This document shows, piece after piece, positions 1-44,690 of a stretch of DNA of 44,690 bases. Each line of letters begins with the position of its first letter. Positions within the stretch are counted from its first letter, which is position 1. This DNA is from Mycobacteriales bacterium (GTDB taxonomy: Bacteria > Actinomycetota > Actinomycetes > JALYNC01): contig JBPCOB010000133.1 in NCBI GenBank assembly GCA_051000715.1, forward strand, positions 1 to 44,690. Reading direction: 5' to 3'. Below the pieces are notes generated by a model, which worked only from the letters and a program-made list of their open reading frames with translations, did not search any database and had not been told where the DNA came from. The translations under genes and the position numbers were made by a program.

Positions 1-127
1 CCCGCCACCTGGACGCGCTGAACCACAACAACGAGCGGATGCGGGAGTTCCAGACAAACTCGGTTACCCGTGAGCTGTGGCAGTCGGAGAAGGATGCTGC
101 AATCACCCGCGAAGGACTCCTGCGTGA
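1..127. repeat. terminal overlap copy A: exact 127-bp repeat of 44564..44690 (circular-closure redundancy)
   Basis: Base-by-base comparison: cccgccacctggacgcgctgaacc...ggactcctgcgtga is present at both window ends. One ORF reads through the junction in frame. Confidence 0.95.
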
Positions 128-416
128 CCAGATCATCGTCCTCGATAGGACCTTGCTGACGATGACACCGCTTCAGCAATCCGAGAAGAGCCACGCCGAG
201 ATGGTGAAGCAGGTCGAGGCGAGGGTCAGCGCTGCGGCGGAAGTCCTCGACAACAAGATCAGCGTCGTCGCCGACAAGCTAGCCGACCTCAAATCGTACC
301 GGGACACGACGGTAGGCCGCTCGTCGGGCTACCAGGCGCTCTACGCCTGGGGAGTCGCGGCGGTCACCGTCGTGATCTCGATCATCGTGCTGGTCAACGC
401 TTTCCTAGGAAAGTAG
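1..416 (+). CDS. tail-anchored coiled-coil membrane protein, C-terminal part (continues 44077..44690 across the circular junction)
   Basis: The frame of ORF 39..416 is open from base 3 and is the same frame as 44077..44690 once the 127-bp overlap is removed. The sequence is charged and helical, then ends in the hydrophobic tail GVAAVTVVISIIVLVNAFLGK. Confidence 0.7.
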   Translation, partial: RHLDALNHNNERMREFQTNSVTRELWQSEKDAAITREGLLRDQIIVLDRTLLTMTPLQQSEKSHAEMVKQVEARVSAAAEVLDNKISVVADKLADLKSYRDTTVGRSSGYQALYAWGVAAVTVVISIIVLVNAFLGK

Positions 417-450
417 CCAGCCCATTACTACCGAAAGGGGCGACCTCACC

Positions 451-1137
451 ATGACCATCATTGAGATTCCCACCCCCCCCGGCATGGGTCGGTCGCTGAT
501 CGACCACGACCCCCGCAACCGCGACTATCCGACCCGGGGTGTCCTGCACGCCGTCGATGCGCCGCTGGTCGAGAAGACCTGGCGGCGCGGCCACGCCTAC
601 GACCAAGGCCGGACTTCGCAGTGCGTCGCGTTCACCGGCAAGGGCATGCTGAACACGGCGCCGACCTCGGCGGCGGCACCGTACCGAACTCGGGCGGCCT
701 ACTCGACGGACGACTTCTACGCGGGCGCGCAGGCTGCGGACGAGTGGCCCGGACAGTCACCGGACTACGAGGGCACCAGCGCCAAGGGCCTGTGCGCCTA
801 CCTAACCACGCAAGGCCTCATCACCGAGTACCGCTGGTGTTTCGGTGTCGACGACGTGCTCCGCACCGTCTCCCACCATGGCTCGGTGGGTTGCGGCACC
901 TGGTGGTCAAGGTCGATGTTCACCCCCGGAGAGCGTGGTCTGCTCACGGTTGACGGCGAGTGGATCGGGGGTCACGAGTGGGAGATCGTCGGCGTCGACC
1001 CGCATCGTGAGGAGGTCATCGCCTGCAATTCGTGGAGCCTGTCGTGGGGGGACCGGGGACATTTCCGGCTCACCTTCGCCGACCTCGACCGGCTGCTGAC
1101 TGCGGACGGCGACGCGTTCACGCTGGTGCCCGCATGA
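451..1137 (+). CDS. papain-like (C1-type motifs) cysteine peptidase, probable cell-wall peptidase module of the lysis system
   Basis: ORF 451..1137. Motifs are DQGRTSQC (Gln-x5-Cys nucleophile), GGHEWEIVG (His) and CNSWSLSWGDRGHF (Asn-Ser-Trp), in papain order. RBS gaaagggg lies upstream. Confidence 0.65.
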   Translation: MTIIEIPTPPGMGRSLIDHDPRNRDYPTRGVLHAVDAPLVEKTWRRGHAYDQGRTSQCVAFTGKGMLNTAPTSAAAPYRTRAAYSTDDFYAGAQAADEWPGQSPDYEGTSAKGLCAYLTTQGLITEYRWCFGVDDVLRTVSHHGSVGCGTWWSRSMFTPGERGLLTVDGEWIGGHEWEIVGVDPHREEVIACNSWSLSWGDRGHFRLTFADLDRLLTADGDAFTLVPA

Positions 1138-1460
1138 CCGGCCCGGTGAGCCTCGCGGTCCTGTCCACCGGCTGCGTGTGCGTCGCCGAGCATTCCCCGA
1201 CGGCCTACGTCCCGACCCGGCATCACCGGCTCCCGCAGTCCTGGGGTGGCCCGTCCGTCGCCGACAACCTGGTTACTTTGTGCCCATCGACTCACACGGC
1301 TGTCCACCGCTTGATTGACGAGTACGTGCGGCACGGCGGCGACCCCGGGTGGGACACCCGGCGTCACTTCGGTGCCTACGCCCGTGACCTCGCAGCCCGG
1401 GCATGGGAGCAGCGACCCGTTACACCGACCATCACGAGCCTGCACGTCGCGGCCGGCTAG
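1134..1460 (+). CDS. HNH endonuclease
   Basis: The ATG at 1134 overlaps the stop of the previous gene (ATGA). Motif is HHRLPQSWGG...NLVTLCPSTHTAVH. The longer ORF-track start at 1032 overlaps the peptidase gene and is unlikely. Confidence 0.7.
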   Translation: MTGPVSLAVLSTGCVCVAEHSPTAYVPTRHHRLPQSWGGPSVADNLVTLCPSTHTAVHRLIDEYVRHGGDPGWDTRRHFGAYARDLAARAWEQRPVTPTITSLHVAAG

Positions 1461-1672
1461 AGCTGCTTCCGTGGCCGCCCGGTCCTGCCCGGCCGGGTCG
1501 CCTGCCATTCGCGGATCGTGGCCTCGTGCCAGCCGGGTGAGTTGCCGAGCATCGCGTCCGGTGGAGGCAGGGTGCCACGGACCCGGTAGGTGCGTATCGA
1601 TCCGGGTGCGAGGCCGAGCAGGGCGGCGACCCCCGCCGTGTCGAGGAGGGGGCCGCGGTCCGTGGTGGTCAC
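1457..1672 (-). CDS. small helix-turn-helix DNA-binding protein (excisionase/MerR-like), basic C-terminal tail
   Basis: ORF 1457..1672 minus. LLDTAGVAALLGLAPGSIRTYR...W...REW resembles Xis/AlpA-type HTH. It ends GRTGRPRKQL. Last gene of the antisense operon. Its stop overlaps the HNH stop in the palindrome CTAG. Confidence 0.6.
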   Translation of the reverse strand: MTTTDRGPLLDTAGVAALLGLAPGSIRTYRVRGTLPPPDAMLGNSPGWHEATIREWQATRPGRTGRPRKQL

Positions 1673-2031
1673 AGGGCCTCAGCGTCGGCCCGGGCTGCGC
1701 GAGCCTCAGCGCGGTAGTTGTGTGCCCAGTCGGCAGAGTCGACCAGGCTTTCCGCACGCAGCTCCTCGGCGGCACCCTCGTAGTCGGAGTTGCAGTTTTC
1801 GGCAGCCGCGTCAGCCACATCCTCGGCGTTGTCGGTGAAAGATTCCGCGGTGGCGTCGCAGGCCACGGCGTAGGCCCGGAGTGCCTTCACTTCATCGGCG
1901 TAGAAGCCGTCGAGGTCGGCATGGCCGGTGAGCCGGTAGCCGCCGTCTTCGGCGTCGAGGAAGATGCCGTGCTGGTCGAAGATGTCGCCGCTGCTGATCT
2001 CGCGGGCGATGGTGAAGAGGTAAGTGCTCAT
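1669..2031 (-). CDS. highly acidic 120-aa hypothetical protein
   Basis: Internal ATG (cat at 2029-2031) preceded by AAGGAG (rc of ctcctt). Begins MSTYLFTIAREISSGD. Roughly a quarter of residues are Asp/Glu. The 201-aa ORF-track version overlaps the upstream gene. Confidence 0.65.
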   Translation of the reverse strand: MSTYLFTIAREISSGDIFDQHGIFLDAEDGGYRLTGHADLDGFYADEVKALRAYAVACDATAESFTDNAEDVADAAAENCNSDYEGAAEELRAESLVDSADWAHNYRAEARAARADAEAL

Positions 2032-2054
2032 CTTGTGCTCCTTGTTTGGTGTTT
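2028..2054 (-). repeat. duplicated translation-initiation region, copy A (matches 2576..2602)
   Basis: tcatcttgtgctccttg is identical (17/17) at 2028-2044 and 2576-2592, then 7 of the next 10 nt match. Each copy contains the start codon plus the AAGGAG RBS of a minus-strand gene. Confidence 0.85.
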
Positions 2055-2066
2055 CGGTCGTGGCGT

Positions 2067-2579
2067 TCATGCCATCACCCGGTCGTACTCGGCGAGGGTC
2101 GCGGCGAGGATCGTGTCCATGTCGAGCCCGGCGCCGCTGGCTGCCGCGCTTGCGTAAACGGCCGCGTTGGTGCCGAGGGCATTGCTGCCCCCGTGCTCGC
2201 CACTCTCGACTGCCACCTGGGCTGCGATGACGGCTTCGCGATCGGCCCCGACCGGGGCGCCGATACGGCTCCACGACTCGCGCTTGGTTGCGTCCTTGGC
2301 GTCACCGCACTCCTCGGCGGTGGCCTCGCCGCGGGTGAAAGCTTCGGCGGTGGAGATGGCGGCCTCGCACACGACCGCGTAGTCGGCGGGCACCAGGTGG
2401 AGCACCTGGCGGGCTGCGCAAGCACCGAGTGCGGTGTCGAGCTTGGCGGCCAGCTTGCGGTTGGAGCGGCCGGCGGGCACTGAGGTGGTTTCGGCGCGGG
2501 CGAGGAGGCCGGCGTCGGTGGCGTGCTTGGCGAGGACTGCGATCACCGGGTGAGTGGTGGTGGTGGCTGTGGTGGTCAT
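2067..2579 (-). CDS. Ala-rich helical hypothetical protein (170 aa), first gene of antisense operon
   Basis: ORF 2067..2579 minus with AAGGAG RBS. The pattern ARQVLHLVP...AISTAEAFTRGEAT..EE faintly resembles helical immunity-type proteins. That resemblance is unverified recollection only. Confidence 0.55.
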   Translation of the reverse strand: MTTTATTTTHPVIAVLAKHATDAGLLARAETTSVPAGRSNRKLAAKLDTALGACAARQVLHLVPADYAVVCEAAISTAEAFTRGEATAEECGDAKDATKRESWSRIGAPVGADREAVIAAQVAVESGEHGGSNALGTNAAVYASAAASGAGLDMDTILAATLAEYDRVMA

Positions 2580-2602
2580 CTTGTGCTCCTTGGCTGGTGT
2601 TC
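2576..2602 (-). repeat. duplicated translation-initiation region, copy B (matches 2028..2054)
   Basis: See copy A. Confidence 0.85.
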
Positions 2603-2615
2603 TTCCGATAGGTAC

Positions 2616-2644
2616 AACTTACCGCGTCCGCAACCCCGTGTCAA
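2616..2644 (-). promoter_or_regulatory. near-consensus sigma-70/SigA-type promoter for the antisense operon
   Basis: The minus strand reads TTGACA (plus 2639-2644), a 17-nt spacer, then TAAGTT (plus 2616-2621, fits TANNNT). It lies about 30 nt upstream of the 2579 start codon. Confidence 0.55.
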
Positions 2645-2685
2645 CACTCTGCGAACAACTTTCTTGAGAATCTTCTGGAGGCATC

Positions 2686-4371
2686 ATGACCCTGCACGCG
2701 CTGACCGCGAACATCCGCGTCGACCTGCCCGACCGGGATGCCGAGACCGAGATCCGCCGCGACCTCGCTTTCGGCCCGGATGTGCTGCTGCTCCAGGAGG
2801 TCGGGGGCCGCGCCGCGGTCTTCGACCGAATTGCCGGCGAGGGCGTCTACGGCGAGGTGCGCTTCGGCCGACAGTCGGGCATCGGGGGCGGGGCGGCTAG
2901 GAACAACGTGATCCTCTACCGCCGGGCACGGCTCGGGCTCACCGACCGGGAGAGCACGTTGCTGCACCGGAGCATCCTCTTCCGGAGCGCGACCCGGTAC
3001 CTGACCTCCGCGCTGTTCCTCGACCAGCAGACCGGGCGACCGGTCCCGGTCAACAACGTGCACATGGTGCCGCACGCCGACACGAGCGCCGGCTGGCTGA
3101 CCAGCTACCCGCGCCGCCGCCTCGTCATCGCCGCGCTCGATGTCATCACCGCGAAGATCGCCGTGCAGAAGGCATCCGGCGCTCTGGTGATCACCGGCGG
3201 CGACTGGAACAACAACGACAAGGCGGACGCCGGTCAGGACAAGGCGAACGTGCAGGCTCGCCTTGGTGCGGTGGGCGCACGCTCCAACTTCGACGTGCTC
3301 GGGACCGCCGCCTACACCGGCACCCACGGCCGCGACTTCTACGACTCGATCTACGTCACCGGCCCGGCGGCGTTCGCCCGGGAGACCGTGCATCCGCGTG
3401 GCCTGTCCGACCATCACGCCGTGTCCGTCTGGCTCGAAGTGGCACCCATCAAGCCCGCACCGGTCCCGGCTGCATCTGTCCCCGTCGTCACACCCGCACC
3501 TACCCCGACCGCCGCACCGAAGGAGCCCCTCATGGCCGCACGCATCGACGGCATCGACTTGTCCCACTGGCAGAGCGGCGCGCTCGACTTCAACGCCGCG
3601 AAGCGCGCCGGCGTCCGCTTCGTGTCCCACAAGGCCTCCGAGGGGACCGACTACCGGGATGCGAAGTACGGGCAGCGTCGCCGTGAATGCGCGGCGGCCG
3701 GTGTCCCGTTCGGTGCCTACCACTTCGCCCGGCCCAGCCGGTCCGGTGGCACCGCACAGGCGAAGTTCTTCCTCTCGGTCGCCGACCCGAAGCCCGGCGA
3801 CCTGCGGCCCATGCTCGACCTCGAAGACCGCGGAGGTCTGTCCATCGGGCCACTGAGCGGATGGGTCGGTGACTTCGTGGCCGAGGTCGTCCGCCAGATC
3901 GGTGTGCCGCCGTTCATCTACACGTCTTTCGACCTGGATGACACTTTCGACTGCCCGCTGTGGGTGGCGCGGTACTCGAACGCCATGTCGGCCCCGCACA
4001 TCCCGGCGCCGTGGAAGCGGTACACCATCTGGCAGTTCTCGGACGGTGTCTACGGTCACCCGTCGACGGTGCCCGGCATCGGTAAGTGCGACATCAACAC
4101 GCTGAACACGTCCGACCCGGCGGCGCTGGTGAAGGCGTTCATCCTCACTGCTCCCGCCGCACCCGAGCCCGCCGTCGTCGAGCCGAAGCCCGCACTGACC
4201 CCCACTCAGGAGCCCACCGTGCCGAACAACCGGATCACCCAGGCCCGCGGCCACCTCGCGACCGCCCTGAAGCTGCTCGACGACGCCCAGAGCATCGAGC
4301 ACCGCACCGGCTGGGTGCGGATCGCCACCGGTGTCATCCGCACCGGCTACAACCGACTCCCCAGGAGCTGA
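2686..4371 (+). CDS. endolysin: N-terminal endonuclease/exonuclease/phosphatase (EEP) domain fused to GH25 muramidase, plus Pro/Ala linker and C-terminal helical region
   Basis: EEP motifs in order: LTANIRV, LLLQEV, NVHMV, GGDWN, LSDHHAV. GH25 motifs: GIDLSHWQ, FVSHKASEGTDYRD, GAYHFARP, MLDLED. GGAGG RBS lies before ATG 2686. Confidence 0.8.
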   Translation: MTLHALTANIRVDLPDRDAETEIRRDLAFGPDVLLLQEVGGRAAVFDRIAGEGVYGEVRFGRQSGIGGGAARNNVILYRRARLGLTDRESTLLHRSILFRSATRYLTSALFLDQQTGRPVPVNNVHMVPHADTSAGWLTSYPRRRLVIAALDVITAKIAVQKASGALVITGGDWNNNDKADAGQDKANVQARLGAVGARSNFDVLGTAAYTGTHGRDFYDSIYVTGPAAFARETVHPRGLSDHHAVSVWLEVAPIKPAPVPAASVPVVTPAPTPTAAPKEPLMAARIDGIDLSHWQSGALDFNAAKRAGVRFVSHKASEGTDYRDAKYGQRRRECAAAGVPFGAYHFARPSRSGGTAQAKFFLSVADPKPGDLRPMLDLEDRGGLSIGPLSGWVGDFVAEVVRQIGVPPFIYTSFDLDDTFDCPLWVARYSNAMSAPHIPAPWKRYTIWQFSDGVYGHPSTVPGIGKCDINTLNTSDPAALVKAFILTAPAAPEPAVVEPKPALTPTQEPTVPNNRITQARGHLATALKLLDDAQSIEHRTGWVRIATGVIRTGYNRLPRS

Positions 4372-4372
4372 C

Positions 4373-4744
4373 ATGACGATCACGGACGTGCAGACCGACG
4401 CCAGGGACGGCACGACCCATCCCTATGGGGTCCGCGTCGGCGACCCAGTCCACTACTGGCGCGCCGACGCCCCTCCGCTGTCGGAGACGTACGAGGCCCC
4501 CGCCTGCTGGCACGGCCTGGTCCTGGGATTCTCCTACGACGATGCGCGCTCGATCTGGCTCGCTGACCTCGTGGTGGTGGACCCTCACGAGGGCTCGCTG
4601 CACCTTGTCCGAGCAGCTCCGCAGTCAGAGTCGACCGCCTCAACCGTGCGCATCGGCGGCGAGTGCGGCGAGCCGTCGTGGGGGGTCGGCGCTTCGTGGC
4701 ATCGACCAATCACGGGCCACCTACGAACCAATCTGAGGAGCTGA
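4373..4744 (+). CDS. hypothetical protein (123 aa) between lysin and holin
   Basis: ATG 4373 follows AGGAG and overlaps the lysin stop region. Same frame as ORF 4331..4744. Confidence 0.6.
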   Translation: MTITDVQTDARDGTTHPYGVRVGDPVHYWRADAPPLSETYEAPACWHGLVLGFSYDDARSIWLADLVVVDPHEGSLHLVRAAPQSESTASTVRIGGECGEPSWGVGASWHRPITGHLRTNLRS

Positions 4745-4746
4745 CC

Positions 4747-4950
4747 ATGAACGTCATTCGCACCGAGCCCGCGCTTGTTGTCGCCGTCGTCCTCGCCGTC
4801 ATCGGCGTGGCGTCGGCGTTCGGCCTCGGCCTTACCGATGGGCAGGCGGATGCGATCGTGGCTGTCGTCGGCGCGGTTCTCGCGCTCGTCGGTGGCGCGG
4901 TCACCCGCACCCAGGTGACACCGGCCGCCAAGCACGCAAGGGAGAACTGA
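4747..4950 (+). CDS. putative holin (67 aa, two transmembrane segments)
   Basis: ATG 4747 after GAGGAG. Hydrophobic segments are ALVVAVVLAVIGVASAFGLGL and AIVAVVGAVLALVGGAV, followed by a charged C-terminus. Position is next to the lysin. Confidence 0.6.
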   Translation: MNVIRTEPALVVAVVLAVIGVASAFGLGLTDGQADAIVAVVGAVLALVGGAVTRTQVTPAAKHAREN

Positions 4951-4951
4951 C

Positions 4952-5293
4952 ATGGCTTTCACCGATGCAGCACTGAATGCCGCTGTCGACGGTATCGCGG
5001 CGGCCGGGTCGTGGATCTCCGCGCACACCGCTGACCCTGTCGCCACGGGCACGGCTCAGGCCGGGACTCGGGTGCAGACCACGTGGGGTGCTGCCGGGTC
5101 GGGTGCGACCGGTGGGGATCGGACGGGTTCGCAGGTGAGCATCGGGGTCGCCGCCGGGGTCACGGTGACTCATTGGGGGCTGTGGTCGGCGACGGCGGCG
5201 GGGACGTTCTTGGGTGGTTTCGCGCTGGGTGCACCGGAGGCGTTCGGGGCGGCGGGGAACCTGCTGCTGACGCCGACCCTCGACGTCGACTGA
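4952..5293 (+). CDS. hypothetical Gly/Ala-rich protein (family often annotated as minor tail protein in actinophages)
   Basis: ORF 4952..5293 with RBS aagggagaa. The pattern MAFTDAALNAAVDGI...HTADPVATGTA...G resembles a recurrent actinophage family (recollection only). Confidence 0.55.
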   Translation: MAFTDAALNAAVDGIAAAGSWISAHTADPVATGTAQAGTRVQTTWGAAGSGATGGDRTGSQVSIGVAAGVTVTHWGLWSATAAGTFLGGFALGAPEAFGAAGNLLLTPTLDVD

Positions 5294-5302
5294 GGCTGAT
5301 TC

Positions 5303-7294
5303 GTGGCAACCGTCACGAAGACGTTCTCGTTCGCGGCGGGCGTAGAAAGTTTCACTGCCTCCTCCGACCGTGTTGCCGTAAGCACGTGGGATGGGGCTGT
5401 CGGCAATCCGCCGGGGTCACTGAGGTCGAGCGTAGCTGGGCGCAGCGCGTCTGGGTCGACGGACCGGTACACCGCCGGCTTCACGTGGATGGACCTCAAC
5501 GTCCCGGCTGGGGCCACGGTTACCGGGATACGGCTGCTGTCTCTGTCCACACGATGCACCGACTACACGATCGGCAGCACCACGCGTGTCGGACAGTGCT
5601 ACCTATATCTGTCTGGTTTTGGCAACATGGAGCTAGTCCCTGGTCGCAGTGTTGCCGGTGTCGACACGGGATGGCAGGTCACGCCGGCTCAAGCGCTGGT
5701 GGCGATTCCGGTGACGTCGCCGTCCACTGACAGCATCACAGTTGGTTTGTTCTCCGACCTCGCCACCGGCGCGAGCGCCAAGGCGGTCGTCACCGTCTAC
5801 GTTGACGAGCTGGTCCTGGAGACCACCTACACGCCGGCGGCCGCGACCGGGGAGACACACACGGCGACCGGGACGCGCGCACCCGCGCTGGTGGCCGCCC
5901 GCAGCACGGCGGCTACCCGCCGACCTGCGGCCCCCGTCGCAGCGGCCGTTGTCGTCGCGTCGGTGGCACGGGCCAGCATCCGCCCCCGCGTGGCCAGTGG
6001 CATCGCGACAGCCACCACCCGGGTCGCGGCGACCACCACCCGGACGAGGGCGAGCATCAGCGTCGCCGCGGCCTCGGCAACCAGTCAGCAGGTCGTCAAC
6101 CACCCCGTTACCGTCCGGGGCGGCGCGTCGACGGCCGCTAGTGCTGTCGTCACCACCCAGCATCCGGCTACCGTCGCTGCCACTGCCACCACCGACGGCC
6201 GGGCCGTCTCGGGTAGCAGCCGCCCGTCGAGCCGCCGCGCTTCCGCAACCGGGACCGCGCGCGCCACGACCACCAGCAGCCGGAGTCGACCGGTCACTGG
6301 ACCCGCAGCCGTTGGCGCACGGACCACAGCCGCGAGCACCCGGGCGTACGTGGCCACCGTCCCCGCGACGGCCGTAGCCCGCACCGCAGCGAGCAGCAGC
6401 CGCCCGAGGCCCGTCACCGCCCCAGCGACCACCACGGCACGCGCTAGCGTCACCACGGCCCGGACTCCCCCCTCGACCGCACCAGCGACGGTCACCGCCC
6501 GCGCCGGACTCACCACCGCCCACCCCCTGGCAGCCACCGCGCCAGCCACCGCGGTCGCCTCGGCCACTGCCACCAGTAGCCGACCAGTCACCGTCGCAGC
6601 CACCGGCACCGCCTCCGCTTCGGCGACCGTCGCCCGGGTTACCACCGACCATCCGGTCACCGGCCGCGCCGGAGTCGTCGCCACTACACGAGCCGTCACG
6701 GCCACCACCCGGACGTCGTCGAGCACCGCGCGTGCTACTACCGGCGCGGGCGTCGACAGTGCCAGCGACCGCCCCCGGACAGTCACCATCGCGGCCACCG
6801 TCAGCACCCGAGCCACGGCGAGCAGCAGCCGCCCCACAACCAGTACCGCGTCAGCCACGGCTACTAGCCGCGCCGTCACTGTCAGCGCCGCCACCCCGCC
6901 CGAAACTCACGCCACAACCGGACACGCCACCGCCACAGCCGCGGCCACGCACAGCCTGACCACGGTGCGAGTGGTCACCGGCACCGCACCAGCCCGGCTC
7001 GTCGCCGCGACCAGCACACTGACGACCCGCCTAGCCCTCGGCACCGCACCCGCAGTCACCCGCGGTAACGCCGTCACCGCCGCGGCCCCGCTGTACCGGC
7101 CGGCGCTCCACCCCCGAGCGACACTCTCATCCAACCGGACGGACGCGAACATGCGCATCACTCACCCGAGGGCAACCCTGACACCCAATCAGACGGACGC
7201 CATTCTGCGCGACGACACCACGGCGGCCACCCTCGCCCCCAACCAGACAGATGCCATCATTACCGACCACCACCCGAAGGCGGAACTCGCATGA
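5303..7294 (+). CDS. 663-aa protein: ~185-aa globular N-terminal domain plus ~430-aa Ala/Thr/Arg/Ser/Val low-complexity region and C-terminal tandem repeats
   Basis: ORF 5303..7294 with GTG start. Third-position C/G bias supports the plus frame over the mirror ORFs on the minus strand. SSRP(R)PVT-type units recur. Confidence 0.7.
   Translation: MATVTKTFSFAAGVESFTASSDRVAVSTWDGAVGNPPGSLRSSVAGRSASGSTDRYTAGFTWMDLNVPAGATVTGIRLLSLSTRCTDYTIGSTTRVGQCYLYLSGFGNMELVPGRSVAGVDTGWQVTPAQALVAIPVTSPSTDSITVGLFSDLATGASAKAVVTVYVDELVLETTYTPAAATGETHTATGTRAPALVAARSTAATRRPAAPVAAAVVVASVARASIRPRVASGIATATTRVAATTTRTRASISVAAASATSQQVVNHPVTVRGGASTAASAVVTTQHPATVAATATTDGRAVSGSSRPSSRRASATGTARATTTSSRSRPVTGPAAVGARTTAASTRAYVATVPATAVARTAASSSRPRPVTAPATTTARASVTTARTPPSTAPATVTARAGLTTAHPLAATAPATAVASATATSSRPVTVAATGTASASATVARVTTDHPVTGRAGVVATTRAVTATTRTSSSTARATTGAGVDSASDRPRTVTIAATVSTRATASSSRPTTSTASATATSRAVTVSAATPPETHATTGHATATAAATHSLTTVRVVTGTAPARLVAATSTLTTRLALGTAPAVTRGNAVTAAAPLYRPALHPRATLSSNRTDANMRITHPRATLTPNQTDAILRDDTTAATLAPNQTDAIITDHHPKAELA
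7109..7270 (+). repeat. three imperfect ~17-18-codon tandem repeats at the C-terminus of the 663-aa protein
   Basis: HPRATLSSNRTDANMRIT / HPRATLTPNQTDAILRDDT / TAATLAPNQTDAIITDHHP. Confidence 0.8.
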
Positions 7295-7590
7295 GAATGT
7301 TTCGCGGCGACCTGCTCCCCGACCTGCAGATCACCTGCACCGACAACGACGCCCCCGTCGACCTGACCACCGCTACCGGCATCCGAGTCATCGGCGTCAC
7401 AGCTGGCAAAGTCCTCTTCGACCGGGCCGTGACCGGCACAGCCAGCGGCCTGGTCACGATGGTCTGGGAGACGGCCGACACCGCCGCACCCGGACGCGTC
7501 GCCGTCGAGGTCGAGGTCACCTGGCCCGGGGTGCGTCCGCAGACTTTCCGGCCCGCGCAGGTTGTCGACATCGTTGCCGACTACGCCTGA
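7291..7590 (+). CDS. small beta-rich hypothetical protein (tail-accessory/Ig-like character), last gene of the late operon
   Basis: ORF 7291..7590 with ATGA overlap with the upstream gene. The pattern DLTTATGIRVIGV...VTMVWETADTAAPGRVAVEVEVTWPG resembles small baseplate-associated N-domains (weak). Confidence 0.6.
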   Translation: MRMFRGDLLPDLQITCTDNDAPVDLTTATGIRVIGVTAGKVLFDRAVTGTASGLVTMVWETADTAAPGRVAVEVEVTWPGVRPQTFRPAQVVDIVADYA

Positions 7591-7609
7591 ACCAACGCTC
7601 TCACCACCA

Positions 7610-7642
7610 CCCCCGTCACCCTTCCGTGGCGGGGGTCTTGTC
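7610..7642 (+). terminator. hairpin terminator candidate 1 after the late operon
   Basis: CCCCCGTCAC (7610-7619) pairs with GTGGCGGGGG (7626-7635). This gives a 10-bp stem with one G-U and loop CCTTCC, followed by TCTTGTC. Confidence 0.5.
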
Positions 7643-7714
7643 ATGTGCGGCAGACAGCAGGTACTGTCTGGAGTTCTAGCTGGGCTAACGCTCATACGGG
7701 ATGGGCTCCGGACC

Positions 7715-7759
7715 CGCCCCGCCACCTCACGGATGGCGGGGCGTATTTTTATGTCTTTT
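7715..7759. terminator. strong intrinsic terminator (plus strand, U-tract), possibly bidirectional for the convergent minus-strand operon
   Basis: CGCCCCGCCA (7715-7724) pairs perfectly with TGGCGGGGCG (7734-7743), with a 9-nt loop, followed by TATTTTTATGTCTTTT. Confidence 0.75.
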
Positions 7760-7804
7760 GGGCACTCAAGAGGCGCCGACGGCGGGGGCTTTCGCGCGTC
7801 CGGG

Positions 7805-8206
7805 TCAGGAAGCGTCGCAGGAGACAATGGCGTACTGCCCAGATGCAGTGTTCTTGGCGACCTGCTTGCCGTCGACCGTCACCGAGCATGTGATCGTGCC
7901 TCGGCCCTGGTTCTGCGCAGACAGGCTGTAGACCGAGAAGAACTCGTCCTTCACGGTGAACGCCTTGGTCCAGGGCAGCTTCTGGCCGTTCTCCTGGGAG
8001 ATGTTCGACCCGTCAGGCGTAGTGGAGAATGTCATGTCGGCACGCTTGGCCGTCCCACCGATCTTGTAGATGACCTTCGTCGTTGCGCTATCGGATCCAC
8101 CGCCGGACCCACCGCCACCACTGAGCGAGACCGCGACCACGACCACGATGATGACCACGACCAGGGCCACGATGCCCAGGCAGCCGACCTTGAAGATGCG
8201 TCCCAT
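7805..8206 (-). CDS. MmpS-like small membrane protein (N-terminal TM anchor plus beta-rich ectodomain with two Cys)
   Basis: ORF 7805..8206 minus. Features are the TM segment GCLGIVALVVVIIVVVVAV, a Gly/Ser linker, then VIYKIGGTAKRADMTF...QKLPWTKAF...ITCSVTVDGKQVAK...AIVSC, a typical MmpS pattern. Confidence 0.6.
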   Translation of the reverse strand: MGRIFKVGCLGIVALVVVIIVVVVAVSLSGGGGSGGGSDSATTKVIYKIGGTAKRADMTFSTTPDGSNISQENGQKLPWTKAFTVKDEFFSVYSLSAQNQGRGTITCSVTVDGKQVAKNTASGQYAIVSCDAS

Positions 8207-8265
8207 GAAGTCCCCCGTCCAGGGATCGAGTGCATTGGTCCGGCCACCGTACGCCTAATCGAGTG

Positions 8266-8275
8266 GTCATGAGAT
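8266..8275. repeat. 10-bp direct repeat GTCATGAGAT, copy at the stop codon of the HNH-like gene
   Basis: The identical decamer occurs at 8676-8685, overlapping the start codon of the same gene. Confidence 0.8.
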
Positions 8276-8680
8276 GACGTCGGCGGCCAAGACGGACCAT
8301 AGAAGGTCTGCCGACCTGCCGCCACCCCTGTGCGCCAACGCCACCACCCGCCCCCAGACGATGCGCTCCCACCTGTTCATCTGATCCCACCCTTCCGGCC
8401 AGCTCATCGGGGGGTCACCTAGCAGGGCGCTCCCGAGTATGCCCAGGTTTGCGAGGCGTCGCACGGCCGTGAGCCCCTCCTTGGCAGGCAATCCTCTGAG
8501 CCCACCGCGATCCTTGAGGTCGTGGCAGGTAACGCAAGCTGGGACCACTTCTTGCCCGCCTGCACACCGAGGGACTGGCGCGTGGTCGTGTTCGTGGCGA
8601 GTGCGTCCGAACGGGGCTGAGCAGTAGAAGCAACGCTCGCAGTCATCGTTTGCTAGCGGGGAATCGAGAGGATCTGTCAT
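8267..8680 (-). CDS. HNH-motif zinc-finger protein with uncharacterised C-terminal domain (137 aa)
   Basis: Start is the cat at 8678-8680. Motif is CERCFYC...HEHDHAPVPRCAGG...VPACVTCHDLK (CxxC, HxxDH, GG, CxxCH). The 234-aa ORF-track version runs antisense into the recombinase gene. Confidence 0.6.
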   Translation of the reverse strand: MTDPLDSPLANDDCERCFYCSAPFGRTRHEHDHAPVPRCAGGQEVVPACVTCHDLKDRGGLRGLPAKEGLTAVRRLANLGILGSALLGDPPMSWPEGWDQMNRWERIVWGRVVALAHRGGGRSADLLWSVLAADVIS

Positions 8681-8685
8681 GAGAT
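8676..8685. repeat. 10-bp direct repeat GTCATGAGAT, copy at the start codon of the HNH-like gene
   Basis: See 8266-8275. Confidence 0.8.
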
Positions 8686-8706
8686 CTAGTCTACGCGTGC
8701 GTGACC

Positions 8707-8712
8707 TATAAT
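8707..8712 (+). promoter_or_regulatory. perfect TATAAT -10 box, candidate leaderless promoter for recombinase 2
   Basis: TATAAT lies at 8707-8712, and the ATG at 8720 lies 7-8 nt downstream, which is the geometry of actinobacterial leaderless transcripts. No convincing -35 was found. Confidence 0.4.
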
Positions 8713-8719
8713 GGTGATT

Positions 8720-9529
8720 ATGGGAATAGGTGAGCCCGTAGACCGTCTCGTCGCCGACTGGCTGGACTACCTCGCGCATGAACGCAACCTGTCTGCGAAC
8801 ACCGTCGCCACCTACGCCCGGACGCTGCGCACCCTTTCCGGCGCGGACACCGCGACACGCGAAGACGTGGAGGCGTGGGCGCGTTCGCGCTCGCACCTGT
8901 CGCCTGCCACCCGGAACAACGAACTCTCGGCTGTTCGGAAGTTCTACCAGTGGTGTCGCATCTGGGGGCACCGGCCGGAGACCGACGATCCGACCCTGCG
9001 CCTGCTCGGGCCGAAGATGGCCAGCGGTCTGCCCCGGCCGATCTCAAGAGACGACCTGAACCGGCTGCTCGACACGTTGAAGGGCGACCTGCGCCGCACG
9101 GTCTGCCTCGGCGCCTATGCCGGGCTACGCGTCAGCGAGGCCGCGGCGCAGGTGTGGGAGGATGTCGACGTCGAGAACCGTCGCGTCCGCGTCACCGGAA
9201 AGGGACAGAAGACTCGACTAGTGGGGCTCTCGTCGCTGTTGCTCGACTCGCTGCTGCCTGACACTGGCGGCAGCGTCGTCACGGCTGGGGAGACGCCCTA
9301 CACGGCGGGAACGTTGCAGCGGAAGGTCAACCGGGCAATCGAGGCGGCAGGTGTGGACGTGACCTATCACCAGCTCCGGCACCGGTTCGGCACAGTAGCG
9401 CTGGGTGCGTCGGGCAACCTGCTCGCGGTGTCGCGGGCGATGGGTCACTCATCTCCGGCGACGACGGCGATCTACGCGGCCACCTCCGACTCTGATCTCG
9501 ACGTGATCGCCGAAGCCGTCACCCGTTAG
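8720..9529 (+). CDS. tyrosine recombinase 2 (XerC/D-like, ~270 aa; alternative start 8711)
   Basis: ORF 8711..9529. The catalytic set is present: AGLRVSE (Arg), GKGQKTR (Lys), HQLRHRF (His-x-x-Arg), GHSS (His), AIYA (Tyr). There is a SAM-like N-domain WLDYLAHERNLSANTV. Confidence 0.8.
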   Translation: MGIGEPVDRLVADWLDYLAHERNLSANTVATYARTLRTLSGADTATREDVEAWARSRSHLSPATRNNELSAVRKFYQWCRIWGHRPETDDPTLRLLGPKMASGLPRPISRDDLNRLLDTLKGDLRRTVCLGAYAGLRVSEAAAQVWEDVDVENRRVRVTGKGQKTRLVGLSSLLLDSLLPDTGGSVVTAGETPYTAGTLQRKVNRAIEAAGVDVTYHQLRHRFGTVALGASGNLLAVSRAMGHSSPATTAIYAATSDSDLDVIAEAVTR

Positions 9530-10338
9530 GCGGCGGCCGCTAGCATCGCGGCACGCACCGACTCGTCCGGGATCGCGACGTAGATCGCCGTGGTCTCCGG
9601 CTTCGCATGCCCGAGCAGCTCCTGGACGGCGCGCAGGTCGCGGGTGCCCGCGTAGGAGACGGTCGCGCACCGGTGCCTCAGGGTGTGCGTGGTCAGGTCA
9701 TCGGGCAGGCACCGGGTGACAAGCTTCCCAAGATGGTGCGGCGTCAGGTGCCCGCCGTGCGTGGACGGGAACAGCCAGCCCGGTGCGTGCTCGGTGATGA
9801 GCGCGGCGAGCTCGTCGGTCAGCGGCACCATCCGCACGTGCCCGCCCTTGCCGGTCACCCGCAGGCTCGACCCGAGCAGGTCGGGCTCCACGTGCTCGGT
9901 GCGGGTCCGGGCGATCTCGGCGCGCCGCAGGCCGCACTGCCCGGCGAGCAGGACCGCCAGCCGCACCCGTTCGTCGGCGATGGCCAGGGCGAGCCGGTAG
10001 GCGGCTTCCGGCGCCGGTCGTGGCTTCCCGCGGGGGACCCGGACCGGTGGCAGCAGGTGCGCCGGCGATGTGGTGACCCGTCCGGTGGCGGTCGCCCATC
10101 TGTAGAAGGCGCGCAGCGACCCTCGGTAGGCGCGCCGGGTGTTCGGTGCCCAGTCGTGGCCGGCGAGCCACGTCACGAGCTCGTCGAAGGTCAGTGTGGC
10201 CGGCCCTGTGCTCGTCTCCCGTGCGAGCCGGGTCAGGTGGTAGGTGCGTAGTCCGATGGTGGTCTCGGGGGAGCCGGTCGCGCGCAGGTAGTTCTCCCAC
10301 GCCGCGATGTGCTCGGTCCAGGTGCGTGTAGGTGTCAT
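9526..10338 (-). CDS. int: tyrosine integrase (recombinase 1), co-oriented with the repressor, C-terminus ...MLAAAA
   Basis: ORF 9526..10338 minus. Motifs are GLRRAEI (Arg), GKGGHVR (Lys), HTLRHRC, LGHAKP, AIYV (Tyr). Its stop overlaps the stop of recombinase 2 (TTAG at 9526-9529). Confidence 0.8.
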   Translation of the reverse strand: MTPTRTWTEHIAAWENYLRATGSPETTIGLRTYHLTRLARETSTGPATLTFDELVTWLAGHDWAPNTRRAYRGSLRAFYRWATATGRVTTSPAHLLPPVRVPRGKPRPAPEAAYRLALAIADERVRLAVLLAGQCGLRRAEIARTRTEHVEPDLLGSSLRVTGKGGHVRMVPLTDELAALITEHAPGWLFPSTHGGHLTPHHLGKLVTRCLPDDLTTHTLRHRCATVSYAGTRDLRAVQELLGHAKPETTAIYVAIPDESVRAAMLAAAA

Positions 10339-10365
10339 CTACGTCTGTTCCCCCGTGGCCGTGGG

Positions 10366-10725
10366 TCACGCCGCCGCGTAAAGTCGCAGGTCAGCGCGGT
10401 AATGCTCTAGGTCAGCGGGTTCGGGGTTCAAGTCCCTGCTGGCGCACACATCTGCCCCGTTCGGCCCGTTGGGGCTGGACGGGGCGTTTCCGTCTCTGAG
10501 CCATTCCAGCGGCACGCCGGTCCGCATGGCCCACACCTTGAGGTAGGCCGACTTCGGCGGTGCCCCACGGTCGGTCATCCATCGGCTGAGCGTGGCGCGA
10601 CTGACGCCTAGCTCATCGGCCATGTCCTCGACGCTGATGTCTCGCAGTGACATCTTGAGCCGCCACCCCAGCGTGAGCTGTGGGATCGTGCCGACTTCGC
10701 TTCGTAGATTGCTCATAGCAAGCAT
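10366..10725 (-). CDS. HTH immunity repressor (119 aa), C-terminus ...RLYAAA
   Basis: ORF 10366..10725 minus. HTH is SVEDMADELGVSRATLSRWMTDRG. It is divergent from a Cro/Xis-like gene and sits upstream of int in the same orientation. Confidence 0.7.
   Translation of the reverse strand: MLAMSNLRSEVGTIPQLTLGWRLKMSLRDISVEDMADELGVSRATLSRWMTDRGAPPKSAYLKVWAMRTGVPLEWLRDGNAPSSPNGPNGADVCASRDLNPEPADLEHYRADLRLYAAA
10422..10448 (+). other. putative attP common core: mimic of the 3' end of a tRNA gene, located inside the repressor ORF
   Basis: CGGGGTTCAAGTCCCTGCTGGCGCACA reads as T-stem, T-loop TTCAAGT, T-stem CCCTG, acceptor strand CTGGCGC and discriminator A. No D-arm, anticodon arm or 5' acceptor strand lies upstream. 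Confidence 0.6.
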
Positions 10726-10763
10726 GGTGGCCCATGTGACGTATGTGCGTCAAGTGGTCAGGG

Positions 10764-10791
10764 TTGAAAGATTCTCGGGCGTGGCTATTGC
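10764..10791 (+). promoter_or_regulatory. candidate rightward early promoter in the switch region
   Basis: TTGAAA (10764-10769), a 16-nt spacer, then TATTGC (10786-10791). The -10 is weak. TGTGAC/TGTGCG-type short repeats flank it (10735, 10745, 10797, 10806). Confidence 0.3.
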
Positions 10792-10822
10792 GCGCCGTGC
10801 GACATTGTGACATGGTTCCGTC

Positions 10823-11008
10823 ATGGCACACGACGAGCTCATCACCAGCCCCGAAGCCGGAGCCATCCTCTGCCGCTCCGCCCGCACCGTCCACCGACTC
10901 GTCGAAGCCGGCGCGCTGGTCCCCGTCAAGCAGCTCTCCGGCCCCAACGGCGCTTATCTCTTCCGTCGCGCCGATGTCGAAAACTTGGCGAAGAGGGTGC
11001 CGGCATGA
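10823..11008 (+). CDS. small HTH protein (excisionase-family fold), Cro-like or Xis-like first gene of the rightward operon
   Basis: ORF 10823..11008. Motif is ITSPEAGAILCRSARTVHRLVEAGAL...YLFRRADVENL. Confidence 0.6.
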   Translation: MAHDELITSPEAGAILCRSARTVHRLVEAGALVPVKQLSGPNGAYLFRRADVENLAKRVPA

Positions 11009-11280
11009 CACCAGCGGGATATGCAGACGCCAGCCCCAACCTCCGGGCAGATGGAGAGCGAGAGACCGAGTTCCTCTCACCCCGCGTGCTGATGCGTGAG
11101 GCCGCCAAGGTCTGTGACGACCTCGGCCTCAGCATTCGCGGCGCACGTCTGCGCTCGATGATCGACCGCTTCGTCACTGAGGGCCGCGGCGACATCGACT
11201 TCCGCACGTGGTTCATCGCCTACGCCGACCCCACCGGTGAGACCGCAGTCCGCAACGTCATGCGAGAGGAACGGCCATGA
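11005..11280 (+). CDS. hypothetical protein (91 aa)
   Basis: ATG 11005 overlaps the upstream stop (ATGA). Frame of ORF 10807..11280. Confidence 0.6.
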   Translation: MTPAGYADASPNLRADGERETEFLSPRVLMREAAKVCDDLGLSIRGARLRSMIDRFVTEGRGDIDFRTWFIAYADPTGETAVRNVMREERP

Positions 11281-11681
11281 ACAACCACGCGAAGCGCTGC
11301 ATCAAGAACCTCGAAGCGCTCGGCTTCTATCGCGATCACGACGCGCAGACTCGCGGACTCGCCTACCGGCACCCGAACGCCCCCGACCAGGTGCTCAAAG
11401 TGTTCGACCAGATGACGGACTCCACGATCACGTCCGTCATTCGCAAGGCGAACAAGATCGCGGACACCGGCTGGTCCGGCCCACGGCAGCCCGAGACGGT
11501 CAAAGAGCGTGCGCGGGTCACGCACTCCAAGAACAAGTCGCAATGGCAGCGCGAGGACGAGGCGCGCCGAGCACGCGCAGAGGTGGCCGAGCGTGCACAT
11601 GAGGACCGAAGTCGGACCGAAGTCGAGACGGAACATCGCCGCGAAGTTGAAGATCTCATGCAGCCGGGTTACGGCCGATGA
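11277..11681 (+). CDS. hypothetical protein with Arg/Glu-rich C-terminal helix (134 aa)
   Basis: ORF 11277..11681 with ATGA overlaps on both sides. Confidence 0.6.
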   Translation: MNNHAKRCIKNLEALGFYRDHDAQTRGLAYRHPNAPDQVLKVFDQMTDSTITSVIRKANKIADTGWSGPRQPETVKERARVTHSKNKSQWQREDEARRARAEVAERAHEDRSRTEVETEHRREVEDLMQPGYGR

Positions 11682-12604
11682 GCGCCGAGGTCGCCGTCAC
11701 TCCATCGACCGACCTGGCCATCGAGCAGATGGCGCGCATCGACCAGCGCATCGACAGCCATGAGGGCGAAGCACTGCGGGATCGCTGGGAGTTCGGTCGG
11801 CACATGCTCGCCGCACGTGACGGAGCGGGCCGGCTGCCGAACGGCTACCTGTCGGCACTGGTGGGACGCACCGGGAAGAGCCGCGCCGAGTTGAAGTTCA
11901 GGGCACAGTTCGCAGCTACCTACGCCACGGAGGCAGAACTGGCTAACGCGTTAGCCAGTTCCAACTCATGGCGGGGAATCGTCGCAACGCTCAAGAAGGC
12001 CAAGGATGCCGAGGACAACATCATCTCCGCGCCCGAGCCAGCCGCCGGAGGACTGGTCGGGACCATCGTCGCGGACCCGCCGTGGTCGTACGGCAACACG
12101 TCCACCCGTGGTGCCGCCGAGAACCACTACCGGACGATGAGCATTGAGGAGTTGTGCGACCTCGGCGTGGCCCGCGAGCGTGCTGCTGCACAGTCGCATC
12201 TCTATCTCTGGTCCACCGCCGGGCACCTATCCGAAGCCTTCAAGGTGATGGCGGCATGGGGGTTCACCTACAAGACCTATCTCGTCTGGGTCAAGCCGCA
12301 GATGGGGATGGGTAACTACTTCCGAGTCTCCACCGAACTGGTGCTGTTCGGCGTCAAAGGTGGGCTGCGAACCACCGAGCGGAACATCAAGAACTACTTC
12401 ACCGAGCCGCGGCAGAAGCACTCCGCCAAGCCGCTCTCGTTCCAGGACATCGTTGCCAGAACCAGCCCCGGACCCTACCTAGAGCTGTTCGCCCGCTGTC
12501 AGAAAGACGGGCTGTTCGCCGGCTGCCAGAAAGACGGGCTGTTCGCCGGCTGTCTGTGTTCCAAGTGTCGCCTTGGCTGGGAGACGTGGGGGAATCAGTC
12601 ATGA
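11678..12604 (+). CDS. MT-A70 family N6-adenine DNA methyltransferase with ~130-aa N-terminal extension
   Basis: Motifs are IVADPPWSY (DPPW catalytic motif), HLYLW and ELVLFG, with ...YLELFAR...GWETWGNQ at the C-terminus. Confidence 0.8.
   Translation: MSAEVAVTPSTDLAIEQMARIDQRIDSHEGEALRDRWEFGRHMLAARDGAGRLPNGYLSALVGRTGKSRAELKFRAQFAATYATEAELANALASSNSWRGIVATLKKAKDAEDNIISAPEPAAGGLVGTIVADPPWSYGNTSTRGAAENHYRTMSIEELCDLGVARERAAAQSHLYLWSTAGHLSEAFKVMAAWGFTYKTYLVWVKPQMGMGNYFRVSTELVLFGVKGGLRTTERNIKNYFTEPRQKHSAKPLSFQDIVARTSPGPYLELFARCQKDGLFAGCQKDGLFAGCLCSKCRLGWETWGNQS
12495..12548 (+). repeat. 27-bp tandem duplication (2 full units, partial units on both flanks) inside the methylase 3' end
   Basis: gctgtcagaaagacgggctgttcgccg / gctgccagaaagacgggctgttcgccg, with 1 mismatch. 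It encodes CQKDGLFAG twice. Confidence 0.9.
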
Positions 12605-13044
12605 GTGTCGACCGGCTCTCTAAAGGATATGAGCCGCGATGGGACATTGACCTTGCAGCCGGTCAGCAGGGGGAGTTGTTTGTTGCTGACCTCATCAAGT
12701 CACTGGCCTCCGGCTCGGCCAGTGTTGAGGTCAAGACTGATGAAGCGGTTGCTAAGACCGGGAACGTATACGTCGAGTACCAATGTCTGCGCAGCGGGCA
12801 ATGGCATGACAGTGGCATCTCAGCCACGCAAGCGGATCTGTGGGCGTTTGTTCTTCCCGCTCGGGTGCTCATCGTTGCTCCGGTCTCTGCGGTGCGCGAG
12901 ATAGCGCGGCGGAACCATGCGCGGTATCGCCGTGAATGTGTTCGCGGAAGCCACCCGACTAGAGGCGTTGCCATTCCCGTAGGCCGCTTCGTCATGGAGC
13001 TCTACCAGTACGACGTGCCTACACCGTTGGCCGACACCGGTTAG
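12601..13044 (+). CDS. small PD-(D/E)XK-like nuclease-fold protein (147 aa), visibly lower G+C
   Basis: ATG 12601 overlaps the methylase stop. GELFVADLI, then 13 residues, then VEVKTDE fits the D...ExK pattern. Many A/T-ending codons. Confidence 0.45.
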   Translation: MSVDRLSKGYEPRWDIDLAAGQQGELFVADLIKSLASGSASVEVKTDEAVAKTGNVYVEYQCLRSGQWHDSGISATQADLWAFVLPARVLIVAPVSAVREIARRNHARYRRECVRGSHPTRGVAIPVGRFVMELYQYDVPTPLADTG

Positions 13045-13054
13045 CCCCTAAGCC

Positions 13055-13091
13055 CCGGGTGCGCGTGCTAACCCCTGTCGCGCGCACCCGG
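13055..13091. other. perfect 11-bp-stem hairpin flanked by CTAAG direct repeats
   Basis: CCGGGTGCGCG (13055-13065) pairs with CGCGCACCCGG (13081-13091). ctaag lies immediately on both sides. Confidence 0.7.
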
Positions 13092-13098
13092 CTAAGAC

Positions 13099-13146
13099 GG
13101 CCGGCCCCGACTCCTCGGGGATGAGGAGCGTTGGTCGGGGCCGGCC
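13099..13146. other. perfect 13-bp-stem GC hairpin with an inner 5-6-bp stem
   Basis: GGCCGGCCCCGAC (13099-13111) pairs with GTCGGGGCCGGCC (13134-13146). Inner pairing is CTCCTC/GAGGAG. No U-tract follows. Confidence 0.7.
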
Positions 13147-13218
13147 CCCCAGCAGCAGAACCCCCGCCTCAAGCCGACCAGGGGCGAGACGGGGGCACCT
13201 ACAGAAAGAAGGATACCA

Positions 13219-13584
13219 ATGACCGTCACCGAACACCCGCAGCCAGCAGCACCGACCACCACGGTCGCCGACGTCCTCGACGACGCCGCCGATTACATCG
13301 AGACCAACGGCTGGTGCCAAAAAACCATGTATGCCGCTGGCGACGGCCCACATCCGGCCGCGTGCGCGATGGGCGCAATCCTCCGCACCGCGCCCGAGGG
13401 GCACTGGTTCGTGGGTCGTGCCATAGACGAGTTGGCGCACACGGTCGGGCACACGGTCAGGCGATCGTCGGTCGCCTGGAACGACGACCCGGACCGCACC
13501 GAACAGCAGGTCCTCGACATGCTCCGCCTCGCAGCCAAGGACGCTCGCATCGAGCAGGACCGGGCCGAGGGCTCGTCATGGTGA
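13219..13584 (+). CDS. hypothetical protein (pattern like the actinobacterial/phage family with NGWCQ...AC.MGA motif)
   Basis: ORF 13219..13584 with RBS agaaggat. Pattern is YIETNGWCQKTMYA...PAACAMGAI. Confidence 0.6.
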   Translation: MTVTEHPQPAAPTTTVADVLDDAADYIETNGWCQKTMYAAGDGPHPAACAMGAILRTAPEGHWFVGRAIDELAHTVGHTVRRSSVAWNDDPDRTEQQVLDMLRLAAKDARIEQDRAEGSSW

Positions 13585-13862
13585 CCCGCCGATACCGGTA
13601 CGTGAGCCGGGACGAGATCGAGCAGGTCGCGTTCAACCACCCCGGCAGCTCCATCGTCGCCGGGTGGGCGAACCTCACGCTCACCATCGGTGATGACACC
13701 TTCGTCACCCCGCCTTGGTATGCCCCGGCACCGAGTTCGCTTGAGCGGCAGCGAGTCGCAGTATCCGCTGCGTGGGACGAGGGCTACCAAGCAGGCCGCG
13801 CCGACATCCGGTCGGCACGGAAGCACCTCACCGATAACCCGTACGGGCCGGTGAACTCATGA
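13578..13862 (+). CDS. hypothetical protein (94 aa)
   Basis: ATG 13578 (or GTG 13581) overlaps the upstream stop. Frame of ORF 13131..13862. Confidence 0.55.
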   Translation: MVTRRYRYVSRDEIEQVAFNHPGSSIVAGWANLTLTIGDDTFVTPPWYAPAPSSLERQRVAVSAAWDEGYQAGRADIRSARKHLTDNPYGPVNS

Positions 13863-14083
13863 CCACCGCCGCCGTCCTCGCCTCGGTCGCCCTGGTGACT
13901 GCGCTGTTCGCTCTGTTCATCGCGGTCCTCGCCCTCGACGTGGCACGGCTGGCCCGGGAGCAGCTCACCCGCGCCCAGCTCGACGCCGCAGTCGAGAAAA
14001 TGCGCGCCCGGCTCCGTGTCGTCGACGGTCTCGACGCCGCGTCCAACCGGTGGCCCGGTCCGGACGGGGGCGATACCGCATGA
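13859..14083 (+). CDS. small membrane protein (one N-terminal TM segment)
   Basis: ORF 13859..14083. TM segment is AAVLASVALVTALFALFIAVLAL. Confidence 0.55.
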   Translation: MTTAAVLASVALVTALFALFIAVLALDVARLAREQLTRAQLDAAVEKMRARLRVVDGLDAASNRWPGPDGGDTA

Positions 14084-14262
14084 GCGCGACCTGGGTCCCC
14101 GGCGATCCGCTGCACGGGCGCGGTGAGTACGCCGGCTATCTGTTCAACTTCCGTGAGACTCGGGCCGCCGAAGAATGCCACTGCGATGACGCGGCGTCCT
14201 GGCCCGACCCGAAAGCCTGGCAGCGGGTCGACGGGCGCGACGACATCCGGGGCCGGCTATGA
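14080..14262 (+). CDS. hypothetical protein (60 aa)
   Basis: ATG 14080 with ATGA overlap. Frame of ORF 14050..14262. Confidence 0.5.
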   Translation: MSATWVPGDPLHGRGEYAGYLFNFRETRAAEECHCDDAASWPDPKAWQRVDGRDDIRGRL

Positions 14263-14564
14263 GCATCCGGCAACCGACCACGTTCACCGACCGGCGCGCG
14301 ACGAGTCCCCTCGACGACTTCTTGTCTGCGATCAGCGGCGAGCCGTGGATGCGGCAAGCCGTCTGCGCGTCGACCGGTGGCGCTGACGACTGGTTCCCCA
14401 GCCAAGGCGAGGCGAACAGGGCCGCGAAGCGCGTGTGCCGCGGCTGTCCGGTGCAGCAGGAGTGCCTCGACTACGCGCTGCGCCGAGGCGAGGTCCACTT
14501 CGGCATCTACGGCGGCACCACACCCACGACCAGGCAGCGAATGAGACGGGAGCGTGGAGCATGA
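14259..14564 (+). CDS. WhiB-family Fe-S transcription factor
   Basis: Four Cys in the WhiB arrangement: QAVCAS...DDWFP...AKRVCRGCPVQQECLDYAL, followed by a basic C-terminus. Confidence 0.8.
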   Translation: MSIRQPTTFTDRRATSPLDDFLSAISGEPWMRQAVCASTGGADDWFPSQGEANRAAKRVCRGCPVQQECLDYALRRGEVHFGIYGGTTPTTRQRMRRERGA

Positions 14565-14719
14565 GCACCGACCGCGGCTCTAACTTCCCCGCCGACGCCG
14601 CTGCCTTCGAATGGGCGCACGGCGAGCCCGACGATCAGCCTGCCCGGTTCGACCGCAGCCCGTACGGCTGCGAGGACATGCCGACTCGCGCTGAGATCGA
14701 AGCGGAGGCACACCGATGA
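14561..14719 (+). CDS. hypothetical acidic protein (52 aa)
   Basis: ATG 14561 with overlaps on both sides. Frame of ORF 14435..14719. Confidence 0.5.
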   Translation: MSTDRGSNFPADAAAFEWAHGEPDDQPARFDRSPYGCEDMPTRAEIEAEAHR

Positions 14720-15633
14720 GTGCCGACACGTACTACGCGGGGCGCCGGGCCGCCGCGAAAGCAGCCGCCGCCAGCGGGGACGCGGCGGAGCCGGTTGCGG
14801 TGGCGCGAGCCCCCGGCTTTTATGCCGACGTTCCCGAGCAGGAATACCATGGCGACCGCGACAGCCTCTCGGTCTCCGGCGCGAAGACCCTGCTCAAGGC
14901 CCCCGCGCTATTCCGGTGGCAACAAGACCACCCGGTGCACAAGGATGTTTTCGACTTCGGGTCAGCTGCACACGCCCTCGTGCTCGGCGCTGGCATGGAG
15001 TCCATCTACATCGCCCCCTACAACGACTGGACGAAGCGCAAGGGTCCCGAGGGTGGCGTGCAGTACACGACCGACGAAAAGCGGATCGCGCAAGAAGACG
15101 GACTCTCGCCGATCCTCCCGAAGGAATGGTTGAAGGTCTGCGACATGGCCGCTGCACTGGCCTCCCATCGGCTCGCGATGCGACTGCTCAGCGAAGGGCG
15201 GCCCGAAGTCAGTGCGTACGCTCCGGACGAGGCGACCGGAGTCATGCGGCGCTGCCGGTTCGACTGGCTCGGGTCCACCATCGTCACCGATTACAAAACC
15301 GCAGACTCCGCCGATCCGGACCTCTTCGTGAAGACTGCCGTCAACTTCGGCTACCACATGCAGCACCCGTATTACCTCGACCTCGCCGCCGACCTCGGAC
15401 ACCCCGCTGCCGCGTTCGCCTTCATTGTGCAGGAAAAGACCGAGCCCTACCTGGTGACCGTGGTCGAGCTCCCACCCGAGCTCGTCGACATCGGCCGCGC
15501 CCGCAACCGGCGCGCCCTCGAACGTTTCCGCGACTGCACCGAGTCAGGTCTCTGGCCCGGCTACGTGTCGGATGACACCTTCGCCCAACCCGCCGCCCCT
15601 CGCTGGGCGCTCTACCAGGAGATGACCGCATGA
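14716..15633 (+). CDS. RecE-like/Cas4-family PD-(D/E)XK exonuclease
   Basis: ORF 14716..15633. Motifs are FGSAAHALVL, RCRFDWLG..IVTDYKT (D...DYK) and GYHMQ...Y. It sits directly upstream of a RecT-like gene. Confidence 0.65.
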   Translation: MSADTYYAGRRAAAKAAAASGDAAEPVAVARAPGFYADVPEQEYHGDRDSLSVSGAKTLLKAPALFRWQQDHPVHKDVFDFGSAAHALVLGAGMESIYIAPYNDWTKRKGPEGGVQYTTDEKRIAQEDGLSPILPKEWLKVCDMAAALASHRLAMRLLSEGRPEVSAYAPDEATGVMRRCRFDWLGSTIVTDYKTADSADPDLFVKTAVNFGYHMQHPYYLDLAADLGHPAAAFAFIVQEKTEPYLVTVVELPPELVDIGRARNRRALERFRDCTESGLWPGYVSDDTFAQPAAPRWALYQEMTA

Positions 15634-16550
15634 GCACAGACATTGAACTACGCAAGCAACCCACCGCCATCGCAGCCATGCCGAGCGCCGGCACCATGCG
15701 GCTCGTGGAATGGGCACAAGAAGCCGTCGCCGCCCAACAGCTCGCCGTGGCACTGTGCAGCACACCCTTCGCCGGCCAGTTCCGTGGTGACCCCGACGCC
15801 GGCGCCGCCGCGATTCTCCGCGGCCACGAGATGGGGCTCACCCCGGTCACGTCGCTGGCCGCCTTCGACCTGATCCAAGGCCAACCGGCGCCGAAGGCGA
15901 TCACGCTGCGGGCGCTCGTCCAGTCCCACGGCCACGACCTGGAGATCATCGAGTCCAACGCACAGCACGCCGTCGCCCGCTACCGGCGCAGCAATCGCGG
16001 CGACTGGCTTACCTGCGAGTTCACTATCGAGCAGGCCCGCGCCATGAAGCTCCTCGGGAAAGACAACTGGCAGAAGCAGCCGGTGACGATGCTCGAAGCG
16101 CGGGTGACCAGTAAGGCGGCCCGGCTCGTCGCCTCCGACGTGATCCTCGGGATCGGATACTCCAGCGAGGAGCTGCGCGACCAGGACAGTTCGTCGTCAG
16201 CGCCAGTGCCTCAGGCCAACGGTGGTGGACTCCGGACCGCGCTCGCCAGCAACGAACCAGCAGCAGCCCAGCCCGAGCAGGCCGACGACTACGACCGGCT
16301 GGGCAGTGCCACCCGAGCGCAGGTCACCAAGATTCAGACCATGTACGGCGCCGTCGGTATCACCGAACGCGCCGACAAGCTCGACTACGCAACATCGGTC
16401 ATCGACCGGCAGATCGGCTCAGCGAACGACCTCAGCTTCAAGGAGGCGCACGCGGTCATCGACGCCCTCACCGATCTGGAAGCCGCGAACACCGACACCG
16501 GCGAGATCAGCGACAGCGAACCGGTCGGGCAGGACGGTGACGGAACGTGA
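15630..16550 (+). CDS. RecT-family single-strand annealing protein
   Basis: ORF 15630..16550. Size, the acidic C-terminal tail and pairing with the upstream exonuclease support the call. Core segments are GLTPVTSLAAFDLIQG and TMLEARVTSKAARL. Confidence 0.6.
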   Translation: MSTDIELRKQPTAIAAMPSAGTMRLVEWAQEAVAAQQLAVALCSTPFAGQFRGDPDAGAAAILRGHEMGLTPVTSLAAFDLIQGQPAPKAITLRALVQSHGHDLEIIESNAQHAVARYRRSNRGDWLTCEFTIEQARAMKLLGKDNWQKQPVTMLEARVTSKAARLVASDVILGIGYSSEELRDQDSSSSAPVPQANGGGLRTALASNEPAAAQPEQADDYDRLGSATRAQVTKIQTMYGAVGITERADKLDYATSVIDRQIGSANDLSFKEAHAVIDALTDLEAANTDTGEISDSEPVGQDGDGT

Positions 16551-16864
16551 GCTGCCTGGACTGCGGCCGGCCGATGGTGAGTGAGCGAGCCCCAGACCGG
16601 CCGGCGGGAACAGTTACCCACGGTGGCCGCGGTCTCTGCCGGACCTGCCGTGCCCGGCACGCCTACCGAGGTGACCTCCACGACTACCCGACGGTCACCA
16701 ACCACTGGGTCGACTACGTCGGCGACTACGCCATGCTCCGCGGCGAAGGCTACCGGCTCTACGTCATCGCCGGGCGGCTTGGCATGACCGAGGTCGCCCT
16801 CAACCGAGCCCTCGAACGTCACCGCGACGACCCGCGCGCCCGACGACCAGGAGCAGTCGCATGA
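16547..16864 (+). CDS. zinc-ribbon plus HTH-like small DNA-binding protein
   Basis: GTG 16547 with GTGA overlap. Features are CLDCG...CRTCR and a C-terminal GRLGMTEVALNRAL. Confidence 0.5.
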   Translation: MSCLDCGRPMVSERAPDRPAGTVTHGGRGLCRTCRARHAYRGDLHDYPTVTNHWVDYVGDYAMLRGEGYRLYVIAGRLGMTEVALNRALERHRDDPRARRPGAVA

Positions 16865-16904
16865 CCCCGCTCCTCGGACCCCTCGGAGTTGAGGTGACGG
16901 CCAT

Positions 16905-17156
16905 ATGACCGCCGTGACGATGACCTCCCGGACCACCTGCACCCTCTGCGCGTGCCGCCTCCGCGGCTTCTACGTTGCGTCGGTCCGCGTCAACAAGACC
17001 ACCCTGCGGACCACCAGCCCGGGACTGCGCTTCACCGAGCCCCGCTGCCCCGAATGCGGTTTCGAGGCCGACTCCGCCCCCGGACGGTGGGCACTCGACA
17101 CCGAGTCACACGCCGCCGTGGAAGCCGCTCGGGCGCGACGGGGGTGGGCATCGTGA
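16905..17156 (+). CDS. zinc-ribbon hypothetical protein (83 aa)
   Basis: ORF 16905..17156. Features are CTLCAC...CPECG. Confidence 0.5.
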   Translation: MTAVTMTSRTTCTLCACRLRGFYVASVRVNKTTLRTTSPGLRFTEPRCPECGFEADSAPGRWALDTESHAAVEAARARRGWAS

Positions 17157-17314
17157 CCCGCATCCGCCTCCAGCCGTGGCTCACCATCCGCCACCATCTC
17201 GCCGACGCGCTGGACCGGCTCCTCGGCCCCCGCTGCCCACGGTGCGGGACCCGCGTGTTTCCGGCTGATCAGCGCGCCCATGACGACATGGAGCATGCGG
17301 GTGAGCAGCCATGA
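17153..17314 (+). CDS. hypothetical protein (53 aa) with CPRCG motif
   Basis: GTG 17153 with GTGA overlap. Frame of ORF 16952..17314. Confidence 0.45.
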   Translation: MTRIRLQPWLTIRHHLADALDRLLGPRCPRCGTRVFPADQRAHDDMEHAGEQP

Positions 17315-17670
17315 GCCGCACCCGCGCATCCGCCAAGCAAGCGGGGTCGGCCTTCGAACGGCTCATCGCCGACTACCTCGCCCTCCACGTCGACGACCGG
17401 ATAGACAGGCGCGCAAAAACAGGGGCACGTGACAAGGGCGACGTTGGCGGCCTGAGACACATGGGTGGTCGCATCGTCCTCGAATGCAAGGACACTGCCA
17501 CTATTTCGCTCGGCACCTGGGCCAGAGAGACAGACGTCGAACGCGGCAACGACGACGCCATCGCCGGGCTCATCGTCCACAAGCGACGCGGCACCACCGA
17601 CCCCGGCGACCAATGGGTCACCTGCACTCTGCGCGACCTCGCTGCCCTGCTCACCGGGACCAGGCCATGA
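17311..17670 (+). CDS. Holliday-junction-resolvase-like PD-(D/E)XK nuclease
   Basis: ORF 17311..17670. GSAFERLIADYL...KGDVGGL...IVLECKD follows the E...D...ExK order of Hjc-type resolvases. Confidence 0.5.
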   Translation: MSRTRASAKQAGSAFERLIADYLALHVDDRIDRRAKTGARDKGDVGGLRHMGGRIVLECKDTATISLGTWARETDVERGNDDAIAGLIVHKRRGTTDPGDQWVTCTLRDLAALLTGTRP

Positions 17671-17876
17671 GCACCCGCCACGTCGACCACGCCGCCCGCA
17701 TCGAGGACCTCACCTGGATGGCTGAGACCGGCGAGACCGTGGCCGGCGCCGCGCACCGGCTCGGATTCAGCGCCGACGCCCTCAACTCCTGGTGCCGCGA
17801 CCACGGCCGCCGCGACCTGTACCGGCGGCTCACCGCCAACAGCGACCTGCGGCCAGTCGGGAAGGTGCAGCGATGA
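17667..17876 (+). CDS. small HTH-like protein (69 aa)
   Basis: ATG 17667 with ATGA overlap. Motif is ETGETVAGAAHRLGFSADALNSWCR. Confidence 0.5.
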   Translation: MSTRHVDHAARIEDLTWMAETGETVAGAAHRLGFSADALNSWCRDHGRRDLYRRLTANSDLRPVGKVQR

Positions 17877-18025
17877 GCAGCCACGAAGGCCACCTCGAAC
17901 TGGGCCGCGCTCTCGGACCAGAGGTGTTCTGGGCCGTCTGCGAATGCGGCTGGATCGGGTTAGCACGGTCCGAGGAAGCGCCGGCATGGGATGACCACCG
18001 CGCTCATAAGGTGCGTGCGCTGTGA
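17873..18025 (+). CDS. hypothetical protein (50 aa)
   Basis: ATG 17873 with overlap. Frame of ORF 17792..18025. Confidence 0.45.
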   Translation: MSSHEGHLELGRALGPEVFWAVCECGWIGLARSEEAPAWDDHRAHKVRAL

Positions 18026-18219
18026 GCCGCGCCGAGATCATGGCCGAGGTCGTCGCCCGGCTCGAAGCCGAACGGATGCAGTCGTTGCCGCGACGAATGG
18101 CGCCCGCACAATGCGACCCGGTGCCCGACCTGACACCCGAGCAGCAGGCCGAGAATCTGCGGACGCTCATGGAAGCTACCGGCGGCGAGGCCGACCTGTG
18201 GGCGAGGAGGCGGTTGTGA
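18022..18219 (+). CDS. hypothetical protein (65 aa)
   Basis: ORF 18022..18219 with GTG start. Confidence 0.45.
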   Translation: MSRAEIMAEVVARLEAERMQSLPRRMAPAQCDPVPDLTPEQQAENLRTLMEATGGEADLWARRRL

Positions 18220-19358
18220 ACGCGCCCTATTACGCCGACGAGTCGGTCCAGTTGTACCACGGTGACTGTCTCGACATCCTCCGCTCCGACATTCTCGGCT
18301 ACGAGCACTCTCTCGGCTATTTCCCACCATTGATCCCCGGCAGCAGTATCGATTCGGTAGTCACAGACCCGCCGTACGGGCTGGAGTTCATGGGCAAGGA
18401 GTGGGACGGCGCCAACGGGTTCCGCCGCTCGCTCAACCCGGCCGACGTAGAGCGGGACAACCCATTCGGGCGCACATCGAAGACCTCCCCCGAGTACCGC
18501 GCTGGTCAGACGTTCGGTCTCTGGTGCCTCGCGTGGTCGGAGGAGTGTCTGCGTGTGCTCAAGCCGGGCGGCCACATGCTCGCCTTCGGTGGCACCCGCA
18601 CCAGCCACCGTCTCGCCTGCGCCATCGAGGACGCCGGCTTCGAGATCCGCGACAGCATCGCCTACTTACACGCCACTGGAGGTCAGCAAACCGATATACT
18701 TACCGAGTGGAGAAAGTGGACTGTAAGTACGAGATATGCGGGGGTCAGATTCTCGGACGCGCCGCCCGGCGGTTCTGCTCCCGAGCCTGTTCTGCTCGCA
18801 ACCAGTCTCGAAAACTCACCTGCGTCTGCAATCATTGCGGGACTCAATTCCAACGAAGCCCGTCACACCGACGCGGACAACTGGCGTTCTGCTCTGTCGA
18901 GTGCCGGCGCCAGTACTACGGCGTCGAAGGCCCTTGTGACCATTGCGGGACATCCACCAGGAAGCCGAGGTCCAACACCGGATACAACGGCTTCTTCTGC
19001 TCACAGCGGTGCATGGGACTGGCTCGACGCAAACATCATGGCCAGACTCAAGGCCGGAACAGCCCTGAGGATATGGCTTGGAAGCAAGCCATCTACAAAG
19101 CCGGCGGCTACCGCTGCGCTGTGTGCGGCACTGACCGACGACTTGAAGCTCATCACGTGCGCTCAGTCCGAGACTTTCCAGAGCTACGACACGACCTCTC
19201 AAATGGTGTGTGTCTCTGCCACGACTGTCACTACTACGGCGTACACGGCGGCGCACCTAATTTCATTCACGGCCGCTACTCTCGCAAGCCAGGGGGGTGA
19301 TGCCACGGAAAGTCAGTCCGGTCCCCTCGCATGGGTCTACGGATCTGGCTTTCCGTGA
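18216..19358 (+). CDS. N4/N6 DNA methyltransferase (beta-class order), N-terminal fragment: catalytic DPPY half, 669-nt foreign insert read through in frame, then WVYGSGFP and a TGA
   Basis: GTG 18216 follows GAGGAGG. Motifs are VVTDPPYGLEFMGKEWD, LAFGGTRT and AIEDAGFEIRDSIA (ends 18662). The insert spans 18663-19331. WVYGSGFP is at 19332-19355 and the stop at 19356-19358. Confidence 0.65.
   Translation: MNAPYYADESVQLYHGDCLDILRSDILGYEHSLGYFPPLIPGSSIDSVVTDPPYGLEFMGKEWDGANGFRRSLNPADVERDNPFGRTSKTSPEYRAGQTFGLWCLAWSEECLRVLKPGGHMLAFGGTRTSHRLACAIEDAGFEIRDSIAYLHATGGQQTDILTEWRKWTVSTRYAGVRFSDAPPGGSAPEPVLLATSLENSPASAIIAGLNSNEARHTDADNWRSALSSAGASTTASKALVTIAGHPPGSRGPTPDTTASSAHSGAWDWLDANIMARLKAGTALRIWLGSKPSTKPAATAALCAALTDDLKLITCAQSETFQSYDTTSQMVCVSATTVTTTAYTAAHLISFTAATLASQGGDATESQSGPLAWVYGSGFP
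18663..19331 (+). mobile_element. HNH homing-endonuclease cassette inserted in the methyltransferase gene
   Basis: A 669-nt block interrupts the conserved segment ...EIRDSIA | WVYGSGFP.... By my count the first 80 nt are ~49 percent G+C, against roughly two-thirds elsewhere by eye. It carries an HNH ORF in another frame. Confidence 0.65.
18707..19300 (+). CDS. HNH endonuclease with three N-terminal CxxC...FCSxxC zinc-ribbon repeats
   Basis: Frame of ORF 18401..19300, with GTG starts at 18707 or 18716. Repeats are CKYEICGG..FCSRAC, CVCNHCG..FCSVEC and CDHCG..FCSQRC. The HNH motif is YRCAVCG..LEAHH...NGVCLCHDCH. Confidence 0.7.
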   Translation: MEKVDCKYEICGGQILGRAARRFCSRACSARNQSRKLTCVCNHCGTQFQRSPSHRRGQLAFCSVECRRQYYGVEGPCDHCGTSTRKPRSNTGYNGFFCSQRCMGLARRKHHGQTQGRNSPEDMAWKQAIYKAGGYRCAVCGTDRRLEAHHVRSVRDFPELRHDLSNGVCLCHDCHYYGVHGGAPNFIHGRYSRKPGG

Positions 19359-19370
19359 AAGTCGAAGTCG

Positions 19371-20342
19371 TTGGACGTGGGCCGGGCGATCGACAAGGCG
19401 GCGGGGGTTGAGCGGGAGGTCGTGGGGCAACGCGTTGCTACTGGGACTGCTCGCAAGTCCACGACTCACACCGGCATCGGCGCAGCGGTAAGCAACAAGG
19501 CCGAACCGCGTGACTACATCGACACGGTTGTCAACCTGACCGCCCCTGCCACCCCCGACGCCGAACGCTGGCAGGGCTGGGGCACTGCGCTGAAGCCCGC
19601 CCACGAGCCGATCGTGGTCGCCCGGAAGCCGCTGTCCGGGAACGTCGCCGCGAACGTGCTGGCGCACGGGACCGGGGCGCTGAACATCGACGGGTGCCGG
19701 GTGGCTGGCGACGAGGACGGGTCGCGTAACCGGCCCGCATCGCGGCTCGGGAGCAGTGACACCTACGCGCAGGACGAGTGGACACGCACCGCCGTTGTCG
19801 AACGGCAGGACACGACAGGCAAAGGTCGCTGGCCCGCGAACGTGGTCCTCGACGAGTCGCAGGCAGCGGTGCTCGATGCGATGAGCGGACAGACTCGCTC
19901 GTCGGGCTTCTTCACGTTTGGCGAGGGCGATTTCAACGGCCCCGCCTCGGTCAACATAAACCGCGAGGGTTACACCTCAGGCCAGTATGACGACCAAGGT
20001 GGCGCATCCCGATTCTTCTACGTCGCCAAGGCCGGCGCCTCAGAGCGACCCCGCGTCAACGGAATCAGTCACCCGACGACAAAACCTCTGACCCTCATGC
20101 GGTACCTCGCGCGACTCGTCACCCCACCCGGCGGCACGGTTCTCGAACCCTTCGCGGGCAGCGGAACCACCGTCGAGGCGTGCATCCTCGAAGGCTTCCG
20201 GTGCATCGCCATCGAGCGCGAGGCCGACTACCTGCCGTTGATCGTGCAGCGCATCACTCGACGCCGCGACCCCGTGGCTGCCGTGAAGTCGGCGGGCACT
20301 GACGGCGGACTGTTCGACCTACTCGACGGCGGTGTCGCCTGA
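19371..20342 (+). CDS. N4/N6 DNA methyltransferase, C-terminal fragment (target-recognition region plus AdoMet-binding FxGxG half)
   Basis: Same frame as 18216..19358. Motifs are LDVGRAIDKAAGVEREVVG, WQGWGTALKPAHEPIVVARKP, GRWPANV, HPTTKPL and VLEPFAGSGTT. The only starts are TTG 19371 or GTG 19377, and no clear RBS is present. Confidence 0.6.
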   Translation: MDVGRAIDKAAGVEREVVGQRVATGTARKSTTHTGIGAAVSNKAEPRDYIDTVVNLTAPATPDAERWQGWGTALKPAHEPIVVARKPLSGNVAANVLAHGTGALNIDGCRVAGDEDGSRNRPASRLGSSDTYAQDEWTRTAVVERQDTTGKGRWPANVVLDESQAAVLDAMSGQTRSSGFFTFGEGDFNGPASVNINREGYTSGQYDDQGGASRFFYVAKAGASERPRVNGISHPTTKPLTLMRYLARLVTPPGGTVLEPFAGSGTTVEACILEGFRCIAIEREADYLPLIVQRITRRRDPVAAVKSAGTDGGLFDLLDGGVA

Positions 20343-20683
20343 TGCCCTGGTTCAAGGTAGACGACACGCTCGCCTTCCACGCGAAGGTCATGGCCGCGGG
20401 CAACAGTGCGGTTGGCCTGTGGACCCGCGCCGGGGCGTGGTCGATGCAGCAGCTGACGGACGGATTCATCCCCAACCACGTCGCCCGCCAACTCGGCACG
20501 GCCCGCGACGCCGGACGGCTCTGCGACGCGGGGCTGTGGATCGAGAAGGACGACGGCTACATGTTCCACGAGTGGGACCAGCGCCAACCGAGCCGAGCCA
20601 AAGTGCGGGCCGACCGCGAAGCAAACGCAGAGAAGCTGCGGAAGTGGCGCGTGAAGAATCAGAAGGATGTAACCGATGTGTAA
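20342..20683 (+). CDS. conserved phage hypothetical protein (candidate origin-binding/replication-organiser protein, inferred only from adjacency to iterons)
   Basis: ORF 20342..20683. N-terminus is MPWFKVDDTLAFHAKV...GLWTRAGAW and the C-terminus is basic. Its 3' end overlaps the first GTAACC repeats. Confidence 0.55.
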   Translation: MPWFKVDDTLAFHAKVMAAGNSAVGLWTRAGAWSMQQLTDGFIPNHVARQLGTARDAGRLCDAGLWIEKDDGYMFHEWDQRQPSRAKVRADREANAEKLRKWRVKNQKDVTDV

Positions 20684-20720
20684 CCGCGTTAGTAACCGGG
20701 TTACAAGTGCGTTCGTAACC
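20669..20720. repeat. five GTAACC hexamers in 52 bp (four direct, one inverted forming the palindrome GTAACCgGGTTAC)
   Basis: GTAACC is at 20669, 20680, 20692 and 20715, and GGTTAC at 20699. Spacing of 11-12 bp is about one helical turn. Confidence 0.85.
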
Positions 20721-20725
20721 CCGCC

Positions 20726-20750
20726 CCCGACCCGACCCGACCCGACCCGT
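20726..20750. repeat. pentanucleotide tandem repeat (CCCGA)x4 plus CCCGT
   Basis: cccgacccgacccgacccgacccgt read directly. Confidence 0.9.
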
Positions 20751-20840
20751 AGTTGTAGTTGCTTTTGGTCTGTGGTCAGGAGTTCCAATTACTTTTGCAA
20801 GACCAAGAAAGACTGCAACGTGCGAACGATTTGGATTTGG
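20749..20840. other. lower-G+C patch (~44 percent over 20751-20850 by my count) with GTAGTTx2 (20749-20760) and GATTTGx2 (20828-20840)
   Basis: Direct reading. No plausible ORF. Candidate origin/regulatory region. Confidence 0.5.
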
Positions 20841-20849
20841 AGCAAGCAG

Positions 20850-21362
20850 ATGATGGAACAAACCGACATCGCCAGACTCGCCTCGATGGCCAACGGACTA
20901 AGACCCGACTGGCCCAACGCCAGCATCTACACGTTCATCGCCCGCAACCTCTCGACCCGCGCCTACCGAGACGTCGCCGTCGCACTCGCCTGGGTCGCCG
21001 CCGACCAGAACACCGACACCCCGGCCCGGATCCTCGAACCCGGCCCCTGGTGGCGGGCAGCGACCGTGGAGAACCCCGGCGGCAACATCGCGCCGAAGCT
21101 CGACGAGACGTGCCCGGTGCATCCGGCGTACCGGGCGAGCAACTGCGGCGGCTGTCGTGCCGACGAGCTCGCTGGCGACGACCGACCCACCCCACCCGAG
21201 CAGCGCCGACCCGACCGGGCCGCCAACATCGCCGGTCTTCGAGCGGCCCTCGCCGGCGCCACCGCCGGGGTCTGCCCCCACGGTGTCGACCCGGCGGCCT
21301 GTGCCGAGCACGACCCCCGCCGGCGCAAGGCAGCACCGGCTGAAGCCGAGGCGGCATCGTGA
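20850..21362 (+). CDS. hypothetical protein (170 aa) with Cys/His cluster
   Basis: ATG 20850 follows GGAG. Frame of ORF 20676..21362. Motifs are CPVHPAYRASNCGGC and CPHGVDPAAC. Confidence 0.6.
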   Translation: MMEQTDIARLASMANGLRPDWPNASIYTFIARNLSTRAYRDVAVALAWVAADQNTDTPARILEPGPWWRAATVENPGGNIAPKLDETCPVHPAYRASNCGGCRADELAGDDRPTPPEQRRPDRAANIAGLRAALAGATAGVCPHGVDPAACAEHDPRRRKAAPAEAEAAS

Positions 21363-21393
21363 CCACCGACCGTACGATGAGCCAAATACCCCC

Positions 21394-21409
21394 ATTGGAT
21401 CGATCCAAT
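21394..21409. promoter_or_regulatory. 16-bp perfect palindrome ATTGGATCGATCCAAT (candidate operator)
   Basis: Self-complementary over all 16 nt. It is intergenic and A/T-enriched relative to its surroundings. It is flanked by the 7-bp inverted repeat CCACCGA / TCGGTGG (about 21364 and 21424). Confidence 0.5.
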
Positions 21410-21522
21410 TCGGCCGCGCAGGCATCGGTGGTACATCCGGACACCTGCGAGGCTGGAAGGCCCTCAGATCGGCGCGACGACCAACGCCCCGAACCCACAA
21501 CCGAGCGCCAGGAGGCGATGGA

Positions 21523-21861
21523 ATGAGCACGTTTCGCAAGAAGCCCGTCGAGATCGAAGCCATGCCCATCGCGGCCGAGACAAAGGAGGAAGACTTCCTC
21601 GACCCGAACTCTCGAAGCATCGCCGAGGCCAGCGGCTGGATGATGAGCAACGGCTTCCGTGCCTTCAAGGTCCACGGCAAGCGCCCGTTCGGCATCGCGA
21701 TCGAGACGCTTGAGGGCGTCATGGTCGCCAGCCCCGGTGACTGGATCATTCGAGGCGTTCAGGGCGAGTTCTACCCCTGCGCGCCGAGCATTTTCGAGGC
21801 GACCTACGAACCCGCCGAGCCCACCGCAACGAGACGTGATGAGCGCGATGAGCGCGGTTGA
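21523..21861 (+). CDS. hypothetical protein (112 aa)
   Basis: ATG 21523 follows CAGGAGG. Frame of ORF 21157..21861. Begins MSTFRKKPVEIEAMP. Confidence 0.6.
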   Translation: MSTFRKKPVEIEAMPIAAETKEEDFLDPNSRSIAEASGWMMSNGFRAFKVHGKRPFGIAIETLEGVMVASPGDWIIRGVQGEFYPCAPSIFEATYEPAEPTATRRDERDERG

Positions 21862-22186
21862 GCGGCTGGAGGCGGTGCTGATGGAGCATGACGTCAGCCG
21901 CGTGCTGACCGCCCAGAATCGCGATACGTGGGAGTGCGACTGTGGCTGGTTCGGAACGGGTCGCGCTCACTTCGCTCACGTCGCCGCAGCGTTGCGTGAG
22001 GCCGGGTACGTGCACCGCGACCAGGTGAAAGCCGAGGCGCTGCGGGAAGCCGGCGACGAGTGGACCCAGGGGCGATGGGCCGATGCGCCCCGACGAGTGG
22101 ATCGGGTACAGGAGCGCATCGCTACCGCGCAACACGTCGGCGACTGGCTCCGCGACCGCGCCGAGCACCTGGGCGGTGAGCGATGA
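21839..22186 (+). CDS. hypothetical protein (115 aa)
   Basis: ATG 21839 (alternatives 21836 GTG, 21848 ATG). Frame of ORF 21659..22186. Overlaps the upstream gene by 23 nt. Confidence 0.55.
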   Translation: MSAMSAVERLEAVLMEHDVSRVLTAQNRDTWECDCGWFGTGRAHFAHVAAALREAGYVHRDQVKAEALREAGDEWTQGRWADAPRRVDRVQERIATAQHVGDWLRDRAEHLGGER

Positions 22187-22359
22187 ACGCCGACCTTCAC
22201 TGTCACGAGGCCGTTGTCCGACACGACATCGAGGAGCCCTGTGACCGTGCAGCCGTGGGCTACAGGCTCGACCCCGAGGAAGGCAACCCGTACCCGGTCT
22301 GCCGACGCCACCATCGGCCGCCGTACTGGCTGACCGCACAGGCCGAGGCGCGACGATGA
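22183..22359 (+). CDS. hypothetical Cys/His-rich protein (58 aa, below the ORF-track length cutoff)
   Basis: My own translation gives MNADLHCHEAVVRHDIEEPCDRAAVGYRLDPEEGNPYPVCRRHHRPPYWLTAQAEARR. ATGA overlaps at both ends. Confidence 0.45.
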   Translation: MNADLHCHEAVVRHDIEEPCDRAAVGYRLDPEEGNPYPVCRRHHRPPYWLTAQAEARR

Positions 22360-22523
22360 GCAACAGCGAGACACCGCTGCGCGATGGTGACGTGCCCGAC
22401 CTGTGCCTGACCAAGGAACAAGCCGAGTTCATTCTCAGGTTTTACGAGCTCGATCCCCGAACGGGTCGCCGGATCGTCCACCGCGGCGTGCTGTCCCGCC
22501 CCAGAGGAGCCAGCGATGAGTAA
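22356..22523 (+). CDS. hypothetical protein (55 aa)
   Basis: My own translation gives MSNSETPLRDGDVPDLCLTKEQAEFILRFYELDPRTGRRIVHRGVLSRPRGASDE. It fills a gap in an otherwise gapless operon. Confidence 0.45.
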   Translation: MSNSETPLRDGDVPDLCLTKEQAEFILRFYELDPRTGRRIVHRGVLSRPRGASDE

Positions 22524-22677
22524 CGGACCCATCGAGCCGGACGCCGACAAGCGGTGGGCCGCCAAGGAGCTGCGGCAGATGTTCCTCGCGCTCACGCAGG
22601 AGGGCTTCACCGAGCAGCAGGCGCTCGTTGTCATCGGCCAGATACTGGCCGCGGGCAACAGAGACGGTGGGCAGTGA
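22516..22677 (+). CDS. hypothetical protein (53 aa)
   Basis: My own translation gives MSNGPIEPDADKRWAAKELRQMFLALTQEGFTEQQALVVIGQILAAGNRDGGQ. Confidence 0.45.
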   Translation: MSNGPIEPDADKRWAAKELRQMFLALTQEGFTEQQALVVIGQILAAGNRDGGQ

Positions 22678-23579
22678 GCGAAGCGCTCTGCCCCTGCGGG
22701 AAGCCGACAGCCGGTGGCTTCCTCTGCGACCGTTGCGTGCACACCCTTGACGTGGCGCTGGCCAACATCGCCGCCTACCACGGCGACCTGGACACCCTGC
22801 GCACCAAACAGGCCCGGTACTCAGTCACTCGGTCCCGGGCATCGGTCGGCCGGACCCAGCCCCTGGTCATCGACGGCCGCTGGGTCGACACGTCCGGCAC
22901 AGGCTCCGAGGTCGAGTACGCCGTCCGCTCCACGGTCGTCGCCTGGACCCGTGTCGTCCTCGACGACTGGCCGCCGCTGAACCAGCTCCACTGTGAAGAC
23001 GGACTCTGCGTCCGCTGCTCGGTGATCCGGCGCCGTAAGCACCCGGCCGACACCATCGCATCCTGCTGCGCCTACCTGCAACGGATGCTCGGCCGTCACC
23101 TCTCCGGCGCGGAGTATGCACCCGAGATGCTCGACGAGATGCTCGACCTGGAACGCAGGCTGCGCCGGCTGGTGGACTCACCACCCGAGCGCTGGTACGC
23201 CGGTGTCTGCGGCTCGGTCACCGACACCGACATCGGTGAGGTTGTCTGCACTCGCGAGCTGTATGCCGACCCGGGCTCACCGTTCGTGCGCTGCGGTGAC
23301 TGCGGCTGCACCTACGATGTGGAAGCTCGGCGTGAGGTCCTGCTTGCTGAGGCGAGAGACCGCCTCGCGACAGTTCGCACCATCGCGCGGATCGTGACCA
23401 CGCTGGGCGAGGTGCGGGCCAGCGAGAAAAGGACCGAGTCACGGATCAACACGTGGGTCCATCGCAGTCAGTTGACGAGGCGAGGACAGCGGGTGGTTGA
23501 TCACAAGCCACGGGCGCTCTACCGCGTGGGCGACGTCCTTGACCTGCTGGCCGAGGACGCACGGGAGGAGTCCGCGTGA
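22674..23579 (+). CDS. multi-zinc-ribbon protein with C-terminal excisionase-like HTH (301 aa), possible regulator
   Basis: GTG 22674 with GTGA overlap. Frame of ORF 22554..23579. Motifs are CPCG..CDRC, CVRC, CGDCGC and a C-terminal ALYRVGDVLDLL. Confidence 0.55.
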   Translation: MSEALCPCGKPTAGGFLCDRCVHTLDVALANIAAYHGDLDTLRTKQARYSVTRSRASVGRTQPLVIDGRWVDTSGTGSEVEYAVRSTVVAWTRVVLDDWPPLNQLHCEDGLCVRCSVIRRRKHPADTIASCCAYLQRMLGRHLSGAEYAPEMLDEMLDLERRLRRLVDSPPERWYAGVCGSVTDTDIGEVVCTRELYADPGSPFVRCGDCGCTYDVEARREVLLAEARDRLATVRTIARIVTTLGEVRASEKRTESRINTWVHRSQLTRRGQRVVDHKPRALYRVGDVLDLLAEDAREESA

Positions 23580-23645
23580 CTTCGATGCCTGGTGTGCTAG
23601 CGTTCGCTGTGACATTGGATTTGCAGTCTGACGACCCCGAAACCC

Positions 23646-23685
23646 GGCCCCGCCTCACACGCCGAGCGGGGCCTCCTGCGTTCTC
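23646..23685 (+). terminator. hairpin terminator candidate at the end of the early operon
   Basis: GGCCCCGC (23646-23653) pairs with GCGGGGCC (23666-23673), with a 12-nt loop, followed by TCCTGCGTTCTC. Confidence 0.45.
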
Positions 23686-23724
23686 GGGACACTACGGGCC
23701 GAGGACGCGACGGGGGAGGATCCG

Positions 23725-24006
23725 TTGGTCGCAGACACCTCACGCAACACCCGCCGGCTGCAACGGATCAAAGCTAACCAGCGGGCCAGGCGGTTGCCGT
23801 GCTGGCTGTGCGGACAACCCATCGACTACGCGCTGCCGGCCGGACACACCGACGCATTCAGCTACGACCACGCGAAGGCATGGAAGCTGCACCCGGAGCT
23901 GCGCGAAGACCCGGACAACGGCAGGTCGGCGCACAAGCGGTGCAACTCGTCGCGCGGACTGCGCGACCCGGCACCCGGGCTCGGCGACGCCGCCGGGCAA
24001 TGGTGA
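23725..24006 (+). CDS. terminase-associated HNH endonuclease
   Basis: ORF 23725..24006 with a TTG start after GGAGGA. Motif is CWLCGQPIDY...SYDHAKAW...NGRSAHKRCNSSRG. It lies immediately upstream of the terminase genes. Confidence 0.7.
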   Translation: MVADTSRNTRRLQRIKANQRARRLPCWLCGQPIDYALPAGHTDAFSYDHAKAWKLHPELREDPDNGRSAHKRCNSSRGLRDPAPGLGDAAGQW

Positions 24007-24151
24007 CCGCCAGAAATATCCAGCAAAAATAAATATGAAAGCCGCCTTGGAATCGCTTCCCTCTCCCTCCAGGCCCCCTACCCCCCATCGTGCGGTGGGA
24101 TTTGACCGTTAGCTGACTCCTGTCGGCCTTGTTGGATGAGGAGGCTGTGCC
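24007..24151. other. probable cos/packaging-recognition region
   Basis: This is the only sizeable non-coding gap between the HNH and small terminase genes. It contains an unusual A/T run (cagaaatatccagcaaaaataaatatgaaag) and C-rich tracts (ccctctccctccaggccccctacccccc). Confidence 0.35.
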
Positions 24152-24448
24152 GTGGGCGACCTCCTGAAGGCTTACGACGCGTCTGTCGAGGCGAGTCGGG
24201 CGGAGGAGCAGGACGAGGCGCTTGTCGAGGCCGGTCGGAGGATCGCTGCTCAGATCGACTACGCGGTCGAGTTCGGTAAGGGCCAGGAGGTGACGAAGGC
24301 TCTGTATCTGACGCCGCATCTGGTGAACATCCTCAAGGAGTTGCTCGCTACACCTGCGGCTCGACTTGCGGCCGAGAAGAACAGTTCGGAGGCCGAGGGT
24401 GGTGGCACGCTCGGCAAGCTCCGTGCGGTCCACGGCGTCAGCAAGTAA
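24152..24448 (+). CDS. terminase small subunit
   Basis: ORF 24152..24448 with a GTG start after GAGGAGG. Supported by position, by size, and by the segment ALYLTPHLVNILKELLATP, which resembles small terminases of actinophages (recollection). Confidence 0.55.
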   Translation: MGDLLKAYDASVEASRAEEQDEALVEAGRRIAAQIDYAVEFGKGQEVTKALYLTPHLVNILKELLATPAARLAAEKNSSEAEGGGTLGKLRAVHGVSK

Positions 24449-26045
24449 GAAGCGGTTCGGCCGTACGACGCCGCGTATTTATACCCCGCCGCTTCGTAGG
24501 CTCACGAAGTGGACGACGCTCGGGCTCGCGGTCATCGAGTTTGCCGAGCAGGTGCTCGGGATCATCTTGCTTCCGTGGCAGAAATGGCTTCTTGTCCATG
24601 CCCTTGAACTGCTTCCGGACGGGACACCTCGGTTCCGTACGGTGATTGTGCTGGTGGCCCGGCAGAACGGCAAGTCGACGCTGTCGATCGTGCTGAGTTT
24701 GTTCTTCATGTACGTGCTTGGTCGCGGCCTGGTGATCGGCACCGCTCAGGATTTAGACGTTGCCGAGGAGATCTGGCAGAACGCGGTCGACCTCGTTGAG
24801 GAGACGCCGGAGCTCAACGCGCTGAAGAAGCGTGTGGTGCAGAAGAATGGCAGCAAGGCGCTTGAACTGAAAACCGGCGAGCGGTACAAGGTCAAGGCCG
24901 CGAACCGCGGTGCCGGCCGGTCCCTGTCGGGTGACCTGATCCTGCTTGACGAGCTGCGCGAGCATCAGTCGTGGGACGCCTGGGCGGCGTTGACGAAAAC
25001 AGCTATGGCTCGCGAGCTGGCGATGATCTGGGCGTTGTCGAACGCCGGGGACGCATCGTCGCTGGTGTTGCGGTATCTGCGGCGGATGGCGCATGCCGCG
25101 GTCGGTGATCCGGATGGGTTGAACGCGGACGAGGATCCTTCGTCGTTGTTGCCGTCGACTGAGGACCTCGACGACGAGGCGCTTGACGCGGATGAGCTTG
25201 AGGTCGCCGAGGATGACTCGCTGGGCATCTTCGAGTGGTCGGCTGAGCCTGGTTGCGCGGTAACGGACCGGGATGGTTGGGCTCAGGCGAACCCGTCGCT
25301 GGGGTACCTGATCAGTGAGCGGACCATTGCGAGTGCGTGCCGGACGGACCCGGAGTGGGTGTTCCGGGTGGAAGTGCTCTGCCAGTGGTCGGAGGGCACG
25401 TTGGAGGGGCCGTTCCCGCCGGGGTCGTGGGAGGCGACGACTGACAACGCGTCGAAGGTTGCTGACGGTGGTCAGATCGTGGTCGGGGTCGACGTTTCGT
25501 GGGATCGGTCGAAGGCCCATATCGCGATCGCCGGGTACCGCGATGACGGTGTGCCGCATGTCGGTGTGGTCGCTTCTCGGGCCGGCGTCGACTGGGTGTT
25601 GCCGTGGCTGCTGGGCCCGGATGCGCCGCCATTCTCCGGTGTGGTGGTGCAGACCAATGGTCCGGCGTCGAGCCTGGTCGAGCCGCTGCGTCGGGCTGGG
25701 CTCAGGGTCGTGGACTGGGCCGGGACAGATCTTGGTCGCGGTACCGGTGCCTTTTACGACTCGGTGCGTTCCCGGAAGGTTCGGCATCGGCCGCAACCGG
25801 TGCTCGACGTCGCTGCGGCTAACGCGTCGGTGAGACCGATGGGCGACGCCTACGTGTGGGATCGGAAGAAGTCGCCGGTCGATGTCGCCCCGCTGGTCGC
25901 GGTAACCGGCGCGCTGTGGGCGCTTGCGTCGGACCAGTTGGTGCCGGATGTCCCATCGCCCGCACCGGTCTTGATCGAGTCAGGTTCCAGCCAAAGCGCC
26001 GACCCGCTCGGGGGTGTCCCCGGGTTCGGTTCGCCGAACTTCTAG
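24399..26045 (+). CDS. terminase large subunit
   Basis: Frame of ORF 24366..26045. GTG 24399/24402 follows GGAGG. Motifs are VLVARQNGKST (Walker A-like), LILLDEL (Walker B-like) and a C-terminal nuclease region. Confidence 0.8.
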   Translation: MVARSASSVRSTASASKKRFGRTTPRIYTPPLRRLTKWTTLGLAVIEFAEQVLGIILLPWQKWLLVHALELLPDGTPRFRTVIVLVARQNGKSTLSIVLSLFFMYVLGRGLVIGTAQDLDVAEEIWQNAVDLVEETPELNALKKRVVQKNGSKALELKTGERYKVKAANRGAGRSLSGDLILLDELREHQSWDAWAALTKTAMARELAMIWALSNAGDASSLVLRYLRRMAHAAVGDPDGLNADEDPSSLLPSTEDLDDEALDADELEVAEDDSLGIFEWSAEPGCAVTDRDGWAQANPSLGYLISERTIASACRTDPEWVFRVEVLCQWSEGTLEGPFPPGSWEATTDNASKVADGGQIVVGVDVSWDRSKAHIAIAGYRDDGVPHVGVVASRAGVDWVLPWLLGPDAPPFSGVVVQTNGPASSLVEPLRRAGLRVVDWAGTDLGRGTGAFYDSVRSRKVRHRPQPVLDVAAANASVRPMGDAYVWDRKKSPVDVAPLVAVTGALWALASDQLVPDVPSPAPVLIESGSSQSADPLGGVPGFGSPNF

Positions 26046-26064
26046 CTGAGAGGGAGGTCGTCTG

Positions 26065-27342
26065 GTGTCGAGCCTTGCCCCGGAGATCCTCCCGGCTCCG
26101 CCGTCTCGTGAAATCGGCCATGCGCAGCCTGGTGTGTGGGAGGACGAGTTCGACAACCCGGAGCTCCGCTTCCCTGCCGCGTACCGGACGTTCGATGAGA
26201 TGCTCCGGCATCCTCAGGTCAACTCGGCTTTCGCATCGGTCATCCTTCCGATTCTGCGGACAACGTGGCGGATCGACGGGACCGGTTGCCGTGAGGAAGT
26301 TGTCCGCCATGTGGCTGCTGACATGTCGCTGCCGATCGTCGGTGAGGGCGACGTGGCGTATGGGTCGGGGTACGCGGAGGAACGGTTCTCGTGGAGCGAG
26401 CACCTCCCGGCGGCAGTACACGGGATGTTTGCCCATGGCCACGCATATTTCGAGCAGAAGGCGGAGTTTGATCCGATCGACGGGCGGTGGCATCTGGTCA
26501 AGCTGGGATATAGGTCGCCTCGTACGATCACGGCGAAGGTCGCCCGGGACGGCGGGCTCATCTCTCTTGAGCAGGACCCGTCCGGTGCGACCGGGATATA
26601 CACCAGCGGTGCCCGGCCGATCTCGTTGCCGCTGCGTCGTGTCGTGGTCTACACCCACGACAAGGTGGGCACGAACTGGCGGGGTCGTTCCATGCTCGTC
26701 CCGGCGTACATGGACTGGCGTACCGACCTACTCAACCGGTCTCAGCAGCGGACCCTCTTCGAGAGGCACGCTTCGCCGTCGCCGGTCTATGAGGCGGCAG
26801 AAAGCGAGTCCAGCCTTGAGGCTGGCAAGAAGGTCGCTACCGACTATCGTTCCGGCCAGTCGTCCGGCGCTGCGATTCCCGCCGGCGCGAAGCTTCACCT
26901 CCCTGGCCTGGAAGGGTCTCTGCCGAACCTGGACCAGGCGCTCGTTCGGAACAGCGAGAACATCGCCCGGGCGTTCCGTGCGCATTTCCTGAACCTGGGG
27001 ACCGCCACCGGCACCGGGTCCTACGCGCTGAGCAACGCCTTGCAGAGCTTTTTCACGCTTACTGTCCAGGGCAACGCCGAAGAGGTCGCCCGCATCGGGT
27101 CGAGGTACGTGGTGCGAGACATCGTGGACTGGAACTGGGGGCCGGCCGAGCGGGCGCCGCGGCTGGTGTTCGACGAGATCGGGTCAAGAAGCGACGCGCT
27201 GATCGAGGCGATCGCAGCGCTCGTCACTGCGGGTGTCCTCCAGCCCGACGAGGCGCTGGAGAAGTACTTGCGCACCACCCTTGGCCTTCCCCCGGCACAC
27301 GGGGGTGCCCCCAATACACCAGCTCAGGAGGTTCCTGCGTGA
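26065..27342 (+). CDS. portal protein
   Basis: ORF 26065..27342 with a GTG start after GGGAGG. Supported by size and by position between terminase and protease. Confidence 0.75.
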   Translation: MSSLAPEILPAPPSREIGHAQPGVWEDEFDNPELRFPAAYRTFDEMLRHPQVNSAFASVILPILRTTWRIDGTGCREEVVRHVAADMSLPIVGEGDVAYGSGYAEERFSWSEHLPAAVHGMFAHGHAYFEQKAEFDPIDGRWHLVKLGYRSPRTITAKVARDGGLISLEQDPSGATGIYTSGARPISLPLRRVVVYTHDKVGTNWRGRSMLVPAYMDWRTDLLNRSQQRTLFERHASPSPVYEAAESESSLEAGKKVATDYRSGQSSGAAIPAGAKLHLPGLEGSLPNLDQALVRNSENIARAFRAHFLNLGTATGTGSYALSNALQSFFTLTVQGNAEEVARIGSRYVVRDIVDWNWGPAERAPRLVFDEIGSRSDALIEAIAALVTAGVLQPDEALEKYLRTTLGLPPAHGGAPNTPAQEVPA

Positions 27343-28541
27343 GCACCCCACTGTTTGACCGGTTCCACTTTCTCGCCCGCGATGGCCAGCATGCGAAGAC
27401 CCCGATCCGCGCAGAGGTCCCATCGGTCAAGACCGACCAGGGCGTGGCGACGCTTCGGCTCTACGACCCCCTAGATTCCTACGGTGGTCCTTTCGGGCTG
27501 TCCGCTAAGGAGTTCGTGGGGGCACTGGACGAGCTGCCTGATAACACGACCGAGATCCGGCTTCTCATCAACAGCCCTGGCGGTGAGGTCTTTCAGGGTA
27601 TTGCAATCTTGAATGCGCTGCGTGCGCATCCCGCTCACGTCGTCGCCGTCGTAGAGGGCATCGCCGCCTCTGCGGCTTCGTTCATCGCTGCTGGTGCCGA
27701 CGAGCTGCTGATGATGCCGAACGCGGAGATTTTCGTGCATGACGCCCTCGGCCTCTGCGTGGGTGATGCCACGGACATGCAGAAGATGGCGGAGGACCTC
27801 GCTCACGTGAGCGGCAACATCGCCAGTGTGTATGCGGCGAGGGCCGGTGGCACCACCGAGAGCTGGCGGGCCGTGATGCTCGCTGAGACGTGGTACTCCG
27901 CCGACGAAGCGGTGTCAGCCGGTCTCGCTGACCGCGTGCTCACCACATCAGGTGGCGACCAGAACGCCACCAAAGATCGCTTCGACCTGTCGATCTTCAA
28001 CCACGTCGGCCGCTCCAAGGCACCGGCACCTATTCTCCCGAGCGCGTCCGCGGTCGGGTCAACCCCCACTCAGGAGAGGAGTCCCGCCGTGGCGTTCAGC
28101 GACGAGGGAACCACCACCATGAGGCAGAAGCTCGGCATCGCCGAGGACGCGGACGAGGCCACCATCCTGGCGGCCCTCGCAGAGGCGCTCGATGAGCGCA
28201 CCGATCCGCCTGCTGCCTCCCCAGACGTGCCCGAGGGCCACGTCGTCATCCCGCAGGCCGCGCTCGCGGACCTGCAGACCAACGCGGCCGCCGGTGCGCA
28301 GGCGGCCGAGACGCTCCGGGTGCAGAACCGGGAGTCGTTCCTGGATGCGAACCGCACCAAGTTCGCGCCCGCGAATCGGGCGGCTTGGGCGAAGGAGTTT
28401 GACCGTGACCCGGTCAACACCGCCAAGCACTTCGAGGCTGCCCCGGAGATCATGCCGGTCGGCGAGCTCGGGTTCGACGCTGAGCCCACCGACTCCGAGG
28501 ACGTCACCGAGTCCGCGGCCTACAAGAATTGGAGCATGTGA
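27339..28541 (+). CDS. capsid maturation protease (ClpP/S49-type) fused to scaffold-like C-terminal region
   Basis: Motifs are LLINSPGGEVFQGIAILNAL, VEGIAASAASFIAAGADE and MMPNAEIFVHD. The C-terminal half is helical and Ala/Glu-rich. Confidence 0.8.
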   Translation: MSTPLFDRFHFLARDGQHAKTPIRAEVPSVKTDQGVATLRLYDPLDSYGGPFGLSAKEFVGALDELPDNTTEIRLLINSPGGEVFQGIAILNALRAHPAHVVAVVEGIAASAASFIAAGADELLMMPNAEIFVHDALGLCVGDATDMQKMAEDLAHVSGNIASVYAARAGGTTESWRAVMLAETWYSADEAVSAGLADRVLTTSGGDQNATKDRFDLSIFNHVGRSKAPAPILPSASAVGSTPTQERSPAVAFSDEGTTTMRQKLGIAEDADEATILAALAEALDERTDPPAASPDVPEGHVVIPQAALADLQTNAAAGAQAAETLRVQNRESFLDANRTKFAPANRAAWAKEFDRDPVNTAKHFEAAPEIMPVGELGFDAEPTDSEDVTESAAYKNWSM

Positions 28542-28978
28542 TGGCTGCCATCCCGCAGGTTCGCAAGACCGGACCTCGTACCTACGTGCCGGCTGAGCAG
28601 ATCTTGGGCGGCCAAGTCGTGGAGGCCCGTGCTGCGTCTCGGGTCGGCGTGGCTGCCGCCGGGAGCCTGAAGGTGCTCGGCGTCGCCGTTACCGACGGCA
28701 TCAACCCGGAGGCGTTCGTCGGTACCTCGACTGTCGTCAACGGGCTGCCGACGCTCAACGCTGTGCAGCTGCCTGGTCACGTGGTGGTCGCGGATTCCGG
28801 CATCGAGGTGCCGGTGACGTACGCGGCCGCTGCTGCGTTCGGCGATCGGCTCATCGCGGGGGCCGCCGGCACCGTCACACCCGCCGGGCTGACCCCGGAC
28901 GCCCGCAGCGTCGTCGGGATCTGTTCTGAGCCCAACGGTGTCGCCATCAACGCCACCGGCCTCGTCCGGACACTCTGA
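28541..28978 (+). CDS. head decoration-like protein
   Basis: ATG 28541 follows GGAG (the ORF-track start is 28529). It is Gly/Val/Ala-rich, about 145 aa, and lies between protease and capsid. Confidence 0.5.
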   Translation: MAAIPQVRKTGPRTYVPAEQILGGQVVEARAASRVGVAAAGSLKVLGVAVTDGINPEAFVGTSTVVNGLPTLNAVQLPGHVVVADSGIEVPVTYAAAAAFGDRLIAGAAGTVTPAGLTPDARSVVGICSEPNGVAINATGLVRTL

Positions 28979-28989
28979 GAGGAAACGAC

Positions 28990-29928
28990 ATGCCTACCCC
29001 CTACACGGGCTCCCGTAGCGGTCCGGCCACCACGGTGGCCGACCTCATCGGCAACCCGAAACTGATCCCGGCGCGGATTACGTCGTGGCTGAACAACGCG
29101 TTCCTCTCTGCCGCGCTGCTGCGCGACGCGGGTCCGAACGCGAACAGTCTCGTGGCTTATGAGGAGTCGACCCCGCTGTATCTCGACGGTGACCCGGAGA
29201 TCGTCGGCGAGTTCGGCGAGATCCCAGTCAAGGCTGGACAGCTGGGGTTGTCGCGCATCGCTACTGGCACCCCGAAGGGTCTCGCCGTGCGGGTTTCCCG
29301 CCGTCAGCGTGACATGAACCAGGTGGACCGGATCAACCAGCAGATCATCCAGTTGGTCAACACGCTGGTTCGTGACGATGAGCGGGCGTTGCGACTCCTG
29401 TTCGACAACCCGGCTATCCCGAGCATCGCAGCCGGTGCGGCATGGGACACGGCCACTGGCCGCCCCCGGCGTGACTTCGCGAACGCAATGGAGGTCGTCG
29501 CTTCTGCCCGCCCCGCGGGTACGGCTGCGGCGGATGCCAACTTTGGCTTCCTCGCCGACACCGTGGTGTTGCCGGGCACCATCACCCCGGTGCTGATGGA
29601 CAACGACAACTTTGCGTCCATCTATAACAAGGACTCGCTGGCCAGTGAGGACATCGCCTATACGGGCAAGTTGCCGAACAGGGTGATGAACTTGGACGCC
29701 TTGCAGTCGCGGTCGTTCGCCACGAACAAGGTCCTGGTGATCGAGCGGGGCACGGTCGGGTTCTTCTCCGACTTCCAGGCGCTCATGATCACCGAGACCT
29801 ACCCGGAGGGCAACGGTCCTAACGGTGGGCCGACGCAGACGTGGCGTGCGGATGCTACCCGTGAGCGGGTGGTGGCTGCTGACCAGCCGCTGGCCGCGTG
29901 TTGGATCACTGGCGTGACCACCCCGTAA
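28990..29928 (+). CDS. major capsid protein (HK97-fold class)
   Basis: ORF 28990..29928. Supported by position, by size (312 aa) and by its strong RBS. Confidence 0.75.
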   Translation: MPTPYTGSRSGPATTVADLIGNPKLIPARITSWLNNAFLSAALLRDAGPNANSLVAYEESTPLYLDGDPEIVGEFGEIPVKAGQLGLSRIATGTPKGLAVRVSRRQRDMNQVDRINQQIIQLVNTLVRDDERALRLLFDNPAIPSIAAGAAWDTATGRPRRDFANAMEVVASARPAGTAAADANFGFLADTVVLPGTITPVLMDNDNFASIYNKDSLASEDIAYTGKLPNRVMNLDALQSRSFATNKVLVIERGTVGFFSDFQALMITETYPEGNGPNGGPTQTWRADATRERVVAADQPLAACWITGVTTP

Positions 29929-29957
29929 CCATCGCCTACGTAAGAGGAGAACAGGAA

Positions 29958-30227
29958 ATGAGCATCGAGATGAGCGACATCAAGGCAGGCAGCTACGAGC
30001 TGACGGCGTTGCAGTGGGACGAGATCACGTCGAAGCCGGGGCAGCCGCTCGACTTCCATCGGCACCGTCGGGGCGACACGGTTTCGCTGGATGTGGAGCA
30101 GGCTCGGCGCCTGGTCACTGCGGGTGCTGTGCGCAAGCCCGGTGCCGATGGTGAGTCGGTGGTGCCGGGCTCTGAGCCGAGCACCGCGCCTGGTGGCGAT
30201 GCTCGGTCGGTACCCAAGGGTAAGTAG
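29958..30227 (+). CDS. hypothetical head-associated protein (89 aa)
   Basis: ATG 29958 follows AAGAGGAGAA. Frame of ORF 29898..30227. Confidence 0.6.
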   Translation: MSIEMSDIKAGSYELTALQWDEITSKPGQPLDFHRHRRGDTVSLDVEQARRLVTAGAVRKPGADGESVVPGSEPSTAPGGDARSVPKGK

Positions 30228-30233
30228 CGTCTC

Positions 30234-30587
30234 GTGCTGTTCACCGCCGCGGAGTTGAGCGACTTCTTGCACGGTCCTGTGACACCCGAGGCTGCGGTGT
30301 CGGTGGAGCGGGTGGTGTGGGGTTGGCTCAAGCCCGTGCTGGGTGTGAGTGCGCGTCCGGATCCGGTGCCCGCTGAGGTGTGGTCGTGGGCGATCGAGTT
30401 GGGTGCGATCGCGCACGAGAATCCCGCGGGCCTCACGTTGTACCAGTTGGGTACGGAGCGTTCGCAGTTCTCTGCGGAGCGCCGGGGCGCGATCCTTGCC
30501 GAGGCTTCCGACGAGGGCGTGTCGGGTAGCGGTTCGCCGCGCGGGTCGTTCCCCCCTCCACTGGCGTGGCCGGACCCGATCCAGTGA
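30234..30587 (+). CDS. head-tail connector/adaptor protein
   Basis: ORF 30234..30587. Supported by position and size. Confidence 0.55.
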   Translation: MLFTAAELSDFLHGPVTPEAAVSVERVVWGWLKPVLGVSARPDPVPAEVWSWAIELGAIAHENPAGLTLYQLGTERSQFSAERRGAILAEASDEGVSGSGSPRGSFPPPLAWPDPIQ

Positions 30588-30934
30588 TCCGGCTCGCTGA
30601 TCAGGCAGTGGTGTTGCAGCCTGCCGTGAAGATCGACCCGTACACCGAGGCCGAGACTCCGGACTGGACGAAGCCACCGCGTTCTGAGTTGGCGACCCCG
30701 ATCAAGGTGCAGCCGTACTCGTTGAGGTTCTCCACTGAGGCGGTCCTGACGGCGGGGACCGTGGTCTCCCGCTGGGAGGCGTGGCTACCGCCGTCGTTCG
30801 ACGGCACCATCGACTCGTCGTGGCGGGTCCGTTGGGATGGCGACGACTACGACATCGACGGCGAGATCGGTCGGTGGAAGACGCGTGGTGTTGTGCGCTA
30901 CCTCACTTGCACAATCAAGCTGGTGACCGGCTGA
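30584..30934 (+). CDS. head closure/head-tail joining protein
   Basis: GTG 30584 with GTGA overlap (alternative start 30566). Motif is WRVRWDGDDYDIDGEI. Confidence 0.55.
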   Translation: MIRLADQAVVLQPAVKIDPYTEAETPDWTKPPRSELATPIKVQPYSLRFSTEAVLTAGTVVSRWEAWLPPSFDGTIDSSWRVRWDGDDYDIDGEIGRWKTRGVVRYLTCTIKLVTG

Positions 30935-31329
30935 TGGCGAACGCACTGATGCCCCGCACTGTCGCCCTGGTCAACGAGTGGCTGAAAGCGCAGCCTGCGA
31001 TCACAGCGGTCTGCGGGAAGCGGATTTCCTACGCGCTCGGCGGCACTTATCCGGCGATCAGGCTGGCCGATATCGGCCCGATCACCCGTGGCCCGGAGGA
31101 GGCGCTTCGCCGGATCCAGGTGGAGTGCTGGGCCGACGACTACGACACGGCTGAACGTCTCGCGGCAACCGTCGAGTCGGTGCTCCCGGAAGCGGTCGGG
31201 GCGTGGCCGTCCGGCTACTGCGCGGGCGGCTCGGTCGAGTCCGGCCCGTTCGCTAGCCCTGACCCGAACTCGGTGCGGTACCGGCATCAGCTCGATGTCG
31301 CACTGTGGCTGTACCCGTCCACTATCTAA
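30934..31329 (+). CDS. tail completion/neck protein
   Basis: ATG 30934 overlaps the upstream stop. Frame of ORF 30781..31329. Confidence 0.5.
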   Translation: MANALMPRTVALVNEWLKAQPAITAVCGKRISYALGGTYPAIRLADIGPITRGPEEALRRIQVECWADDYDTAERLAATVESVLPEAVGAWPSGYCAGGSVESGPFASPDPNSVRYRHQLDVALWLYPSTI

Positions 31330-31344
31330 GAGAGAGAGCAGATC

Positions 31345-31539
31345 ATGGCTGACATTTTCATCGCCAAGGAGCCGATCTTCATCGGTCGCGCCCGCGCCCA
31401 CAACACGGGTGACGTGGTTCCCGCGTCGAACGTCAAGCGAAACGGCTGGGAGGACTTGGTCGCGAAGCAGGGCACGAAGGCTGCTGACGCGGTTGCTCCC
31501 GTGCCGAGCACGCCTGACTTGAAGACCGACAAGAAGTGA
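31345..31539 (+). CDS. hypothetical protein (64 aa)
   Basis: ORF 31345..31539. Confidence 0.5.
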   Translation: MADIFIAKEPIFIGRARAHNTGDVVPASNVKRNGWEDLVAKQGTKAADAVAPVPSTPDLKTDKK

Positions 31540-31724
31540 CGGCTACGACCCCGGATGAGCTCACCGTGCGAATCGGGGACGTCTCGGAGATGGCTGCGCT
31601 GATGTTTGCGCTGGGACGGCTCCACCAGGCGATGAGCGAGGAGACGGTGCTTGCGATGACGGATGCGGAGGCTCGTGCCTACGTGAACCTGCAGGACGCG
31701 ATGCGTCGTGTCGGCGCCCTCTGA
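31536..31724 (+). CDS. hypothetical protein (62 aa)
   Basis: ORF 31536..31724 with GTGA overlap. Confidence 0.5.
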   Translation: MTATTPDELTVRIGDVSEMAALMFALGRLHQAMSEETVLAMTDAEARAYVNLQDAMRRVGAL

Positions 31725-32068
31725 TGGACGGCTTGCGGTTCATCATCGACGCGGCCGAGGTTGACGATCTGTTGGATGGTCCGGAGGTTGAGGACCTGCT
31801 TCAGGAGGTCGGCGACATGGTTGCTGACCGTGCGTCCGAGCACGCCCCGAAGGATTCCGGTGAAGGCGCCGCGTCGATCCATGCCGAGGTGCACCGCGGC
31901 GATGACGCGACAGCGTTCCCGTCCACGTTCACCCCTGAGGACGATGTTCCCACTGCGTACATCGGATGGGACGAAGACCATTTCTATATGGGTTTCGCGG
32001 AAACAGGCACCGAGCACCAGCCGGCGCGCCCGTTTCTTCGGCCTGCCTTAGATCAGACCAACATCTGA
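31724..32068 (+). CDS. HK97 gp10-like tail/neck component
   Basis: The C-terminal motif GTEHQPARPFLRPAL is typical of the gp10 family. Confidence 0.6.
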   Translation: MDGLRFIIDAAEVDDLLDGPEVEDLLQEVGDMVADRASEHAPKDSGEGAASIHAEVHRGDDATAFPSTFTPEDDVPTAYIGWDEDHFYMGFAETGTEHQPARPFLRPALDQTNI

Positions 32069-32138
32069 CCCAACCCCCCGATTCACCCCACGCCGCCTGG
32101 TGCTGGGGCAGTCAACCATGCCCGAAGGAGACATCACC

Positions 32139-32717
32139 ATGGCAAGAGGAAACCCACTGAACGTAGCGCTTGGGCCCGGCGTATTGCGCGTCGCGTCGCT
32201 CGGCTCCGCGATCCCGACGAACCTCGATGACATCTGGGCCGTCGCCTGGACCCCGCTGGGTTACACGCTGGAGGGCTCGTCGCAGTCCTACGCACCCGCC
32301 TATGACGACGTGGACGTCGCCGAGGAACTGGAGGCGCTCGACTCCGTGGCGACTGGCCGCACCCTGTCGGTGTCGTTCGGGCTCGCGGAGAACACGGCGA
32401 AGAACCTGAAGCTCGCCTACAACGGCGGCGTGGTGACGTTCGTCCCTGCCGGGACGGCGCCGGTCACCAGGGCGTTTACGCGGTTCGAGCCGCCGGAGTT
32501 GGGTGTCGAGCTGCTCACGATGATCGGCTTCGAGTCCGAGGACGGCAAGGAGCGGATCGTGTGGAAGCAGTGCAAGCAGACCGGGTCGGTGGAGACGGCC
32601 CGCCGCAAGGGGGCTGAGAAAGCGGGGATTCCGTGCGAGTTTCGCGCTTTCAAGCCCGCGGACGGCACGGCTCCGTTCACCCGCATGTCAACTCGTGGCA
32701 CGGACGGGGTCATCTGA
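32139..32717 (+). CDS. major tail protein
   Basis: ATG 32139 follows GAAGGAG. Frame of ORF 32100..32717. It sits directly upstream of the chaperone pair and tape measure. Confidence 0.65.
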   Translation: MARGNPLNVALGPGVLRVASLGSAIPTNLDDIWAVAWTPLGYTLEGSSQSYAPAYDDVDVAEELEALDSVATGRTLSVSFGLAENTAKNLKLAYNGGVVTFVPAGTAPVTRAFTRFEPPELGVELLTMIGFESEDGKERIVWKQCKQTGSVETARRKGAEKAGIPCEFRAFKPADGTAPFTRMSTRGTDGVI

Positions 32718-33241
32718 TGCGGTCCTACAAGGCCGCCCGCCGCGCGGCGTTGAAGGAGCCTGTCGAGTTCGACTACGAGTACGTGACCACCGAGCCGGTG
32801 GTCGACGAGGACGGGGCGCCGGTTGCCGCACCGGACGGTGTTCCGGTCACCCGCGAGGTGGAGAAGTCGGAGCATTTTGTCTGCAAGGGCGAGGTGTCGG
32901 CGCTGACCTTGTCCGAGTTCGCCTACAACGCCGACGTGGACAGCGCGACCCTTGAGGGGGCTGCGTTGGTGCGGCAGTTTTTCGGTGAGGCGTTCGGGGA
33001 TGAGAAGGAGTATCAGCGGTTCTTCCGGCTGCACATCCGCCACGGTGACGATGACCTCCTGATGGACATCCTGTCCGGGCTGGCGGAGGACTTTACGGGG
33101 CGCCCTACGAAGCGGCCCTCGGACTCGCCTGCTACGCCGTCGGAGACGATGGTGTCTGGGCAGAGCTTGAAGGTCGTCTCCTTGTCGCGGGGCACGGTGG
33201 TGCAGGGCGAAGTGGTGGACCAGGAGGTCTCCTCGGCCTGA
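32717..33241 (+). CDS. tail assembly chaperone (G)
   Basis: ATG 32717 overlaps the major tail stop. It is an acidic protein immediately upstream of the tape measure. Confidence 0.7.
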   Translation: MRSYKAARRAALKEPVEFDYEYVTTEPVVDEDGAPVAAPDGVPVTREVEKSEHFVCKGEVSALTLSEFAYNADVDSATLEGAALVRQFFGEAFGDEKEYQRFFRLHIRHGDDDLLMDILSGLAEDFTGRPTKRPSDSPATPSETMVSGQSLKVVSLSRGTVVQGEVVDQEVSSA

Positions 33242-33432
33242 CGGCCCGGGAGTTCTGCGACTTCGTCTACCACTGCCTACGCACGGATTCTGACCTGATC
33301 GCTTCGCTGGCGACCGAGTCGGCGGAGAACGTGCTCGACGCGCGGGTCGACCTCGATGAGCGTCTCGAAGGTTCCGGGGTCACGTCCTTGTCCGACCCTG
33401 ACCGTGAAGCGATGTGGGCGCAGATGAGCTAG
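32717..33432 (+). CDS. tail assembly chaperone G-T fusion via programmed -1 frameshift (slip site not pinpointed)
   Basis: The -1 frame is open from at least 33139 to the TAG at 33430-33432. It encodes TAREFCDFVYHCLRTDSDLIASLATESAENVLDARVDLDERLEG.... This is the canonical position between G and the tape measure. Confidence 0.55.
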
Positions 33433-33453
33433 CCCCCGGAAGGACGGTGGACG

Positions 33454-36400
33454 ATGGCGCGCACTCTCGGTTCTGCGTTTGTCCAGATCCGCCCTGACAC
33501 GTCGTCGTTCGGCCCGGAGCTGAAGAAGGGCGTCAACTCCGCGGATTCGGCGAAGGTCGGCGAGGCTGCGGGCACGAAGATGGGTGCCGGGGTCACATCG
33601 AAGCTGGGTCATGCGGCGAAGGTCGGTGGTCTGCTGATCGGTGGCGCCGCGGTGGCGGGGGCTTACGCGTTCACGAAGCGGGCGGTCGGTCTGGAGCAGG
33701 ACTTCGGCCGGACCATGAACCAGCTTCAGGCAGCGACGGACACCCCCAAGCGGGGTATGAAGTCGCTGTCTGATCTGGCGATCAAGATGGGCGCCGACAC
33801 GGTGTTCTCGGCCTCGGATGCGTCGCAGGCGATGTTGGAGCTCGCTAAGGGCGGGATGAATGCCGCGCAGATCAAGAGCGGGGCGTTGAAGTCGTCGCTG
33901 ACGTTGGCGGCGGCTGGCGGGATCGACATGGCGGACGCTGCGTCCACCATGGGCAACGCGATGCACGCCTTCAACATCCCGGCCGGTCAGTCGGCGACGG
34001 TGGCGGCGGCGCTCGCCGGGGCTGCGAACGCGTCGAGTGCGAGCGTCGGGTCGGTCGCGCTCGGGTTGCAGCAGGCGGGCACGGTGGCCGCGGATGCTGG
34101 CTTCACGATTCAGGAGACGACGGGTGCGATCGCGGCCCTGTCCAACGCGGGGATCGCCGGCTCTGATGCTGGTACGTCGCTGAAGACGATGTTTTCTCGG
34201 CTTCAGCCGACTACGAAGTCGGCGCGGGATGCGTTCGAGGCGTTCGGACTGTCGAGCTACCAGTCCTCGGGTTCGATGAAGGAGCTGGCGACGAAGGGCA
34301 TCAAGCCGGCGTCCACGTCGATTGATGACGTGTCGAACGCGATCCGCAAGTATCTGGTGCGTTCGGGTGAGGCGACGGCGGGGACCGCGAAGCTCGAAGC
34401 GAAGACTAAGGACATGTTGTACACGACGGGGTTCATGTCGAACGCGTTCGTCAAGCAGAACGGGGAGTTCAAGTCCCTCGGCGCGATCTCGGGCGTGTTG
34501 AAGGACAAGTTCTCTGGCATGTCGGACTCTGAGCGGGCGGCGGCGTTGAACACGTTGTTCGGCTCGGATGCTCGCCGTGCCGCGACGGTCCTGACCAATG
34601 AGGGCACCAAGGGGCTGGCGAAGTACGTGAAGGCCACGTCGGACAAGACTGCGGCCGAGCGGATGGGCCACGCGGCGATGAAGGGCACCGCCGGCGCCAT
34701 GGAGGCGATGAAGGGTTCGATCGAGACGACTTCGCTGGCGTGGGGGATGGCGATCAAGCCGCTGACGATGTTCGCCGCGCATGTGGTGACCGATATCGCG
34801 AACCGCGCGACCCCGATCATCCAGGACTTGGGCGTGAAGCTGAAGACCTTCTTGAAGGGCGTCGACTTGTCGGGCGGCATCAAGAAGGCGATGGGCAGTG
34901 TGGACATCGGCGCGATTTTCGCGCGGATCAAGACCTCGGTCGCTGGCGTCGACTGGGCGTCGATAGGCGCGGGACTGTCGAAGCTTTTTGCGCGGATCAA
35001 GACGGCTGTGACCGGGATCAACTGGGCTGGTGTCGGCTCGGACATCGGCGCGATTTTCGCGCGGATCAAGACGGCTGTGACCGGGATCAACTGGGCGTCG
35101 ATAGGCGCGGGCATGTCGAAAATCTTCGCGCGGGACTGGGGGTCGATAGGCACGGACATGGCGAAAATCGGCGCGTCCCTACGGGGTGTCGACTGGTCGG
35201 CGTTGCCGAAGGCGTTCGGGAAAAGTGTCTCGGACTCGATCTCGGTGTTCGCGGTGGTGATCGGCTTCGCTGCCCGGCACGTGGGGACGTTAGCGAGGGC
35301 GATGCCGTTCCTGATCGCCGCGTTCGTCGCCTACAAGGCGGCGCAGGCCGCGTCGAGCCTGGTGGATCTGGCGCATCTGCCGATTACGGCGGCGATGCTG
35401 GTCAGCAACGTCGCGCTGGCCCGGTCCAACGGCCGGCTGGCGACGCAGATGGCGATCACGAACGGTGTGGAACGGACCACCATGGTGACCCGCGCCCGGT
35501 CAGCGGTGGCGACGGTCGCCTCAGCCGTGGCGCAACGGGTCGCGGCGGGTGCGTCACGGGTGTGGGCGTTGGCGACCCGTACCGCGACCGCGGCCACGAA
35601 CACGGACACGCTCGCCACGATCCGGCAGCGGATCGCTACCGCCGCCTCGGCGGTCGCGCAGCGGGTGGCAGCGGGTGCAACACGCTTGTGGGCGATCGCG
35701 ACACGTAGTCAGACAGCGGCCACGAACACGACGACCGCGGCCACGATCCGGCAGCGGGTCGCGACGGTCGCATCCACGGTGGCTACCAAGGTCGCCGCGG
35801 TGGCGACGAAGGGCATGGCCATCGCGCAGCGGGTCTTGAACCTCGCGATGCGCGCCAACCCGATCGGGCTCGTGATCACCGCGCTGTTGTTGCTGGGGAC
35901 TGGGCTCGTCGTCGCCTACAAGAAGTCGGAGACTTTCCGCAAGATTGTAGACGGCGCGTTGAGTGCGGTTACCAATGCCGGGGAGGCGACGGTCGGCTGG
36001 TTCACGAATCATCTGGTTCCGTTTTTCACGACCACGATCCCGAAGGCGTTCCGGTCGACAGTCACGTGGGTCAAGGGGCATTGGCCGGTGATCTTGGCGA
36101 TCATCACCGGCCCCATCGGACTGGCGACGTTGTTCATCGCCAAGCACATGGACAAGATCACCGAGAAGTTCAAGGCGGTCGGGGACTGGGTTCGTGGCGG
36201 GTTCAACAAAAGCTGGTCGGGCTTGACCAACATCCTGACCAGCCCGGTGCAGACGGCTCGTGATGTGTTCGGGAGCCTGCTCGGCAGCGGTGGGAAGGTT
36301 CGGACGATCTTCTCCGGTGCGGTGTCTGCGATCGGCGGGATCTGGTCGCGGCTCCAGAACCTGATGGCAGCCCCGGTCAACTGGATCATCAAGAACGTGA

Positions 36401-38154
36401 TCAACCGGCTGGTCAACGCCGTCAACACGGTGGCCAAGTCACTGGGCGTCTCATCGCCGCTGCACACGTTGGGCATGGTCGGGGGCGGTAGCAAGTCGAC
36501 CGGCCACGCAGCATCCAACCCGGGCGGGTCGAGCGCGCAGCGCAAGAACGCGTTCGCGGCCGGTGGCGTCCTGCCTGGTTTCACGCCGGGCCGCGACGTG
36601 CACCACTACACCTCCCCGACCGGCGGCGCACTGTCGCTGTCGGGTGGTGAGGCGTTCATGGTCCCGGAGTGGACTCGTGCGGTCGGTGGTGCCGGTGCGG
36701 TGAAGACGATGAACGCGGCCGCTCGCTACGGCCGGAAGATGAGTTTCTCCAAGGGCGGCGTGATGCCTGCTTATGGCCGCACCACGTATGGCGGTAAGAC
36801 CGTCGACTGGCTCACCAAGTATGCTCTCATGGCTACTAGTAGGCGCCTGGGTTACGGGCCGTCTCTCACTCAGGGTTCGTACAACCCGGGCGGTGTGTCC
36901 GCCTCTGGCGGCACCCATGATGGTGGCGGTGTAGTCGACCTTTCCGCGTCGGACGGGCTGCGCAAGGTCCGCGCGTTGCGTATGACCGGGTTCGCTGCTT
37001 GGCGCAGGCCGACCATCCCTGGCCTGTGGAGTAAGCACATTCACGCTGTCCTCATCAGCAACGCGTTGTTGTCCGGCGCCGCCCGCGCACAAGTGGGCGC
37101 CTATCGTGCGCACAGGGACGGCCTCGCCGGCAACGCTTACGACCCGACGTGGCGGCCCAACTCGATCCCTTGGTTCACGACGAGGACTGACGCGACCCAG
37201 CCCGGGTGGCGGCACCTGTCTGGGCAGGGTCTCGCTGGCATCGGAGCGCTGATTGCCGCCCGCCTTGCGGGCGGCAAGGCTCCGTCCGGTGGGGCGGTGC
37301 CTAAGGGGTTCGCGGGCGCGTCCGGCACTGGCGAAGCCACCGCGAGCGGTGGCGGGTCGCGCTTCAACCCGCTGTCGGCAACCCGTAATCTGTTGGACCG
37401 GATCGGCGGCACGCTGGGCAGGGTGCCTGGTGGTGCGGTGGGCGCGATGCTCGCCAAAGGTACGTTCAAGCTGCTCAGTGGTGGGGCGACGAAGTGGGCT
37501 GGCGGCCAGGCGGTGAACGCGGCTGCGGGTATCGCGACGCATGGGATGCCAGGTCTGCTCCAGGTGGCGAAGCTGTTCCATAGCCTGTCCGGTTCGTCTC
37601 CACAGCAGACGGTGCGGTCCATGATGGGTGCCTACGGGTGGGGTGCGAACCAGTGGCCGAGCCTGAATGCGCTAGTCCAAGGCGAGTCGGGCTGGAACCC
37701 GTCCGCCCGGAACCCGTACTCGTCTGCGGCAGGGCTATTTCAGAAGATGACGAGCCTGCATGGCGCGTTGGAGAAGACTGTCGCCGGACAGGCCGGGTGG
37801 GGCTTGGGTTACATCAAGAGCTCCTACGGGTCGCCGGCGAACGCGTACGCGAAGTGGAGTTCGCGTAACCCGCACTGGTACGACGACGGCGGGGAGGCCC
37901 GGGGCATCGGCTTCATGCCGAAGAACATAATCAACCCCGAGCGGGTGCTCTCACCTCGTCAGACCGACCTGCACGACCGGCAGACAGTTGCATTGGAGCG
38001 GTTGGCGGCGCGCGGGGGTAGCGGGAACGGCGGGACTGCGGTGTTCAACCTCTACGACGCCGACGGCGCGCTGATCGGCCGGATGCGTGGGGTGGCTCGT
38101 GATGAGGTCGCCGCCGACCGTGACTTCGCCGGCACCCGGGGGCGTGCCCGGTGA
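33454..38154 (+). CDS. tape measure protein (1566 aa) with embedded LAS/M15-like metallopeptidase motif and transglycosylase-like motif
   Basis: ORF 33454..38154. Motifs are GGTHDGGGVVDL...WSKHIHAV (H-x6-D...HxH, about 36890-37060) and WPSLNALVQGESGWNPSARNPYSSAAGLFQ (about 37650-37745). There are TM-like segments mid-protein. Confidence 0.85.
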   Translation: MARTLGSAFVQIRPDTSSFGPELKKGVNSADSAKVGEAAGTKMGAGVTSKLGHAAKVGGLLIGGAAVAGAYAFTKRAVGLEQDFGRTMNQLQAATDTPKRGMKSLSDLAIKMGADTVFSASDASQAMLELAKGGMNAAQIKSGALKSSLTLAAAGGIDMADAASTMGNAMHAFNIPAGQSATVAAALAGAANASSASVGSVALGLQQAGTVAADAGFTIQETTGAIAALSNAGIAGSDAGTSLKTMFSRLQPTTKSARDAFEAFGLSSYQSSGSMKELATKGIKPASTSIDDVSNAIRKYLVRSGEATAGTAKLEAKTKDMLYTTGFMSNAFVKQNGEFKSLGAISGVLKDKFSGMSDSERAAALNTLFGSDARRAATVLTNEGTKGLAKYVKATSDKTAAERMGHAAMKGTAGAMEAMKGSIETTSLAWGMAIKPLTMFAAHVVTDIANRATPIIQDLGVKLKTFLKGVDLSGGIKKAMGSVDIGAIFARIKTSVAGVDWASIGAGLSKLFARIKTAVTGINWAGVGSDIGAIFARIKTAVTGINWASIGAGMSKIFARDWGSIGTDMAKIGASLRGVDWSALPKAFGKSVSDSISVFAVVIGFAARHVGTLARAMPFLIAAFVAYKAAQAASSLVDLAHLPITAAMLVSNVALARSNGRLATQMAITNGVERTTMVTRARSAVATVASAVAQRVAAGASRVWALATRTATAATNTDTLATIRQRIATAASAVAQRVAAGATRLWAIATRSQTAATNTTTAATIRQRVATVASTVATKVAAVATKGMAIAQRVLNLAMRANPIGLVITALLLLGTGLVVAYKKSETFRKIVDGALSAVTNAGEATVGWFTNHLVPFFTTTIPKAFRSTVTWVKGHWPVILAIITGPIGLATLFIAKHMDKITEKFKAVGDWVRGGFNKSWSGLTNILTSPVQTARDVFGSLLGSGGKVRTIFSGAVSAIGGIWSRLQNLMAAPVNWIIKNVINRLVNAVNTVAKSLGVSSPLHTLGMVGGGSKSTGHAASNPGGSSAQRKNAFAAGGVLPGFTPGRDVHHYTSPTGGALSLSGGEAFMVPEWTRAVGGAGAVKTMNAAARYGRKMSFSKGGVMPAYGRTTYGGKTVDWLTKYALMATSRRLGYGPSLTQGSYNPGGVSASGGTHDGGGVVDLSASDGLRKVRALRMTGFAAWRRPTIPGLWSKHIHAVLISNALLSGAARAQVGAYRAHRDGLAGNAYDPTWRPNSIPWFTTRTDATQPGWRHLSGQGLAGIGALIAARLAGGKAPSGGAVPKGFAGASGTGEATASGGGSRFNPLSATRNLLDRIGGTLGRVPGGAVGAMLAKGTFKLLSGGATKWAGGQAVNAAAGIATHGMPGLLQVAKLFHSLSGSSPQQTVRSMMGAYGWGANQWPSLNALVQGESGWNPSARNPYSSAAGLFQKMTSLHGALEKTVAGQAGWGLGYIKSSYGSPANAYAKWSSRNPHWYDDGGEARGIGFMPKNIINPERVLSPRQTDLHDRQTVALERLAARGGSGNGGTAVFNLYDADGALIGRMRGVARDEVAADRDFAGTRGRAR
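34900..35160 (+). repeat. tandem coding repeats in the tape measure (IGAIFARIKTAVTGINWASIGAG units)
   Basis: gacatcggcgcgattttcgcgcggatcaagac occurs at 34903 and 35041. gcgcggatcaagacggctgtgaccgggatcaactggg occurs at about 34990 and 35059. Confidence 0.85.
35515..35830 (+). repeat. ~126-bp tandem coding repeat, about 2.5 copies, in the tape measure
   Basis: The units are VASAVAQRVAAGASRVWALATRTATAATNTDTLATIRQRIAT and AASAVAQRVAAGATRLWAIATRSQTAATNTTTAATIRQRVAT, followed by a partial copy. Confidence 0.85.
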
Positions 38155-40172
38155 CGCGGGTGACGATCCGCACCGGGTCGGACACTTTCGTCTCCTCGAC
38201 GCATCCCTCGACGGAGTACGGGTCGGCCGACCGGTTGCTCGTCGACTCCGGGTCGGCGTACGGGCTCACCTATTTTTCGGTGCTTCCGGCGGTCCCGCGT
38301 GGGGCGACGGTTACGTCTGCGACGTTGCGGATCCGGCAGTTCCGTGCCTGGCCGGGGACTCGGACGATGCTGGTGCGGACCGTGCAGGAGGCGTGGAAGG
38401 CGACGCGGGCGAACTGGAACAACAAGCCGGCGGCGGCCGGTCTGCCGGTTTCGTCGGTGACGAAGACGGGCAGCGGCGACGGTGATGCGTGGGATTTCGA
38501 CGTGACCGCCGATGTGCAGGCGATCGTCAACGGTGCCCGCAACTTCGGGTGGCGACTGTCCACCGACGACACGACGCCGCGCTATGTGCGGGGCTTCACG
38601 GCTGCGGCGTGGAAGCCAATCCTCATCGTCGACTACGCGGTCACCCCGGACCCGCCGGGGGATTTGTCGCCCGCGTTCGGCGCGGTCTCCGTCGACAAGC
38701 CGGTGTTGCAGTTCGGCTACTCGGCGACACTGGCACTGTCCTCGGTGCAGGTGCAGATCGACCCGGCGGGGAACTTCACAGCACCCGCCTGGGATTCCGG
38801 TGAGGTCGCTACTACGTCCGCGCAGCTCGACTTGGCGAGCTTCATCAATGCCCGTACCGCCTCGGTCACCACTACGGTGGCGTCCACGGCGGTCACCGCC
38901 CCGGCCGGGACGTTCTCTACCCAGCTCGATGTGGGCATGTCCATTACCGGCACCGGCATCCCTGCCGGTGCCACTGTCGCCTCAGTGCAGAGCGATACCG
39001 CCGCCACCTTGTCGGTGGCGGCGTCGGCGGCCGGTACCGTGAACGCCACTATCACCCGGCGATACCTCGGCCTGGCAGTGGGCGCGTCGACGCAGTGGCG
39101 GGCGCGGGTCCGCAATGCAATGGGGTGGTCGCCGTGGTCGAGCGCGGTGACGTTCTCGCGGGTCGCGAAGCCGCCGCTGGCGATCACGAACCCACCGGCC
39201 GCGCCGAACAATGTGCTCAACGACGGGACGCCGCCGATCATCTGGACGTTCCCGGGTCAGGCCGCGTACCGTGCGCTGCTGCGTGACCCCGCCGGGACGA
39301 TCGTCGACGACTCGGGCTGGACGCCGGGTGCGGCTACGGAGTGGACGCCGACGCGGGGCGCGACCCGCTCGGGCCAGACATACTGGGTCGAGGTCCGCAC
39401 CCGGGACGCGGTGGTCCGGGAGGCAACCCCGGGCGACCCTGACCACGCGTATGCGCGCGCCGATTTCACTTTCGAGTTCTCGGCGACCGTGGCCGGTCCG
39501 GCCACTTTGGATGTCACTCAGGATCCGCCGGCGCCGTGGGTCGACCTGCGGTGGACGGATACCGCGCTCCCCGACTCGTGGGCCATCGTTCGGGACGGCG
39601 AGGTCATCGCCCGCCTAGAACGGGCCGACGTCCCCAACAACACGTGGACGGACTGGACGGCGGCGCCGAACCGGCAGCACACGTGGCGAATCGCGCGCGT
39701 CGTCAACGGCCGTCTGTCGGCTGGTGGCCCCACGGTGACGATGACACCGACCGTGAAGGGTGTGTGGCTCGCTGACCCGGCTGACTCGACTCGGCAGGTA
39801 CAGCTGGTCGGCACAGATGACCTTTCCTTCAACGCCACCGACGACGCGGCCGTCTACAACCCGATCGGCGCCTCGGCGTCGGTGCGGGTGGTCTCTGGCA
39901 TCCGCGGCCCGGAGGGGTCCGGGGCTGGGATCTTGTATGACGCCTACGGGCGCACTGCACTCGCCCAGGACGCTGCCCTGAATGCGATCAAGGCGAACCC
40001 GGCGACGCCGGTGCGGCTGGTCACCGCAGACCTGAACATTCCGGCCACGGTCGGCAATATCGTGATCGGAGCCCGGCGGCACGGTACCAACCAGACGAAG
40101 ATCGTCAAGACGGTGGCGTTTGACTTCTGGCAGCAGCCCGGTCCTGAGATGCCGTTCACCGTGGTCTTGTGA
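38151..40172 (+). CDS. distal tail protein (Dit-like C-terminus) with N-terminal DNRLRE-type domain and Ig/FN3-like middle
   Basis: The N-terminus is TGSDTFVSSTHPSTEYGSADRLLVD...YFSV...GATVTSATLRIRQ...WKATRANWNNKP. The C-terminal ~200 aa resembles siphovirus Dit. Confidence 0.6.
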   Translation: MTRVTIRTGSDTFVSSTHPSTEYGSADRLLVDSGSAYGLTYFSVLPAVPRGATVTSATLRIRQFRAWPGTRTMLVRTVQEAWKATRANWNNKPAAAGLPVSSVTKTGSGDGDAWDFDVTADVQAIVNGARNFGWRLSTDDTTPRYVRGFTAAAWKPILIVDYAVTPDPPGDLSPAFGAVSVDKPVLQFGYSATLALSSVQVQIDPAGNFTAPAWDSGEVATTSAQLDLASFINARTASVTTTVASTAVTAPAGTFSTQLDVGMSITGTGIPAGATVASVQSDTAATLSVAASAAGTVNATITRRYLGLAVGASTQWRARVRNAMGWSPWSSAVTFSRVAKPPLAITNPPAAPNNVLNDGTPPIIWTFPGQAAYRALLRDPAGTIVDDSGWTPGAATEWTPTRGATRSGQTYWVEVRTRDAVVREATPGDPDHAYARADFTFEFSATVAGPATLDVTQDPPAPWVDLRWTDTALPDSWAIVRDGEVIARLERADVPNNTWTDWTAAPNRQHTWRIARVVNGRLSAGGPTVTMTPTVKGVWLADPADSTRQVQLVGTDDLSFNATDDAAVYNPIGASASVRVVSGIRGPEGSGAGILYDAYGRTALAQDAALNAIKANPATPVRLVTADLNIPATVGNIVIGARRHGTNQTKIVKTVAFDFWQQPGPEMPFTVVL

Positions 40173-41314
40173 TTCCGCTCGGGCTGACGGCCGCGGAGTT
40201 GCCGTTGTTCCATGCTGCACTGACCAGGTCGCACACGTTTACCTTGGACGTGGACGTGCTCGACATGGAGCAGAAGCCGGTGTCGTCGCTGTCGCCGGTG
40301 GTGACCGATGGTCAGGTGAACCTGTCCGACGACGGCGAGGTCACCCGGTCGTTGTCGATGACTTTCCTTGACCCGACGCGGTCGTTGCAGCTCGACTCCG
40401 ATTCGCCGTCTGATGGTGCGCTGTATGCGGATCGGATGATTTCGGTGCGGCACAGTATCCGGGTGCCGGAGCTGGGCCGGTCGGTGAGCGTGCCGGTGTT
40501 CTGCGGGCCGTTGGTGAAGTTCGACCGCACCGGTAGCGAGGTGTCGGTGGAGGCGCAGGGTAAGGAGTCTCTGGCGAAGGACGATGTGCCGACGTTGGTG
40601 TGTCGGGCCGGGATGCTCACGGTCGACGCGATCCGCACGATCCTGTCCGAGCGGTGCGGGGAGACGTTCTTCGCATTCCCGGCCAACGTCCGGGCCCGGC
40701 TGGGCAAAGACGTCACGGTCGGGGAGGCCGACGAGCTACGGCCGTGGGTCGTGTGCCTGGCGCTGGCGAAGAGCCTGGGGATGCAGTTGTTCTACGACGG
40801 GGCGGGGACGTGCCGGCTGCGGAAGATCCCGGTGTCGCCGGTGTTCGAGCTGCTGGCCGACGCGGATGGCGCGAACATCACCGCGCCGGTCGCGATCAGC
40901 CATGATTTCACCGAGATCCGGAACCGGGTGCTGGTGACCGGCGCACCGGGGATCACCGCGGTCGCGACGGCTCCGGCGTCGCATCCGTTGTCGCCGACAC
41001 GGCTCGGCCGCAACGGCGTGCCGCGCCGGAAAACCCTGTTCTACGAGGACGACAAGTTGACTTCTCGCGCTGCGGCGCAGGCGGTCGCGAACCGGGAGCT
41101 CGGCCACTATCTGGCGGAGACCATCGGGGTGTCGTGTTCGATCGTTCCGGCGATGCACCTGGATGTGCTGGACCTGGGCCGGATCACCACCAGGGATTTC
41201 GCGGCCGAGTTCCGGCTGCGGTCCGCGTCGATGCCGTTGGGGACGGGTGGCGACATGACGATCGGTTGGCAGACGCGGGTGTCGAGGCCGAGGGAGAGGA
41301 TTCGCCTTGTCTAG
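40169..41314 (+). CDS. minor tail protein (baseplate hub/Tal-N-like)
   Basis: ORF 40169..41314 with GTGA overlap. Supported by its position after Dit. Confidence 0.6.
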   Translation: MIPLGLTAAELPLFHAALTRSHTFTLDVDVLDMEQKPVSSLSPVVTDGQVNLSDDGEVTRSLSMTFLDPTRSLQLDSDSPSDGALYADRMISVRHSIRVPELGRSVSVPVFCGPLVKFDRTGSEVSVEAQGKESLAKDDVPTLVCRAGMLTVDAIRTILSERCGETFFAFPANVRARLGKDVTVGEADELRPWVVCLALAKSLGMQLFYDGAGTCRLRKIPVSPVFELLADADGANITAPVAISHDFTEIRNRVLVTGAPGITAVATAPASHPLSPTRLGRNGVPRRKTLFYEDDKLTSRAAAQAVANRELGHYLAETIGVSCSIVPAMHLDVLDLGRITTRDFAAEFRLRSASMPLGTGGDMTIGWQTRVSRPRERIRLV

Positions 41315-44021
41315 TGGGCTGTGCACGTCGGTGGAGGTCCGGTATCCGGGGTCGCACCTGGTCGCCGATGTGGCGGCGGGTGTGGACGCGTTGCCGGTGG
41401 ATCAGGTCTCGGCGTTCTCGGAGACCGGCGGGCGGCTGCTGGTTGACGGCCTGACGCTGGACTACACGGGCGTCGACGTGGACACCGACGAGGTGTTCTT
41501 GGGTTTCCCGTTGCAGGTGCCGGTTTCGGCGGACGATCCGGTGTCGGTGCTGCATGATGACGGGTCGGCGTGGGTGGAGCATGTGGCGAATGTGTCACTG
41601 GACGAGGATGGCGACGACGTGCCGGCGACGATCCCGACCGCGTTGGTCGGCTACTTCGTCGAGGGTTTCTACGATCCGCCGGTCCGGGTGGAGGTGTCGC
41701 TGGATTCGGGCACGTATGTAGTGTCGTCGCGGCCGGGGCAGTCTCCGGTGTTCGACGGCTCGGTGATCGACCCGGCGACGTTGCCGGCGATGCAGCCCCC
41801 ACCCCCACCTGATCCGCCGCTGGCATCCCCGGCCCCGTCGGTGCGTGGCGGCATCGGTGCGTTGGTGGTGTCGTGGCCGGAGGTCGGCGGCGTCCTGGGT
41901 GTGACGGTCGACGTCTACGTGTCGGTCGCCACGCCGGTGCCGGCGACGGCGGCGAACCTGGTGGCGTCGGTCGCTGGTGGCGGCCGGGGTCTGTTGTTTG
42001 TGCGGTCGTTGACGGACGGGACGCCGGTGGTCGCGGGCACCACGTATCACGTGGTGACTTCTGCCCGCAATGTCTCCGGGACGGCGCCGGTCTCGGTGGA
42101 GGCGTCGGGGAGCCCGGGGCTGGTCACGAGCACCGATGTGGCCGCGAACTTGGTGACCTCGAACATGCTGGTCACCAACTCGGCGCTGATCGACGCCCTG
42201 CAGGTGACGGGGATCGACGCGGGCACGATCCGCACCGGGGTGCTGAATGCGCTGCGGTTGTCGGTCGGTGCGGTAACGGTGAGCGCTCTGGACAACAGCC
42301 AGTTCGAGGACCCGGTTGTCGCCGCTGACGGCACGGTGAATCCGGACAGCTTCGCGGGCTGGATGCTGGCCAGCACGGTGGCGGGGACGAGCCTGGCCGC
42401 GCAGACGGCCGCCCCGATCGGTGGTACCCGGTCGGCGCGGGTCACGTTGGCTGATGCGGTGGCGTCGCAGCGGTTGATCTCGTCGCGGTCGAAGCCGGTC
42501 ACGGGTGGGCAGCGCTACGAGATCGCGGCGAAAGTCAAGGCGACCCGGACGGTGGACACCTCGGCGGCGACCGGTTCGCCGGTGGCGACTCTGACGATGC
42601 ACACGGCGGCACCGGGTGGCGACCCCTCGGTGCCGCCGCAGGCTTCTCCGGAAGTCATCTGGACCGATGTGGTGCTCGCCCAGACTTTGGCCGCCGGCGT
42701 CGCCACGGACCTGTCCGGGGTGGTGAGCGTCCCGGCGGGGCACACGCTGATGCGCTGCTCGATCACCGCGACGGGGCCGAACGATGCCGGTGCGGGCTGG
42801 TCGCTGGACGTGGACGAGTTCTACGCCCGGCCCGCGCAGTCCGGGTTCACCATCACCGACCCGGCGACCGGTGGCACCAGCGCGGAGATCACCGACCAGG
42901 GCGACGCGACGTTCCACGACGTGACCATGGAAGGCGCCCTGTTCACGTCGGCGGATGCGATCGACCTGGGTGGTATCAGCCTGGCCGACACGCTTGCTGC
43001 TTTGCCGCGTGCCGATCTGGCGTCCGGGTCGATCACGGTCAACATCGCCGGGATCACCGGCACCCGGTACGGGCTGATCGAGCTGCCGGTCGACCTGCCC
43101 GATGACGCGTTGACCCGTAACTACCACGTGACGGTCGCCGGGTATTTCCTGGCCTCACAGGCCGGTTCTACGGTCACTCTTGATGTCAGGGATAGTGGTG
43201 CCGCGGTCCCGACCGCCACCGGCCCTCAATTGGAGACACCGAGCTCGTTTCTGCAACAGTTGATGCCGGCGAACTCAAACACGGTCGCAGTCACCGGTGC
43301 GTTCATTTGGCGGCCCACCACCCTGGGTCGGCACCGGCTGCTGCTGACCTGTCGGTCGCTGCAAGGGGGCACGGCCGGAATCAGCGCGCTCTACACTGCG
43401 TCGATCATCGTCGCCGACGGCGGAGCACGGACCGCGAACACCGGGATAGCGAACACCGGCGGCGGGGTCCTCGCGACGGGCGGCTCCAACACCACGCCGA
43501 CGCCGGTCCCCGAGACGCAGACCTACACGCGCACCTTCAACGCGACCACGAGCTCCTGGTTCAAAGGCTCCGGTCCGAAGTCGGGTGCAAATCCGGACTC
43601 GAACTTCTTCGGCAACCCCGGCAGTGTCGCGGACGGGCGGCGAGCGACCGCGATCTGGTTCGACGACGCCGCGATCCGGACGGCACTCGCCGGCGCCACG
43701 ATCACCCAGATCGAGTTCTACGCGTACCTTTTCAACGGCGGGTCGAACCGGACCGTGACCATCGGGATGCACGGCGACTCGATCGTGCGGACCAACTATT
43801 TCGACATCCTCGGCCGCACCCCCGACATTCAACGGTCCGCGAACTGGGACTCCGGCTCATCCCGCTGGGTGACGTTGCCCACGACTCAGGGGTTCGCGAC
43901 AGGCAACGTCAGAGGTGTCCTGCTCACCGCGCCTTCCGACGCCGCGGTCTACACCGGCGGCATCTACTCCGCCGCCCGGACGCACCTGTACCCGCGGGTC
44001 CGGATCACCTATCAGAAGTGA
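41307..44021 (+). CDS. minor tail protein/receptor-binding fibre (904 aa)
   Basis: ORF 41307..44021 with a TTG start. It has a Pro-rich linker PPPPPDPP, a beta-rich repetitive middle and a C-terminal jelly-roll-like domain. Confidence 0.65.
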   Translation: MSSGLCTSVEVRYPGSHLVADVAAGVDALPVDQVSAFSETGGRLLVDGLTLDYTGVDVDTDEVFLGFPLQVPVSADDPVSVLHDDGSAWVEHVANVSLDEDGDDVPATIPTALVGYFVEGFYDPPVRVEVSLDSGTYVVSSRPGQSPVFDGSVIDPATLPAMQPPPPPDPPLASPAPSVRGGIGALVVSWPEVGGVLGVTVDVYVSVATPVPATAANLVASVAGGGRGLLFVRSLTDGTPVVAGTTYHVVTSARNVSGTAPVSVEASGSPGLVTSTDVAANLVTSNMLVTNSALIDALQVTGIDAGTIRTGVLNALRLSVGAVTVSALDNSQFEDPVVAADGTVNPDSFAGWMLASTVAGTSLAAQTAAPIGGTRSARVTLADAVASQRLISSRSKPVTGGQRYEIAAKVKATRTVDTSAATGSPVATLTMHTAAPGGDPSVPPQASPEVIWTDVVLAQTLAAGVATDLSGVVSVPAGHTLMRCSITATGPNDAGAGWSLDVDEFYARPAQSGFTITDPATGGTSAEITDQGDATFHDVTMEGALFTSADAIDLGGISLADTLAALPRADLASGSITVNIAGITGTRYGLIELPVDLPDDALTRNYHVTVAGYFLASQAGSTVTLDVRDSGAAVPTATGPQLETPSSFLQQLMPANSNTVAVTGAFIWRPTTLGRHRLLLTCRSLQGGTAGISALYTASIIVADGGARTANTGIANTGGGVLATGGSNTTPTPVPETQTYTRTFNATTSSWFKGSGPKSGANPDSNFFGNPGSVADGRRATAIWFDDAAIRTALAGATITQIEFYAYLFNGGSNRTVTIGMHGDSIVRTNYFDILGRTPDIQRSANWDSGSSRWVTLPTTQGFATGNVRGVLLTAPSDAAVYTGGIYSAARTHLYPRVRITYQK

Positions 44022-44076
44022 GGCAGCCAGTGAACACCGCGTGGCGCATCAGGACCGCTCGCCGCAAGGCGGCCCG

Positions 44077-44690
44077 GTGAAAACCCAGGAGGATGGCCAG
44101 GCTGACCTCACCGCCGACGACTACGCCGATCGCGCGACCCGCAACGAGGGGCGCCTGGTCGGCCTGGAGCGCCTAGTCGCGGAGACCCGCGAGTCCGACC
44201 GAAAACTCACCGAGCAGCGGTCCGAGTCGCTGGCCCGCGAGTTGGAGCGGCGCGCCGATGCCCTGCGGGAACTGGTGACGGCCCACGCCGACGCCGTGAC
44301 CAGCCTCGGGCGGGAGGAGCGACGAGCCGACCGTCTCCATGTGGAGACGGTCACCACTGAGGCCGAGAAGCGCGGCCAGCTGGCGCTCGGACTTCTCCGC
44401 GAGGTCTACGACACCGCGCTCGAAAAGAATTACGAGCAGTCCCGCGAAGCAATCACCGGCCTTGAGCAGCGCCGCACTGCCGAGGTGGCCAAAATTGAGC
44501 AGATGGTCCGCCAGTGGCGCGACTCTGACCGCGAGGCACGGGAGTTGTTCGCCGCCGAGCTGGCCCGCCACCTGGACGCGCTGAACCACAACAACGAGCG
44601 GATGCGGGAGTTCCAGACAAACTCGGTTACCCGTGAGCTGTGGCAGTCGGAGAAGGATGCTGCAATCACCCGCGAAGGACTCCTGCGTGA
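44077..44690 (+). CDS. tail-anchored coiled-coil membrane protein, N-terminal part (continues at base 128 after removing the overlap; ~300 aa total)
   Basis: GTG 44077 (alternative GTG 44041) opens a frame with no stop to the window end. It is in phase with ORF 39..416 and encodes a charged heptad-like sequence (LERLVAETRESDRKLTEQRSESLARELERRADALREL...). Confidence 0.65.
   Translation, partial: MKTQEDGQADLTADDYADRATRNEGRLVGLERLVAETRESDRKLTEQRSESLARELERRADALRELVTAHADAVTSLGREERRADRLHVETVTTEAEKRGQLALGLLREVYDTALEKNYEQSREAITGLEQRRTAEVAKIEQMVRQWRDSDREARELFAAELARHLDALNHNNERMREFQTNSVTRELWQSEKDAAITREGLLR
44564..44690. repeat. terminal overlap copy B (identical to 1..127)
   Basis: See copy A. Confidence 0.95.

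Follow-up and report, generated by a model that had tools for sequence, protein, structure and literature searches.

Defence genes that are expressed from prophages by promoters of their own have been documented in Gordonia and Mycobacterium phages (PMC6426606). The operons described there, genes 30/31 of Sbash and 43/44 of CarolAnn, are small units that lie amid genes of another transcription class, have a host-type promoter and carry non-structural, plausibly conflict-related cargo in a temperate actinophage background. In the present study, we analyzed a 44.7-kb circular phage genome (44,690 nucleotides, here called the window), in which three minus-strand genes with comparable features are placed between a peptidase/HNH gene pair and the gene for a GH25 endolysin. 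This cassette differs from the Sbash and CarolAnn operons in that it lies inside the lysis genes, not beside the integrase and the repressor, and in that it carries a small probable regulator of its own with a candidate operator set. In comparison with phage morons and prophage-expressed operons, no terminator or compositional signature was found for it.

The 71-aa product of the third gene resembles BldC of Streptomyces and the Xis/excisionase proteins, which likewise have about 70 residues and consist of a winged helix-turn-helix (HTH) domain only (PMC5859096). The 9-bp direct repeats to which BldC binds comprise an AT-rich part, then 4 bp and a C (PMC5859096), and the motif found at the cassette promoter, AAAGTTGTC, matches this format. 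In the BldC sites, AATTNNNN(C), as in the candidate sites of the cassette, the repeats are direct and an AT-rich part precedes GC-containing bases. However, the 9-bp units of BldC are contiguous, whereas the repeats of the cassette are 40-41 nt apart and are joined by an inverted copy, and the RPGRTGRPRK tail of the 71-aa protein is not a described feature of BldC.

An earlier study describes Imm5 as conferring immunity to DYW-deaminase and CdiA-CT toxins (PMC3482391). The families PF21805 Imm5_like and PF14423 Imm5 (PMC3482391) share the core CARQVLHLVP..VC.AI.TAEAF..GEAT.EEC with the 170-aa product of the first gene of the cassette. Imm5_like proteins, like the 170-aa protein, are helical and Ala-rich after the core, and of the five proteins most closely related to it, three score above the Pfam cut-off for Imm5_like. 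Unlike the Imm5 immunity proteins, the 170-aa protein has neither a Pfam match nor an adjacent toxin gene and is encoded by a phage, as are several of its relatives, from which it differs in lacking a long Ala/Tyr repeat region. The cassette also resembles reverse-order type II toxin-antitoxin operons, in that an upstream gene is translationally coupled to the gene of a small predicted DNA-binding protein, the presumed operators overlap the promoter, and variable partners accompany a conserved regulator. It differs from them in having no recognisable toxin, in the class of the HTH and in carrying one immunity-like cargo protein.

Layout of the locus

The genes and translation-initiation regions considered here are as follows.
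451 to 1137, plus strand: cysteine-peptidase-type lysin, flanking gene (phrog_16701, E 1.4e-39)
1134 to 1460, plus strand: HNH endonuclease gene, flanking gene (Pfam HNH, E 5e-5, over the gathering score; PHROG HNH families match too)
1457 to 1672, minus strand: gene 3, 71-aa basic winged-HTH protein of the excisionase/BldC/MerR-like class (phrog_597, E 8.8e-22; phrog_66, E 4.5e-6)
1669 to 2031, minus strand: gene 2, 120-aa acidic ORFan (pI 4.07, net charge about -19)
2024 to 2053, minus strand: translation-initiation region of gene 2, copy 2 of a 30-nt direct repeat (identity to copy 1)
2067 to 2579, minus strand: gene 1, 170-aa Ala-rich helical protein, remote Imm5_like relative with its core at residues 46-105 (phmmer, hhalign)
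2572 to 2601, minus strand: translation-initiation region of gene 1 (AAGGAG 2591-2586, ATG 2579), copy 1 of the repeat (27 of 30 positions identical to 2024-2053)
2686 to 4371, plus strand: endolysin with an N-terminal EEP and a GH25 muramidase domain (Glyco_hydro_25, E 4.7e-31; Exo_endo_phos, E 2.8e-7; phrog_291, endolysin)

The initial annotation had drawn the three leftward open reading frames at 2579-2067, 2031-1669 and 1672-1457, and these coordinates are exact; a 4,075-bp Logan contig is 100% identical to the window, and an independent pipeline predicts identical cassette genes on it. The peptidase and the GH25 muramidase that it placed at the flanks were both verified, and the best phage relatives of the peptidase are 31-34% identical and annotated as peptidase, cysteine protease or lysin. 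The HNH gene, which was absent from that annotation, lies between the peptidase gene and the cassette. An ATGA overlap couples it to the peptidase gene, and it is convergent with gene 3, the stops of the two overlapping by 4 nt. On the other side, the endolysin gene is divergent from the cassette promoter; on reading the sequence, we saw no convincing rightward promoter in 2580-2685.

The three cassette genes have GC3 values of 0.82-0.88, GC2 lower than GC1 and a normal amino-acid composition, and the alternative reading frames that overlap them have wrong-frame statistics. Genes 1 and 2 each have AAGGAG 7 nt ahead of ATG, and the GTG start codon of gene 3 and the stop of gene 2 overlap (GTGA). 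The translation-initiation regions of genes 1 and 2 are the two copies of the 30-nt repeat, and a search for the repeat pattern found only these two sites (expected 0.00). The same 30-nt region is common to another phage locus, L057 (see below), which carries different cargo. The presence of the repeat on either side of gene 1 suggests that this gene was added later to an older unit of promoter, acidic protein and HTH like that of a further locus, L005.

The proposal that the cassette is a moron was upheld in part: it has its own predicted promoter and plausibly conflict-related cargo, but two classical hallmarks of morons, a predicted terminator at the cassette end and a distinct GC content, are missing. 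A scan limited to U-tailed intrinsic terminators predicted no terminator-like site near 1300-1460 on the minus strand, and the GC content is 0.68-0.70 over 1-4 kb, like that of the rest of the genome. Neither the Rfam nor the tRNA scan gave a match. Megablast of positions 1-6000 against GenBank phages gave no match, and searches of GenBank phages and IMG/VR turned up no close relative of the phage; in IMG/VR, a search through the peptidase and endolysin returned a single peptidase locus with 36% identity. Elsewhere, the genome encodes three DNA methyltransferases, two tyrosine recombinase (integrase) genes lie at 8711-10338, and the early region begins around 10.8 kb.

Promoter, operator-like motif and probable regulator

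The elements at the promoter, all on the minus strand, are as follows.
2596 to 2602: O3, operator-like, GAACACC, degenerate inverted copy at about +8 to +14 (alignment A6)
2612 to 2620: O2, operator-like, AAGTTGTAC, overlapping the -10 hexamer and the discriminator (position conserved in L004, L005 and L057)
2616 to 2621: -10 hexamer TAAGTT of the TANNNT type, 17-nt spacer (read directly)
2639 to 2644: -35 hexamer TTGACA (read directly; invariant in alignments A2 and A6)
2653 to 2662: O1, operator-like, AAAGTTGTTC, at about -53 to -44 relative to the predicted start (AAAGTTGT invariant in the four-locus alignment)

The promoter reported initially, TTGACA-17-TAAGTT, was found again on the minus strand (2644-2639 and 2621-2616), and so was its uniqueness: no other match in the 44.7-kb window is as close, TTGACA-N16-19-TANNNT occurring once, where shuffled windows give an expectation of 0.06 and at least one match in 5 of 100 shuffles. 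TANNNT is the actinobacterial form of the -10 element, and TAAGTT fits it. An E. coli-type scanner omits this promoter because TAAGTT matches TATAAT at three of six positions. The promoter is conserved in three other uncultured actinophage loci (L004, L005 and L056/L057, aligned with the window in the four-locus alignment A6), each with a close homologue of the 71-aa HTH (67-80% identity). The -35 and -10 elements and the motif copies are kept in these loci, whereas the spacer and flanks have diverged; the equivalents of the -10 hexamer are TAAGTT in L057, TAAAGT in L004 and TAATGT in L005. The autonomous promoter of the initial annotation is thus a functional-looking predicted site that is now backed by conservation in three other loci, and by its sequence it is a putative host sigma-A-type promoter and more than a chance match.

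Around the promoter, the motif (AAA)GTTGTNC is present in three copies, two of them direct and one inverted, at about -53/-44, -11/-3 and +8/+14. AAGTTGTNC occurs three times in the window (expected 0.43); two of these occurrences are in the cassette promoter, 41 nt apart, and the spacing of the motif copies is 40-41 nt across all loci. The counterparts of O3 in the other loci are GGACAAC or GACAAC, and in L004 and L005 O2 and O3 together read GTTGTCC-N8/9-GGACAAC. An RNA hairpin formed by O2 and O3 was considered and dropped because the left arm is upstream of the predicted start, and for this reason the pair would be an element at the DNA level. The motif is absent from the CI/cro intergenic region, and its AAGTTGT type from the candidate attP region (8207-8710). 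When viral and genome collections were scanned for the exact DNA pattern of the promoter-operator, AT-rich chance matches without an HTH gene were all that was returned. From the co-occurrence in four loci, a small sample, we infer that the 71-aa HTH binds the motif copies; alternatively, the putative binder could be a host factor or another phage protein. Candidate operators of CI immunity, CCATGTSAC, which form an inverted pair at the CI/cro region, are absent from the cassette promoter, and control of the cassette by a CI-type repressor was therefore dropped. This absence is compatible with repressor-independent expression and is no proof of it.

The genes between the promoter and the HTH gene are unrelated in every locus. 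The cargo proteins have no detectable similarity to each other, and the partners that precede the HTH vary in charge between very acidic and basic; at every locus, the HTH gene and the gene upstream of it overlap by 4 nt. Because promoter, motif and HTH recur together while the genes between them are unrelated, the set may be read as a mobile promoter-operator-regulator unit with exchangeable cargo. It is conceivable, although we give it only a limited chance, that the promoter-operator-leader and the winged HTH form a portable actinophage platform for swapped accessory genes, with the ..CCAAGGAGCACA..ATGACCACC.. region as the recombination joint. If so, this would be a small self-regulated cassette system for phage accessory genes, beyond a one-off moron.

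The position of the cassette raises a different possibility. Strong convergent transcription, with an HTH-occupied promoter 25-35 nt upstream of the endolysin start, could block read-through of the late operon into the genes for the GH25 endolysin and holin. The cassette separates the peptidase/HNH pair from the endolysin and holin, as the unit of L005 separates an endolysin-like gene (phrog_17214, E 2e-5) from a gene for a 60-aa membrane protein. No terminator is predicted between the converging genes, whose stops overlap, and 2580-2685 has no convincing rightward promoter. However, in L004 and L056/L057 the promoter-HTH unit is in non-lysis contexts, the lysin assignment in L005 is weak, its membrane protein has no family match, and the cargo genes would be left unexplained. 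We find such insulation, which would prevent leaky lysis in lysogens or delay lysis, improbable, and less likely than the portable platform.

One might also suppose that chance reading frames lie next to a chance promoter and form no biological unit, as about 5% of the shuffles give one promoter match per window and ordinary searches leave two of the three proteins as ORFans. The conservation of the promoter and HTH in independent loci, the remote homologues of the 170-aa protein, and the coding statistics, consensus ribosome-binding sites and start/stop coupling, which fit real genes, leave this explanation effectively refuted.

The 71-aa protein had been called an excisionase-type HTH with a GRPRK tail, which agrees with our results (pI 11.5, tail RPGRTGRPRKQL). 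The protein belongs to a phage family of HTH_17/excisionase-type winged-HTH proteins; the annotation of phrog_66 is 'excisionase and transcriptional regulator'. With Pfam, it reaches 17.3 bits against a cut-off of 27 for HTH_17 (PF12728) and is below threshold for MerR_1, and its homologues P0004 (80% identity) and P0005 (67%) have only 'weak' precomputed HTH_17 matches. It aligns with Gordonia phage 'excise'/HTH proteins, being 38-47% identical to those annotated 'excise', and its alignment to proteins of this class takes in the helix-turn-helix, the wing and the C-terminal helix. In the PDB, weak full-length matches were obtained to the AlpA-family chain 8c3t and to BldC (chains 6ama and 6amk, E about 0.2). 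The tail RPGRTGRPRK is conserved in P0004 and P0005 and is RPGRG.R in the Gordonia homologues; compared with the AT-hook core R-G-R-P, it has GRP flanked by R/K, with T replacing the first R. AlpA of Pseudomonas aeruginosa is far longer and inserts an N-terminal segment into the RNA exit channel (PMC9371919); antitermination of this type was dropped, as the 71-aa protein has no such segment. The 71-aa winged HTH probably autoregulates its predicted operon.

Two other roles were weighed for this protein. The first, put forward in the initial annotation as a second recombination directionality factor, makes it the excisionase for one of the tyrosine recombinases at 8711-10338. The match to phrog_66 (E 4.5e-6), the 'excise' annotation of the Gordonia homologues and a distant relative located in an FtsK-type integrative element agree with this role. 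However, the gene is about 7 kb from the integrases, with no adjacent integrase or attP, and a 61-aa HTH_17 protein (10823-11008), which passes the Pfam threshold, occupies the usual cro/xis position. Moreover, if the promoter motif is taken as the binding site, the candidate attP at 8207-8710 has none, and the contexts of the homologues are varied, the close ones adjoining a lysin, DNA invertase or DUF6221 gene rather than integrases. This role thus has little probability.

In the second, the unit would be a toxin-antitoxin or abortive-infection-like module of the reverse-order type II kind, with an upstream protein that is toxic or a sensor and the coupled HTH as an autoregulating antitoxin. 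Such a module would account for the 4-nt overlap of the HTH gene by the preceding gene in every locus, for operator copies that overlap the core promoter, and for a conserved regulator with a variable partner gene; PADLOC also gives a weak match of the HTH to mad1 (E 6.6e-4). However, none of the cargo proteins, at any locus, was recognised as a member of a toxin family, the partners include both very acidic and basic proteins, the HTH belongs to the excisionase/BldC type and not to the Xre, RHH or AbrB type of antitoxins, and the Imm5-like protein is of immunity type, not toxin type. We consider a module of this kind quite unlikely.

Cargo proteins

None of the three proteins had been given a function in the initial annotation. 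Two can now be placed, the 170-aa protein near Imm5_like and the HTH in the phrog_597/HTH_17 class, whereas the 120-aa protein stays an ORFan. No TM-like segment was seen in any of the three.

The 170-aa protein, described before as Ala-rich and helical, contains 24.7% Ala and is modelled as all-helical at low confidence; its single-sequence AlphaFold2 model (pLDDT 49) is too poor for a fold search. The protein has no Pfam family at E up to 0.1 and stays below the PF21805 threshold. Tblastn against phages found nothing, a word-indexed search of 5.8 billion proteins retrieved only the query, Pfam, PHROGs, NCBIfam and PADLOC gave nothing significant, and PDB sequence and profile searches with its alignment to five relatives (A4) gave nothing. 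An exhaustive phmmer search found these five relatives at E 1e-5 to 8e-4 (library-wide E 1.1e-5 for P0006, 4e-4 for P0007 and 8e-4 for P0010). P0006, P0007 and P0010 score 27.6, 26.1 and 26.4 bits with PF21805 Imm5_like, for which the cut-off is 25, and hhalign of the 170-aa protein against the profile of its Imm5_like relatives gave 98% probability over residues 46-105. By its sequence, the protein is thus a remote Imm5_like relative, through a transitive link by way of relatives that are 1-3 bits above the cut-off.

We found no experimental characterisation of PF21805 in the literature. No toxin domain was recognised in the neighbours of the 170-aa gene with Pfam, PHROGs, PADLOC or NCBIfam; the gene has neither the adjacent cognate toxin nor the polyimmunity locus expected of polymorphic-toxin immunity. 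A toxin-immunity pair of the HNH and Imm5-like proteins was dropped, as the genes are on opposite strands with two genes between them, and it is the peptidase gene to which the HNH gene is coupled. Superinfection exclusion was another earlier suggestion; a membrane protein of this kind is unlikely and was also dropped, since none of the cassette proteins has a TM-like segment.

The 120-aa protein is as acidic as had been noted, but its likeness to a DNA mimic is one of composition only. It has no homologues in phages, plasmids, the set of 5.8 billion proteins, Pfam, PHROGs, NCBIfam, PADLOC or the PDB (phages and plasmids were searched with tblastn; the word-indexed search of the 5.8 billion proteins found the query alone), and no convincing similarity to the equivalent upstream proteins of the other loci. 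For a mimic of the Ocr/ArdA type the composition fits, but there is no sequence match, and the single-sequence AlphaFold2 model (pLDDT 43.6) is too low in confidence for a fold search.

These properties bear on the possibility that the cassette is an early lytic counter-defence operon and not a prophage-expressed moron. The host RNA polymerase would then fire its promoter straight after infection, the Imm5-like and acidic proteins would inactivate effectors of host defence or restriction, and the HTH would afterwards shut the operon off. The nearest relatives of the 170-aa protein are in long same-strand arrays of small phage genes, typical of early regions, one of which includes Acb5 and another a Lar restriction-alleviation gene. 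The strongly acidic 120-aa protein has a composition as in DNA mimics, the genome encodes three DNA methyltransferases, and a sigma-A-type promoter suits early and lysogenic genes equally. However, the cassette is far from the early region at about 10.8 kb and antisense within late/lysis genes, its promoter has no CI-type operator that would silence it in the lysogen, and the DNA mimic has neither homology nor usable fold evidence. We regard an early counter-defence operon as rather unlikely.

Proposed function and meaning

On balance, we lean towards the view that this temperate actinobacteriophage carries a moron-type accessory-gene cassette that is autonomous and regulates itself. The cassette would be a portable one, of a kind that is broadly known, and two of its three proteins are now placed in families. 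The host sigma-A-type promoter would drive the three leftward genes, and the 71-aa HTH may bind the copies at about -53/-44, -11/-3 and +8/+14 and set the expression of its own operon, for which a small winged HTH of the BldC/Xis type on direct repeats is the closest analogy. If expression is set in this way, transcription would not depend on the late operon or on a CI-type repressor, and so the cassette could be on in the lysogen; we infer such activity in lysogens. The cargo would consist of a cytoplasmic Imm5-like helical protein and an acidic ORFan. The most likely role of the former may be to bind and neutralise a toxic effector domain, which could come from the polymorphic toxin of a competitor or from a host defence system. 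The cassette would thus serve conflict between genomes, and not virion production or lysis.

If this reading is true, no major concept would be changed and the value would be incremental. The locus would illustrate, in compact form and at the level of sequence, the carriage and exchange of accessory genes by temperate actinophages: a near-consensus promoter of the host type, an operator of three sites and the 71-aa regulator would travel together with interchangeable cargo. For high-GC actinobacteria, this set of promoter, operator and regulator could also be turned into a small tool for regulated expression. Furthermore, a divergent Imm5-like 'immunity' fold would be placed in phages, near known counter-defence genes in its relatives, which suggests that phages may use toxin-neutralising domains to protect lysogens or to disarm toxin-based defences.

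The phage genome and the three reverse genes

The first and last 127 nt of the window (1-127 and 44564-44690) are identical and form an exact direct repeat. This is the signature of an overlap in circular assembly; thus, the window holds an entire phage genome, assembled as a circle of about 44,563 bp (GC about 67%), and the lysis region directly follows the tail genes. No close relative was found among GenBank phages or in IMG/VR; at the protein level the best matches come from Gordonia, Arthrobacter and Streptomyces phages. The main features are as follows.

39-416: 125-aa protein with a C-terminal transmembrane (TM) segment
451-1137: cysteine-peptidase lysin
1134-1460, plus: HNH endonuclease gene, coupled to the peptidase gene
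1672-1457, minus: gene 3, 71-aa HTH protein
2031-1669, minus: gene 2, 120-aa acidic protein
2579-2067, minus: gene 1, 170-aa protein
2686-4371, plus: EEP+GH25 endolysin
4747-4950: holin
8711-9529, plus: tyrosine recombinase
9526-10338, minus: tyrosine recombinase
10366-10725, minus: CI-like repressor
beyond the repressor, rightward: early region with exonuclease/RecT-like genes and three DNA methyltransferases
11678-12604, 17991-19358 and 19371-20342, plus: the methyltransferase genes (one MT-A70, two N6_N4_Mtase)
24.4-44.0 kb, rightward: structural genes

The three methyltransferase genes suggest heavy investment in restriction evasion. The small HNH gene lies within the lysis region and starts within the peptidase stop (ATGA). 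At its other end, a palindromic CTAG holds the overlapping stops of this gene and the converging HTH gene. The endolysin has an unusual architecture, with an N-terminal endonuclease/exonuclease/phosphatase (EEP, PF03372) domain and a GH25 muramidase; its EEP part (residues 1-255) had no tblastn match among 50,697 GenBank phage records. No LysB-type esterase was noticed. A putative 663-aa open reading frame (5303-7294, plus), very rich in Ala, Thr, Ser and Arg with repetitive segments, has no PHROG match; its GC2 is unusually high (0.73), and several long antisense open reading frames overlap it.

The three reverse genes are real and more than a chance feature. All were found where the initial annotation had placed them, and their GC3 (0.82-0.88) gives a coding-type pattern of codon-position GC, which the overlapping alternative reading frames do not have. 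AAGGAG lies 7 nt ahead of the ATG of genes 1 and 2, gene 3 starts with a GTG overlapping the stop of gene 2, and an independent gene-calling pipeline recovered all three on an identical Logan contig. The compositions described earlier were also correct: 24.7% Ala for the 170-aa protein, pI 4.07 and net charge -19 for the 120-aa protein, and pI 11.5 with an RPGRTGRPRK tail for the 71-aa protein. None of the three has a TM-like segment. A 30-nt translation-initiation region is duplicated ahead of genes 1 and 2 (27/30 identical; none expected by chance). Since the duplication flanks gene 1 and resembles the leader of a related locus (L057), it suggests that gene 1 was inserted into an older unit of promoter, acidic protein and HTH protein.

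A shared promoter and HTH gene with differing cargo

Close homologues of the 71-aa protein (67-80% identity) were found on four short metagenomic contigs, L004, L005, L056 and L057, the last two being a near-identical pair. In all loci the HTH gene overlaps the preceding gene by 4 nt, and each locus has its own genes between the promoter and the HTH gene.

Table. Promoter and cargo of the unit in each locus
Window: TTGACA (2644-2639), 17-nt spacer, TAAGTT (2621-2616); 170 aa and 120 aa
L004: TTGACA-17-TAAAGT; one 116-aa protein, and a DUF6221 gene after the HTH gene
L005: TTGACA-16-TAATGT; one 85-aa protein, likewise very acidic (pI 4.05)
L056/L057: TTGACA-17-TAAGTT (L057); 106-aa protein and a basic 82-aa protein

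No two of these cargo proteins were detectably similar. The first gene of the unit is preceded by the same promoter in each locus. In the window, it is the single match to TTGACA-N16-19-TANNNT on both strands (0.06 expected), in agreement with the earlier remark that no other match in the window came as close to consensus; a generic E. coli-type scanner did not pick it up because the -10 agrees with TATAAT at only 3/6 positions. In alignments across loci, the spacers have diverged around invariant blocks. Two of these are the -35 hexamer and, roughly 9-10 nt in front of it, AAAGTTGT; another consists of the -10 hexamer and, after it, GTTGT(A/C)C; the last, slightly further on, is the inverted copy G(G/A)ACA(A/C)C. 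The window has AAGTTGTNC at 2661-2653 and at 2620-2612, 41 nt apart, and one further copy inside a coding region; the spacing is 40-41 nt in every locus. With the predicted start set at about 2609, the three operator-like sites (O1-O3) lie at about -53/-44, -11/-3 and +8/+14. This puts the left arm of the O2/O3 inverted pair upstream of the start, so that the pair would be an element of the DNA and not a hairpin in the RNA.

The CI/cro intergenic region has its own, different inverted pair, CCATGTSAC. Its two arms, CCATGTGAC (10732-10740, plus) and CCATGTCAC (10807-10815, minus), bracket the region, are found in exact form nowhere else in the window, and are candidates for immunity operators. 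Because the motif and the HTH gene occur together, in four loci only, and the CI/cro pair is absent from the cassette promoter, the simplest reading is that the co-travelling HTH protein binds these sites and may autoregulate the unit.

Two PHROG families match the 71-aa protein: phrog_597 (E 8.8e-22) and phrog_66 (E 4.5e-6), the latter annotated "excisionase and transcriptional regulator". The protein is sub-threshold for Pfam HTH_17 and MerR_1. A profile of three close homologues aligned over its full length, weakly (E about 0.2), with an AlpA-family chain and Streptomyces BldC. BldC, a MerR-like winged-HTH protein of 68 residues, binds head-to-tail to direct repeats of 9 bp, each made up of an AT-rich minor-groove part and a C four bases on (PMC5859096). 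The window motif AAAGTTGTC shares this format, and we liken the protein to BldC by analogy rather than as demonstrated membership.

The initial annotation also offered the protein as a second recombination directionality factor. This idea is weak, since the gene lies about 7 kb from the integrases, no motif copies occur near them, and an HTH_17 gene is better placed. The latter (10823-11008, plus), divergent from the repressor gene, encodes a 61-aa protein scoring 29 bits against a Pfam threshold of 27 and is the more conventional cro/excisionase candidate. The two recombinases are small and Xer-like (about 270 aa each); their genes converge with a 4-nt overlap, and a 36-nt imperfect inverted repeat spans both 3' ends.

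The neighbourhoods of the unit vary. In L005 the gene on which it converges is endolysin-like (phrog_17214, E 2e-5), and the gene divergent from it encodes a 60-aa membrane protein; this is a lysis-region position like that in the window. In L056 it converges on genes (1268-3219, minus) for 302-aa and 348-aa proteins without a PHROG family match, and in L057 a DNA-invertase-type serine recombinase gene (177-815, plus; phrog_125, E 2.7e-43) is directly upstream. Convergent transcription might insulate the lysis genes, given that in two phages the cassette stands between the lysin and genes on the holin side and that 2580-2685 shows no evident rightward promoter. However, the remaining loci lie outside lysis regions. 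The Gordonia phages Catfish and Cynthia encode more distant homologues of the HTH protein, there as the final gene of a leftward small-gene operon converging on tail genes near the integrase. The Catfish operon, ending in the HTH homologue gp31, begins at TTGACA-N17-TAACGT (L002 3250-3302); this promoter is of the same TTGACA type but is bracketed by a different inverted repeat, GGTGCAA ... TTGCACC.

An Imm5-like protein and the possible role of the cassette

Remote-homology searches, proposed earlier for both cargo proteins, succeeded for one. The 120-aa protein has no homologue in any resource searched, and its structural model was unusable. The 170-aa protein is an ORFan by ordinary searches, but exhaustive phmmer against 1.84 billion representatives found five relatives (E 1e-5 to 8e-4), three of which exceed the Pfam gathering score for PF21805 Imm5_like. 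Aligned with their profile by hhalign (98% probability, residues 46-105), it shares the core CARQVLHLVP..VC.AI.TAEAF..GEAT.EEC. Imm5 has been described as a mostly helical immunity protein against DYW-deaminase and CdiA-CT toxins (PMC3482391); no literature on PF21805 itself was found. The relatives are phage-borne. Two (P0008 and P0009) lie within arrays of small same-strand genes, that of P0009 containing a Lar restriction-alleviation gene and that of P0008 adjoining opposite-strand RNR and HNH genes. P0006 has an Acb5-family gene beside it, and one IMG/VR contig encodes a P0007-like protein. Because such neighbourhoods are those of phage counter-defence, a counter-defence role early in the lytic cycle is a serious rival. 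A toxin-antitoxin or Abi-like module would be consistent with the coupled genes, but no toxin was recognised.

The best-supported reading is a self-contained accessory cassette with exchangeable cargo. A strong predicted host-type promoter would drive it, the operator set would probably be read by its own small winged-HTH protein, and judging from sequence, the cargo here includes an immunity-like, probably toxin-neutralising, protein. The cassette falls within a known class, the accessory (moron-type) cassettes of phages. As for the term moron used in the initial annotation, the architecture and probable purpose agree, and neither a terminator nor a distinct composition, both classical hallmarks, was found; the key element of that idea would be expression in the lysogen. 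The analysis adds a promoter-operator-regulator unit that is conserved while its cargo is swapped, and an Imm5-like protein carried by phages.

Follow-up and report, generated by a model that had tools for sequence, protein, structure and literature searches.

Phage endolysins are usually catalogued by their glycosidase, transglycosylase, amidase and peptidase modules, together with the LysB esterases for mycolata hosts. LysA-type endolysins combine a peptidase with an amidase, GH19, GH25 or transglycosylase module and a wall-binding domain, and LysB is a cutinase-like serine carboxyl-esterase of phages with mycolata hosts. Enzymes of the endonuclease/exonuclease/phosphatase (EEP) superfamily, whose fold is a beta-sandwich flanked by helices, hydrolyse phosphoesters, in contrast to the carboxyl ester hydrolysed by LysB. 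Phage proteins that degrade walls are already known, or have been proposed, to contain phosphodiesterases of other folds: GDPD-type domains (PF03009) occur in tail-associated lysins of Firmicutes phages, with a proposed action on teichoic acid (PMC10194240), and a tail protein of the Thermobifida phage P1312 is a metallophosphatase "phosphodiesterase" (PMC4569894).

The lysin described here resembles actinophage LysA-type endolysins in its holin-adjacent lysis gene, GH25 domain, Pro/Ala linkers, two catalytic modules and lack of a signal peptide, but its second module has an EEP phosphoesterase fold and is neither a peptidase nor an amidase. With the GDPD and P1312 proteins it would share the concept of a phage phosphodiesterase that complements peptidoglycan hydrolases by attacking other components of the Gram-positive wall; those proteins, however, have other folds and are virion or entry proteins, whereas here an EEP domain in an endolysin is fused to a muramidase. 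It is comparable to LysB in that an actinophage would encode a further lytic activity not directed at peptidoglycan, but it differs from LysB in fold, chemistry and probable host.

Domain architecture of the lysin and its lysis cassette

The window, i.e. the whole stretch of 44,690 nucleotides that was analysed, contains terminase, portal, capsid and tail genes. The lysin gene (Table 1) carries the top coding signal in its region, and a gap of about 106 nt separates its Shine-Dalgarno sequence from a divergent gene upstream. The encoded protein is a singleton in its own cluster at 90% identity and occurs on a single NCBI contig of 44,690 bp. The initial annotation had described it as an EEP domain fused to a GH25 muramidase, and the fusion is real, as shown by Pfam matches, the modelled fold and the aligned catalytic residues; a holin downstream places it in a lysis cassette. 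The motifs on which that description rested are in place in both the EEP domain (TAN 7-9, LLLQEV 34-39, NVHMV 124-128, GGDWN 171-175, SDHH 241-244) and the GH25 domain (GIDLSHWQ 289-296, KASEG 316-320, YHFARP 345-350, LDLED 377-381), and both linkers are present, while the tail is about 47-56 aa long instead of the ~70 aa first given.

Table 1. Positions of the lysin, its parts and other genes in the window
Feature	Position	Strand	Description and evidence
Papain-like cysteine peptidase	451..1137	+	phrog_16701 peptidase, E 1.4e-39
Divergent gene	2067..2579	-	
Shine-Dalgarno GGAGG	2677..2681	+	read from sequence; 4 bases before ATG at 2686
Endolysin gene	2686..4371	+	561 aa, ATG start; EEP-linker-GH25-linker-basic tail; ORF list, GC3 0.89, Pfam
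EEP domain, res 1-252	2686..3441	+	PF03372, PDB profile match, Foldseek, residue conservation
Linker 1, res 253-284	3442..3537	+	Pro/Ala/Val-rich; read from sequence
GH25 muramidase domain, res 285-478	3538..4119	+	PF01183, PHROGs, PDB profiles
Linker 2, res 479-514	4120..4227	+	Pro/Ala/Glu-rich; read from sequence
Short basic C-terminal tail, res 515-561	4228..4368	+	read from sequence; similarity to other lysins
ORF between lysin and holin	4373..4744	+	~123 aa from ATG at 4373; ORF list, translation
Holin	4747..4950	+	67 aa from ATG at 4747, two hydrophobic segments; PHROG match, translation
MmpS-like protein	7805..8206		sub-threshold Pfam match
WhiB-like gene	~14259-14564		

The GH25 domain is matched by PF01183 (Glyco_hydro_25) on residues 290-453 with an E-value of 4.7e-31 and by the endolysin PHROGs 291, 6219 and 6745. 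Profile comparison with PDB 2x8r and 1jfx yields E-values of about 1e-23 to 1e-25 with the catalytic residues aligned, D291, D378 and E380 corresponding to D9, D98 and E100 of Cellosyl (1jfx). The profile match, the catalytic Asp and the Asp-x-Glu pair identify the domain as a GH25 muramidase.

The C-terminal tail has a pI of 11.3 (computed on residues 506-561) and over 61 aa shares 46% identity with the C-terminal end of a GH25-only lysin (P0092), including the pattern GWV.I..G.IR.GYNRLP; it is partly matched in three further proteins (P0129, P0132, P0138). Against Pfam at E <= 10 the tail yields nothing but a chance match to CENP-T_N (E 0.09), and it possibly serves wall or membrane targeting. 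No recognised cell-wall-binding domain was found in the lysin with Pfam, and an NCBIfam search of the protein gave no match. The N-terminus has no hydrophobic segment and hence no signal peptide. The holin matches phrog_9752 (holin, E 1.5e-10) and also phrog_526; the ORF between the two genes has no match in Pfam or PHROG. A phage genome, an adjacent holin and the missing secretion signal together characterise the protein as a holin-dependent endolysin.

The EEP domain and its structural relatives

PF03372 (Exo_endo_phos) matches residues 6-243 with 31.0 bits against a Pfam gathering cut-off of 24.5 bits (E 2.8e-7), and the profile is covered whole (positions 1-225 of 225). An AlphaFold (AF2) model of residues 1-254 reached a pLDDT of 79 and a pTM of 0.84, with one of five models confident, and Foldseek relates it to TDP2, 3mpr, 3g6s and Nocturnin (E ~5e-14, TM ~0.72). 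The catalytic set comprises N9, E38, H126, D173, N175, D220, D242 and H243, and its motifs (N, E, H, D-x-N, D, D-H) align with those of 3g6s and of the LINE-1 endonuclease L1-EN. Pfam score, modelled fold and conserved catalytic and metal-binding residues place the domain in the EEP superfamily. The GDPD profile (PF03009) has no match in the lysin in the Pfam search, and the fold as modelled is that of EEP enzymes; nor is the domain a cutinase-like alpha/beta-hydrolase of the LysB kind.

Of 56 family sequences, which reach down to ~25% identity, 55-56 keep each of the catalytic residues unchanged (N9 is found in 52, with gaps in the other four). We interpret this strict conservation as a signature of selection for catalysis. 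Further residues are specific to the family, namely R104 (in SATRY), R143, T213 and G215 (THG motif). Given the intact catalytic residues, both domains of the lysin are predicted to be active.

The affinities of the domain within the superfamily are less clear-cut. Three Bacteroides EEP structures, 3g6s, 3mpr (uncharacterised) and 4c1r, have the fold in common with it and are among the best profile matches of solved structures (E 4.5e-8, 4.3e-4 and 4.6e-4), but they are only ~15-18% identical, come from another phylum and have no lysozyme fusion, and 4c1r was deposited as a phosphatase, i.e. a monoesterase. In the same search the LINE-1 endonucleases score below 3g6s but above 3mpr. TDP2, LINE-1 endonuclease, DNase I and ExoIII likewise share fold and catalytic residues (TDP2 with a TM of 0.72). 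They differ in their 13-19% identity and in that the domain considered here belongs to a lysis enzyme joined to a wall hydrolase; in TDP2 and LINE-1, moreover, R104, R143 and the THG motif are unaligned in the matches shown. The profile E-values for nucleases (L1-EN 1e-6, TDP2 3.5e-3, ExoIII 0.03, DNase I ~1) give no clear placement in a nuclease subfamily, and those for the sphingomyelinases 1zwx, 2ddr and 2uyr (0.4-0.65) are not significant, so that the profile search does not assign the domain to the neutral sphingomyelinase/PLC-like enzymes either.

EEP domains in other phage lysins

The initial annotation held that EEP domains are not a standard lysin module, and this view is consistent with the searches: the N-domain matched no PHROG family, and neither the lysin gene (megablast) nor the N-domain (tblastn) found a match in 50,697 phage records, where two C-terminal EEP types (P0078_C and P0060_C) had no match either. 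Literature searches, among them phrase searches that probably miss the slash-written domain name, found no report of an EEP module in phage lysins. The EEP type carried by this lysin is, judged from its residues, seemingly active and, as far as these searches go, unreported in phage lysins.

The recurrence of the architecture escaped the earlier description. In P0023, an EEP domain of the same subfamily is joined to an Amidase_2 endolysin (PF01510, E 1.9e-15; phrog_670 endolysin, 1.5e-38); its gene lies on a phage contig beside genes for the head and tail fibres, and a holin-like ORF with two TM segments comes after it. In addition, about 30 of the 120 closest GH25 homologues, which are metagenomic lysins, carry a C-terminal EEP-like domain in the opposite order, compared with 17 that have CHAP as the partner domain. 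These C-terminal domains are mostly invisible to Pfam (a match in 3 of 38), but 21 non-seed members align with the EEP family at 96.4% and E 1.4e-9 in hhalign, and the model of one (pLDDT 94.7) has EEP structures as its top Foldseek matches. In a large group of them Ser replaces the first-strand Asn (N9) while the other catalytic positions are kept, and their chemistry may therefore differ.

BLAST clustering separates at least four to six EEP lineages that have been fused, in both domain orders. The Amidase_2 fusion within the same subfamily and the GH25 fusions at the opposite end imply that the fusion arose independently several times, and the number of lineages implies that a physical link to wall hydrolases has been selected repeatedly. 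Pattern scans for the EEP domain recovered no locus in IMG/VR, two in GTDB genomes and one in JGI metagenomes, all weak, and a word-indexed protein search with the EEP family profile recovered at least seven proteins.

About one third of the stand-alone EEP relatives, among them P0002, P0009 and P0017, have signal peptides or membrane anchors, which indicates that these act outside the cytoplasm. The contexts of stand-alone relatives are mixed (within a structural module, near DNA-metabolism genes, after tail genes) and do not decide the function: P0057 has an exonuclease and a DNA methylase as its neighbours, and in P0038 the fusion partner is a T4SS (conjugation) pilin. A 170-aa C-terminal domain of P0011 was considered as a third hydrolase class and set aside, as it appears lysozyme- or SLT-like by eye only (EQETGGG...GVGPLQLT) and has no match in Pfam, PHROG, PDB or the phage tblastn search.

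Possible roles of the EEP domain in lysis

We favour, with a probability of roughly 0.45, the reading that the protein is a bifunctional endolysin whose EEP domain cleaves phosphodiesters of a wall-attached polymer and thereby aids the muramidase. The holin would open the membrane and let the endolysin reach the wall, to which the short basic tail may target it. There the GH25 domain would cleave the MurNAc-GlcNAc bonds of peptidoglycan, and the EEP domain, as a metal-dependent phosphodiesterase, would cut phosphodiester bonds of a wall-attached anionic polymer, either within a polymer of the teichoic-acid or sugar-phosphate type or in the phosphodiester unit that links it to MurNAc O6. Once the glycan strands were stripped of their shielding layer, the wall would collapse faster. 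A wall-polymer phosphodiesterase is a plausible role because EEP-fold domains are recurrently fused to peptidoglycan hydrolases, the intact residues of both domains predict activity, the gene lies in a lysis cassette, and roughly one in three stand-alone relatives is exported or membrane-anchored. By analogy, 4c1r, deposited as a mannosyl-6-phosphatase, provides an example of an EEP enzyme acting on phosphorylated glycans of the wall, and the GDPD and metallophosphatase proteins cited above likewise speak for this role. Several observations run against this reading: the top structural neighbours of the domain (TDP2, Nocturnin) are nucleic-acid enzymes, the profile search scores LINE-1 endonucleases about as high as the EEPs of glycan-phosphatase type, among the stand-alone relatives P0057 has genes of DNA metabolism nearby and P0038 is joined to a pilin, the N-domain model was confident in one of five runs, and the large C-terminal group has Ser for the first-strand Asn.

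Some of these observations would suit a non-specific DNase or RNase similar to DNase I, ExoIII or Xds, released with the lysin and cutting viscous host or extracellular DNA for the dispersal of progeny, or degrading host DNA late in infection. Many EEPs are nucleases, TDP2 is the top Foldseek match, LINE-1 endonucleases match at E ~1e-6, the domain is basic (pI 9.3), and the gene neighbours of P0057 and the conjugation pilin of P0038 fit as well; secreted EEP nucleases exist, e.g., Xds of Vibrio (PMC12833820). We nevertheless consider a nuclease unlikely, as it offers no obvious reason for repeated tethering to muramidases and amidases in both orders, and an active cytoplasmic nuclease on a signal-less endolysin would be expected to endanger replicating phage DNA; the TDP2 match, with 13-19% identity and a TM of 0.6-0.7, probably reflects the compact EEP core only. 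A lipid phosphodiesterase of the phospholipase-C/sphingomyelinase type, which would complete envelope disruption by attacking phospholipids of the membrane or the phosphatidylinositol that anchors actinobacterial lipoglycans, is a rather poor candidate. Neutral sphingomyelinases have the EEP fold, signal-anchored relatives (P0002, P0009, P0017) sit at the membrane and the very basic tail could bind anionic lipids, but the matches to 1zwx and 2ddr are not significant, a hydrophobic membrane-insertion hairpin is not evident in the sequence, and membranes permeabilised by a holin need no lipase in typical Gram-positive lysis. That the domain is catalytically silent and merely binds the wall or regulates is very improbable: endolysins often carry non-catalytic binding domains and this one has no recognised wall-binding domain, but seven to eight catalytic positions are strictly conserved in the 56 relatives and, except for N9 replaced by Ser, are also kept in the divergent C-terminal group.

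The initial annotation had suggested that the domain might substitute for LysB and that the host is possibly one of the mycolata. In such a host the domain would cut the phosphodiester linker between arabinogalactan and peptidoglycan and so detach the mycomembrane. The linker is a phosphodiester on MurNAc, and, as stated there, no LysB is found: cutinase, esterase and PE-PPE families are missing from the lysin and from every large ORF tested in the window. An actinobacterial host also fits, given the 67% GC, the WhiB-like gene and actinophage-like terminase matches. A mycolata host, by contrast, is not supported: the MmpS-like match scores 19.2 against a Pfam cut-off of 21, the closest named GH25 homologues come from Nocardioides/Nocardioidaceae and from Spirillospora, and Arthrobacter phages have the nearest terminases. 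None of these taxa is known to have mycolic acids, and the missing LysB is thus to be expected. WhiB occurs across actinobacteria and accompanies GH25-EEP lysins in other phages too; no Mycobacterium, Gordonia or Rhodococcus phage among the 50,697 records has the EEP domain. As the phosphoester chemistry of EEP enzymes is also unlike that of LysB, we regard such a substitution as highly doubtful.

Returning to the wall-polymer reading, we tentatively suggest, at somewhat less than even odds, that EEP-fold phosphodiesterases form an unrecognised class of endolysin modules, widespread in uncultured actinobacterial phages and mostly Pfam-invisible, that cleave phosphodiester-linked wall glycopolymers or the MurNAc-6-phosphate linkage. 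If true, a non-peptidoglycan "de-shielding" would join the glycosidase, amidase and peptidase repertoire of endolysins; a phosphoesterase-fold module fused several times over to muramidases and amidases would constitute a new activity class and point to wall-linked phosphodiester polymers as an unappreciated lysis barrier. Engineered lysins would gain new parts from it, and the dissection of actinobacterial wall glycopolymers new reagents. In about one in four members of a GH25 lysin clade, the large "unannotated" domain is EEP-fold, which corrects a blind spot of domain annotation.

The window lacks detectable tRNA genes. It does encode, upstream of the lysin, a papain-like cysteine peptidase whose homologues in Gordonia phages are annotated as "cysteine protease" or "putative lysin", and which possibly acts in lysis, or as a wall peptidase, in its own right.

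Architecture of the lysin

Judged from its sequence, the lysin belongs to both the EEP (endonuclease/exonuclease/phosphatase) superfamily and the GH25 muramidases, and in architecture and context it appears to be a canonical holin-dependent endolysin. All motifs quoted in the initial annotation were found at their positions, and the profile and structure searches that it had proposed for the N-terminal domain bear out an EEP fold. PF03372 (Exo_endo_phos) matches residues 6-243 over its whole profile, with 31.0 bits against a gathering score of 24.5. An AlphaFold model of residues 1-254 (pLDDT 79, pTM 0.84; the one good model out of five) retrieves EEP structures with Foldseek at E ~5e-14 and TM ~0.72, among them TDP2, Bacteroides 3mpr and 3g6s, and Nocturnin. 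In HMM alignments to 3g6s and the LINE-1 endonuclease the canonical catalytic positions are occupied by N9, E38 (LQE), H126, D173/N175 (GDWN), D220 and D242/H243 (SDH).

The lysozyme part, likewise correctly recognised at the outset, corresponds to Glyco_hydro_25 at residues 290-453 (E 4.7e-31) and aligns with muramidases of solved structure (E 1e-23 to 1e-25); D9, D98 and E100 of Cellosyl align with D291, D378 and E380. The protein is shown to be an endolysin of two domains, each with its catalytic residues intact, encoded in a holin cassette (see table). Its GC3 of 0.89 is the highest in the region. The C-terminal tail, previously put at ~70 residues, is shorter (~47-56 aa) and strongly basic (pI 11.3). 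A few lysins with GH25 alone share it, P0092 among them, and it may be a new module for targeting to the wall or membrane.

Features of the phage genome
Feature	Position	Strand	Remarks
Papain-like cysteine peptidase	451-1137	+	phrog_16701, E 1.4e-39
Shine-Dalgarno GGAGG	2677-2681	+	from the sequence
Lysin ORF, 561 aa, ATG start	2686..4371	+	from the ORF list
C-terminal module GWV.I..G.IR.GYNRLP, lysin residues 515-561	4228-4368	+	common to a GH25-only homologue (P0092); partial in P0129, P0132, P0138
Holin, 67 aa, two-TM	4747-4950	+	downstream of lysin, one ORF between
Thr/Ala/Arg-rich ORF, 663 aa	5303-7294	+	directly after holin and Gp80-like fibre gene
Small membrane-anchored protein	7805-8206	-	MmpS (Mycobact_memb) match below threshold, 19.2 vs 21 bits; adjoins integrase region
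Tyrosine recombinase	8711-9529	+	Phage_integrase E 1.7e-19; convergent and overlapping with the next
Tyrosine recombinase	9526-10338	-	Phage_integrase E 1.5e-18
Three DNA methyltransferases	11678-12604, 17991-19358, 19371-20342	+	one MT-A70, two N6_N4_Mtase
Tail protein, N-terminal CBM96 carbohydrate-binding module	38151-40172	+	E 3.5e-17

Rarity and recurrent fusion of EEP domains

The EEP domain of the lysin has no match among PHROGs, NCBIfam models or, by tblastn, 50,697 deposited phage genomes. Among 1.84 billion representative proteins searched exhaustively with phmmer, only 50 relatives reach E <= 1e-3 (18 reach E <= 1e-10), and no protein but the window's has the 561-aa form. Most relatives are stand-alone proteins of 250-280 aa in phage contigs. 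Practically without exception, the 56 family sequences retain the catalytic residues and the family-specific R104, R143, T213 and G215. Structure searches recovered the fold in a few cultured phages, e.g., BFVD A0A2Z4QBQ6 (Streptomyces phage Yosif) and W6PNE5 (Citrobacter phage CR8 "tail fiber"), both too distant for sequence detection.

EEP-fold domains have nevertheless been coupled to peptidoglycan hydrolases repeatedly. In P0023, a 442-aa protein, an EEP domain of the lysin's own subfamily is fused to an Amidase_2 endolysin domain (PF01510 E 1.9e-15; phrog_670 E 1.5e-38); its gene lies on a phage contig beside head and tail-fibre genes, with a holin-like ORF after it. The order opposite to the lysin's was found among the 120 closest homologues (41-65% identity) of the GH25 and tail part: in seven the C-terminus is hit directly by the EEP family HMM (P0070 at 2e-18 and P0060 at 5e-18, for example), and about 30 carry C-terminal EEP-like domains after iteration.

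Because iterative searches can drift, three checks were run on the enlarged set. Pfam's own PF03372 profile detects just 3 of 38. An alignment of 21 non-seed sequences matches the EEP family over 229 columns (hhalign 96.4% probability, E 1.4e-9) with corresponding motifs (GTE, H, GDxN, TGHGxID, TDH), the first-strand Asn being replaced by Ser. One Pfam-negative domain was modelled (pLDDT 94.7, all five models agreeing), and its top Foldseek matches are the same EEP structures. As partners of this GH25 clade, EEP-like domains (about 30) outnumber CHAP (17) in the 120-homologue list. The GH25-EEP proteins are encoded by phages, in the neighbourhood of holin, WhiB, terminase, portal or tail genes, and no deposited phage genome contains any of the EEP types.

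In BLAST clustering the nearest neighbours of the window's EEP are phage EEPs that stand alone (P0005, 45% identity); to the EEPs at the C-termini of other GH25 lysins it bears hardly any resemblance. With the two domain orders and the two hydrolase classes also taken into account, at least 4-6 EEP lineages have been fused, which implies several independent fusion events. Fusions extend to a T4SS pilin (TrbC/VirB2-like; P0038, 516 aa) and to a 431-aa protein (P0011; locus L009, 241-1536) whose unclassifiable 170-aa C-terminal domain has lysozyme/SLT-like motifs (EQETGGG...GVGPLQLT) and no Pfam, PDB or phage match. At three further loci (L001 3351-4184, L018 4903-6276, L019 6001-7482) EEP or GH25-EEP genes lie not in a typical lysis cassette but within head-morphogenesis modules, where they stand between the portal and capsid genes, between capsid and adaptor, or between terminase and portal; some of these enzymes could be packaged or virion-associated.

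We regard the EEP-GH25 architecture and its recurrence as solid, and surprising to specialists; the breadth of EEP-bearing lysins in metagenomes was unexpected. We found no EEP-fold endolysin module described in the searchable literature (where phrase matching was partly weak, the name being written with slashes), in PHROGs or in deposited phage genomes. We see in the lysin a modular endolysin whose EEP part, of predicted activity, represents a new class of catalytic module. Among known systems, the protein is neither LysB nor GDPD, nor demonstrably a nuclease or sphingomyelinase.

Putative substrate of the EEP domain

GH25 enzymes cut at the glycosidic bond of MurNAc, to which the substrate bond of Amidase_2 is also attached. 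We infer, with a probability of about 0.45, that the EEP domain is a metal-dependent phosphodiesterase whose substrate would be in physical association with peptidoglycan, the likeliest being a wall glycopolymer that contains phosphodiesters, or the linkage unit of such a polymer; the domain would cut phosphodiesters in the polymer or in the unit on MurNAc O6. Hints in this direction are the exported relatives (signal peptides or membrane anchors occur in about one third) and, among the profile matches, the Bacteroides EEP family, to which the mannosyl-6-phosphatase 4c1r belongs. Phosphodiesterases of other folds are known or proposed in phage wall-degrading proteins (PMC10194240, PMC4569894).

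The structural neighbours and some gene contexts speak for a DNase, which we consider unlikely, and a lipid or lipoglycan phosphodiesterase seems less probable again. Substitution for LysB in a mycolata host, as first suggested, is very improbable, even though cutinase, esterase and LysB families were indeed found in none of the window's large ORFs. We give just as little credence to a silent binding module.

Host and accompanying genes

The window is a complete phage genome (44,690 bp, GC 67%) encoding terminase, portal, ClpP-like prohead protease, capsid, tape-measure and tail genes. Of the clues initially taken to indicate a possibly mycolata host, the WhiB-like gene is present, while the MmpS-like assignment falls short of threshold; the protein concerned may be a lysogeny-expressed surface protein. 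The closest named GH25 homologues come from Nocardioides/Nocardioidaceae and Spirillospora, and the terminase shares ~55% identity with its counterparts in Arthrobacter phages. Since these genera are not known to have mycolic acids, the host is probably a non-mycolate actinobacterium, contrary to the earlier suggestion.

Gordonia phage homologues of the cysteine peptidase are labelled "cysteine protease" or "putative lysin". An HNH gene and three genes on the minus strand lie between it and the lysin, of which it may be a detached peptidase component. The 663-aa ORF, without Pfam or PHROG matches, lies in a stretch of strong GC skew (-0.18) with large ORFs on the antisense strand; its tandem repeats are only trivial, and it may encode a low-complexity fibre or surface protein. 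Two integrase/Xer-like genes side by side are unusual in a 45-kb phage. The three methyltransferases suggest heavy investment in anti-restriction, and the CBM96 module hints at a wall polysaccharide as receptor.

Follow-up and report, generated by a model that had tools for sequence, protein, structure and literature searches.

Two tail-to-tail tyrosine recombinase modules in a temperate actinophage genome, one of them beside a candidate dif-like recombination site

We analyzed a 44,690-nucleotide stretch of DNA (hereafter, the window), which is the complete, circularly assembled genome of a temperate actinophage, and found that it carries two tyrosine recombinase modules, arranged tail to tail, in the interval that separates its late operon from its early operon. 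We propose, with a probability of about 0.5, that these are two autonomous site-specific recombination modules, one built around the integrase Int1 and a tRNA-type attachment core, the other around Int2, which would act at a 28-bp inverted repeat resembling the chromosomal dif site. Int1 and Int2 are independent modules and not a XerC/XerD-style pair, and Int2 is a member of a large, uncharacterised family of metagenomic phage recombinases. Two intact tyrosine integrases in a single actinophage are already known, Gordonia phage Bowser being one example, and the novelty here lies in the dif-like site.

Both recombinases are complete, convergent and short, as the original prediction held. Int2 (8720–9529, plus strand) encodes 269 amino acids and Int1 (9526–10338, minus strand) 270, and Pfam detected an arm-binding domain in neither protein. 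An alternative in-frame ATG at 8711 would extend Int2 to 272 amino acids; the public gene call starts at 8720. Both proteins match the tyrosine recombinase superfamily PF00589 (Int2 70.7 bits, Int1 67.6 bits; cut-off 27.1), and a SAM-like core-binding domain is recognized above its cut-off in Int2 and weakly, below the cut-off, in Int1. Using XerD residue numbers as a guide, we located a full catalytic set in Int2 (R137, K161, H217-x-x-R220, H243 and Y252) and in Int1 (R138, K164, H218-x-x-R221, H244 and Y253). The best solved-structure match of each is 5vfz, the Brujita integrase, yet the two are only 30% identical to each other, indicating that they did not arise by a recent duplication. Neither reaches the NCBIfam cut-offs for XerC and XerD (TIGR02224/TIGR02225, 335/330 bits), with scores of 116/109 bits for Int2 and 93/70 bits for Int1, and Int2 is far under the XerS cut-off as well. 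The predicted overlap of the stop codons within the 4-nt TTAG at 9526–9529 was borne out, the TAG of Int2 occupying 9527–9529 and the TAA of Int1 the complement of 9526–9528. Since the stop codons overlap and no terminator-like site was found between the genes, transcription of either gene would run antisense through the other, and expression of the two is probably mutually antagonistic. A search of 7400–11300 found no full sigma-70 consensus promoter.

We show that Int1 and the immunity repressor, together with an attP core, make up a cassette for integration-dependent immunity, in agreement with the alanine tail and repressor linkage that had been pointed out for Int1. The repressor gene (10366–10725, minus strand; 119 amino acids) encodes an HTH_3/XRE protein with Pfam matches to HTH_3 and Phage_CI_repr and a match to PHROG 2328 (transcriptional repressor), and it is separated from the Int1 gene by 27 nt. 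Both proteins end in ssrA-like alanine tails (...LYAAA in the repressor, ...MLAAAA in Int1) that are predicted to direct their degradation. The common core of attP, at about 10415–10447 on the plus strand, lies inside the 3′ end of the repressor gene and corresponds to the 3′ portion of a tRNA-Lys(CUU) gene of the host: the T-arm motif GGTTCAAGTCC stands at 10425–10435, and a tRNA-like Rfam match covers 10404–10445. Contig evidence, drawn from three DNA runs, places the attP core at the same position. Logan contigs of the source run break at 10419–10441, where the summed depth is 339 versus 42, while other contigs of the run read ...GGACTCTTAATCC before 10415 and diverge after 10447. The core is common to tRNA-Lys(CUU)-bearing contigs of the same sample, such that an attP core matching a host attB is found within the repressor reading frame. 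Int1 recombines this core with the host tRNA-Lys(CUU) gene at its 3′ end, and integration would, by analogy with known systems, strip the repressor of its alanine tail.

Integration-dependent immunity has been described in mycobacteriophages BPs, Brujita and Charlie and in Gordonia phages of cluster CW (Broussard et al. 2013, as cited in PMC4982277 and PMC5559632). The cassette of the window resembles these systems in the position of the integrase immediately after the repressor, in an attP core inside the 3′ end of the repressor gene, in the alanine tails of both proteins, and in an arm-less integrase with 5vfz as its best structural match; its tRNA-Lys target is shared with cluster CW. It differs from them in that Int1 is at most ~50% identical to integrases of cultured phages, the host is uncultured, and a second recombinase gene abuts the Int1 stop codon. 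The ~50% matches are to the cluster CW integrases of McGonagall, GMA5 and GRU3; several mycobacteriophage integrases are 45–48% identical to Int1, and members of its family are found in Nocardioides, Aeromicrobium and Calidifontibacter genomes.

Int2 is 60–76% identical to more than 100 metagenomic proteins and only ~30% identical to integrases of cultured phages, none of which exceeds ~33%. It has the catalytic residues and the family-invariant residues, and its score against the family model, 464 bits, falls in the range of 430–480 bits of members that are the only recombinase of their locus, which indicates that Int2 is not decaying. In most of 84 non-redundant loci, the Int2-family gene was the only recombinase found within the stretch fetched. 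The ~190 Int2-family clusters all lie on contigs of at most 49 kb and none comes from a named isolate, in contrast to the Int1 family, which includes three contigs longer than 100 kb as well as named isolates. No XRE-type repressor was found within ~6 kb of the gene in Int2-only loci, nor were partition or plasmid-replication genes seen in the fetched parts of these loci. In five loci (L028–L030, L055 and L083), an Int2-family gene occupies the canonical repressor-to-integrase position with the repeat between repressor and Int2, and no other recombinase or tRNA-like core was found there. C-terminal fragments of Int2 follow the intact gene in L006, L098 and L055, and L079 has a tandem copy; downstream of Int2-only genes we found such Int2 fragments alone and no relics of lost partner integrases. 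A 94-kb MAG contig (L020) was considered as an Int2-only prophage and set aside, the boundary between host-like and phage sequence not falling at the repeat, Int2 being frameshifted and the assembly possibly chimeric.

The dif-like repeat, the candidate recombination site of Int2, occupies 8701–8728 on the plus strand, with two 11-bp arms, GTGACCTATAA and TTATGGGAATA, flanking the 6-bp central region TGGTGA. It occurs once in the genome, and the Int2 start codon at 8720 sits within its right arm. The TATAAT at 8707–8712, formerly read as a promoter box, is the inner end of the left arm, where relatives have CGATAA, which is not a −10 consensus. The repeat is associated with the Int2 gene: homologous sites of the pattern [G/T/C]TGACC[G/T]ATAA-N6-TTAT... 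are present in 34 of the 84 loci, one copy per locus, and 29 of the 34 are located upstream of Int2 on its coding strand. The pattern is significantly enriched, with 44 hits versus a mean of 2.39 in shuffled sequences, its orientation upstream of Int2 is fixed across all three genomic contexts, and Int1-only loci contained no such site. A scan of IMG/VR returned at least 119 matches, mostly chance occurrences in AT-rich contigs, and is informative for high-G+C matches only; among the matches listed, five lie in contigs of at least 60% G+C, and three of these five are upstream of an Int2-family gene in the right orientation.

The repeat follows the dif pattern in several respects, among them its 6-bp spacer and the ATAA/TTAT at the inner ends of the arms. 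On the left, it matches the XerC arm of dif sites predicted for actinobacteria; in L016, L028, L050 and L055 this arm reads TTGACCGATAA, exactly the XerC arm predicted for the dif of P. acnes. The right arm is unlike the XerD arm. The central region ends in ACA or AGA in about half of the sites, and in ACA in actinobacterial dif sites. The central regions vary between phages, however, and the TGGTGA of the window is not dif-like; the window site also departs from the family consensus by a T for G in the left arm, a subtype shared with the L072 variant. A T-arm motif search of the window returned the Int1 core alone and hence no tRNA-type attP for Int2, and in loci with Int2 as the only integrase no tRNA-like core was found nearby. 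We infer that Int2 would bind the repeat at 8701–8728 and recombine it with a second dif-like site. A shufflon or invertase (Rin-type) role was considered and rejected, as the site is single and the tail, lysis and lysogeny regions yielded no strong inverted repeats.

The independence of the two modules is seen in how they are distributed and combined. Members of the Int2 family and Int1-type enzymes are both found on their own much more often than together, and in the paired loci Int2 clades reassort with at least four or five partner types. The Int2 of the window is closest to those of L009 and L040 (71%), while Int1 is closest to the partners in L013 (57%) and L019 (52%) and only 39–43% identical to those in L009 and L040. 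The CGY-TAG-GC junction recurs with different partner types in L009 (=L049), L015/L040 and L104; the tail-to-tail junction is kept in four lineages, whose Int2 proteins are 54–76% identical to one another. The tRNA-type attP changes with the partner type, whereas the Int2 site stays dif-like. In two Nocardioides chromosomes (L018 and L019), host genes start shortly past the partner integrase and Int2 is internal to the prophage, and in L019 a partial tRNA 3′ end marks the prophage/host junction beside the partner integrase. A heteromeric pair acting at one site in the manner of XerC and XerD, which had been suggested as one possibility, would be consistent with the recurrence of tail-to-tail pairing in several lineages and with the correlation between Int2 and partner pairwise identities across paired loci (Spearman 0.68, from comparisons that are not independent). 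Given the separate occurrence and reassortment of the two families, the prophage ends beside the partner integrase, a site of its own for each enzyme and the lack of a XerD arm in the Int2 site, we regard such a pair as hardly tenable. The proposal that 7805–9529 is an inserted unit is not supported either, because relatives carry the repeat and Int2 without the membrane-protein and HNH-like genes, and nucleotide similarity to relatives begins inside Int2 and ends no more than 3 nt past its stop codon. Both of these genes, the MmpS-like membrane protein gene (7805–8206, minus strand; weak Pfam Mycobact_memb match, PHROG 8241) and the Cys/His-rich, HNH-motif gene (8267–8680, minus strand), which gave no Pfam or PHROG match and is bracketed by the 10-bp direct repeat GTCATGAGAT, are outside the Int2 module in relatives. 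What stands of the original interpretation is that Int2 may have a second integration specificity or may be a multimer resolvase, and the candidate site now gives both options a concrete form.

We tentatively favour integration at the host dif as the reaction of Int2, at somewhat less than even odds. Recombination would insert the phage into the host chromosomal dif or a dif-like site, offering a second route to lysogeny that is independent of tRNA-Lys. Two observations count for an integrase role: the canonical repressor-to-integrase position of Int2 in the five loci named above, and the combination of a conserved XerC arm with a divergent XerD arm, as in the attP of TLC phage and of the gonococcal island. 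Against integration at dif stand the absence of an integrated copy in limited searches of the 84 loci, 14 genome hits and the source run, the intact site in the L018 prophage, and the lack of an XRE repressor near Int2-only genes. The small size of all Int2-family contigs, with no named isolate among them, and the variable central regions weigh on the same side. In the source run the site lies on one continuous contig with no loose ends and no junction contigs, which is weak evidence because contigs drop rare forms. An alternative that we consider somewhat less likely, though the strongest of the rivals, is that Int2 and its site constitute a self-contained system of the Cre/loxP or XerS/difSL kind that serves multimer resolution or genome cyclisation and not integration. 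A single site per replicon beside the recombinase gene, as found here, is how plasmid and phage resolution systems are commonly laid out (PMC5357621), and this reading would also accommodate central regions that vary freely among phages, Int2-only phages without a nearby repressor, a family confined to phage-sized contigs, and the persistence of the site beside a ParB-like gene in the integrated L018 prophage. However, a phage that integrates chromosomally through Int1 has no obvious need for multimer resolution, the integrase position next to a repressor and the lack of partition or plasmid-replication genes in the fetched Int2-only loci speak for a different role, and a homomeric resolvase would not be expected to have so strongly asymmetric a site, in which the left arm is conserved while the outer right arm differs even between two close relatives, L027 and L043.

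Two further readings would deprive Int2 of a function at this site. It is improbable, in our judgement, that Int2 is a functionless passenger left over from mosaic module exchange and without a usable site in the phage. In Bowser and Utz, a second integration system has been thought possibly non-functional for lack of an attP (PMC5559632, PMC5255912), the Int2 fragments and tandem copy mark the locus as a recombination hot spot, and the window site is off the family consensus. Yet the catalytic set of Int2 is complete and its family score undiminished, the tail-to-tail junction persists across divergent Int2 lineages, and the site is kept next to the gene, with the L072 variant belonging to the same subtype. 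Lying partly within the promoter region of Int2, the repeat could serve as an operator. That it is solely the promoter or operator of the Int2 transcription unit, the true Int2 site being elsewhere in the phage or in the host, is very unlikely. The repeat always stands at the head of that unit, 20–35 nt upstream of leaderless-type −10 elements, and the window copy includes a TATAAT 7 nt ahead of the ATG; but its 11-6-11 geometry, inner ATAA/TTAT and XerC-arm identity fit a class of recombination sites and not HTH operators, the palindromes at the HTH_17 promoter differ from it, and its arm variants (CCGATAA, CCTATAA and CCCATAA) each recur among related Int2 lineages. A recombinase that autoregulates from its own site would unite both roles. 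Returning to integration at dif, a bolder extension, to which we give clearly lower credence than to the reaction itself, is that a widespread group of uncultured, tailed actinophages uses its own Xer-like recombinase and a dif mimic to enter the host dif, and that in members like the present phage the gene overlap with a tRNA-targeting integrase acts as a transcriptional-interference toggle between two lysogeny routes.

Cre/loxP of phage P1 has the same one-recombinase, one-site layout as Int2 and its repeat. XerS/difSL and XerH/difH likewise comprise one simple tyrosine recombinase beside a single inverted-repeat site with a 6–8-bp spacer (PMC5357621). These three systems resolve chromosome or plasmid dimers; the Int2 site, unlike theirs, is strongly asymmetric, and Int2 scores below the XerC, XerD and XerS cut-offs. 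A Xer-like recombinase adjoining an 11-6-11 inverted repeat is also known from a Tyrovirus (Bacillus phage), in which gp50 is one of several tyrosine recombinases (PMC9703825), but the host phylum is different, the site is downstream of the gene and a perfect palindrome, and no dif mimicry has been reported for it. Among integrative mobile elements that exploit Xer (IMEX), TLC phage and the gonococcal genetic island have an attP with a degenerate XerD arm (PMC5357621). The window shares with them a dif-like attachment site on the element, a 28-bp, 11-6-11 mimic in which the XerC-type left arm is kept, the central region partly so, and the XerD arm has diverged. IMEX carry no recombinase and use the host XerCD, whereas the site of the window has a Xer-like recombinase gene linked to it, and the element is a tailed dsDNA actinophage.

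Since 2016, second and apparently intact tyrosine integrases for which no attP could be identified have been recorded as curiosities in phages of Gordonia and Arthrobacter, and they are usually taken as recombination debris. Phages with two intact tyrosine integrases include Gordonia phages Bowser, Howe, Utz and Oregano and Arthrobacter phages of clusters FF, FA and AY, and no attP has been identified for the second enzyme of these phages (PMC4982277, PMC5559632, PMC13097055, PMC9670964). The layout of the window is like that of Bowser, in which a rightward integrase (gp37) converges on a leftward integrase-plus-repressor cassette (gp39-gp40) followed by a rightward DNA-binding gene (gp41), and in locus L107 a tRNA-Arg(TCT) gene lies between the two integrases, as in cluster FF phages. 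However, Bowser gp37 does not belong to the Int2 family (49 bits), our search of the Bowser region found no dif-like site, and none has been reported for such two-integrase phages. Int2 with its 28-bp dif look-alike gives the puzzle of the second integrase a testable target, either the host dif or a second copy of its own site. If integration at dif is true, tailed phages would join filamentous phages and genomic islands in targeting dif, with their own enzyme, and the small, arm-less Int2 with its short site would be a potential compact recombination tool for high-G+C Actinobacteria. If resolution is true, an episomal or carrier state would be indicated for phages without a repressor near Int2.

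A megablast search against cultured phages found no close relative of the whole phage, and IMG/VR searches with the flanking methylase and a 134-aa gene found no syntenic relative. Beyond the repressor gene, a divergent regulatory region (10726–10822) leads to the first gene of the rightward early operon (10823–11008, plus strand), which encodes an HTH_17 (MerR/excisionase-like) protein matching Pfam HTH_17 and PHROG excisionase families. An HTH_17 gene usually follows Int2 in Int2-only relatives, most often within ~100 bp, and the motif GAAAGATT, found at 10766 in the divergent region, is also present directly after the Int2 stop codon in these relatives.

Two complete tyrosine recombinases converge in the window, as the original prediction had stated: both open reading frames, 8711/8720–9529 (+), hereafter Int2, and 9526–10338 (−), hereafter Int1, are intact, and their stop codons overlap in TTAG (9526–9529). 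The full catalytic sets that it had claimed were located at R137, K161, H217, R220, H243 and Y252 in Int2 (numbering from the ATG at 8720) and at R138, K164, H218, R221, H244 and Y253 in Int1, and it was also right that neither has an obvious arm-binding N-domain, since a domain search detected an arm-binding domain in neither protein. Int1 and Int2, which are only 30% identical to each other, alike match Pfam Phage_integrase; the SAM-like core-binding domain was above cut-off in Int2 and weakly matched in Int1. For each, the best solved-structure match was 5vfz, listed as Gp33, with XerD and XerA next; we take 5vfz to be the integrase of mycobacteriophage Brujita, a “simple, arm-less, directionless” enzyme. 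Both proteins scored far under the cut-offs of the NCBIfam XerC and XerD models, and they are Xer-like in architecture without being Xer orthologues. No terminator-like site was found between the two genes, which, together with the gene overlap, means that each transcript must enter the other gene antisense; mutual transcriptional interference would be a reasonable consequence. A 36-nt inverted repeat (78% complementary; 9455–9490 and 9565–9600) lies on either side of the stop-codon overlap; its two halves are the ...TTAIY... coding segments that Int1 and Int2 share by homology. A cruciform, or pairing within antisense transcripts, is conceivable for this repeat, but homology alone suffices as an explanation.

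The pair is part of a complete phage genome of ~44.56 kb, as indicated by the circular assembly implied by an exact 127-bp direct repeat at the window ends (1–127 and 44564–44690; sequence comparison); an open reading frame leaving the window at its 3′ end resumes at its 5′ end. The phage has a G+C content of ~67% and comes from a sediment metagenome, where only one of the runs examined contains it, and no nucleotide-level relatives of the window were found among cultured phages. Its gene order runs from terminase through tape measure to tail genes, followed by a lysis cassette (peptidase, GH25/EEP endolysin); late genes of Gp80-like and repeat-rich kinds come next, ahead of the two-recombinase region and a rightward early operon.

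Int1 shares ~50% identity with integrases of small Gordonia phages (cluster CW) and 45–48% with several from mycobacteriophages. Upstream of it lies an XRE-type repressor gene (10366–10725, −); the C-termini are MLAAAA in Int1 and LYAAA in the repressor. The single tRNA T-arm motif in the window (10425–10435) falls within the 3′ end of the repressor gene, where Rfam identified a tRNA-like T-arm and acceptor at 10404–10445. Logan contigs of the source run end at 10419–10441, where summed depth rises from 42 to 339, and in other contigs the same ~33 bp are preceded on the 5′ side by ...GGACTCTTAATCC, which is the tRNA-Lys(CUU) anticodon loop, and give way to unrelated sequence past 10447. These ~33 bp inside the repressor gene constitute the core common to attP and attB in an integration-dependent immunity system; a tRNA-Lys site likewise serves the cluster CW phages (PMC5559632). 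Logan contigs of the run also end at 4068–4097, within the endolysin gene, and at 18366–18408 and 19556–19585, breaks probably caused by k-mers common to related phages in the sample.

Cultured phage proteins are at most ~33% identical to Int2, and more than 100 metagenomic proteins are 60–76% identical to it. We gathered 84 non-redundant Int2-family loci (numbered with L) from public contigs and classed each tyrosine recombinase there with two family HMMs. In the commonest context (30 loci), Int2 is the sole recombinase and lies on the strand of the rest of the genome, usually with a leaderless-type promoter and a MerR/excisionase-like HTH_17 gene within ~100 bp after it. In a second (L028–L030, L055 and L083), Int2, again the sole recombinase, occupies the canonical position after the repressor, divergent from HTH_17; in the third, to which the window belongs, it converges with a second, leftward integrase, the partner. 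On the Int2 tree, the three contexts are intermingled. Int2-family C-terminal fragments lie on the same strand 3′ of an intact Int2 in L006 (7135–7548, followed by a second HTH_17 gene), L098 (1214–1624) and L055 (directly after Int2), and L079 has two full-length copies in tandem (230–2142). These fragments and copies look like scars of module replacement, which would make the Int2 locus a recombination hot spot.

A k-mer search of Int2 upstream regions from diverse loci yielded TGACCGATAA, which on inspection proved to form the left arm of a longer inverted repeat, [G/T/C]TGACC[G/T/C]ATAA - 6 bp - TTAT[C/T/G]GG.... A loose pattern, CC-N-A-[TG]-AA-N6-TT-[AC]-[ATC], matched 44 times over 480 kb of loci, compared with a mean of 2.39 (maximum 6) in composition-preserving shuffles and 0 in reversed sequences. 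These matches collapse to 34 sites, each in a different locus; 29 of the 34 are on the Int2 strand upstream of Int2, 16 are within 200 nt of its start, and inserted genes separate distant sites from Int2 (e.g., L009, −857; L040, −1406; L018, −4574). This dif-like site was found in all three Int2 contexts, and none was found in Int1-only loci or in the lysogeny region of phage Bowser. Exact-pattern matches in IMG/VR numbered at least 119, nearly all of them chance occurrences in AT-rich contigs; among the matches listed, five are in contigs with a G+C content of at least 60%, and three of these lie 5′ of an Int2-family gene and are correctly oriented. The sole copy in the window genome, GTGACCTATAA TGGTGA TTATGGGAATA, spans 8701–8728, is of the same subtype as that of L072, and contains the Int2 ATG (8720) in its right arm. 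The letters of the TATAAT box originally predicted for Int2 are present, but they turn out to be the end of the left arm of this site. In L018, an integrated Nocardioides oceani element, the region 4074–7079 includes a third tyrosine recombinase (4074–4991), and the dif-like site lies ~430 bp 3′ of it, immediately before a ParB-like gene; 4.6 kb separate the site from the Int2-family gene.

The phage site resembles actinobacterial dif in its 11-6-11 geometry, inner ATAA/TTAT and XerC arm. Predicted dif sequences (Kono et al. 2011, PMC3025954) are TTGACCGATAA GAGACA TTATGTCATTT in P. acnes, ATCGCCGATAA CTGACA TTATGTCAGGT in Nocardioides JS614, TAAGCCGATAA GCGACA TTATGTCAAGT in M. tuberculosis and ACTACCGATAA GCCACA TTATGTCAACT in Mycobacterium spp. 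The left arms of L016, L028, L050 and L055 are identical to the P. acnes XerC arm (11/11 nt), and in about half of the phage sites the last three bases of the central region are ACA or AGA (e.g., CGTACA, CAGACA). The outer right arm, however, does not resemble the XerD arm, and it differs even between the close L027 and L043 of one tight Int2 clade. For the TLC phage attP, and likewise for the gonococcal island's dif-like site, a conserved XerC arm and central region have been described alongside a divergent XerD arm (PMC5357621).

Pairing with a partner takes an identical form, with a 4-nt overlap, in the window, L009 (=L049), L015/L040 and L104: Int2 ends in ...CGY TAG, and the opposite strand bears the partner’s last Ala codon and stop. 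L013, L018, L019 and L107 have looser pairs, separated by a gap or by inserted genes, and L068 is probably another, interrupted by the contig end. Where the stops overlap, every partner has -AA or -VA at its C-terminus, and a tRNA-like core lies just 5′ of the partner wherever the start region was available (window, L013, L019, L040). In the two isolate chromosomes, L018 and L019 (N. hankookensis), host genes start shortly past the partner integrase, with a partial tRNA 3′ end at this junction in L019, and Int2 is internal to the prophage, indicating that the partner, not Int2, inserted these prophages. Nucleotide similarity of the window to Int2-only relatives stops within 3 nt past the Int2 stop, and GAAAGATT, a motif shared with the L027 group, directly follows the Int2 stop in Int2-only relatives and lies at 10766, upstream of HTH_17, in the window. 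The window order is thus Int2 module, Int1–repressor cassette, HTH_17 module; no relics of lost partner integrases, by which the last-arrived piece might be dated, were found. The decamer GTCATGAGAT (8266–8275 and 8676–8685) exactly brackets a Cys/His-rich (HNH-motif) gene. This gene and an MmpS-like membrane protein gene are missing beside Int2 in relatives and therefore look like separate insertions just 5′ of the dif-like site.

We tentatively propose, with a probability of roughly 0.4, that Int2 integrates the phage at a host dif or dif-like site. This reading is favored by the mimicry of dif with an asymmetry like that of IMEX (elements integrating at dif via host Xer enzymes), by a layout with attP beside the integrase, by loci in which Int2 is the sole recombinase and adjoins a repressor (one ending in -VAA), and by the excisionase-like HTH_17 gene adjoining Int2. 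Somewhat less probably, Int2 and its site perform Cre/lox-like or XerS/difSL-like self-recombination, that is, resolution: no copy integrated via the dif-like site was found, the site is intact within the integrated L018 prophage, its central regions are variable, no XRE repressor lies within ~6 kb in Int2-only loci, and the ~190 Int2-family clusters are all on contigs of at most 49 kb without isolate names. The Int1 family, in contrast, includes three contigs above 100 kb and named isolates, a difference that is suggestive but statistically weak.

The Int2 family is tightly conserved (47 invariant columns in an alignment of 31 members). We consider it unlikely that Int2 is a vestigial gene. 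Arm variants CCGATAA, CCTATAA and CCCATAA are each repeated among related Int2 lineages, a pattern that fits recognition by Int2 but also simple linkage; that the repeat is an operator only seems very unlikely. Partners are of at least four or five types that reassort with Int2 clades. L009, L015 and L040 have Int2 proteins 71–73% identical to that of the window and partners only 39–43% identical to Int1; L013 and L019 combine partners closer to Int1 (57% and 52%) with more distant Int2 proteins (63% and 58%), and L018 and L104 have a partner type in common (47%) and the most distant Int2 proteins (47%). Such reassortment is expected of independent modules, not of a co-evolving heteromer, which speaks against the XerC/XerD-style partnership suggested earlier and leaves an Int1–Int2 heteromer extremely improbable. 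An invertase role was ruled out, the site being single and suitable inverted repeats absent.

Actinophages that encode two intact tyrosine integrases are already documented. In Bowser, a second integrase, called “curious”, points rightward and converges on the integration-dependent immunity cassette, and no attP was found for this second enzyme (PMC4982277); we confirmed the layout here, and Utz and Howe are similar (PMC5559632). Oregano and Arthrobacter cluster FF, FA and AY phages likewise carry two integrases, and the papers on such phages propose recent rearrangement or loss of function. Bowser gp37 is not a member of the Int2 family. Bacillus Tyroviruses encode a Xer-like recombinase of unknown role beside an 11-6-11 repeat (PMC9703825), and among the top full-text matches no paper combined the term “dif-like” with actinobacteriophage, mycobacteriophage, prophage and XerC. 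The convergent pair itself is thus a known curiosity of which the window is a new instance, and Int2-family recombinases accompanied by a dif mimic are, to the extent that this could be checked, undescribed. L107, a phage contig of 59% G+C, is like the Arthrobacter cluster FF phages (e.g., QuinnAvery) in having a tRNA-Arg(TCT) gene, here complete (5048–5125), between the Int2-family gene and its convergent partner.

L020, a 94-kb MAG contig labelled Acidobacteriota, has a host-like ABC permease and regulator joined to phage tail-fibre-like genes (1–4100). This join does not coincide with an attachment site, and L020 has a frameshift in its Int2 gene; a long-read chimera or an artefact of sequencing errors is the probable explanation. 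HTH_17 genes have leaderless-type promoters (intergenic regions of L006, L044, L057, L065, L100 and L109; window 10726–10822) with TTGAC, a gap of ~17 nt, TAGGTT or TAAGTT, and the ATG 6–7 nt on. Palindromes between these hexamers, such as ACCTAGGT or CCTAAGT...ACTTAGG, are probably operators, distinct from the dif-like repeat.

Follow-up and report, generated by a model that had tools for sequence, protein, structure and literature searches.

The locus described here raises the question of whether a phage attachment site that mimics the 3′ end of a tRNA, and that lies within the gene of the phage's own repressor, makes immunity dependent on integration, as in the mycobacteriophages BPs, Brujita and Charlie. 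It lies in the window, by which we mean the whole stretch of 44,690 nucleotides that was analysed, with a GC content of 67%. We regard the window with good confidence as the complete, non-integrated genome of a temperate siphovirus-like phage with an integration-dependent immunity cassette like those of BPs, Brujita and Charlie.

An exact overlap of 127 bp joins the two ends of the contig and gives a closed genome of about 44.56 kb, and it is because of this overlap that we take the assembly as circular and as representing the attP form. We read it as a free phage genome. Family searches for annotation covered the ORFs at 7805–12604, whereas the remaining regions follow our own reading of ORF size and position: terminase, portal, capsid, tape-measure and tail genes likely occupy approximately 24–44 kb, lysis genes probably lie at approximately 1–7 kb, and early genes likely run rightward from 10.8 kb. 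The integration and immunity cassette is directed leftward at 8.7–10.7 kb. A search of sequenced phages for near-identical DNA found no relative.

On the plus strand, positions 10422–10448 read CGGGGTTCAAGTCCCTGCTGGCGCACA and comprise a T stem (CGGGG/CCCTG), a T loop (TTCAAGT), a 7-nt acceptor strand (CTGGCGC) and the discriminator A. The first-pass annotation had pointed to this segment as a mimic of a tRNA 3′ end inside the repressor ORF with no 5′ half, and both observations stand: the sequence and the ORFs are as described, the GGTTCRANYCC motif occurs a single time in the 44.7 kb, at this site, and ARAGORN calls no complete tRNA over the whole window, the 5′ tRNA half being absent. In Rfam the sole match is that of the core to the tRNA-like family mascRNA, which is sub-threshold (E = 0.5).

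An exact match to the 3′ end of one tRNA gene had been expected from the same annotation, and it was found. When the 35 nt at 10412–10446 were searched against one genome per species from 185,579 species, 16 exact matches were obtained, all of them at the 3′ end of tRNA-Lys(CTT), and all 16 genomes or MAGs belong to Marmoricola or related Nocardioidaceae. The segment first delimited at 10422–10448 is therefore correct but too short, as the identity to the tRNA extends from 10412, which falls in the 3′ strand of the anticodon stem, as far as the discriminator, to 10446, while the next two nucleotides (CA, to 10448) are also common to several host genomes. To the left of 10412 the two sequences diverge, the phage reading ...gctctagg and the tRNA ...actcttaa. 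Because identity spans 10412 to 10446–10448, the core measures 35–37 bp, and we place the attP common core at 10412–10448 on the plus strand, where it can be aligned with the attB, attL and attR sites of relatives. This exact match to the tRNA-Lys(CTT) of Marmoricola and other Nocardioidaceae is the reason for predicting a Marmoricola-like host; the host is probably Marmoricola itself or a close relative in the Nocardioidaceae. Within the core, the T arm forms an imperfect dyad, CGGGG-TTCAAGT-CCCTG, with a 7-nt spacer (10422–10438, plus strand), as read directly from the letters. The dyad is likely the region of integrase core binding and strand exchange, and the crossover point would probably fall in the T-loop spacer between CGGGG and CCCTG.

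The core overlaps the gene for the viral form of the immunity repressor (10366–10725, minus strand), a protein of 119 aa when read from the ATG at 10725. It matches Pfam HTH_3 and Phage_CI_repr as well as PHROG 2328 ('transcriptional repressor'), has its HTH at residues approximately 27–76, and ends in ...EPADLEHYRADLRLYAAA, that is, RLYAAA. The database gene call begins at MSNL (10716) and gives 116 aa, and the ATG at 10716 is the more likely start compared with that at 10725. The T-arm segment at 10422–10448 is antisense to codons 93–102 and the whole core to codons 93–105. Pfam finds HTH families only in the 119-aa protein, with no match to a C-terminal peptidase S24 and no room for one; a repressor of the lambda CI/LexA type, with RecA-stimulated autocleavage, was ruled out on the absence of the S24 domain.

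What integration would do to this gene can be read from an attL built in silico by joining the 5′ half of the tRNA to the core and to the right arm of the phage. This junction regenerates an intact tRNA-Lys, and the repressor frame in it reads ...CASRDLNPEPAD and then TAA, the antisense of the anticodon loop (cTTAAg), directly after ...NPEPAD. Because the anticodon loop of the tRNA provides this stop codon at attL, the predicted prophage repressor has 105 aa (102 from MSNL) compared with 119 in the viral form, keeping the HTH and losing the 14 residues LEHYRADLRLYAAA. The earlier proposal that the crossover truncates the repressor and removes its tag is thus reproduced in silico, from 119 to 105 aa with the loss of Ala-Ala-Ala. 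The 3′ part of the gene that would remain with int at attR (10366–10410, minus strand) comprises codons 106–119, which encode the predicted ssrA-like tag, and the stop codon. Equivalents of this remnant adjoin int in two integrated relatives (L017, L018), and the tail that it encodes is homologous to the tails of two relatives in the phage form (L023, L025).

Directly downstream in the same orientation, 27 bp after the stop codon of the repressor, begins the gene of a small tyrosine integrase (9526–10338, minus strand; 270 aa; Pfam Phage_integrase) that ends in MLAAAA. Besides Phage_integrase, its domain search gave only a weak match to a SAM-like core-binding domain, with no arm-binding domain detected, and the P arm from int to the core measures approximately 75 bp. 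The Ala-Ala-Ala ends that had been noted on both the 119-aa repressor and the 270-aa integrase are therefore as first reported, and they are a property of both families: -AA is the C-terminus in 91 of 127 repressor homologues and in 97 of the 120 closest integrase homologues, extended tails such as ...AAADDPAA and ...GTGPRAA included. As a control, only two of the approximately 45 ORFs in the window end in -AA, namely Rep and Int, and the short repressor forms that terminate in a tRNA lack it. Metagenomes yielded over 1,600 homologues of the integrase and over 1,800 of the repressor, and most of the best-scoring ones end in -AA. By analogy with BPs, we infer that these tails act as ssrA-like degradation tags on viral Rep and Int. 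The exact tails of the window, YAAA on Rep and LAAAA on Int, differ from the canonical LAA, a departure that counts against reading the cassette as one of the BPs type.

Junctions and paired repressor forms in relatives extend the comparison. Many repressor homologues carry RD(S/L)NPEPAD, which is the antisense translation of the T arm, variable loop and anticodon stem of tRNA-Lys. Several homologues without -AA end exactly at such a tRNA-antisense peptide (...RDLNPEPAD in P0158, ...RGSNPEPAD in P0205, ...LDSNQKPAG in P0234 and P0244), and the short forms ending in ...LDSNQKPAG have long counterparts that read on to -AA (P0203, P0229, P0245, P0247). In Isoptericola sp. NPDC058082 (L032), an attL junction has the truncated repressor P0205 overlapping a complete tRNA-Lys(TTT) on the opposite strand, followed by host genes, and its stop codon is the anticodon-loop TTAA, as in the attL predicted for the window. 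At a second attL (L022) the truncated repressor P0025 overlaps a complete tRNA-Arg(ACG), a further attL junction is present in L031, and the repressors P0158 and P0015 run into host-type anticodon arms at contig ends. In a Marmoricola MAG (L003) the attL brings a related repressor up against the same tRNA-Lys that is targeted by the window core. On the opposite side, the attR junctions of a Calidifontibacter locus (L017) and of L018 place int at the prophage edge; directly upstream lie what remains of the repressor tail, the 3′ end of an incomplete tRNA-Lys and the terminator of the host, and the full tRNA is absent.

The prediction of attL and attR junctions at the core therefore holds for integrated relatives, but the searches yielded no lysogen of the window phage itself: a 52-nt pattern for its predicted attL junction, made up of the tRNA anticodon loop, the core and the phage arm, is absent from both viral_contigs and metagenome_contigs. 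A search of viral_contigs with the single repressor protein returned no relatives, and the repressor alignment is too variable for building search patterns. Shortness by itself does not identify a prophage form: the idea that every short repressor homologue is one was rejected, as the 82-aa P0020 (L020, L021) has no adjoining tRNA. Two relatives in the phage form (L023, L025) have an Int 67–68% identical to that of the window and repressors with only about 34% identity, and their repressor tails, ...EPADVRHLHADLQLWSAA and ...EPADMVHLGSDLRLVA, are homologous to that of the window. Because these tails are homologous although the repressors are only about 34% identical, the sequences suggest that attP, tag and int may move as one linked module.

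Integration-dependent immunity has been described for clusters G, I, N and P and for many Gordonia phages (PMC4557955, PMC3694055, PMC5559632), including BPs (cluster G), Brujita (I1) and Charlie (N), for which PMC3694055 and PMC4557955 summarise the work of Broussard et al. 2013. Its hallmarks are an attP located within rep, a stop codon contributed by bacterial DNA at attL, a viral Rep tagged with -AA, an Int that is tagged too, and rep-int/cro as the gene layout, together with a simple integrase that has no arm-binding domain and the absence of a separate xis/RDF, cII and cIII (PMC9934374, PMC3694055). The window shows the first five of these features at the level of sequence. It shares with BPs, Brujita and Charlie a three-gene unit of approximately 2 kb in which rep and int run leftward and cro rightward, attP lies inside rep and attB in a tRNA, and both Rep and Int carry a C-terminal -AA ssrA-like tag. 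The viral and prophage forms of Rep have 136 and 103 aa in BPs and a predicted 119 and 105 aa in the window, and 14 residues would be removed in the window versus 33 in BPs. The control region measures 97 bp compared with approximately 200 bp in BPs-type systems, the predicted host belongs to the Nocardioidaceae (Propionibacteriales) rather than to Mycobacterium, the host of BPs, Brujita and Charlie, and only the window has an additional tyrosine recombinase adjoining the unit. The mechanism has been shown experimentally in phages that are homologous to the window in both Rep and Int (PMC4557955). The suggestion that this genome is a new instance of the BPs/Brujita/Charlie arrangement is accordingly supported at the level of sequence and comparison, Rep and Int being homologous to proteins of Gordonia cluster CW and of Mycobacterium clusters G and P.

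Among sequenced phages the closest Int homologues are those of Gordonia cluster CW (McGonagall, Jeanie, GMA5, GRU3), with 50–55% identity over 93–98%, while the cluster G gp32 of Liefie is 45% identical. In cluster CW, attP lies within the repressor, has a core of 37 bp and targets a tRNA-Lys (PMC5559632), against a core of 35–37 bp in the window. The McGonagall repressor ends in ...RDSNPEPADRLLSLVAA, and the core is read in a frame common to both repressors (...AIRDSNPEPADRLLSLVAA in McGonagall, ...CASRDLNPEPADLEHYRADLRLYAAA in the window). The genomes differ in size (approximately 17 kb in cluster CW, 44.6 kb here) and have no similarity at the DNA level; the host tRNA-Lys has TTCGAGT and ATGGCGC as its T loop and acceptor strand in cluster CW but TTCAAGT and CTGGCGC in the window, and in the McGonagall region shown a minor tail gene follows int directly, with no second recombinase. 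Of the known systems, cluster CW is the nearest to the window phage with regard to Int, attP and the choice of tRNA-Lys as target. The best repressor homologues among sequenced phages come from cluster P (Fishburne gp31 and relatives; 46% identity over 83%), which shares with the window the rep-int order, the divergent HTH_17 gene and the -AA end on both Rep and Int. The Fishburne integrase is a different and larger protein (318 aa, compared with 270 aa), the host of cluster P differs from that predicted for the window phage, and a different attB can be assumed for Fishburne because the tRNA-like core in its rep differs in sequence from that of the window.

If the window phage follows the BPs paradigm, the -AA tails of the free phage would mark Rep and Int for ClpXP-type proteolysis, the outcome of infection would depend on Int acting before its own degradation, and immunity would be established only if integration comes first. 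Crossover by Int within the core would rebuild an intact tRNA-Lys at attL, where the repressor frame would enter the antisense of the anticodon loop and stop at TAA, losing the tag, while the tag-coding remnant and int would be moved approximately 44 kb away to attR. The tagless prophage Rep, as in BPs, would then be stable and shut off the rightward lytic promoter, and the separation of int from the repressor promoter would contribute to prophage stability.

The region in which such control would take place is compact. The rep and int genes on the minus strand and an HTH_17 gene diverge across 97 bp (10726–10822), in the same layout as in McGonagall, Liefie and Fishburne, and this intergenic region presumably holds divergent promoters and operators. 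A scan of 8100–11300 with consensus promoter and terminator patterns found no sites, and hence the promoters in 10726–10822 are assigned from the layout. A 9-bp inverted repeat, CCATGTGAC/GTGACATGG, is present at 10732–10740 and 10807–10815; a candidate 16-bp operator pattern derived by eye was not upheld, and only this inverted repeat is real. The gene in the Cro position (10823–11008, plus strand) encodes a 61-aa HTH_17 protein that matches Pfam HTH_17 and PHROG 4691 and 66. It shares its position with Fishburne gp32 and Liefie gp34 and resembles the cluster P gp32, which is annotated as 'excisionase and transcriptional regulator'. Because it matches these excisionase-type families (HTH_17, PHROG 4691 and 66), the protein may have an RDF role.

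The overlap of attP and repressor could also have a simpler origin, namely an ordinary tRNA-targeting integration module that overlaps rep through genome compactness, in which case the full-length Rep would be stable and active, the alanine ends would come from the 67% GC content, and immunity would be independent of integration. The 3′ ends of tRNAs are the commonest attB sites of tyrosine integrases, and alanine is abundant in high-GC proteomes. A relative offers a concrete example as well: in the L003 prophage the repressor uses a different frame across the core and its stop codon falls within the core, so that integration may leave that protein unchanged, and the overlap of repressor and core alone therefore does not guarantee removal of a tag. 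Against this stands the restriction of -AA to Rep and Int among the approximately 45 ORFs of the window, and its persistence in the homologues (91 of 127 for the repressor, 97 of 120 for the integrase) even where the tails before it vary in sequence and length. The matched long (-AA) and short (tRNA-terminated) forms within the same repressor subfamilies speak against it too, as does the homology of both proteins to phages in which the mechanism was demonstrated by experiment. We consider an ordinary module to be unlikely, and integration-dependent immunity remains the preferred reading.

A further complication is the neighbour of the integrase. Convergent with int, and overlapping it at the stop codons, is the gene of a second, Xer-like tyrosine recombinase (8711–9529, plus strand; 272 aa), which ends in AVTR and has no -AA tag. 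It falls below the XerC/XerD cut-offs, has all catalytic motifs intact and is 30% identical to Int. The first-pass annotation had presented this second recombinase as an added twist, but it is not a new one, since Gordonia phage Bowser has a leftward cassette of AA-tagged Int and Rep beside a second, rightward and apparently intact tyrosine integrase, although attP and attB could not be identified there for either integrase (PMC4982277, PMC5559632). For the tagged Int of the window, unlike in Bowser, both attP and attB can be assigned clearly. Nor are the second integrases of the two phages orthologues, their similarity being limited to 133 residues of the catalytic region with about 35% identity, and a small gene separates the two integrases in Bowser whereas the window has convergent genes with overlapping stops.

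The convergent pair of recombinase and Int recurs, with a cassette of the same kind, in L027 (second recombinase 48% identical), L033 (70%), L039, L060 and L094, and across L027 and L033 the second recombinase is 48–70% identical to that of the window while Int is 35–40% identical. When 80 related metagenome loci were examined by tblastn, a convergent Int adjoined the recombinase in only four (L039, L048, L060, L094), a count in which many loci are too short downstream to judge and several long ones have no Int; the recombinase as an obligate partner of the tagged Int was rejected on these four of 80 loci, many with short downstream sequence. In L023–L025 a small serine recombinase takes the place of the second tyrosine recombinase. 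Members of the second-recombinase family occupy the integrase position behind an Ala-ending HTH repressor in L097 (-VAA) and L066 (-AMA), and in L060 a homologue lies approximately 100 nt from a tRNA-Arg-like fragment. On account of these positions and of that fragment, the family looks like one of integrases in their own right. A second attP-like element was sought in the window, which has no other T-loop motif or tRNA-like fragment; the 80 related loci have no conserved non-coding DNA block upstream of the second recombinase, and the inverted repeats in 7000–11300 are weak or explained by the two convergent recombinase genes.

It is possible, though doubtful, that the second recombinase has a function of its own in lysogeny, either as an integrase for an alternative site or as a resolvase or excision partner of the arm-less, tag-controlled Int. 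A step of a 'duplicated int cassette' in the evolution of complex switches has reportedly been proposed by Broussard and Hatfull, and the window could, if such a role were true, be a natural intermediate of that step. Another reading would make the tRNA-like segment a relic, with integration carried out by the second recombinase (8711–9529) through an unrecognised attP elsewhere and the rep-int cassette partly or wholly vestigial. The intact catalytic motifs of this enzyme, the integrase position of its family in L097 and L066 with the tRNA-Arg-like fragment near the homologue in L060, and its better conservation than that of Int across L027 and L033 would all agree with such a history. The core itself argues otherwise: its 35 nt are still 100% identical to the tRNA gene of living hosts in 16 genomes, which points to current use. 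The Int ORF is likewise intact and has kept its conserved -AA end, relatives with an Int of the same family are integrated exactly at the core, and the window lacks a second tRNA-like fragment, just as a conserved non-coding block upstream of the second recombinase is lacking. A relic is in our view quite improbable. That the contig, being metagenomic, is chimeric or mis-assembled, or that a prophage was excised with host DNA so that the tRNA fragment is host sequence, is hardly credible given the exact terminal overlap of 127 bp that indicates a closed circular assembly, the presence of only the 3′ 35–37 nt of the tRNA in frame inside a conserved repressor ORF, and the attP-in-rep layout with homologous tails shared by the independent contigs L023 and L025 and by McGonagall.

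The switch is already known in Mycobacterium and Gordonia phages, and the new example leaves knowledge of its mechanism unchanged. It does add a clear record, from databases, of repressors that occur in matching viral and prophage forms, and the two protein families of the switch are very common in metagenomes. An exact attB match of 35 nt provides a host prediction for an uncultured phage, and the compact pair of Int and attP could serve as a tRNA-Lys integration vector in actinobacteria of the Nocardioidaceae type. Within the evidence gathered here, a simple and experimentally defined switch between lysis and lysogeny is extended from the phages of Mycobacterium and Gordonia to a predicted phage of the Nocardioidaceae (Marmoricola).

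In the prophage form, the HTH repressor takes its stop codon from the tRNA, whose anticodon loop (UUAA), read in antisense, gives TAA. The frame of this TAA does not change between tRNA-Lys(CTT), tRNA-Lys(TTT) and tRNA-Asn(GTT) as targets. Such an anticodon-loop stop is predicted for the window (10409-10413) with the host tRNA-Lys, and is found in the related database loci L032 (4233-4307) and L019. The repressor of a related Marmoricola prophage (L003, 5303-5581, minus strand) overlaps a tRNA-Lys (5265-5338) with the same core as in the window, but reads this core in a different frame and ends at a TGA within it, and thus the overlap of repressor and tRNA need not always remove the tag. In two loci from Streptosporangiaceae MAGs (L020, 5001-5249; L021, 1740-1988) an 82-aa repressor homologue lacks the -AA end, has no adjoining tRNA, and is followed by an ORF of 354 aa on the opposite strand that has no family match; this homologue probably uses a different arrangement.

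Around the attP core a direct repeat, AGGTCAGCG, occurs at 10388-10396 in the P arm and at 10409-10417 on the left edge of the core, with a spacing of 21 bp. A GGTCAG motif about 21 nt to the left of the core is also found in L017, L018, L023 and L025. The repeat and the motif could be there because this stretch has to encode the ADLRL tail, or they could mark an accessory site bound by Int. The intergenic region between rep and cro is flanked by an inverted repeat, CCATGTGAC at 10732-10740 and GTGACATGG at 10807-10815, a candidate pair of operator half-sites, and a consensus scan of this region found no sigma-70-type promoter.

The two ends of the contig share an exact direct overlap of 127 bp (1-127 is identical to 44564-44690), and therefore the window represents a circularly closed assembly of approximately 44,563 bp of unique sequence. 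Adjoining the lysogeny module is a leftward gene (7805-8206, minus strand) for a 133-aa protein of PHROG 8241 with an N-terminal hydrophobic segment, which may be a membrane or exclusion protein expressed by the prophage. The minus-strand ORF at 8267-8680 has this gene on one side and that of the second recombinase on the other; it carries a CxxC...HEHDH...CxxCH pattern that is HNH endonuclease-like by eye, and is without a match in Pfam or PHROGs. One of the first rightward early genes encodes a DNA methyltransferase (11678-12604, plus strand; PHROG 359).

The second, Xer-like tyrosine recombinase (8711-9529, plus strand) has a perfect TATAAT at 8707-8712 and an in-frame ATG just downstream at 8720 (region 8707-8722); it may possess its own promoter and a leaderless mRNA, with a protein starting MGIGEP. 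Three phage-form relatives of about 40 kb, sharing the Int family and the tRNA-Lys-type attP of the window, carry in its place after int a small PF00239 serine recombinase of about 210 aa (L023, 4958-5593; L024, 1043-1678; L025, 4949-5575). Relatives of the second recombinase itself occur in L027 (2053-2841), L033 (3974-4792), L060, L066 and L097, and in several contigs they are again convergent with Ints of differing relatedness. The family member in L060 adjoins a tRNA-Arg-like fragment, and those in L097 and L066 occupy the integrase position behind an Ala-ending HTH repressor (-VAA and -AMA, respectively).

Follow-up and report, generated by a model that had tools for sequence, protein, structure and literature searches.

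Homing endonucleases are thought to survive in conserved genes only by means of self-splicing introns or inteins. The locus described here raises the question of how an HNH endonuclease gene can be lodged in a catalytic motif of a DNA methylase gene with neither kind of element recognizable around it. It lies in a 44,690-nucleotide contig (JBPCOB010000133.1) of a Mycobacteriales bacterium, here called the window. We consider it probable that the locus holds a selfish homing-type HNH gene, carried out of frame within an insertion in a phage beta-class methylase gene, of the same kind as the hidden, out-of-frame HNH ("ShiLan domain") of mycobacteriophage methylases (Arsenault, Gosselin and Gogarten 2025, Genes 16:178, PMC11855218).

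The methylase gene, of the beta-class N6/N4 type, occupies positions 18216 to 20342 of the forward strand and is broken after ...EIRDSIA by a 669-nt insertion (18663 to 19331, forward strand). Its frame reads ...AIEDAGFEIRDSIA up to position 18662, passes through 223 insert codons with 0 stops, and resumes with an intact motif VIII, WVYGSGFP (19332 to 19355, forward strand). A first reading of the sequence, made without database searches, had described the two methylase blocks as contiguous in this family. They do adjoin in uninterrupted homologues, and the alignment places the junction between EIRDSIA and W.YGSGFPKS. The uninterrupted homologue P0039 is contiguous across it (..EIRDSIAWLYSQGFPKSLDVSKAIDRAAGAERE..), as is a 75-sequence consensus (EIRDSIAWLYGSGFPKSLDVSKAIDKAAGAEREV), and in StevieRay the N and C methylase matches abut at the insertion point; an insert-free, P0039-like allele has the sequence ...EIRDSIAWLYSQGFPKSLDV... 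at the site. A native variable domain, the alternative that would have accounted for the extra sequence, is found at this position in none of the uninterrupted homologues. The G+C content of the whole insert is 58.9%, compared with 65 to 68% in the flanks and 67% in the window, and the 5' end is lower still (50% for 18663 to 18710), in agreement with the initial count. Translated in the methylase frame, the insert matches no Pfam or PHROG family; an AlphaFold model of the insert alone is mostly disordered with some helices, and Foldseek found no PDB match to it.

In another frame, +2 relative to the methylase, the insert carries a 197-aa ORF with a GTG start (18707 to 19300, forward strand). 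Its assignment as an HNH protein, originally made from motifs, is borne out by matches to Pfam HNH_2 (8.8e-6), Pfam HNH (8.4e-5), and phrog_1271, HNH endonuclease (2.7e-21). Three CxxC...FCSxxC zinc ribbons precede the nuclease core, CxxC..EAHH..NG.C.CH.CH, at the C terminus, and every invariant Cys and His of the family is present in the window copy. The ORF takes up nearly all of the insert, leaving 44 nt on the 5' side and 31 nt on the 3' side, exactly as first counted. It lies wholly within the N-terminal ORF of the methylase (N-ORF), whose TGA is 56 nt 3' of the HNH stop. The HNH frame in the window is also open upstream as far as 18266.

The sequence-only reading had described the cassette as neither intron-like nor intein-like, frame preserving, and opening with a degenerate copy of its target, and this description is supported. 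A covariance-model scan with all 4227 families of Rfam 15 (E<=10) returned 0 matches in 18300 to 19700, and RNA folding at the HNH start and at the TGA junction gave z-scores of -1.5 and +1.2, with no structure signal. We rejected a group I or group II intron on the missing ribozyme core match and the shortness of the sequence outside the HNH ORF. An intein was likewise rejected: the insert starts with YLH and ends with PLA, the +1 residue is W, and the host-frame product contains no Hint or intein domain, Pfam giving N6_N4_Mtase only. The degenerate motif VIII copy, AYLHATGG (18660 to 18683, forward strand), stands at the 5' end of the insert and resembles AWVYGSGF at 12 of 24 nt rather than the 13 of 24 reported before; the likeness nevertheless holds above chance (mean, 6.2; standard deviation, 2.1). 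Inserts of relatives open with A-[YWHR]-[LMFA]-[HYR], for example AWMHTTGG and AWAYAPTP. As first suggested, divergence of the copy might shield the element from cutting by its own nuclease. In the type 1 relatives introduced below, the counterpart of this 5' mimic is SKQIDQQ, compared with SKAIDKA.

The N-ORF encodes 380 aa (18216 to 19358, forward strand) and consists of the methylase N part, the read-through insert, motif VIII as its last 8 codons, and the TGA. It starts at GTG 18216, which overlaps the stop of the upstream ORF as GTGA and is preceded by a Shine-Dalgarno sequence, GAGGAGG, at 18204 to 18210. The N part (18216 to 18662, forward strand) runs from motif IV (DPPY) to ...EIRDSIA, matches positions 1 to 80 of the Pfam profile PF01555 N6_N4_Mtase (1.7e-9), and shares 70% identity with the uninterrupted P0039; among solved structures, CcrM (6PBD) and M.RsrI (1EG2) are nearest to it. 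Unspliced translation had been expected to run through the insert. The insert is indeed stop-free in the methylase frame, but that expectation overlooked an in-frame TGA at 19356 to 19358, because of which the methylase frame does not continue into the C-terminal part. The TGA sits immediately 3' of WVYGSGFP and is followed by 6 extra nt (AAG TCG) ahead of KSLDVGRAIDK; all 9 nt (19356 to 19364, forward strand) are absent from uninterrupted homologues, in which GFP is followed directly by KSLDV. The C-terminal ORF (C-ORF; 19371 to 20342, forward strand, with a putative start) is intact over 323 aa and contains the target-recognition region and motifs X and I to III (EPFAGSGTT). It matches positions 152 to 220 of PF01555 (3.6e-15) and phrog_3008, DNA methyltransferase (9.6e-52). 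Its likely starts are TTG 19371 or GTG 19377, which have a weak GAAAG Shine-Dalgarno sequence and nothing better.

The same stop follows motif VIII in the window and in all nine of its close relatives, a sub-lineage that we call type 2. These relatives (P0015 to P0023) are 50 to 62% identical over 73 to 99% of the query (97 to 99% for eight of them), have the window's layout, and all finish ...PLAW[VI]YGSGFP-stop, so that PLAW[VI]YGSGFP is kept in 10/10 type 2 sequences; where DNA is available, their C-ORFs are intact, at about 260 aa or more. A single continuous relative, P0135, has Arg at the stop position. The frame of the C part relative to the N part varies among type 2 loci: it is 0 in the window, L032, and L035, +1 in L037, and +2 in L038 and L041. 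In L038 and L041 the C part restarts at a GTGA start/stop overlap. The window's TGA also belongs to a GTGA (19355 to 19358); compared with those two loci, the window has one extra A, which puts the GTGA start in a different frame from the C part. The differing frames argue for separate initiation of the C part and not for readthrough, and we therefore rejected TGA readthrough, selenocysteine insertion, and frameshifting as general means of joining N to C. The conserved GSGFP-stop, together with a restart in frame 0, +1, or +2, indicates that the type 2 methylase is a conserved two-ORF gene. Ribosomal bypass in the style of T4 gene 60 was rejected as well, given a gap of 669 nt and a frame that appears selected to stay open, as was fusion of the N part to the HNH protein by frameshift, since low-GC relatives have stops right before the HNH ATG. 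Two loci, L012 and L042, do fuse the N part and HNH at a poly-A run; these fusions probably reflect indels or sequencing errors. In an AlphaFold model of an artificially fused N+C protein, pLDDT was <50 at motif VIII and the junction (residues 360 to 445), so the model does not demonstrate an active fold for a read-through protein.

Clustering at 50% identity gave 77 clusters that carry the insert, most of them proteins of roughly 400 to 900 aa, set against 7833 methylase matches of which most appear uninterrupted. On record, the read-through peptide is represented by these 77 clusters and the HNH protein by only 14. No close relative of the window was found by Megablast among 50,697 phage records. 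The distribution is patchy: the host methylases are only 30 to 45% identical and come from an actinophage, a phage of E. coli, and viral contigs of low G+C content. Conservation of the HNH frame, on which the initial interpretation depended, is seen in about 40 relatives. The window HNH is 66 to 79% identical to those of type 2 relatives and 72% identical to one hidden in Escherichia phage BUCT618. Across type 2 loci, identity is higher in the HNH frame (64 to 80%) than in the methylase frame of the same DNA (50 to 69%) or in the C part (48 to 59%), and the insert has a lower G+C content than its flanks in every locus; sliding nucleotide identity among these loci showed no sharp element boundary. 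At the same site, L005, L006, L013, and L046 to L048 carry antisense relatives, with the HNH gene between the methylase halves and no overlap with host coding sequence. Decayed copies also occur, with truncated methylases in L008 to L010 and 2 stops in L011.

About 19 nested same-strand loci, with G+C contents of 31 to 64%, have an open methylase frame and form type 1. In all intact nested relatives the N and C parts are in one frame and HNH is at +2. The methylase frame has 0 stops over about 200 to 230 codons in the 19 type 1 loci and in 6 type 2 loci. When the HNH ORF of the window alone was shuffled among synonymous codons, 13% of the shuffles were stop-free (P=0.13), which is not significant, and per-locus P values ranged from 0.007 to 0.13; the significance of the open frame thus comes from the relatives and not from the window alone. 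Given the HNH amino acid sequence, only 1.5 to 3.4 stops are expected in the methylase frame, which weakens the case that can be made from an open frame at 31% GC taken by itself, and for this reason the antisense homologues were taken as the control. Three of them, none nested, have 5, 11, and 6 stops in the same relative frame. This contrast, 0 versus 5 to 11 stops, is comparative evidence that the open host frame is under selection.

How the nested gene might be expressed is suggested by a -10-like hexamer, TATACT (18695 to 18700, forward strand), which lies 6 nt upstream of the HNH start and could serve as a promoter. TANNNT is found 6 to 7 nt before the HNH start in 14/28 loci, where about 0.7 (0.72) would be expected, although the loci are related by descent and their count overstates independence; the antisense-class loci L005 and L013 are among them. 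In type 1, the hexamer doubles as codons for conserved methylase-frame residues. The -10-only signal came solely from the comparative alignment of loci, and a scan for two-hexamer sigma-70 promoters found nothing. The pattern suggests that the HNH transcript is leaderless and arises from its own promoter.

We propose that the insert probably stays in both the mRNA and the protein. Because its length is a multiple of three and it is kept stop-free in the host frame, ribosomes would read straight through it, producing a peptide that is mostly disordered and helical in its C-terminal half, followed by the real motif VIII, WVYGSGFP; the opening of the insert would be a decayed copy of that motif. 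In type 2, the conserved TGA after motif VIII would terminate the first polypeptide, and the C-terminal part, with the recognition domain and AdoMet-binding motifs, would form a second ORF re-initiated a few nucleotides downstream, the methylase thus being encoded as two subunits. The HNH protein would be made independently from GTG 18707, most likely off a leaderless transcript directed by TATACT. It would presumably cut uninterrupted alleles at or near the motif VIII coding sequence, after which the element would be copied in by repair. The patchy distribution, an HNH more conserved than its host gene, and the deviant G+C content are indirect signs that the element may be homing actively.

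Some features of this arrangement recall free-standing homing endonucleases that split phage genes, reportedly including mobE in nrdA of Aeromonas phage Aeh1 and mobA with T4 genes 39/60. In such cases the host gene becomes two ORFs whose products must assemble, the sequence is unspliced, and the endonuclease has its own expression signals. As in the window, the host gene is present as two ORFs, each half with its own stop and start; the mobE and mobA ORFs, however, lie between the halves without host overlap, whereas the window HNH is nested in the ORF of the first half. Homing in the company of splicing offers another comparison. The methylase gp65 of phage ShiLan has an intein between AWLYG and SGFPKS, 4 codons from the window junction and so in the same hot spot. 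This intein and intron-encoded HNH proteins such as I-HmuI presumably spread by homing, like the window element, but their splicing machinery is absent from it. A splicing intein whose endonuclease lies in frame 3 of an open host frame is similar to the window in its coding arrangement, the window differing in having no splicing domain.

The closest parallel is the ShiLan domain itself. The host gene family is shared: ShiLan gp65 matches the window in the DPPY region and aligns along the whole methylase. Its insert, of about 200 codons, is a multiple of three and stop-free in the host frame, and is nearly filled by an HNH ORF in the same relative frame with CxxC...[FY]CSxxC zinc ribbons. That insert likewise opens with a mimic of the sequence just 3' of the insertion site (PMC11855218), intron and intein signatures are again missing, and the distribution is again patchy. 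The two differ in site, since ShiLan is inserted after ALKPSYEP and before TAFEPIVVARKP, about 95 residues downstream, whereas the window site is motif VIII. They also differ in domain order, ribbon-HNH-ribbon in ShiLan and three ribbons followed by the HNH core in the window, and a search of the ShiLan HNH against the window gave only a weak tblastn match in the zinc ribbons (E=0.014). Furthermore, the ShiLan methylase ORF is continuous, whereas the host frame in the window stops 8 codons past the insert at the conserved TGA. The published account covers mycobacteriophages only and does not settle how the HNH gene is expressed (PMC11855218); the window's family, unlike that in the report, is also found outside actinophages, in E. 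coli phage BUCT618 and in low-GC contigs. Judged by sequence comparison, the window element is of the ShiLan kind but is not the ShiLan element, since its HNH family and its site both differ. The hidden HNH of Pacc40 gp60 (PMC11855218) is an unrelated second case, likewise an out-of-frame nuclease ORF within an in-frame methylase insertion, and its free-standing homologues adjoin the methylase in other phages, a parallel to the six antisense loci described above. According to the published description, its methylase family, nuclease, and site differ from those in the window.

Could the methylase simply be dead? A free-standing HNH gene would then have disrupted it, the TGA would be one lesion among others, and the open frame would be a relic or chance. 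The in-frame TGA, the nonsignificant shuffle result for the window alone, the GTGA start out of frame with the C part, the failure of AlphaFold to place motif VIII, and the decayed copies elsewhere are all in keeping with this account, and the methylase is dispensable in related phages according to the authors of the ShiLan report (PMC11855218). However, the two halves are still intact ORFs from which no motif is missing, and the nine relatives, at 50 to 62% identity, share the open frame, PLAW[VI]YGSGFP, and the stop position, with intact C-ORFs where the DNA is known. Independent decay would not be expected to produce such a pattern, and we regard loss of the methylase as unlikely.

We give scarcely any credence to removal of the insert by a self-splicing element, highly reduced or of a novel type, whether an intron with its ribozyme overlapping the HNH ORF or an unconventional intein. 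Endonuclease genes in conserved motifs usually ride introns or inteins, ShiLan gp65 has a true intein 4 codons away, and the 5' mimic of the 3' exon has been likened to group I internal-guide pairing (PMC11855218). Against this stand the empty Rfam scan, the 44 and 31 nt outside the ORF, the unremarkable folding z-scores, the missing intein termini and domains, and the occupation of the same site by antisense-oriented relatives; RNAweasel and MFannot were also negative for the ShiLan analogue (PMC11855218). If the RNA were spliced, moreover, selection for an open host frame in about 25 loci would be pointless. Very improbable, too, is a domesticated HNH that forms a compact restriction-modification-like or anti-defense module with the methylase and is not selfish. 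This HNH family is strictly tied to this methylase family in about 40 loci, nesting guarantees co-inheritance, and co-option of a hidden HNH has been raised as a possibility (PMC11855218). Yet most homologous methylases have no insert, copies decay, the insert splits a catalytic motif and differs from its host in G+C content, and the three architectures in both orientations are typical of invasion and not of a fixed operon. A selfish, homing-type gene of the ShiLan kind is the reading that we retain.

A more far-reaching version of that reading is possible but doubtful as a whole. It holds that this is a dual-coding mobile gene living in a catalytic motif without splicing, with a selected read-through peptide bearing a replacement motif VIII, a stop/restart two-subunit methylase, a leaderless HNH mRNA from the -10 box that puts the two frames on separate transcripts, and a spread across phyla, from actinophages to E. 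coli phages to low-GC phages. Hidden-HNH elements suggest a third route to persistence in conserved genes, in which the element is translated through and tolerated. The phenomenon has already been published, in 2023 (Gosselin et al., PMC9957025) and in 2025 (PMC11855218). The present locus and its relatives extend the 2025 report with an independent HNH family whose site is a different one, in a catalytic motif, with comparative evidence for a selected open frame, with a conserved split-gene variant, and with a putative leaderless promoter, which offers a concrete and testable explanation of hidden-gene expression. Gene callers overlook nested ORFs of this sort: the HNH gene of BUCT618 lies unannotated inside a 620-aa "methyltransferase."

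The window methylase gene begins at a GTG codon at 18216 (+), with a GAGGAGG Shine-Dalgarno sequence 5 nt upstream and a GTGA overlap with the stop of the preceding ORF. Its N-terminal part (18216-18662, +) contains motif IV (DPPY) and runs up to ...AIEDAGFEIRDSIA; the insert follows (18663-19331, +; 669 nt, or 223 stop-free codons in the methylase frame), and motif VIII, WVYGSGFP (19332-19355, +), lies directly 3' of it. Next come an in-frame TGA (19356-19358, +) and AAG TCG, downstream of which the C-terminal part, KSLDVGRAIDKAAGVEREVVG..., extends to a stop at 20342 (+). The N part matches positions 1-80 of the Pfam profile PF01555, and the C part matches positions 152-220. The closest uninterrupted homologue, P0039 (452 aa; N part 70% identical), reads ...EIRDSIAWLYSQGFPKSLDVSKAIDRAAGAERE... 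at the empty site, as does a 75-homologue consensus, and uninterrupted homologues contain no native variable domain at the insertion position; the alignment proposed in the sequence-only reading defined the empty site. The closest solved structures to an uninterrupted homologue are the beta-class enzymes CcrM and M.RsrI. The feature noticed in that reading is real and was correctly interpreted; its sequence description was accurate, except that the 5' copy of the displaced target is identical at 12 of 24 nt, not 13, and that the TGA was not mentioned. Relative to the homologues P0039, P0045, and P0070, the window methylase has ∼14 additional residues (..RSDILGYEHSLGYFPPLIPGSS..; 18270-18335) between the first beta strand and DPPY.

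The insert had been described as neither intron-like nor intein-like, and we reached the same view. An intron was rejected on three grounds: a search of all Rfam families (E ≤ 10) against both strands of 18300-19700 gave no match, only 44 and 31 nt of the insert lie outside the HNH ORF, and folding of either junction was no better than that of shuffled sequence. An intein was rejected because the host-frame product contains neither a Hint domain nor intein termini.

The HNH endonuclease ORF (18707-19300, +; 197 aa) lies in the +2 frame and encodes three CxxC...FCSxxC zinc ribbons followed by an HNH core at the C terminus, matching Pfam HNH_2 and HNH, and phrog_1271 at 2.7e-21. A search of 5.8 billion proteins gave 14 clusters for this family. 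We assembled ∼40 HNH loci, using DNA contexts from several sources and Escherichia phage BUCT618; in nearly all of them the HNH lies inside, or between the halves of, an N6_N4 methylase, the exceptions being two loci (L031 and L049) where the match to the HNH core is weak. By these searches, the family appears to be small and confined to this methylase family. Its sole carrier among 50,697 phage records is BUCT618 (L001; OM735461.1), in which a 620-aa "site-specific DNA-methyltransferase" is annotated (locus 1974-3836). An unannotated 201-aa HNH ORF, 72% identical to the window HNH, is found there at 2387-2992 in the +2 frame; the methylase frame stays open across it, at ∼50% G+C.

Hidden HNH endonucleases of this sort were already described in 2023 and 2025 (PMC9957025, PMC11855218). 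In Mycobacterium phage ShiLan and its relatives, the gp65 methylase carries an in-frame insertion of 202 aa, the ShiLan domain, and work published in 2025 showed that its third frame hides an HNH of 195 aa (PMC11855218). Features of introns and inteins are absent from this domain, the 11 residues that follow the insertion site are mimicked by its own first 11, and its distribution points to homing; the authors suggested leaderless initiation for translation of the HNH (PMC11855218). The window methylase is homologous to ShiLan gp65, which has an intein at AWLYG/SGFPKS, 4 codons from the window's junction; the ShiLan-domain site is ∼95 residues further on, and the ShiLan HNH differs in domain order from the window HNH, with a weak zinc-ribbon match (E=0.014). 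The window element is therefore of the same kind as the ShiLan domain, but with a different HNH family, a different site, and a split host gene. To the published kind it adds comparative evidence for open-frame selection, a conserved stop/restart architecture, a wide taxonomic spread, and a candidate leaderless promoter. In homologous mycobacteriophage methylases, interruptions occur at other positions: Totinger gp66 (L003) has two in-frame insertions (951-1274 and 1812-2384), the second at the ShiLan-domain site; Seagreen (L004) has an antisense vsr-like endonuclease near the methylase C terminus (1969-2766, −), which matches the window HNH weakly in the zinc-ribbon region; and in StevieRay (L002) a small split lies close to the C terminus (1997-2185).

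Three architectures were found among the relatives. In type 1, the HNH is nested on the same strand within a continuous methylase ORF, and the insert lies ∼15 codons downstream of the window's site (...W.YGSGFPKS.DVSKQIDQQ...HNH...TLKS/KAIDKAAGAEREVVG). In type 2, which includes the window, the insert precedes motif VIII and a stop follows it. In type 3, the HNH is antisense, between two methylase ORFs. Antisense-class loci L005, L006/L007, L013, and L046-L048 share an N-fragment tail, ..EREK.IK.AL..G..NVVWS.DHE-stop, and a C-fragment head, I.I..DG..I......GTF.KP.YL.GA.R, both conserved despite very different host methylases. Short duplicated motif-VIII-like stretches after E[IL]RD in L005 (reverse complement, 1255-1884; TYFHDASF...28 aa...LHWVYGSGFPKS) and L009 (frame 0, first ∼40 codons; GYAYDGGGAPLLAYCFGVGFPKS) may be scars of earlier insertion at the window's site. 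At poly-A runs in L012 (∼520-545) and L042 (∼1340-1360), a one-base frame change leaves the N part fused in frame to the HNH (P0004, 339 aa) or shifted out of frame; genuine variation or sequencing errors in the homopolymers may account for this.

All intact nested loci have their N and C parts in a common frame, with the HNH at +2, and no stop occurs in the methylase frame of the insert in 19 type-1 loci (GC 31 to 64%) or 6 type-2 loci. Synonymous shuffles of the HNH predict only 1.5 to 3.4 stops per locus, because the host frame reads HNH codon positions 2, 3, and 1' and the HNH protein has few hydrophobic residues; P values per locus were 0.007 to 0.13 (window, 0.13). The three antisense homologues, which are not overlapped, are a stronger, biological control than the shuffles: read in the equivalent frame, they contain 5, 11, and 6 stops. 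Third-position identity was 0.55 to 0.57 in nested pairs versus 0.38 to 0.45 in antisense pairs of matched first- and second-position divergence, an excess that is suggestive, though not decisive, of extra constraint. Amino acid identity is higher in the HNH frame (64 to 80%) than in the methylase frame (50 to 69%). At 50% identity, 77 clusters contain the read-through peptide, most of them made up of proteins of ∼400 to 900 aa; AlphaFold models the peptide as largely disordered, apart from a C-terminal third that is helical (pLDDT 61 to 80), and Foldseek found no fold similar to this model. Taken across loci, the open host frame appears to be under selection.

Nine type-2 proteins (P0015-P0023) are 50 to 62% identical to the 380-aa first ORF of the window methylase, with 73 to 99% coverage (97 to 99% in eight). 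All nine end in ...GGDA.E...GPLAW[VI]YGSGFP-stop, and in each the insert starts, after EIRDxIA, with a decayed W-V-Y-like motif (e.g., YLH, WMH, WAY, WLR, or HLH). TGA directly follows GFP in the five relatives with DNA. The C part is in frame 0 in the window, L032, and L035, +1 in L037, and +2 in L038 and L041, and this variation argues for separate re-initiation of the second ORF. In L038 and L041, the second ORF starts at the GTG of a GTGA overlap, yielding M-KSK..; since the window has GTGAAAG in place of their GTGAAG, its C part is in frame 0 and would have to start at TTG 19371 or GTG 19377. In one relative, P0135 (784 aa), Arg replaces the stop and the ORF is continuous. Re-initiation of the second ORF makes this a conserved two-ORF methylase, the two products of which may assemble into an active enzyme. 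An artificial fusion of the N and C parts gave a confident AlphaFold core, but not a confident motif VIII or junction. L032 is the closest type-2 relative; there (2548-4385), an Endonuclease_7 gene and a C5 DNA methylase gene come directly after the split methylase.

We aligned the 25 to 30 nt upstream of the HNH start in 28 loci. The start codon is preceded, at a distance of exactly 6 nt (7 nt in one case), by a −10-like hexamer: TATAAT in seven type-1 and two antisense loci, TATACT in the window (18695-18700), L032, and L041, TATGCT in L037, and the near-matches CATAAT, TGTAAT, and AATACT in five further loci. TANNNT at this 6- to 7-nt spacing was observed in 14 of the 28 loci, against 0.72 expected. 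A −10 box so placed is the geometry of leaderless-mRNA promoters in actinobacteria, and we infer that the hexamer is a candidate promoter for a leaderless HNH mRNA. In type-1 loci, its bases double as codons for conserved host-frame residues. The low G+C content noticed earlier at the 5' end of the insert was borne out (50% in the first 48 nt, 58.9% in the insert, and 67% in the window) and would be explained by such a promoter.

The window probably derives from an uncultivated actinophage or prophage: no close DNA relative of 1-44690 was found among the 50,697 phage records, the sole matches being terminase and portal segments of Arthrobacter and Gordonia phages (72 to 84% identity). The same phage encodes another DNA methyltransferase, which belongs to the MT-A70 family (11678-12604, +; Pfam 6.3e-15), and a 561-aa protein (2686-4371, +) in which Exo_endo_phos (2.8e-7) and glycoside hydrolase family 25 lysozyme (4.7e-31) domains are paired, an unusual lysin architecture.
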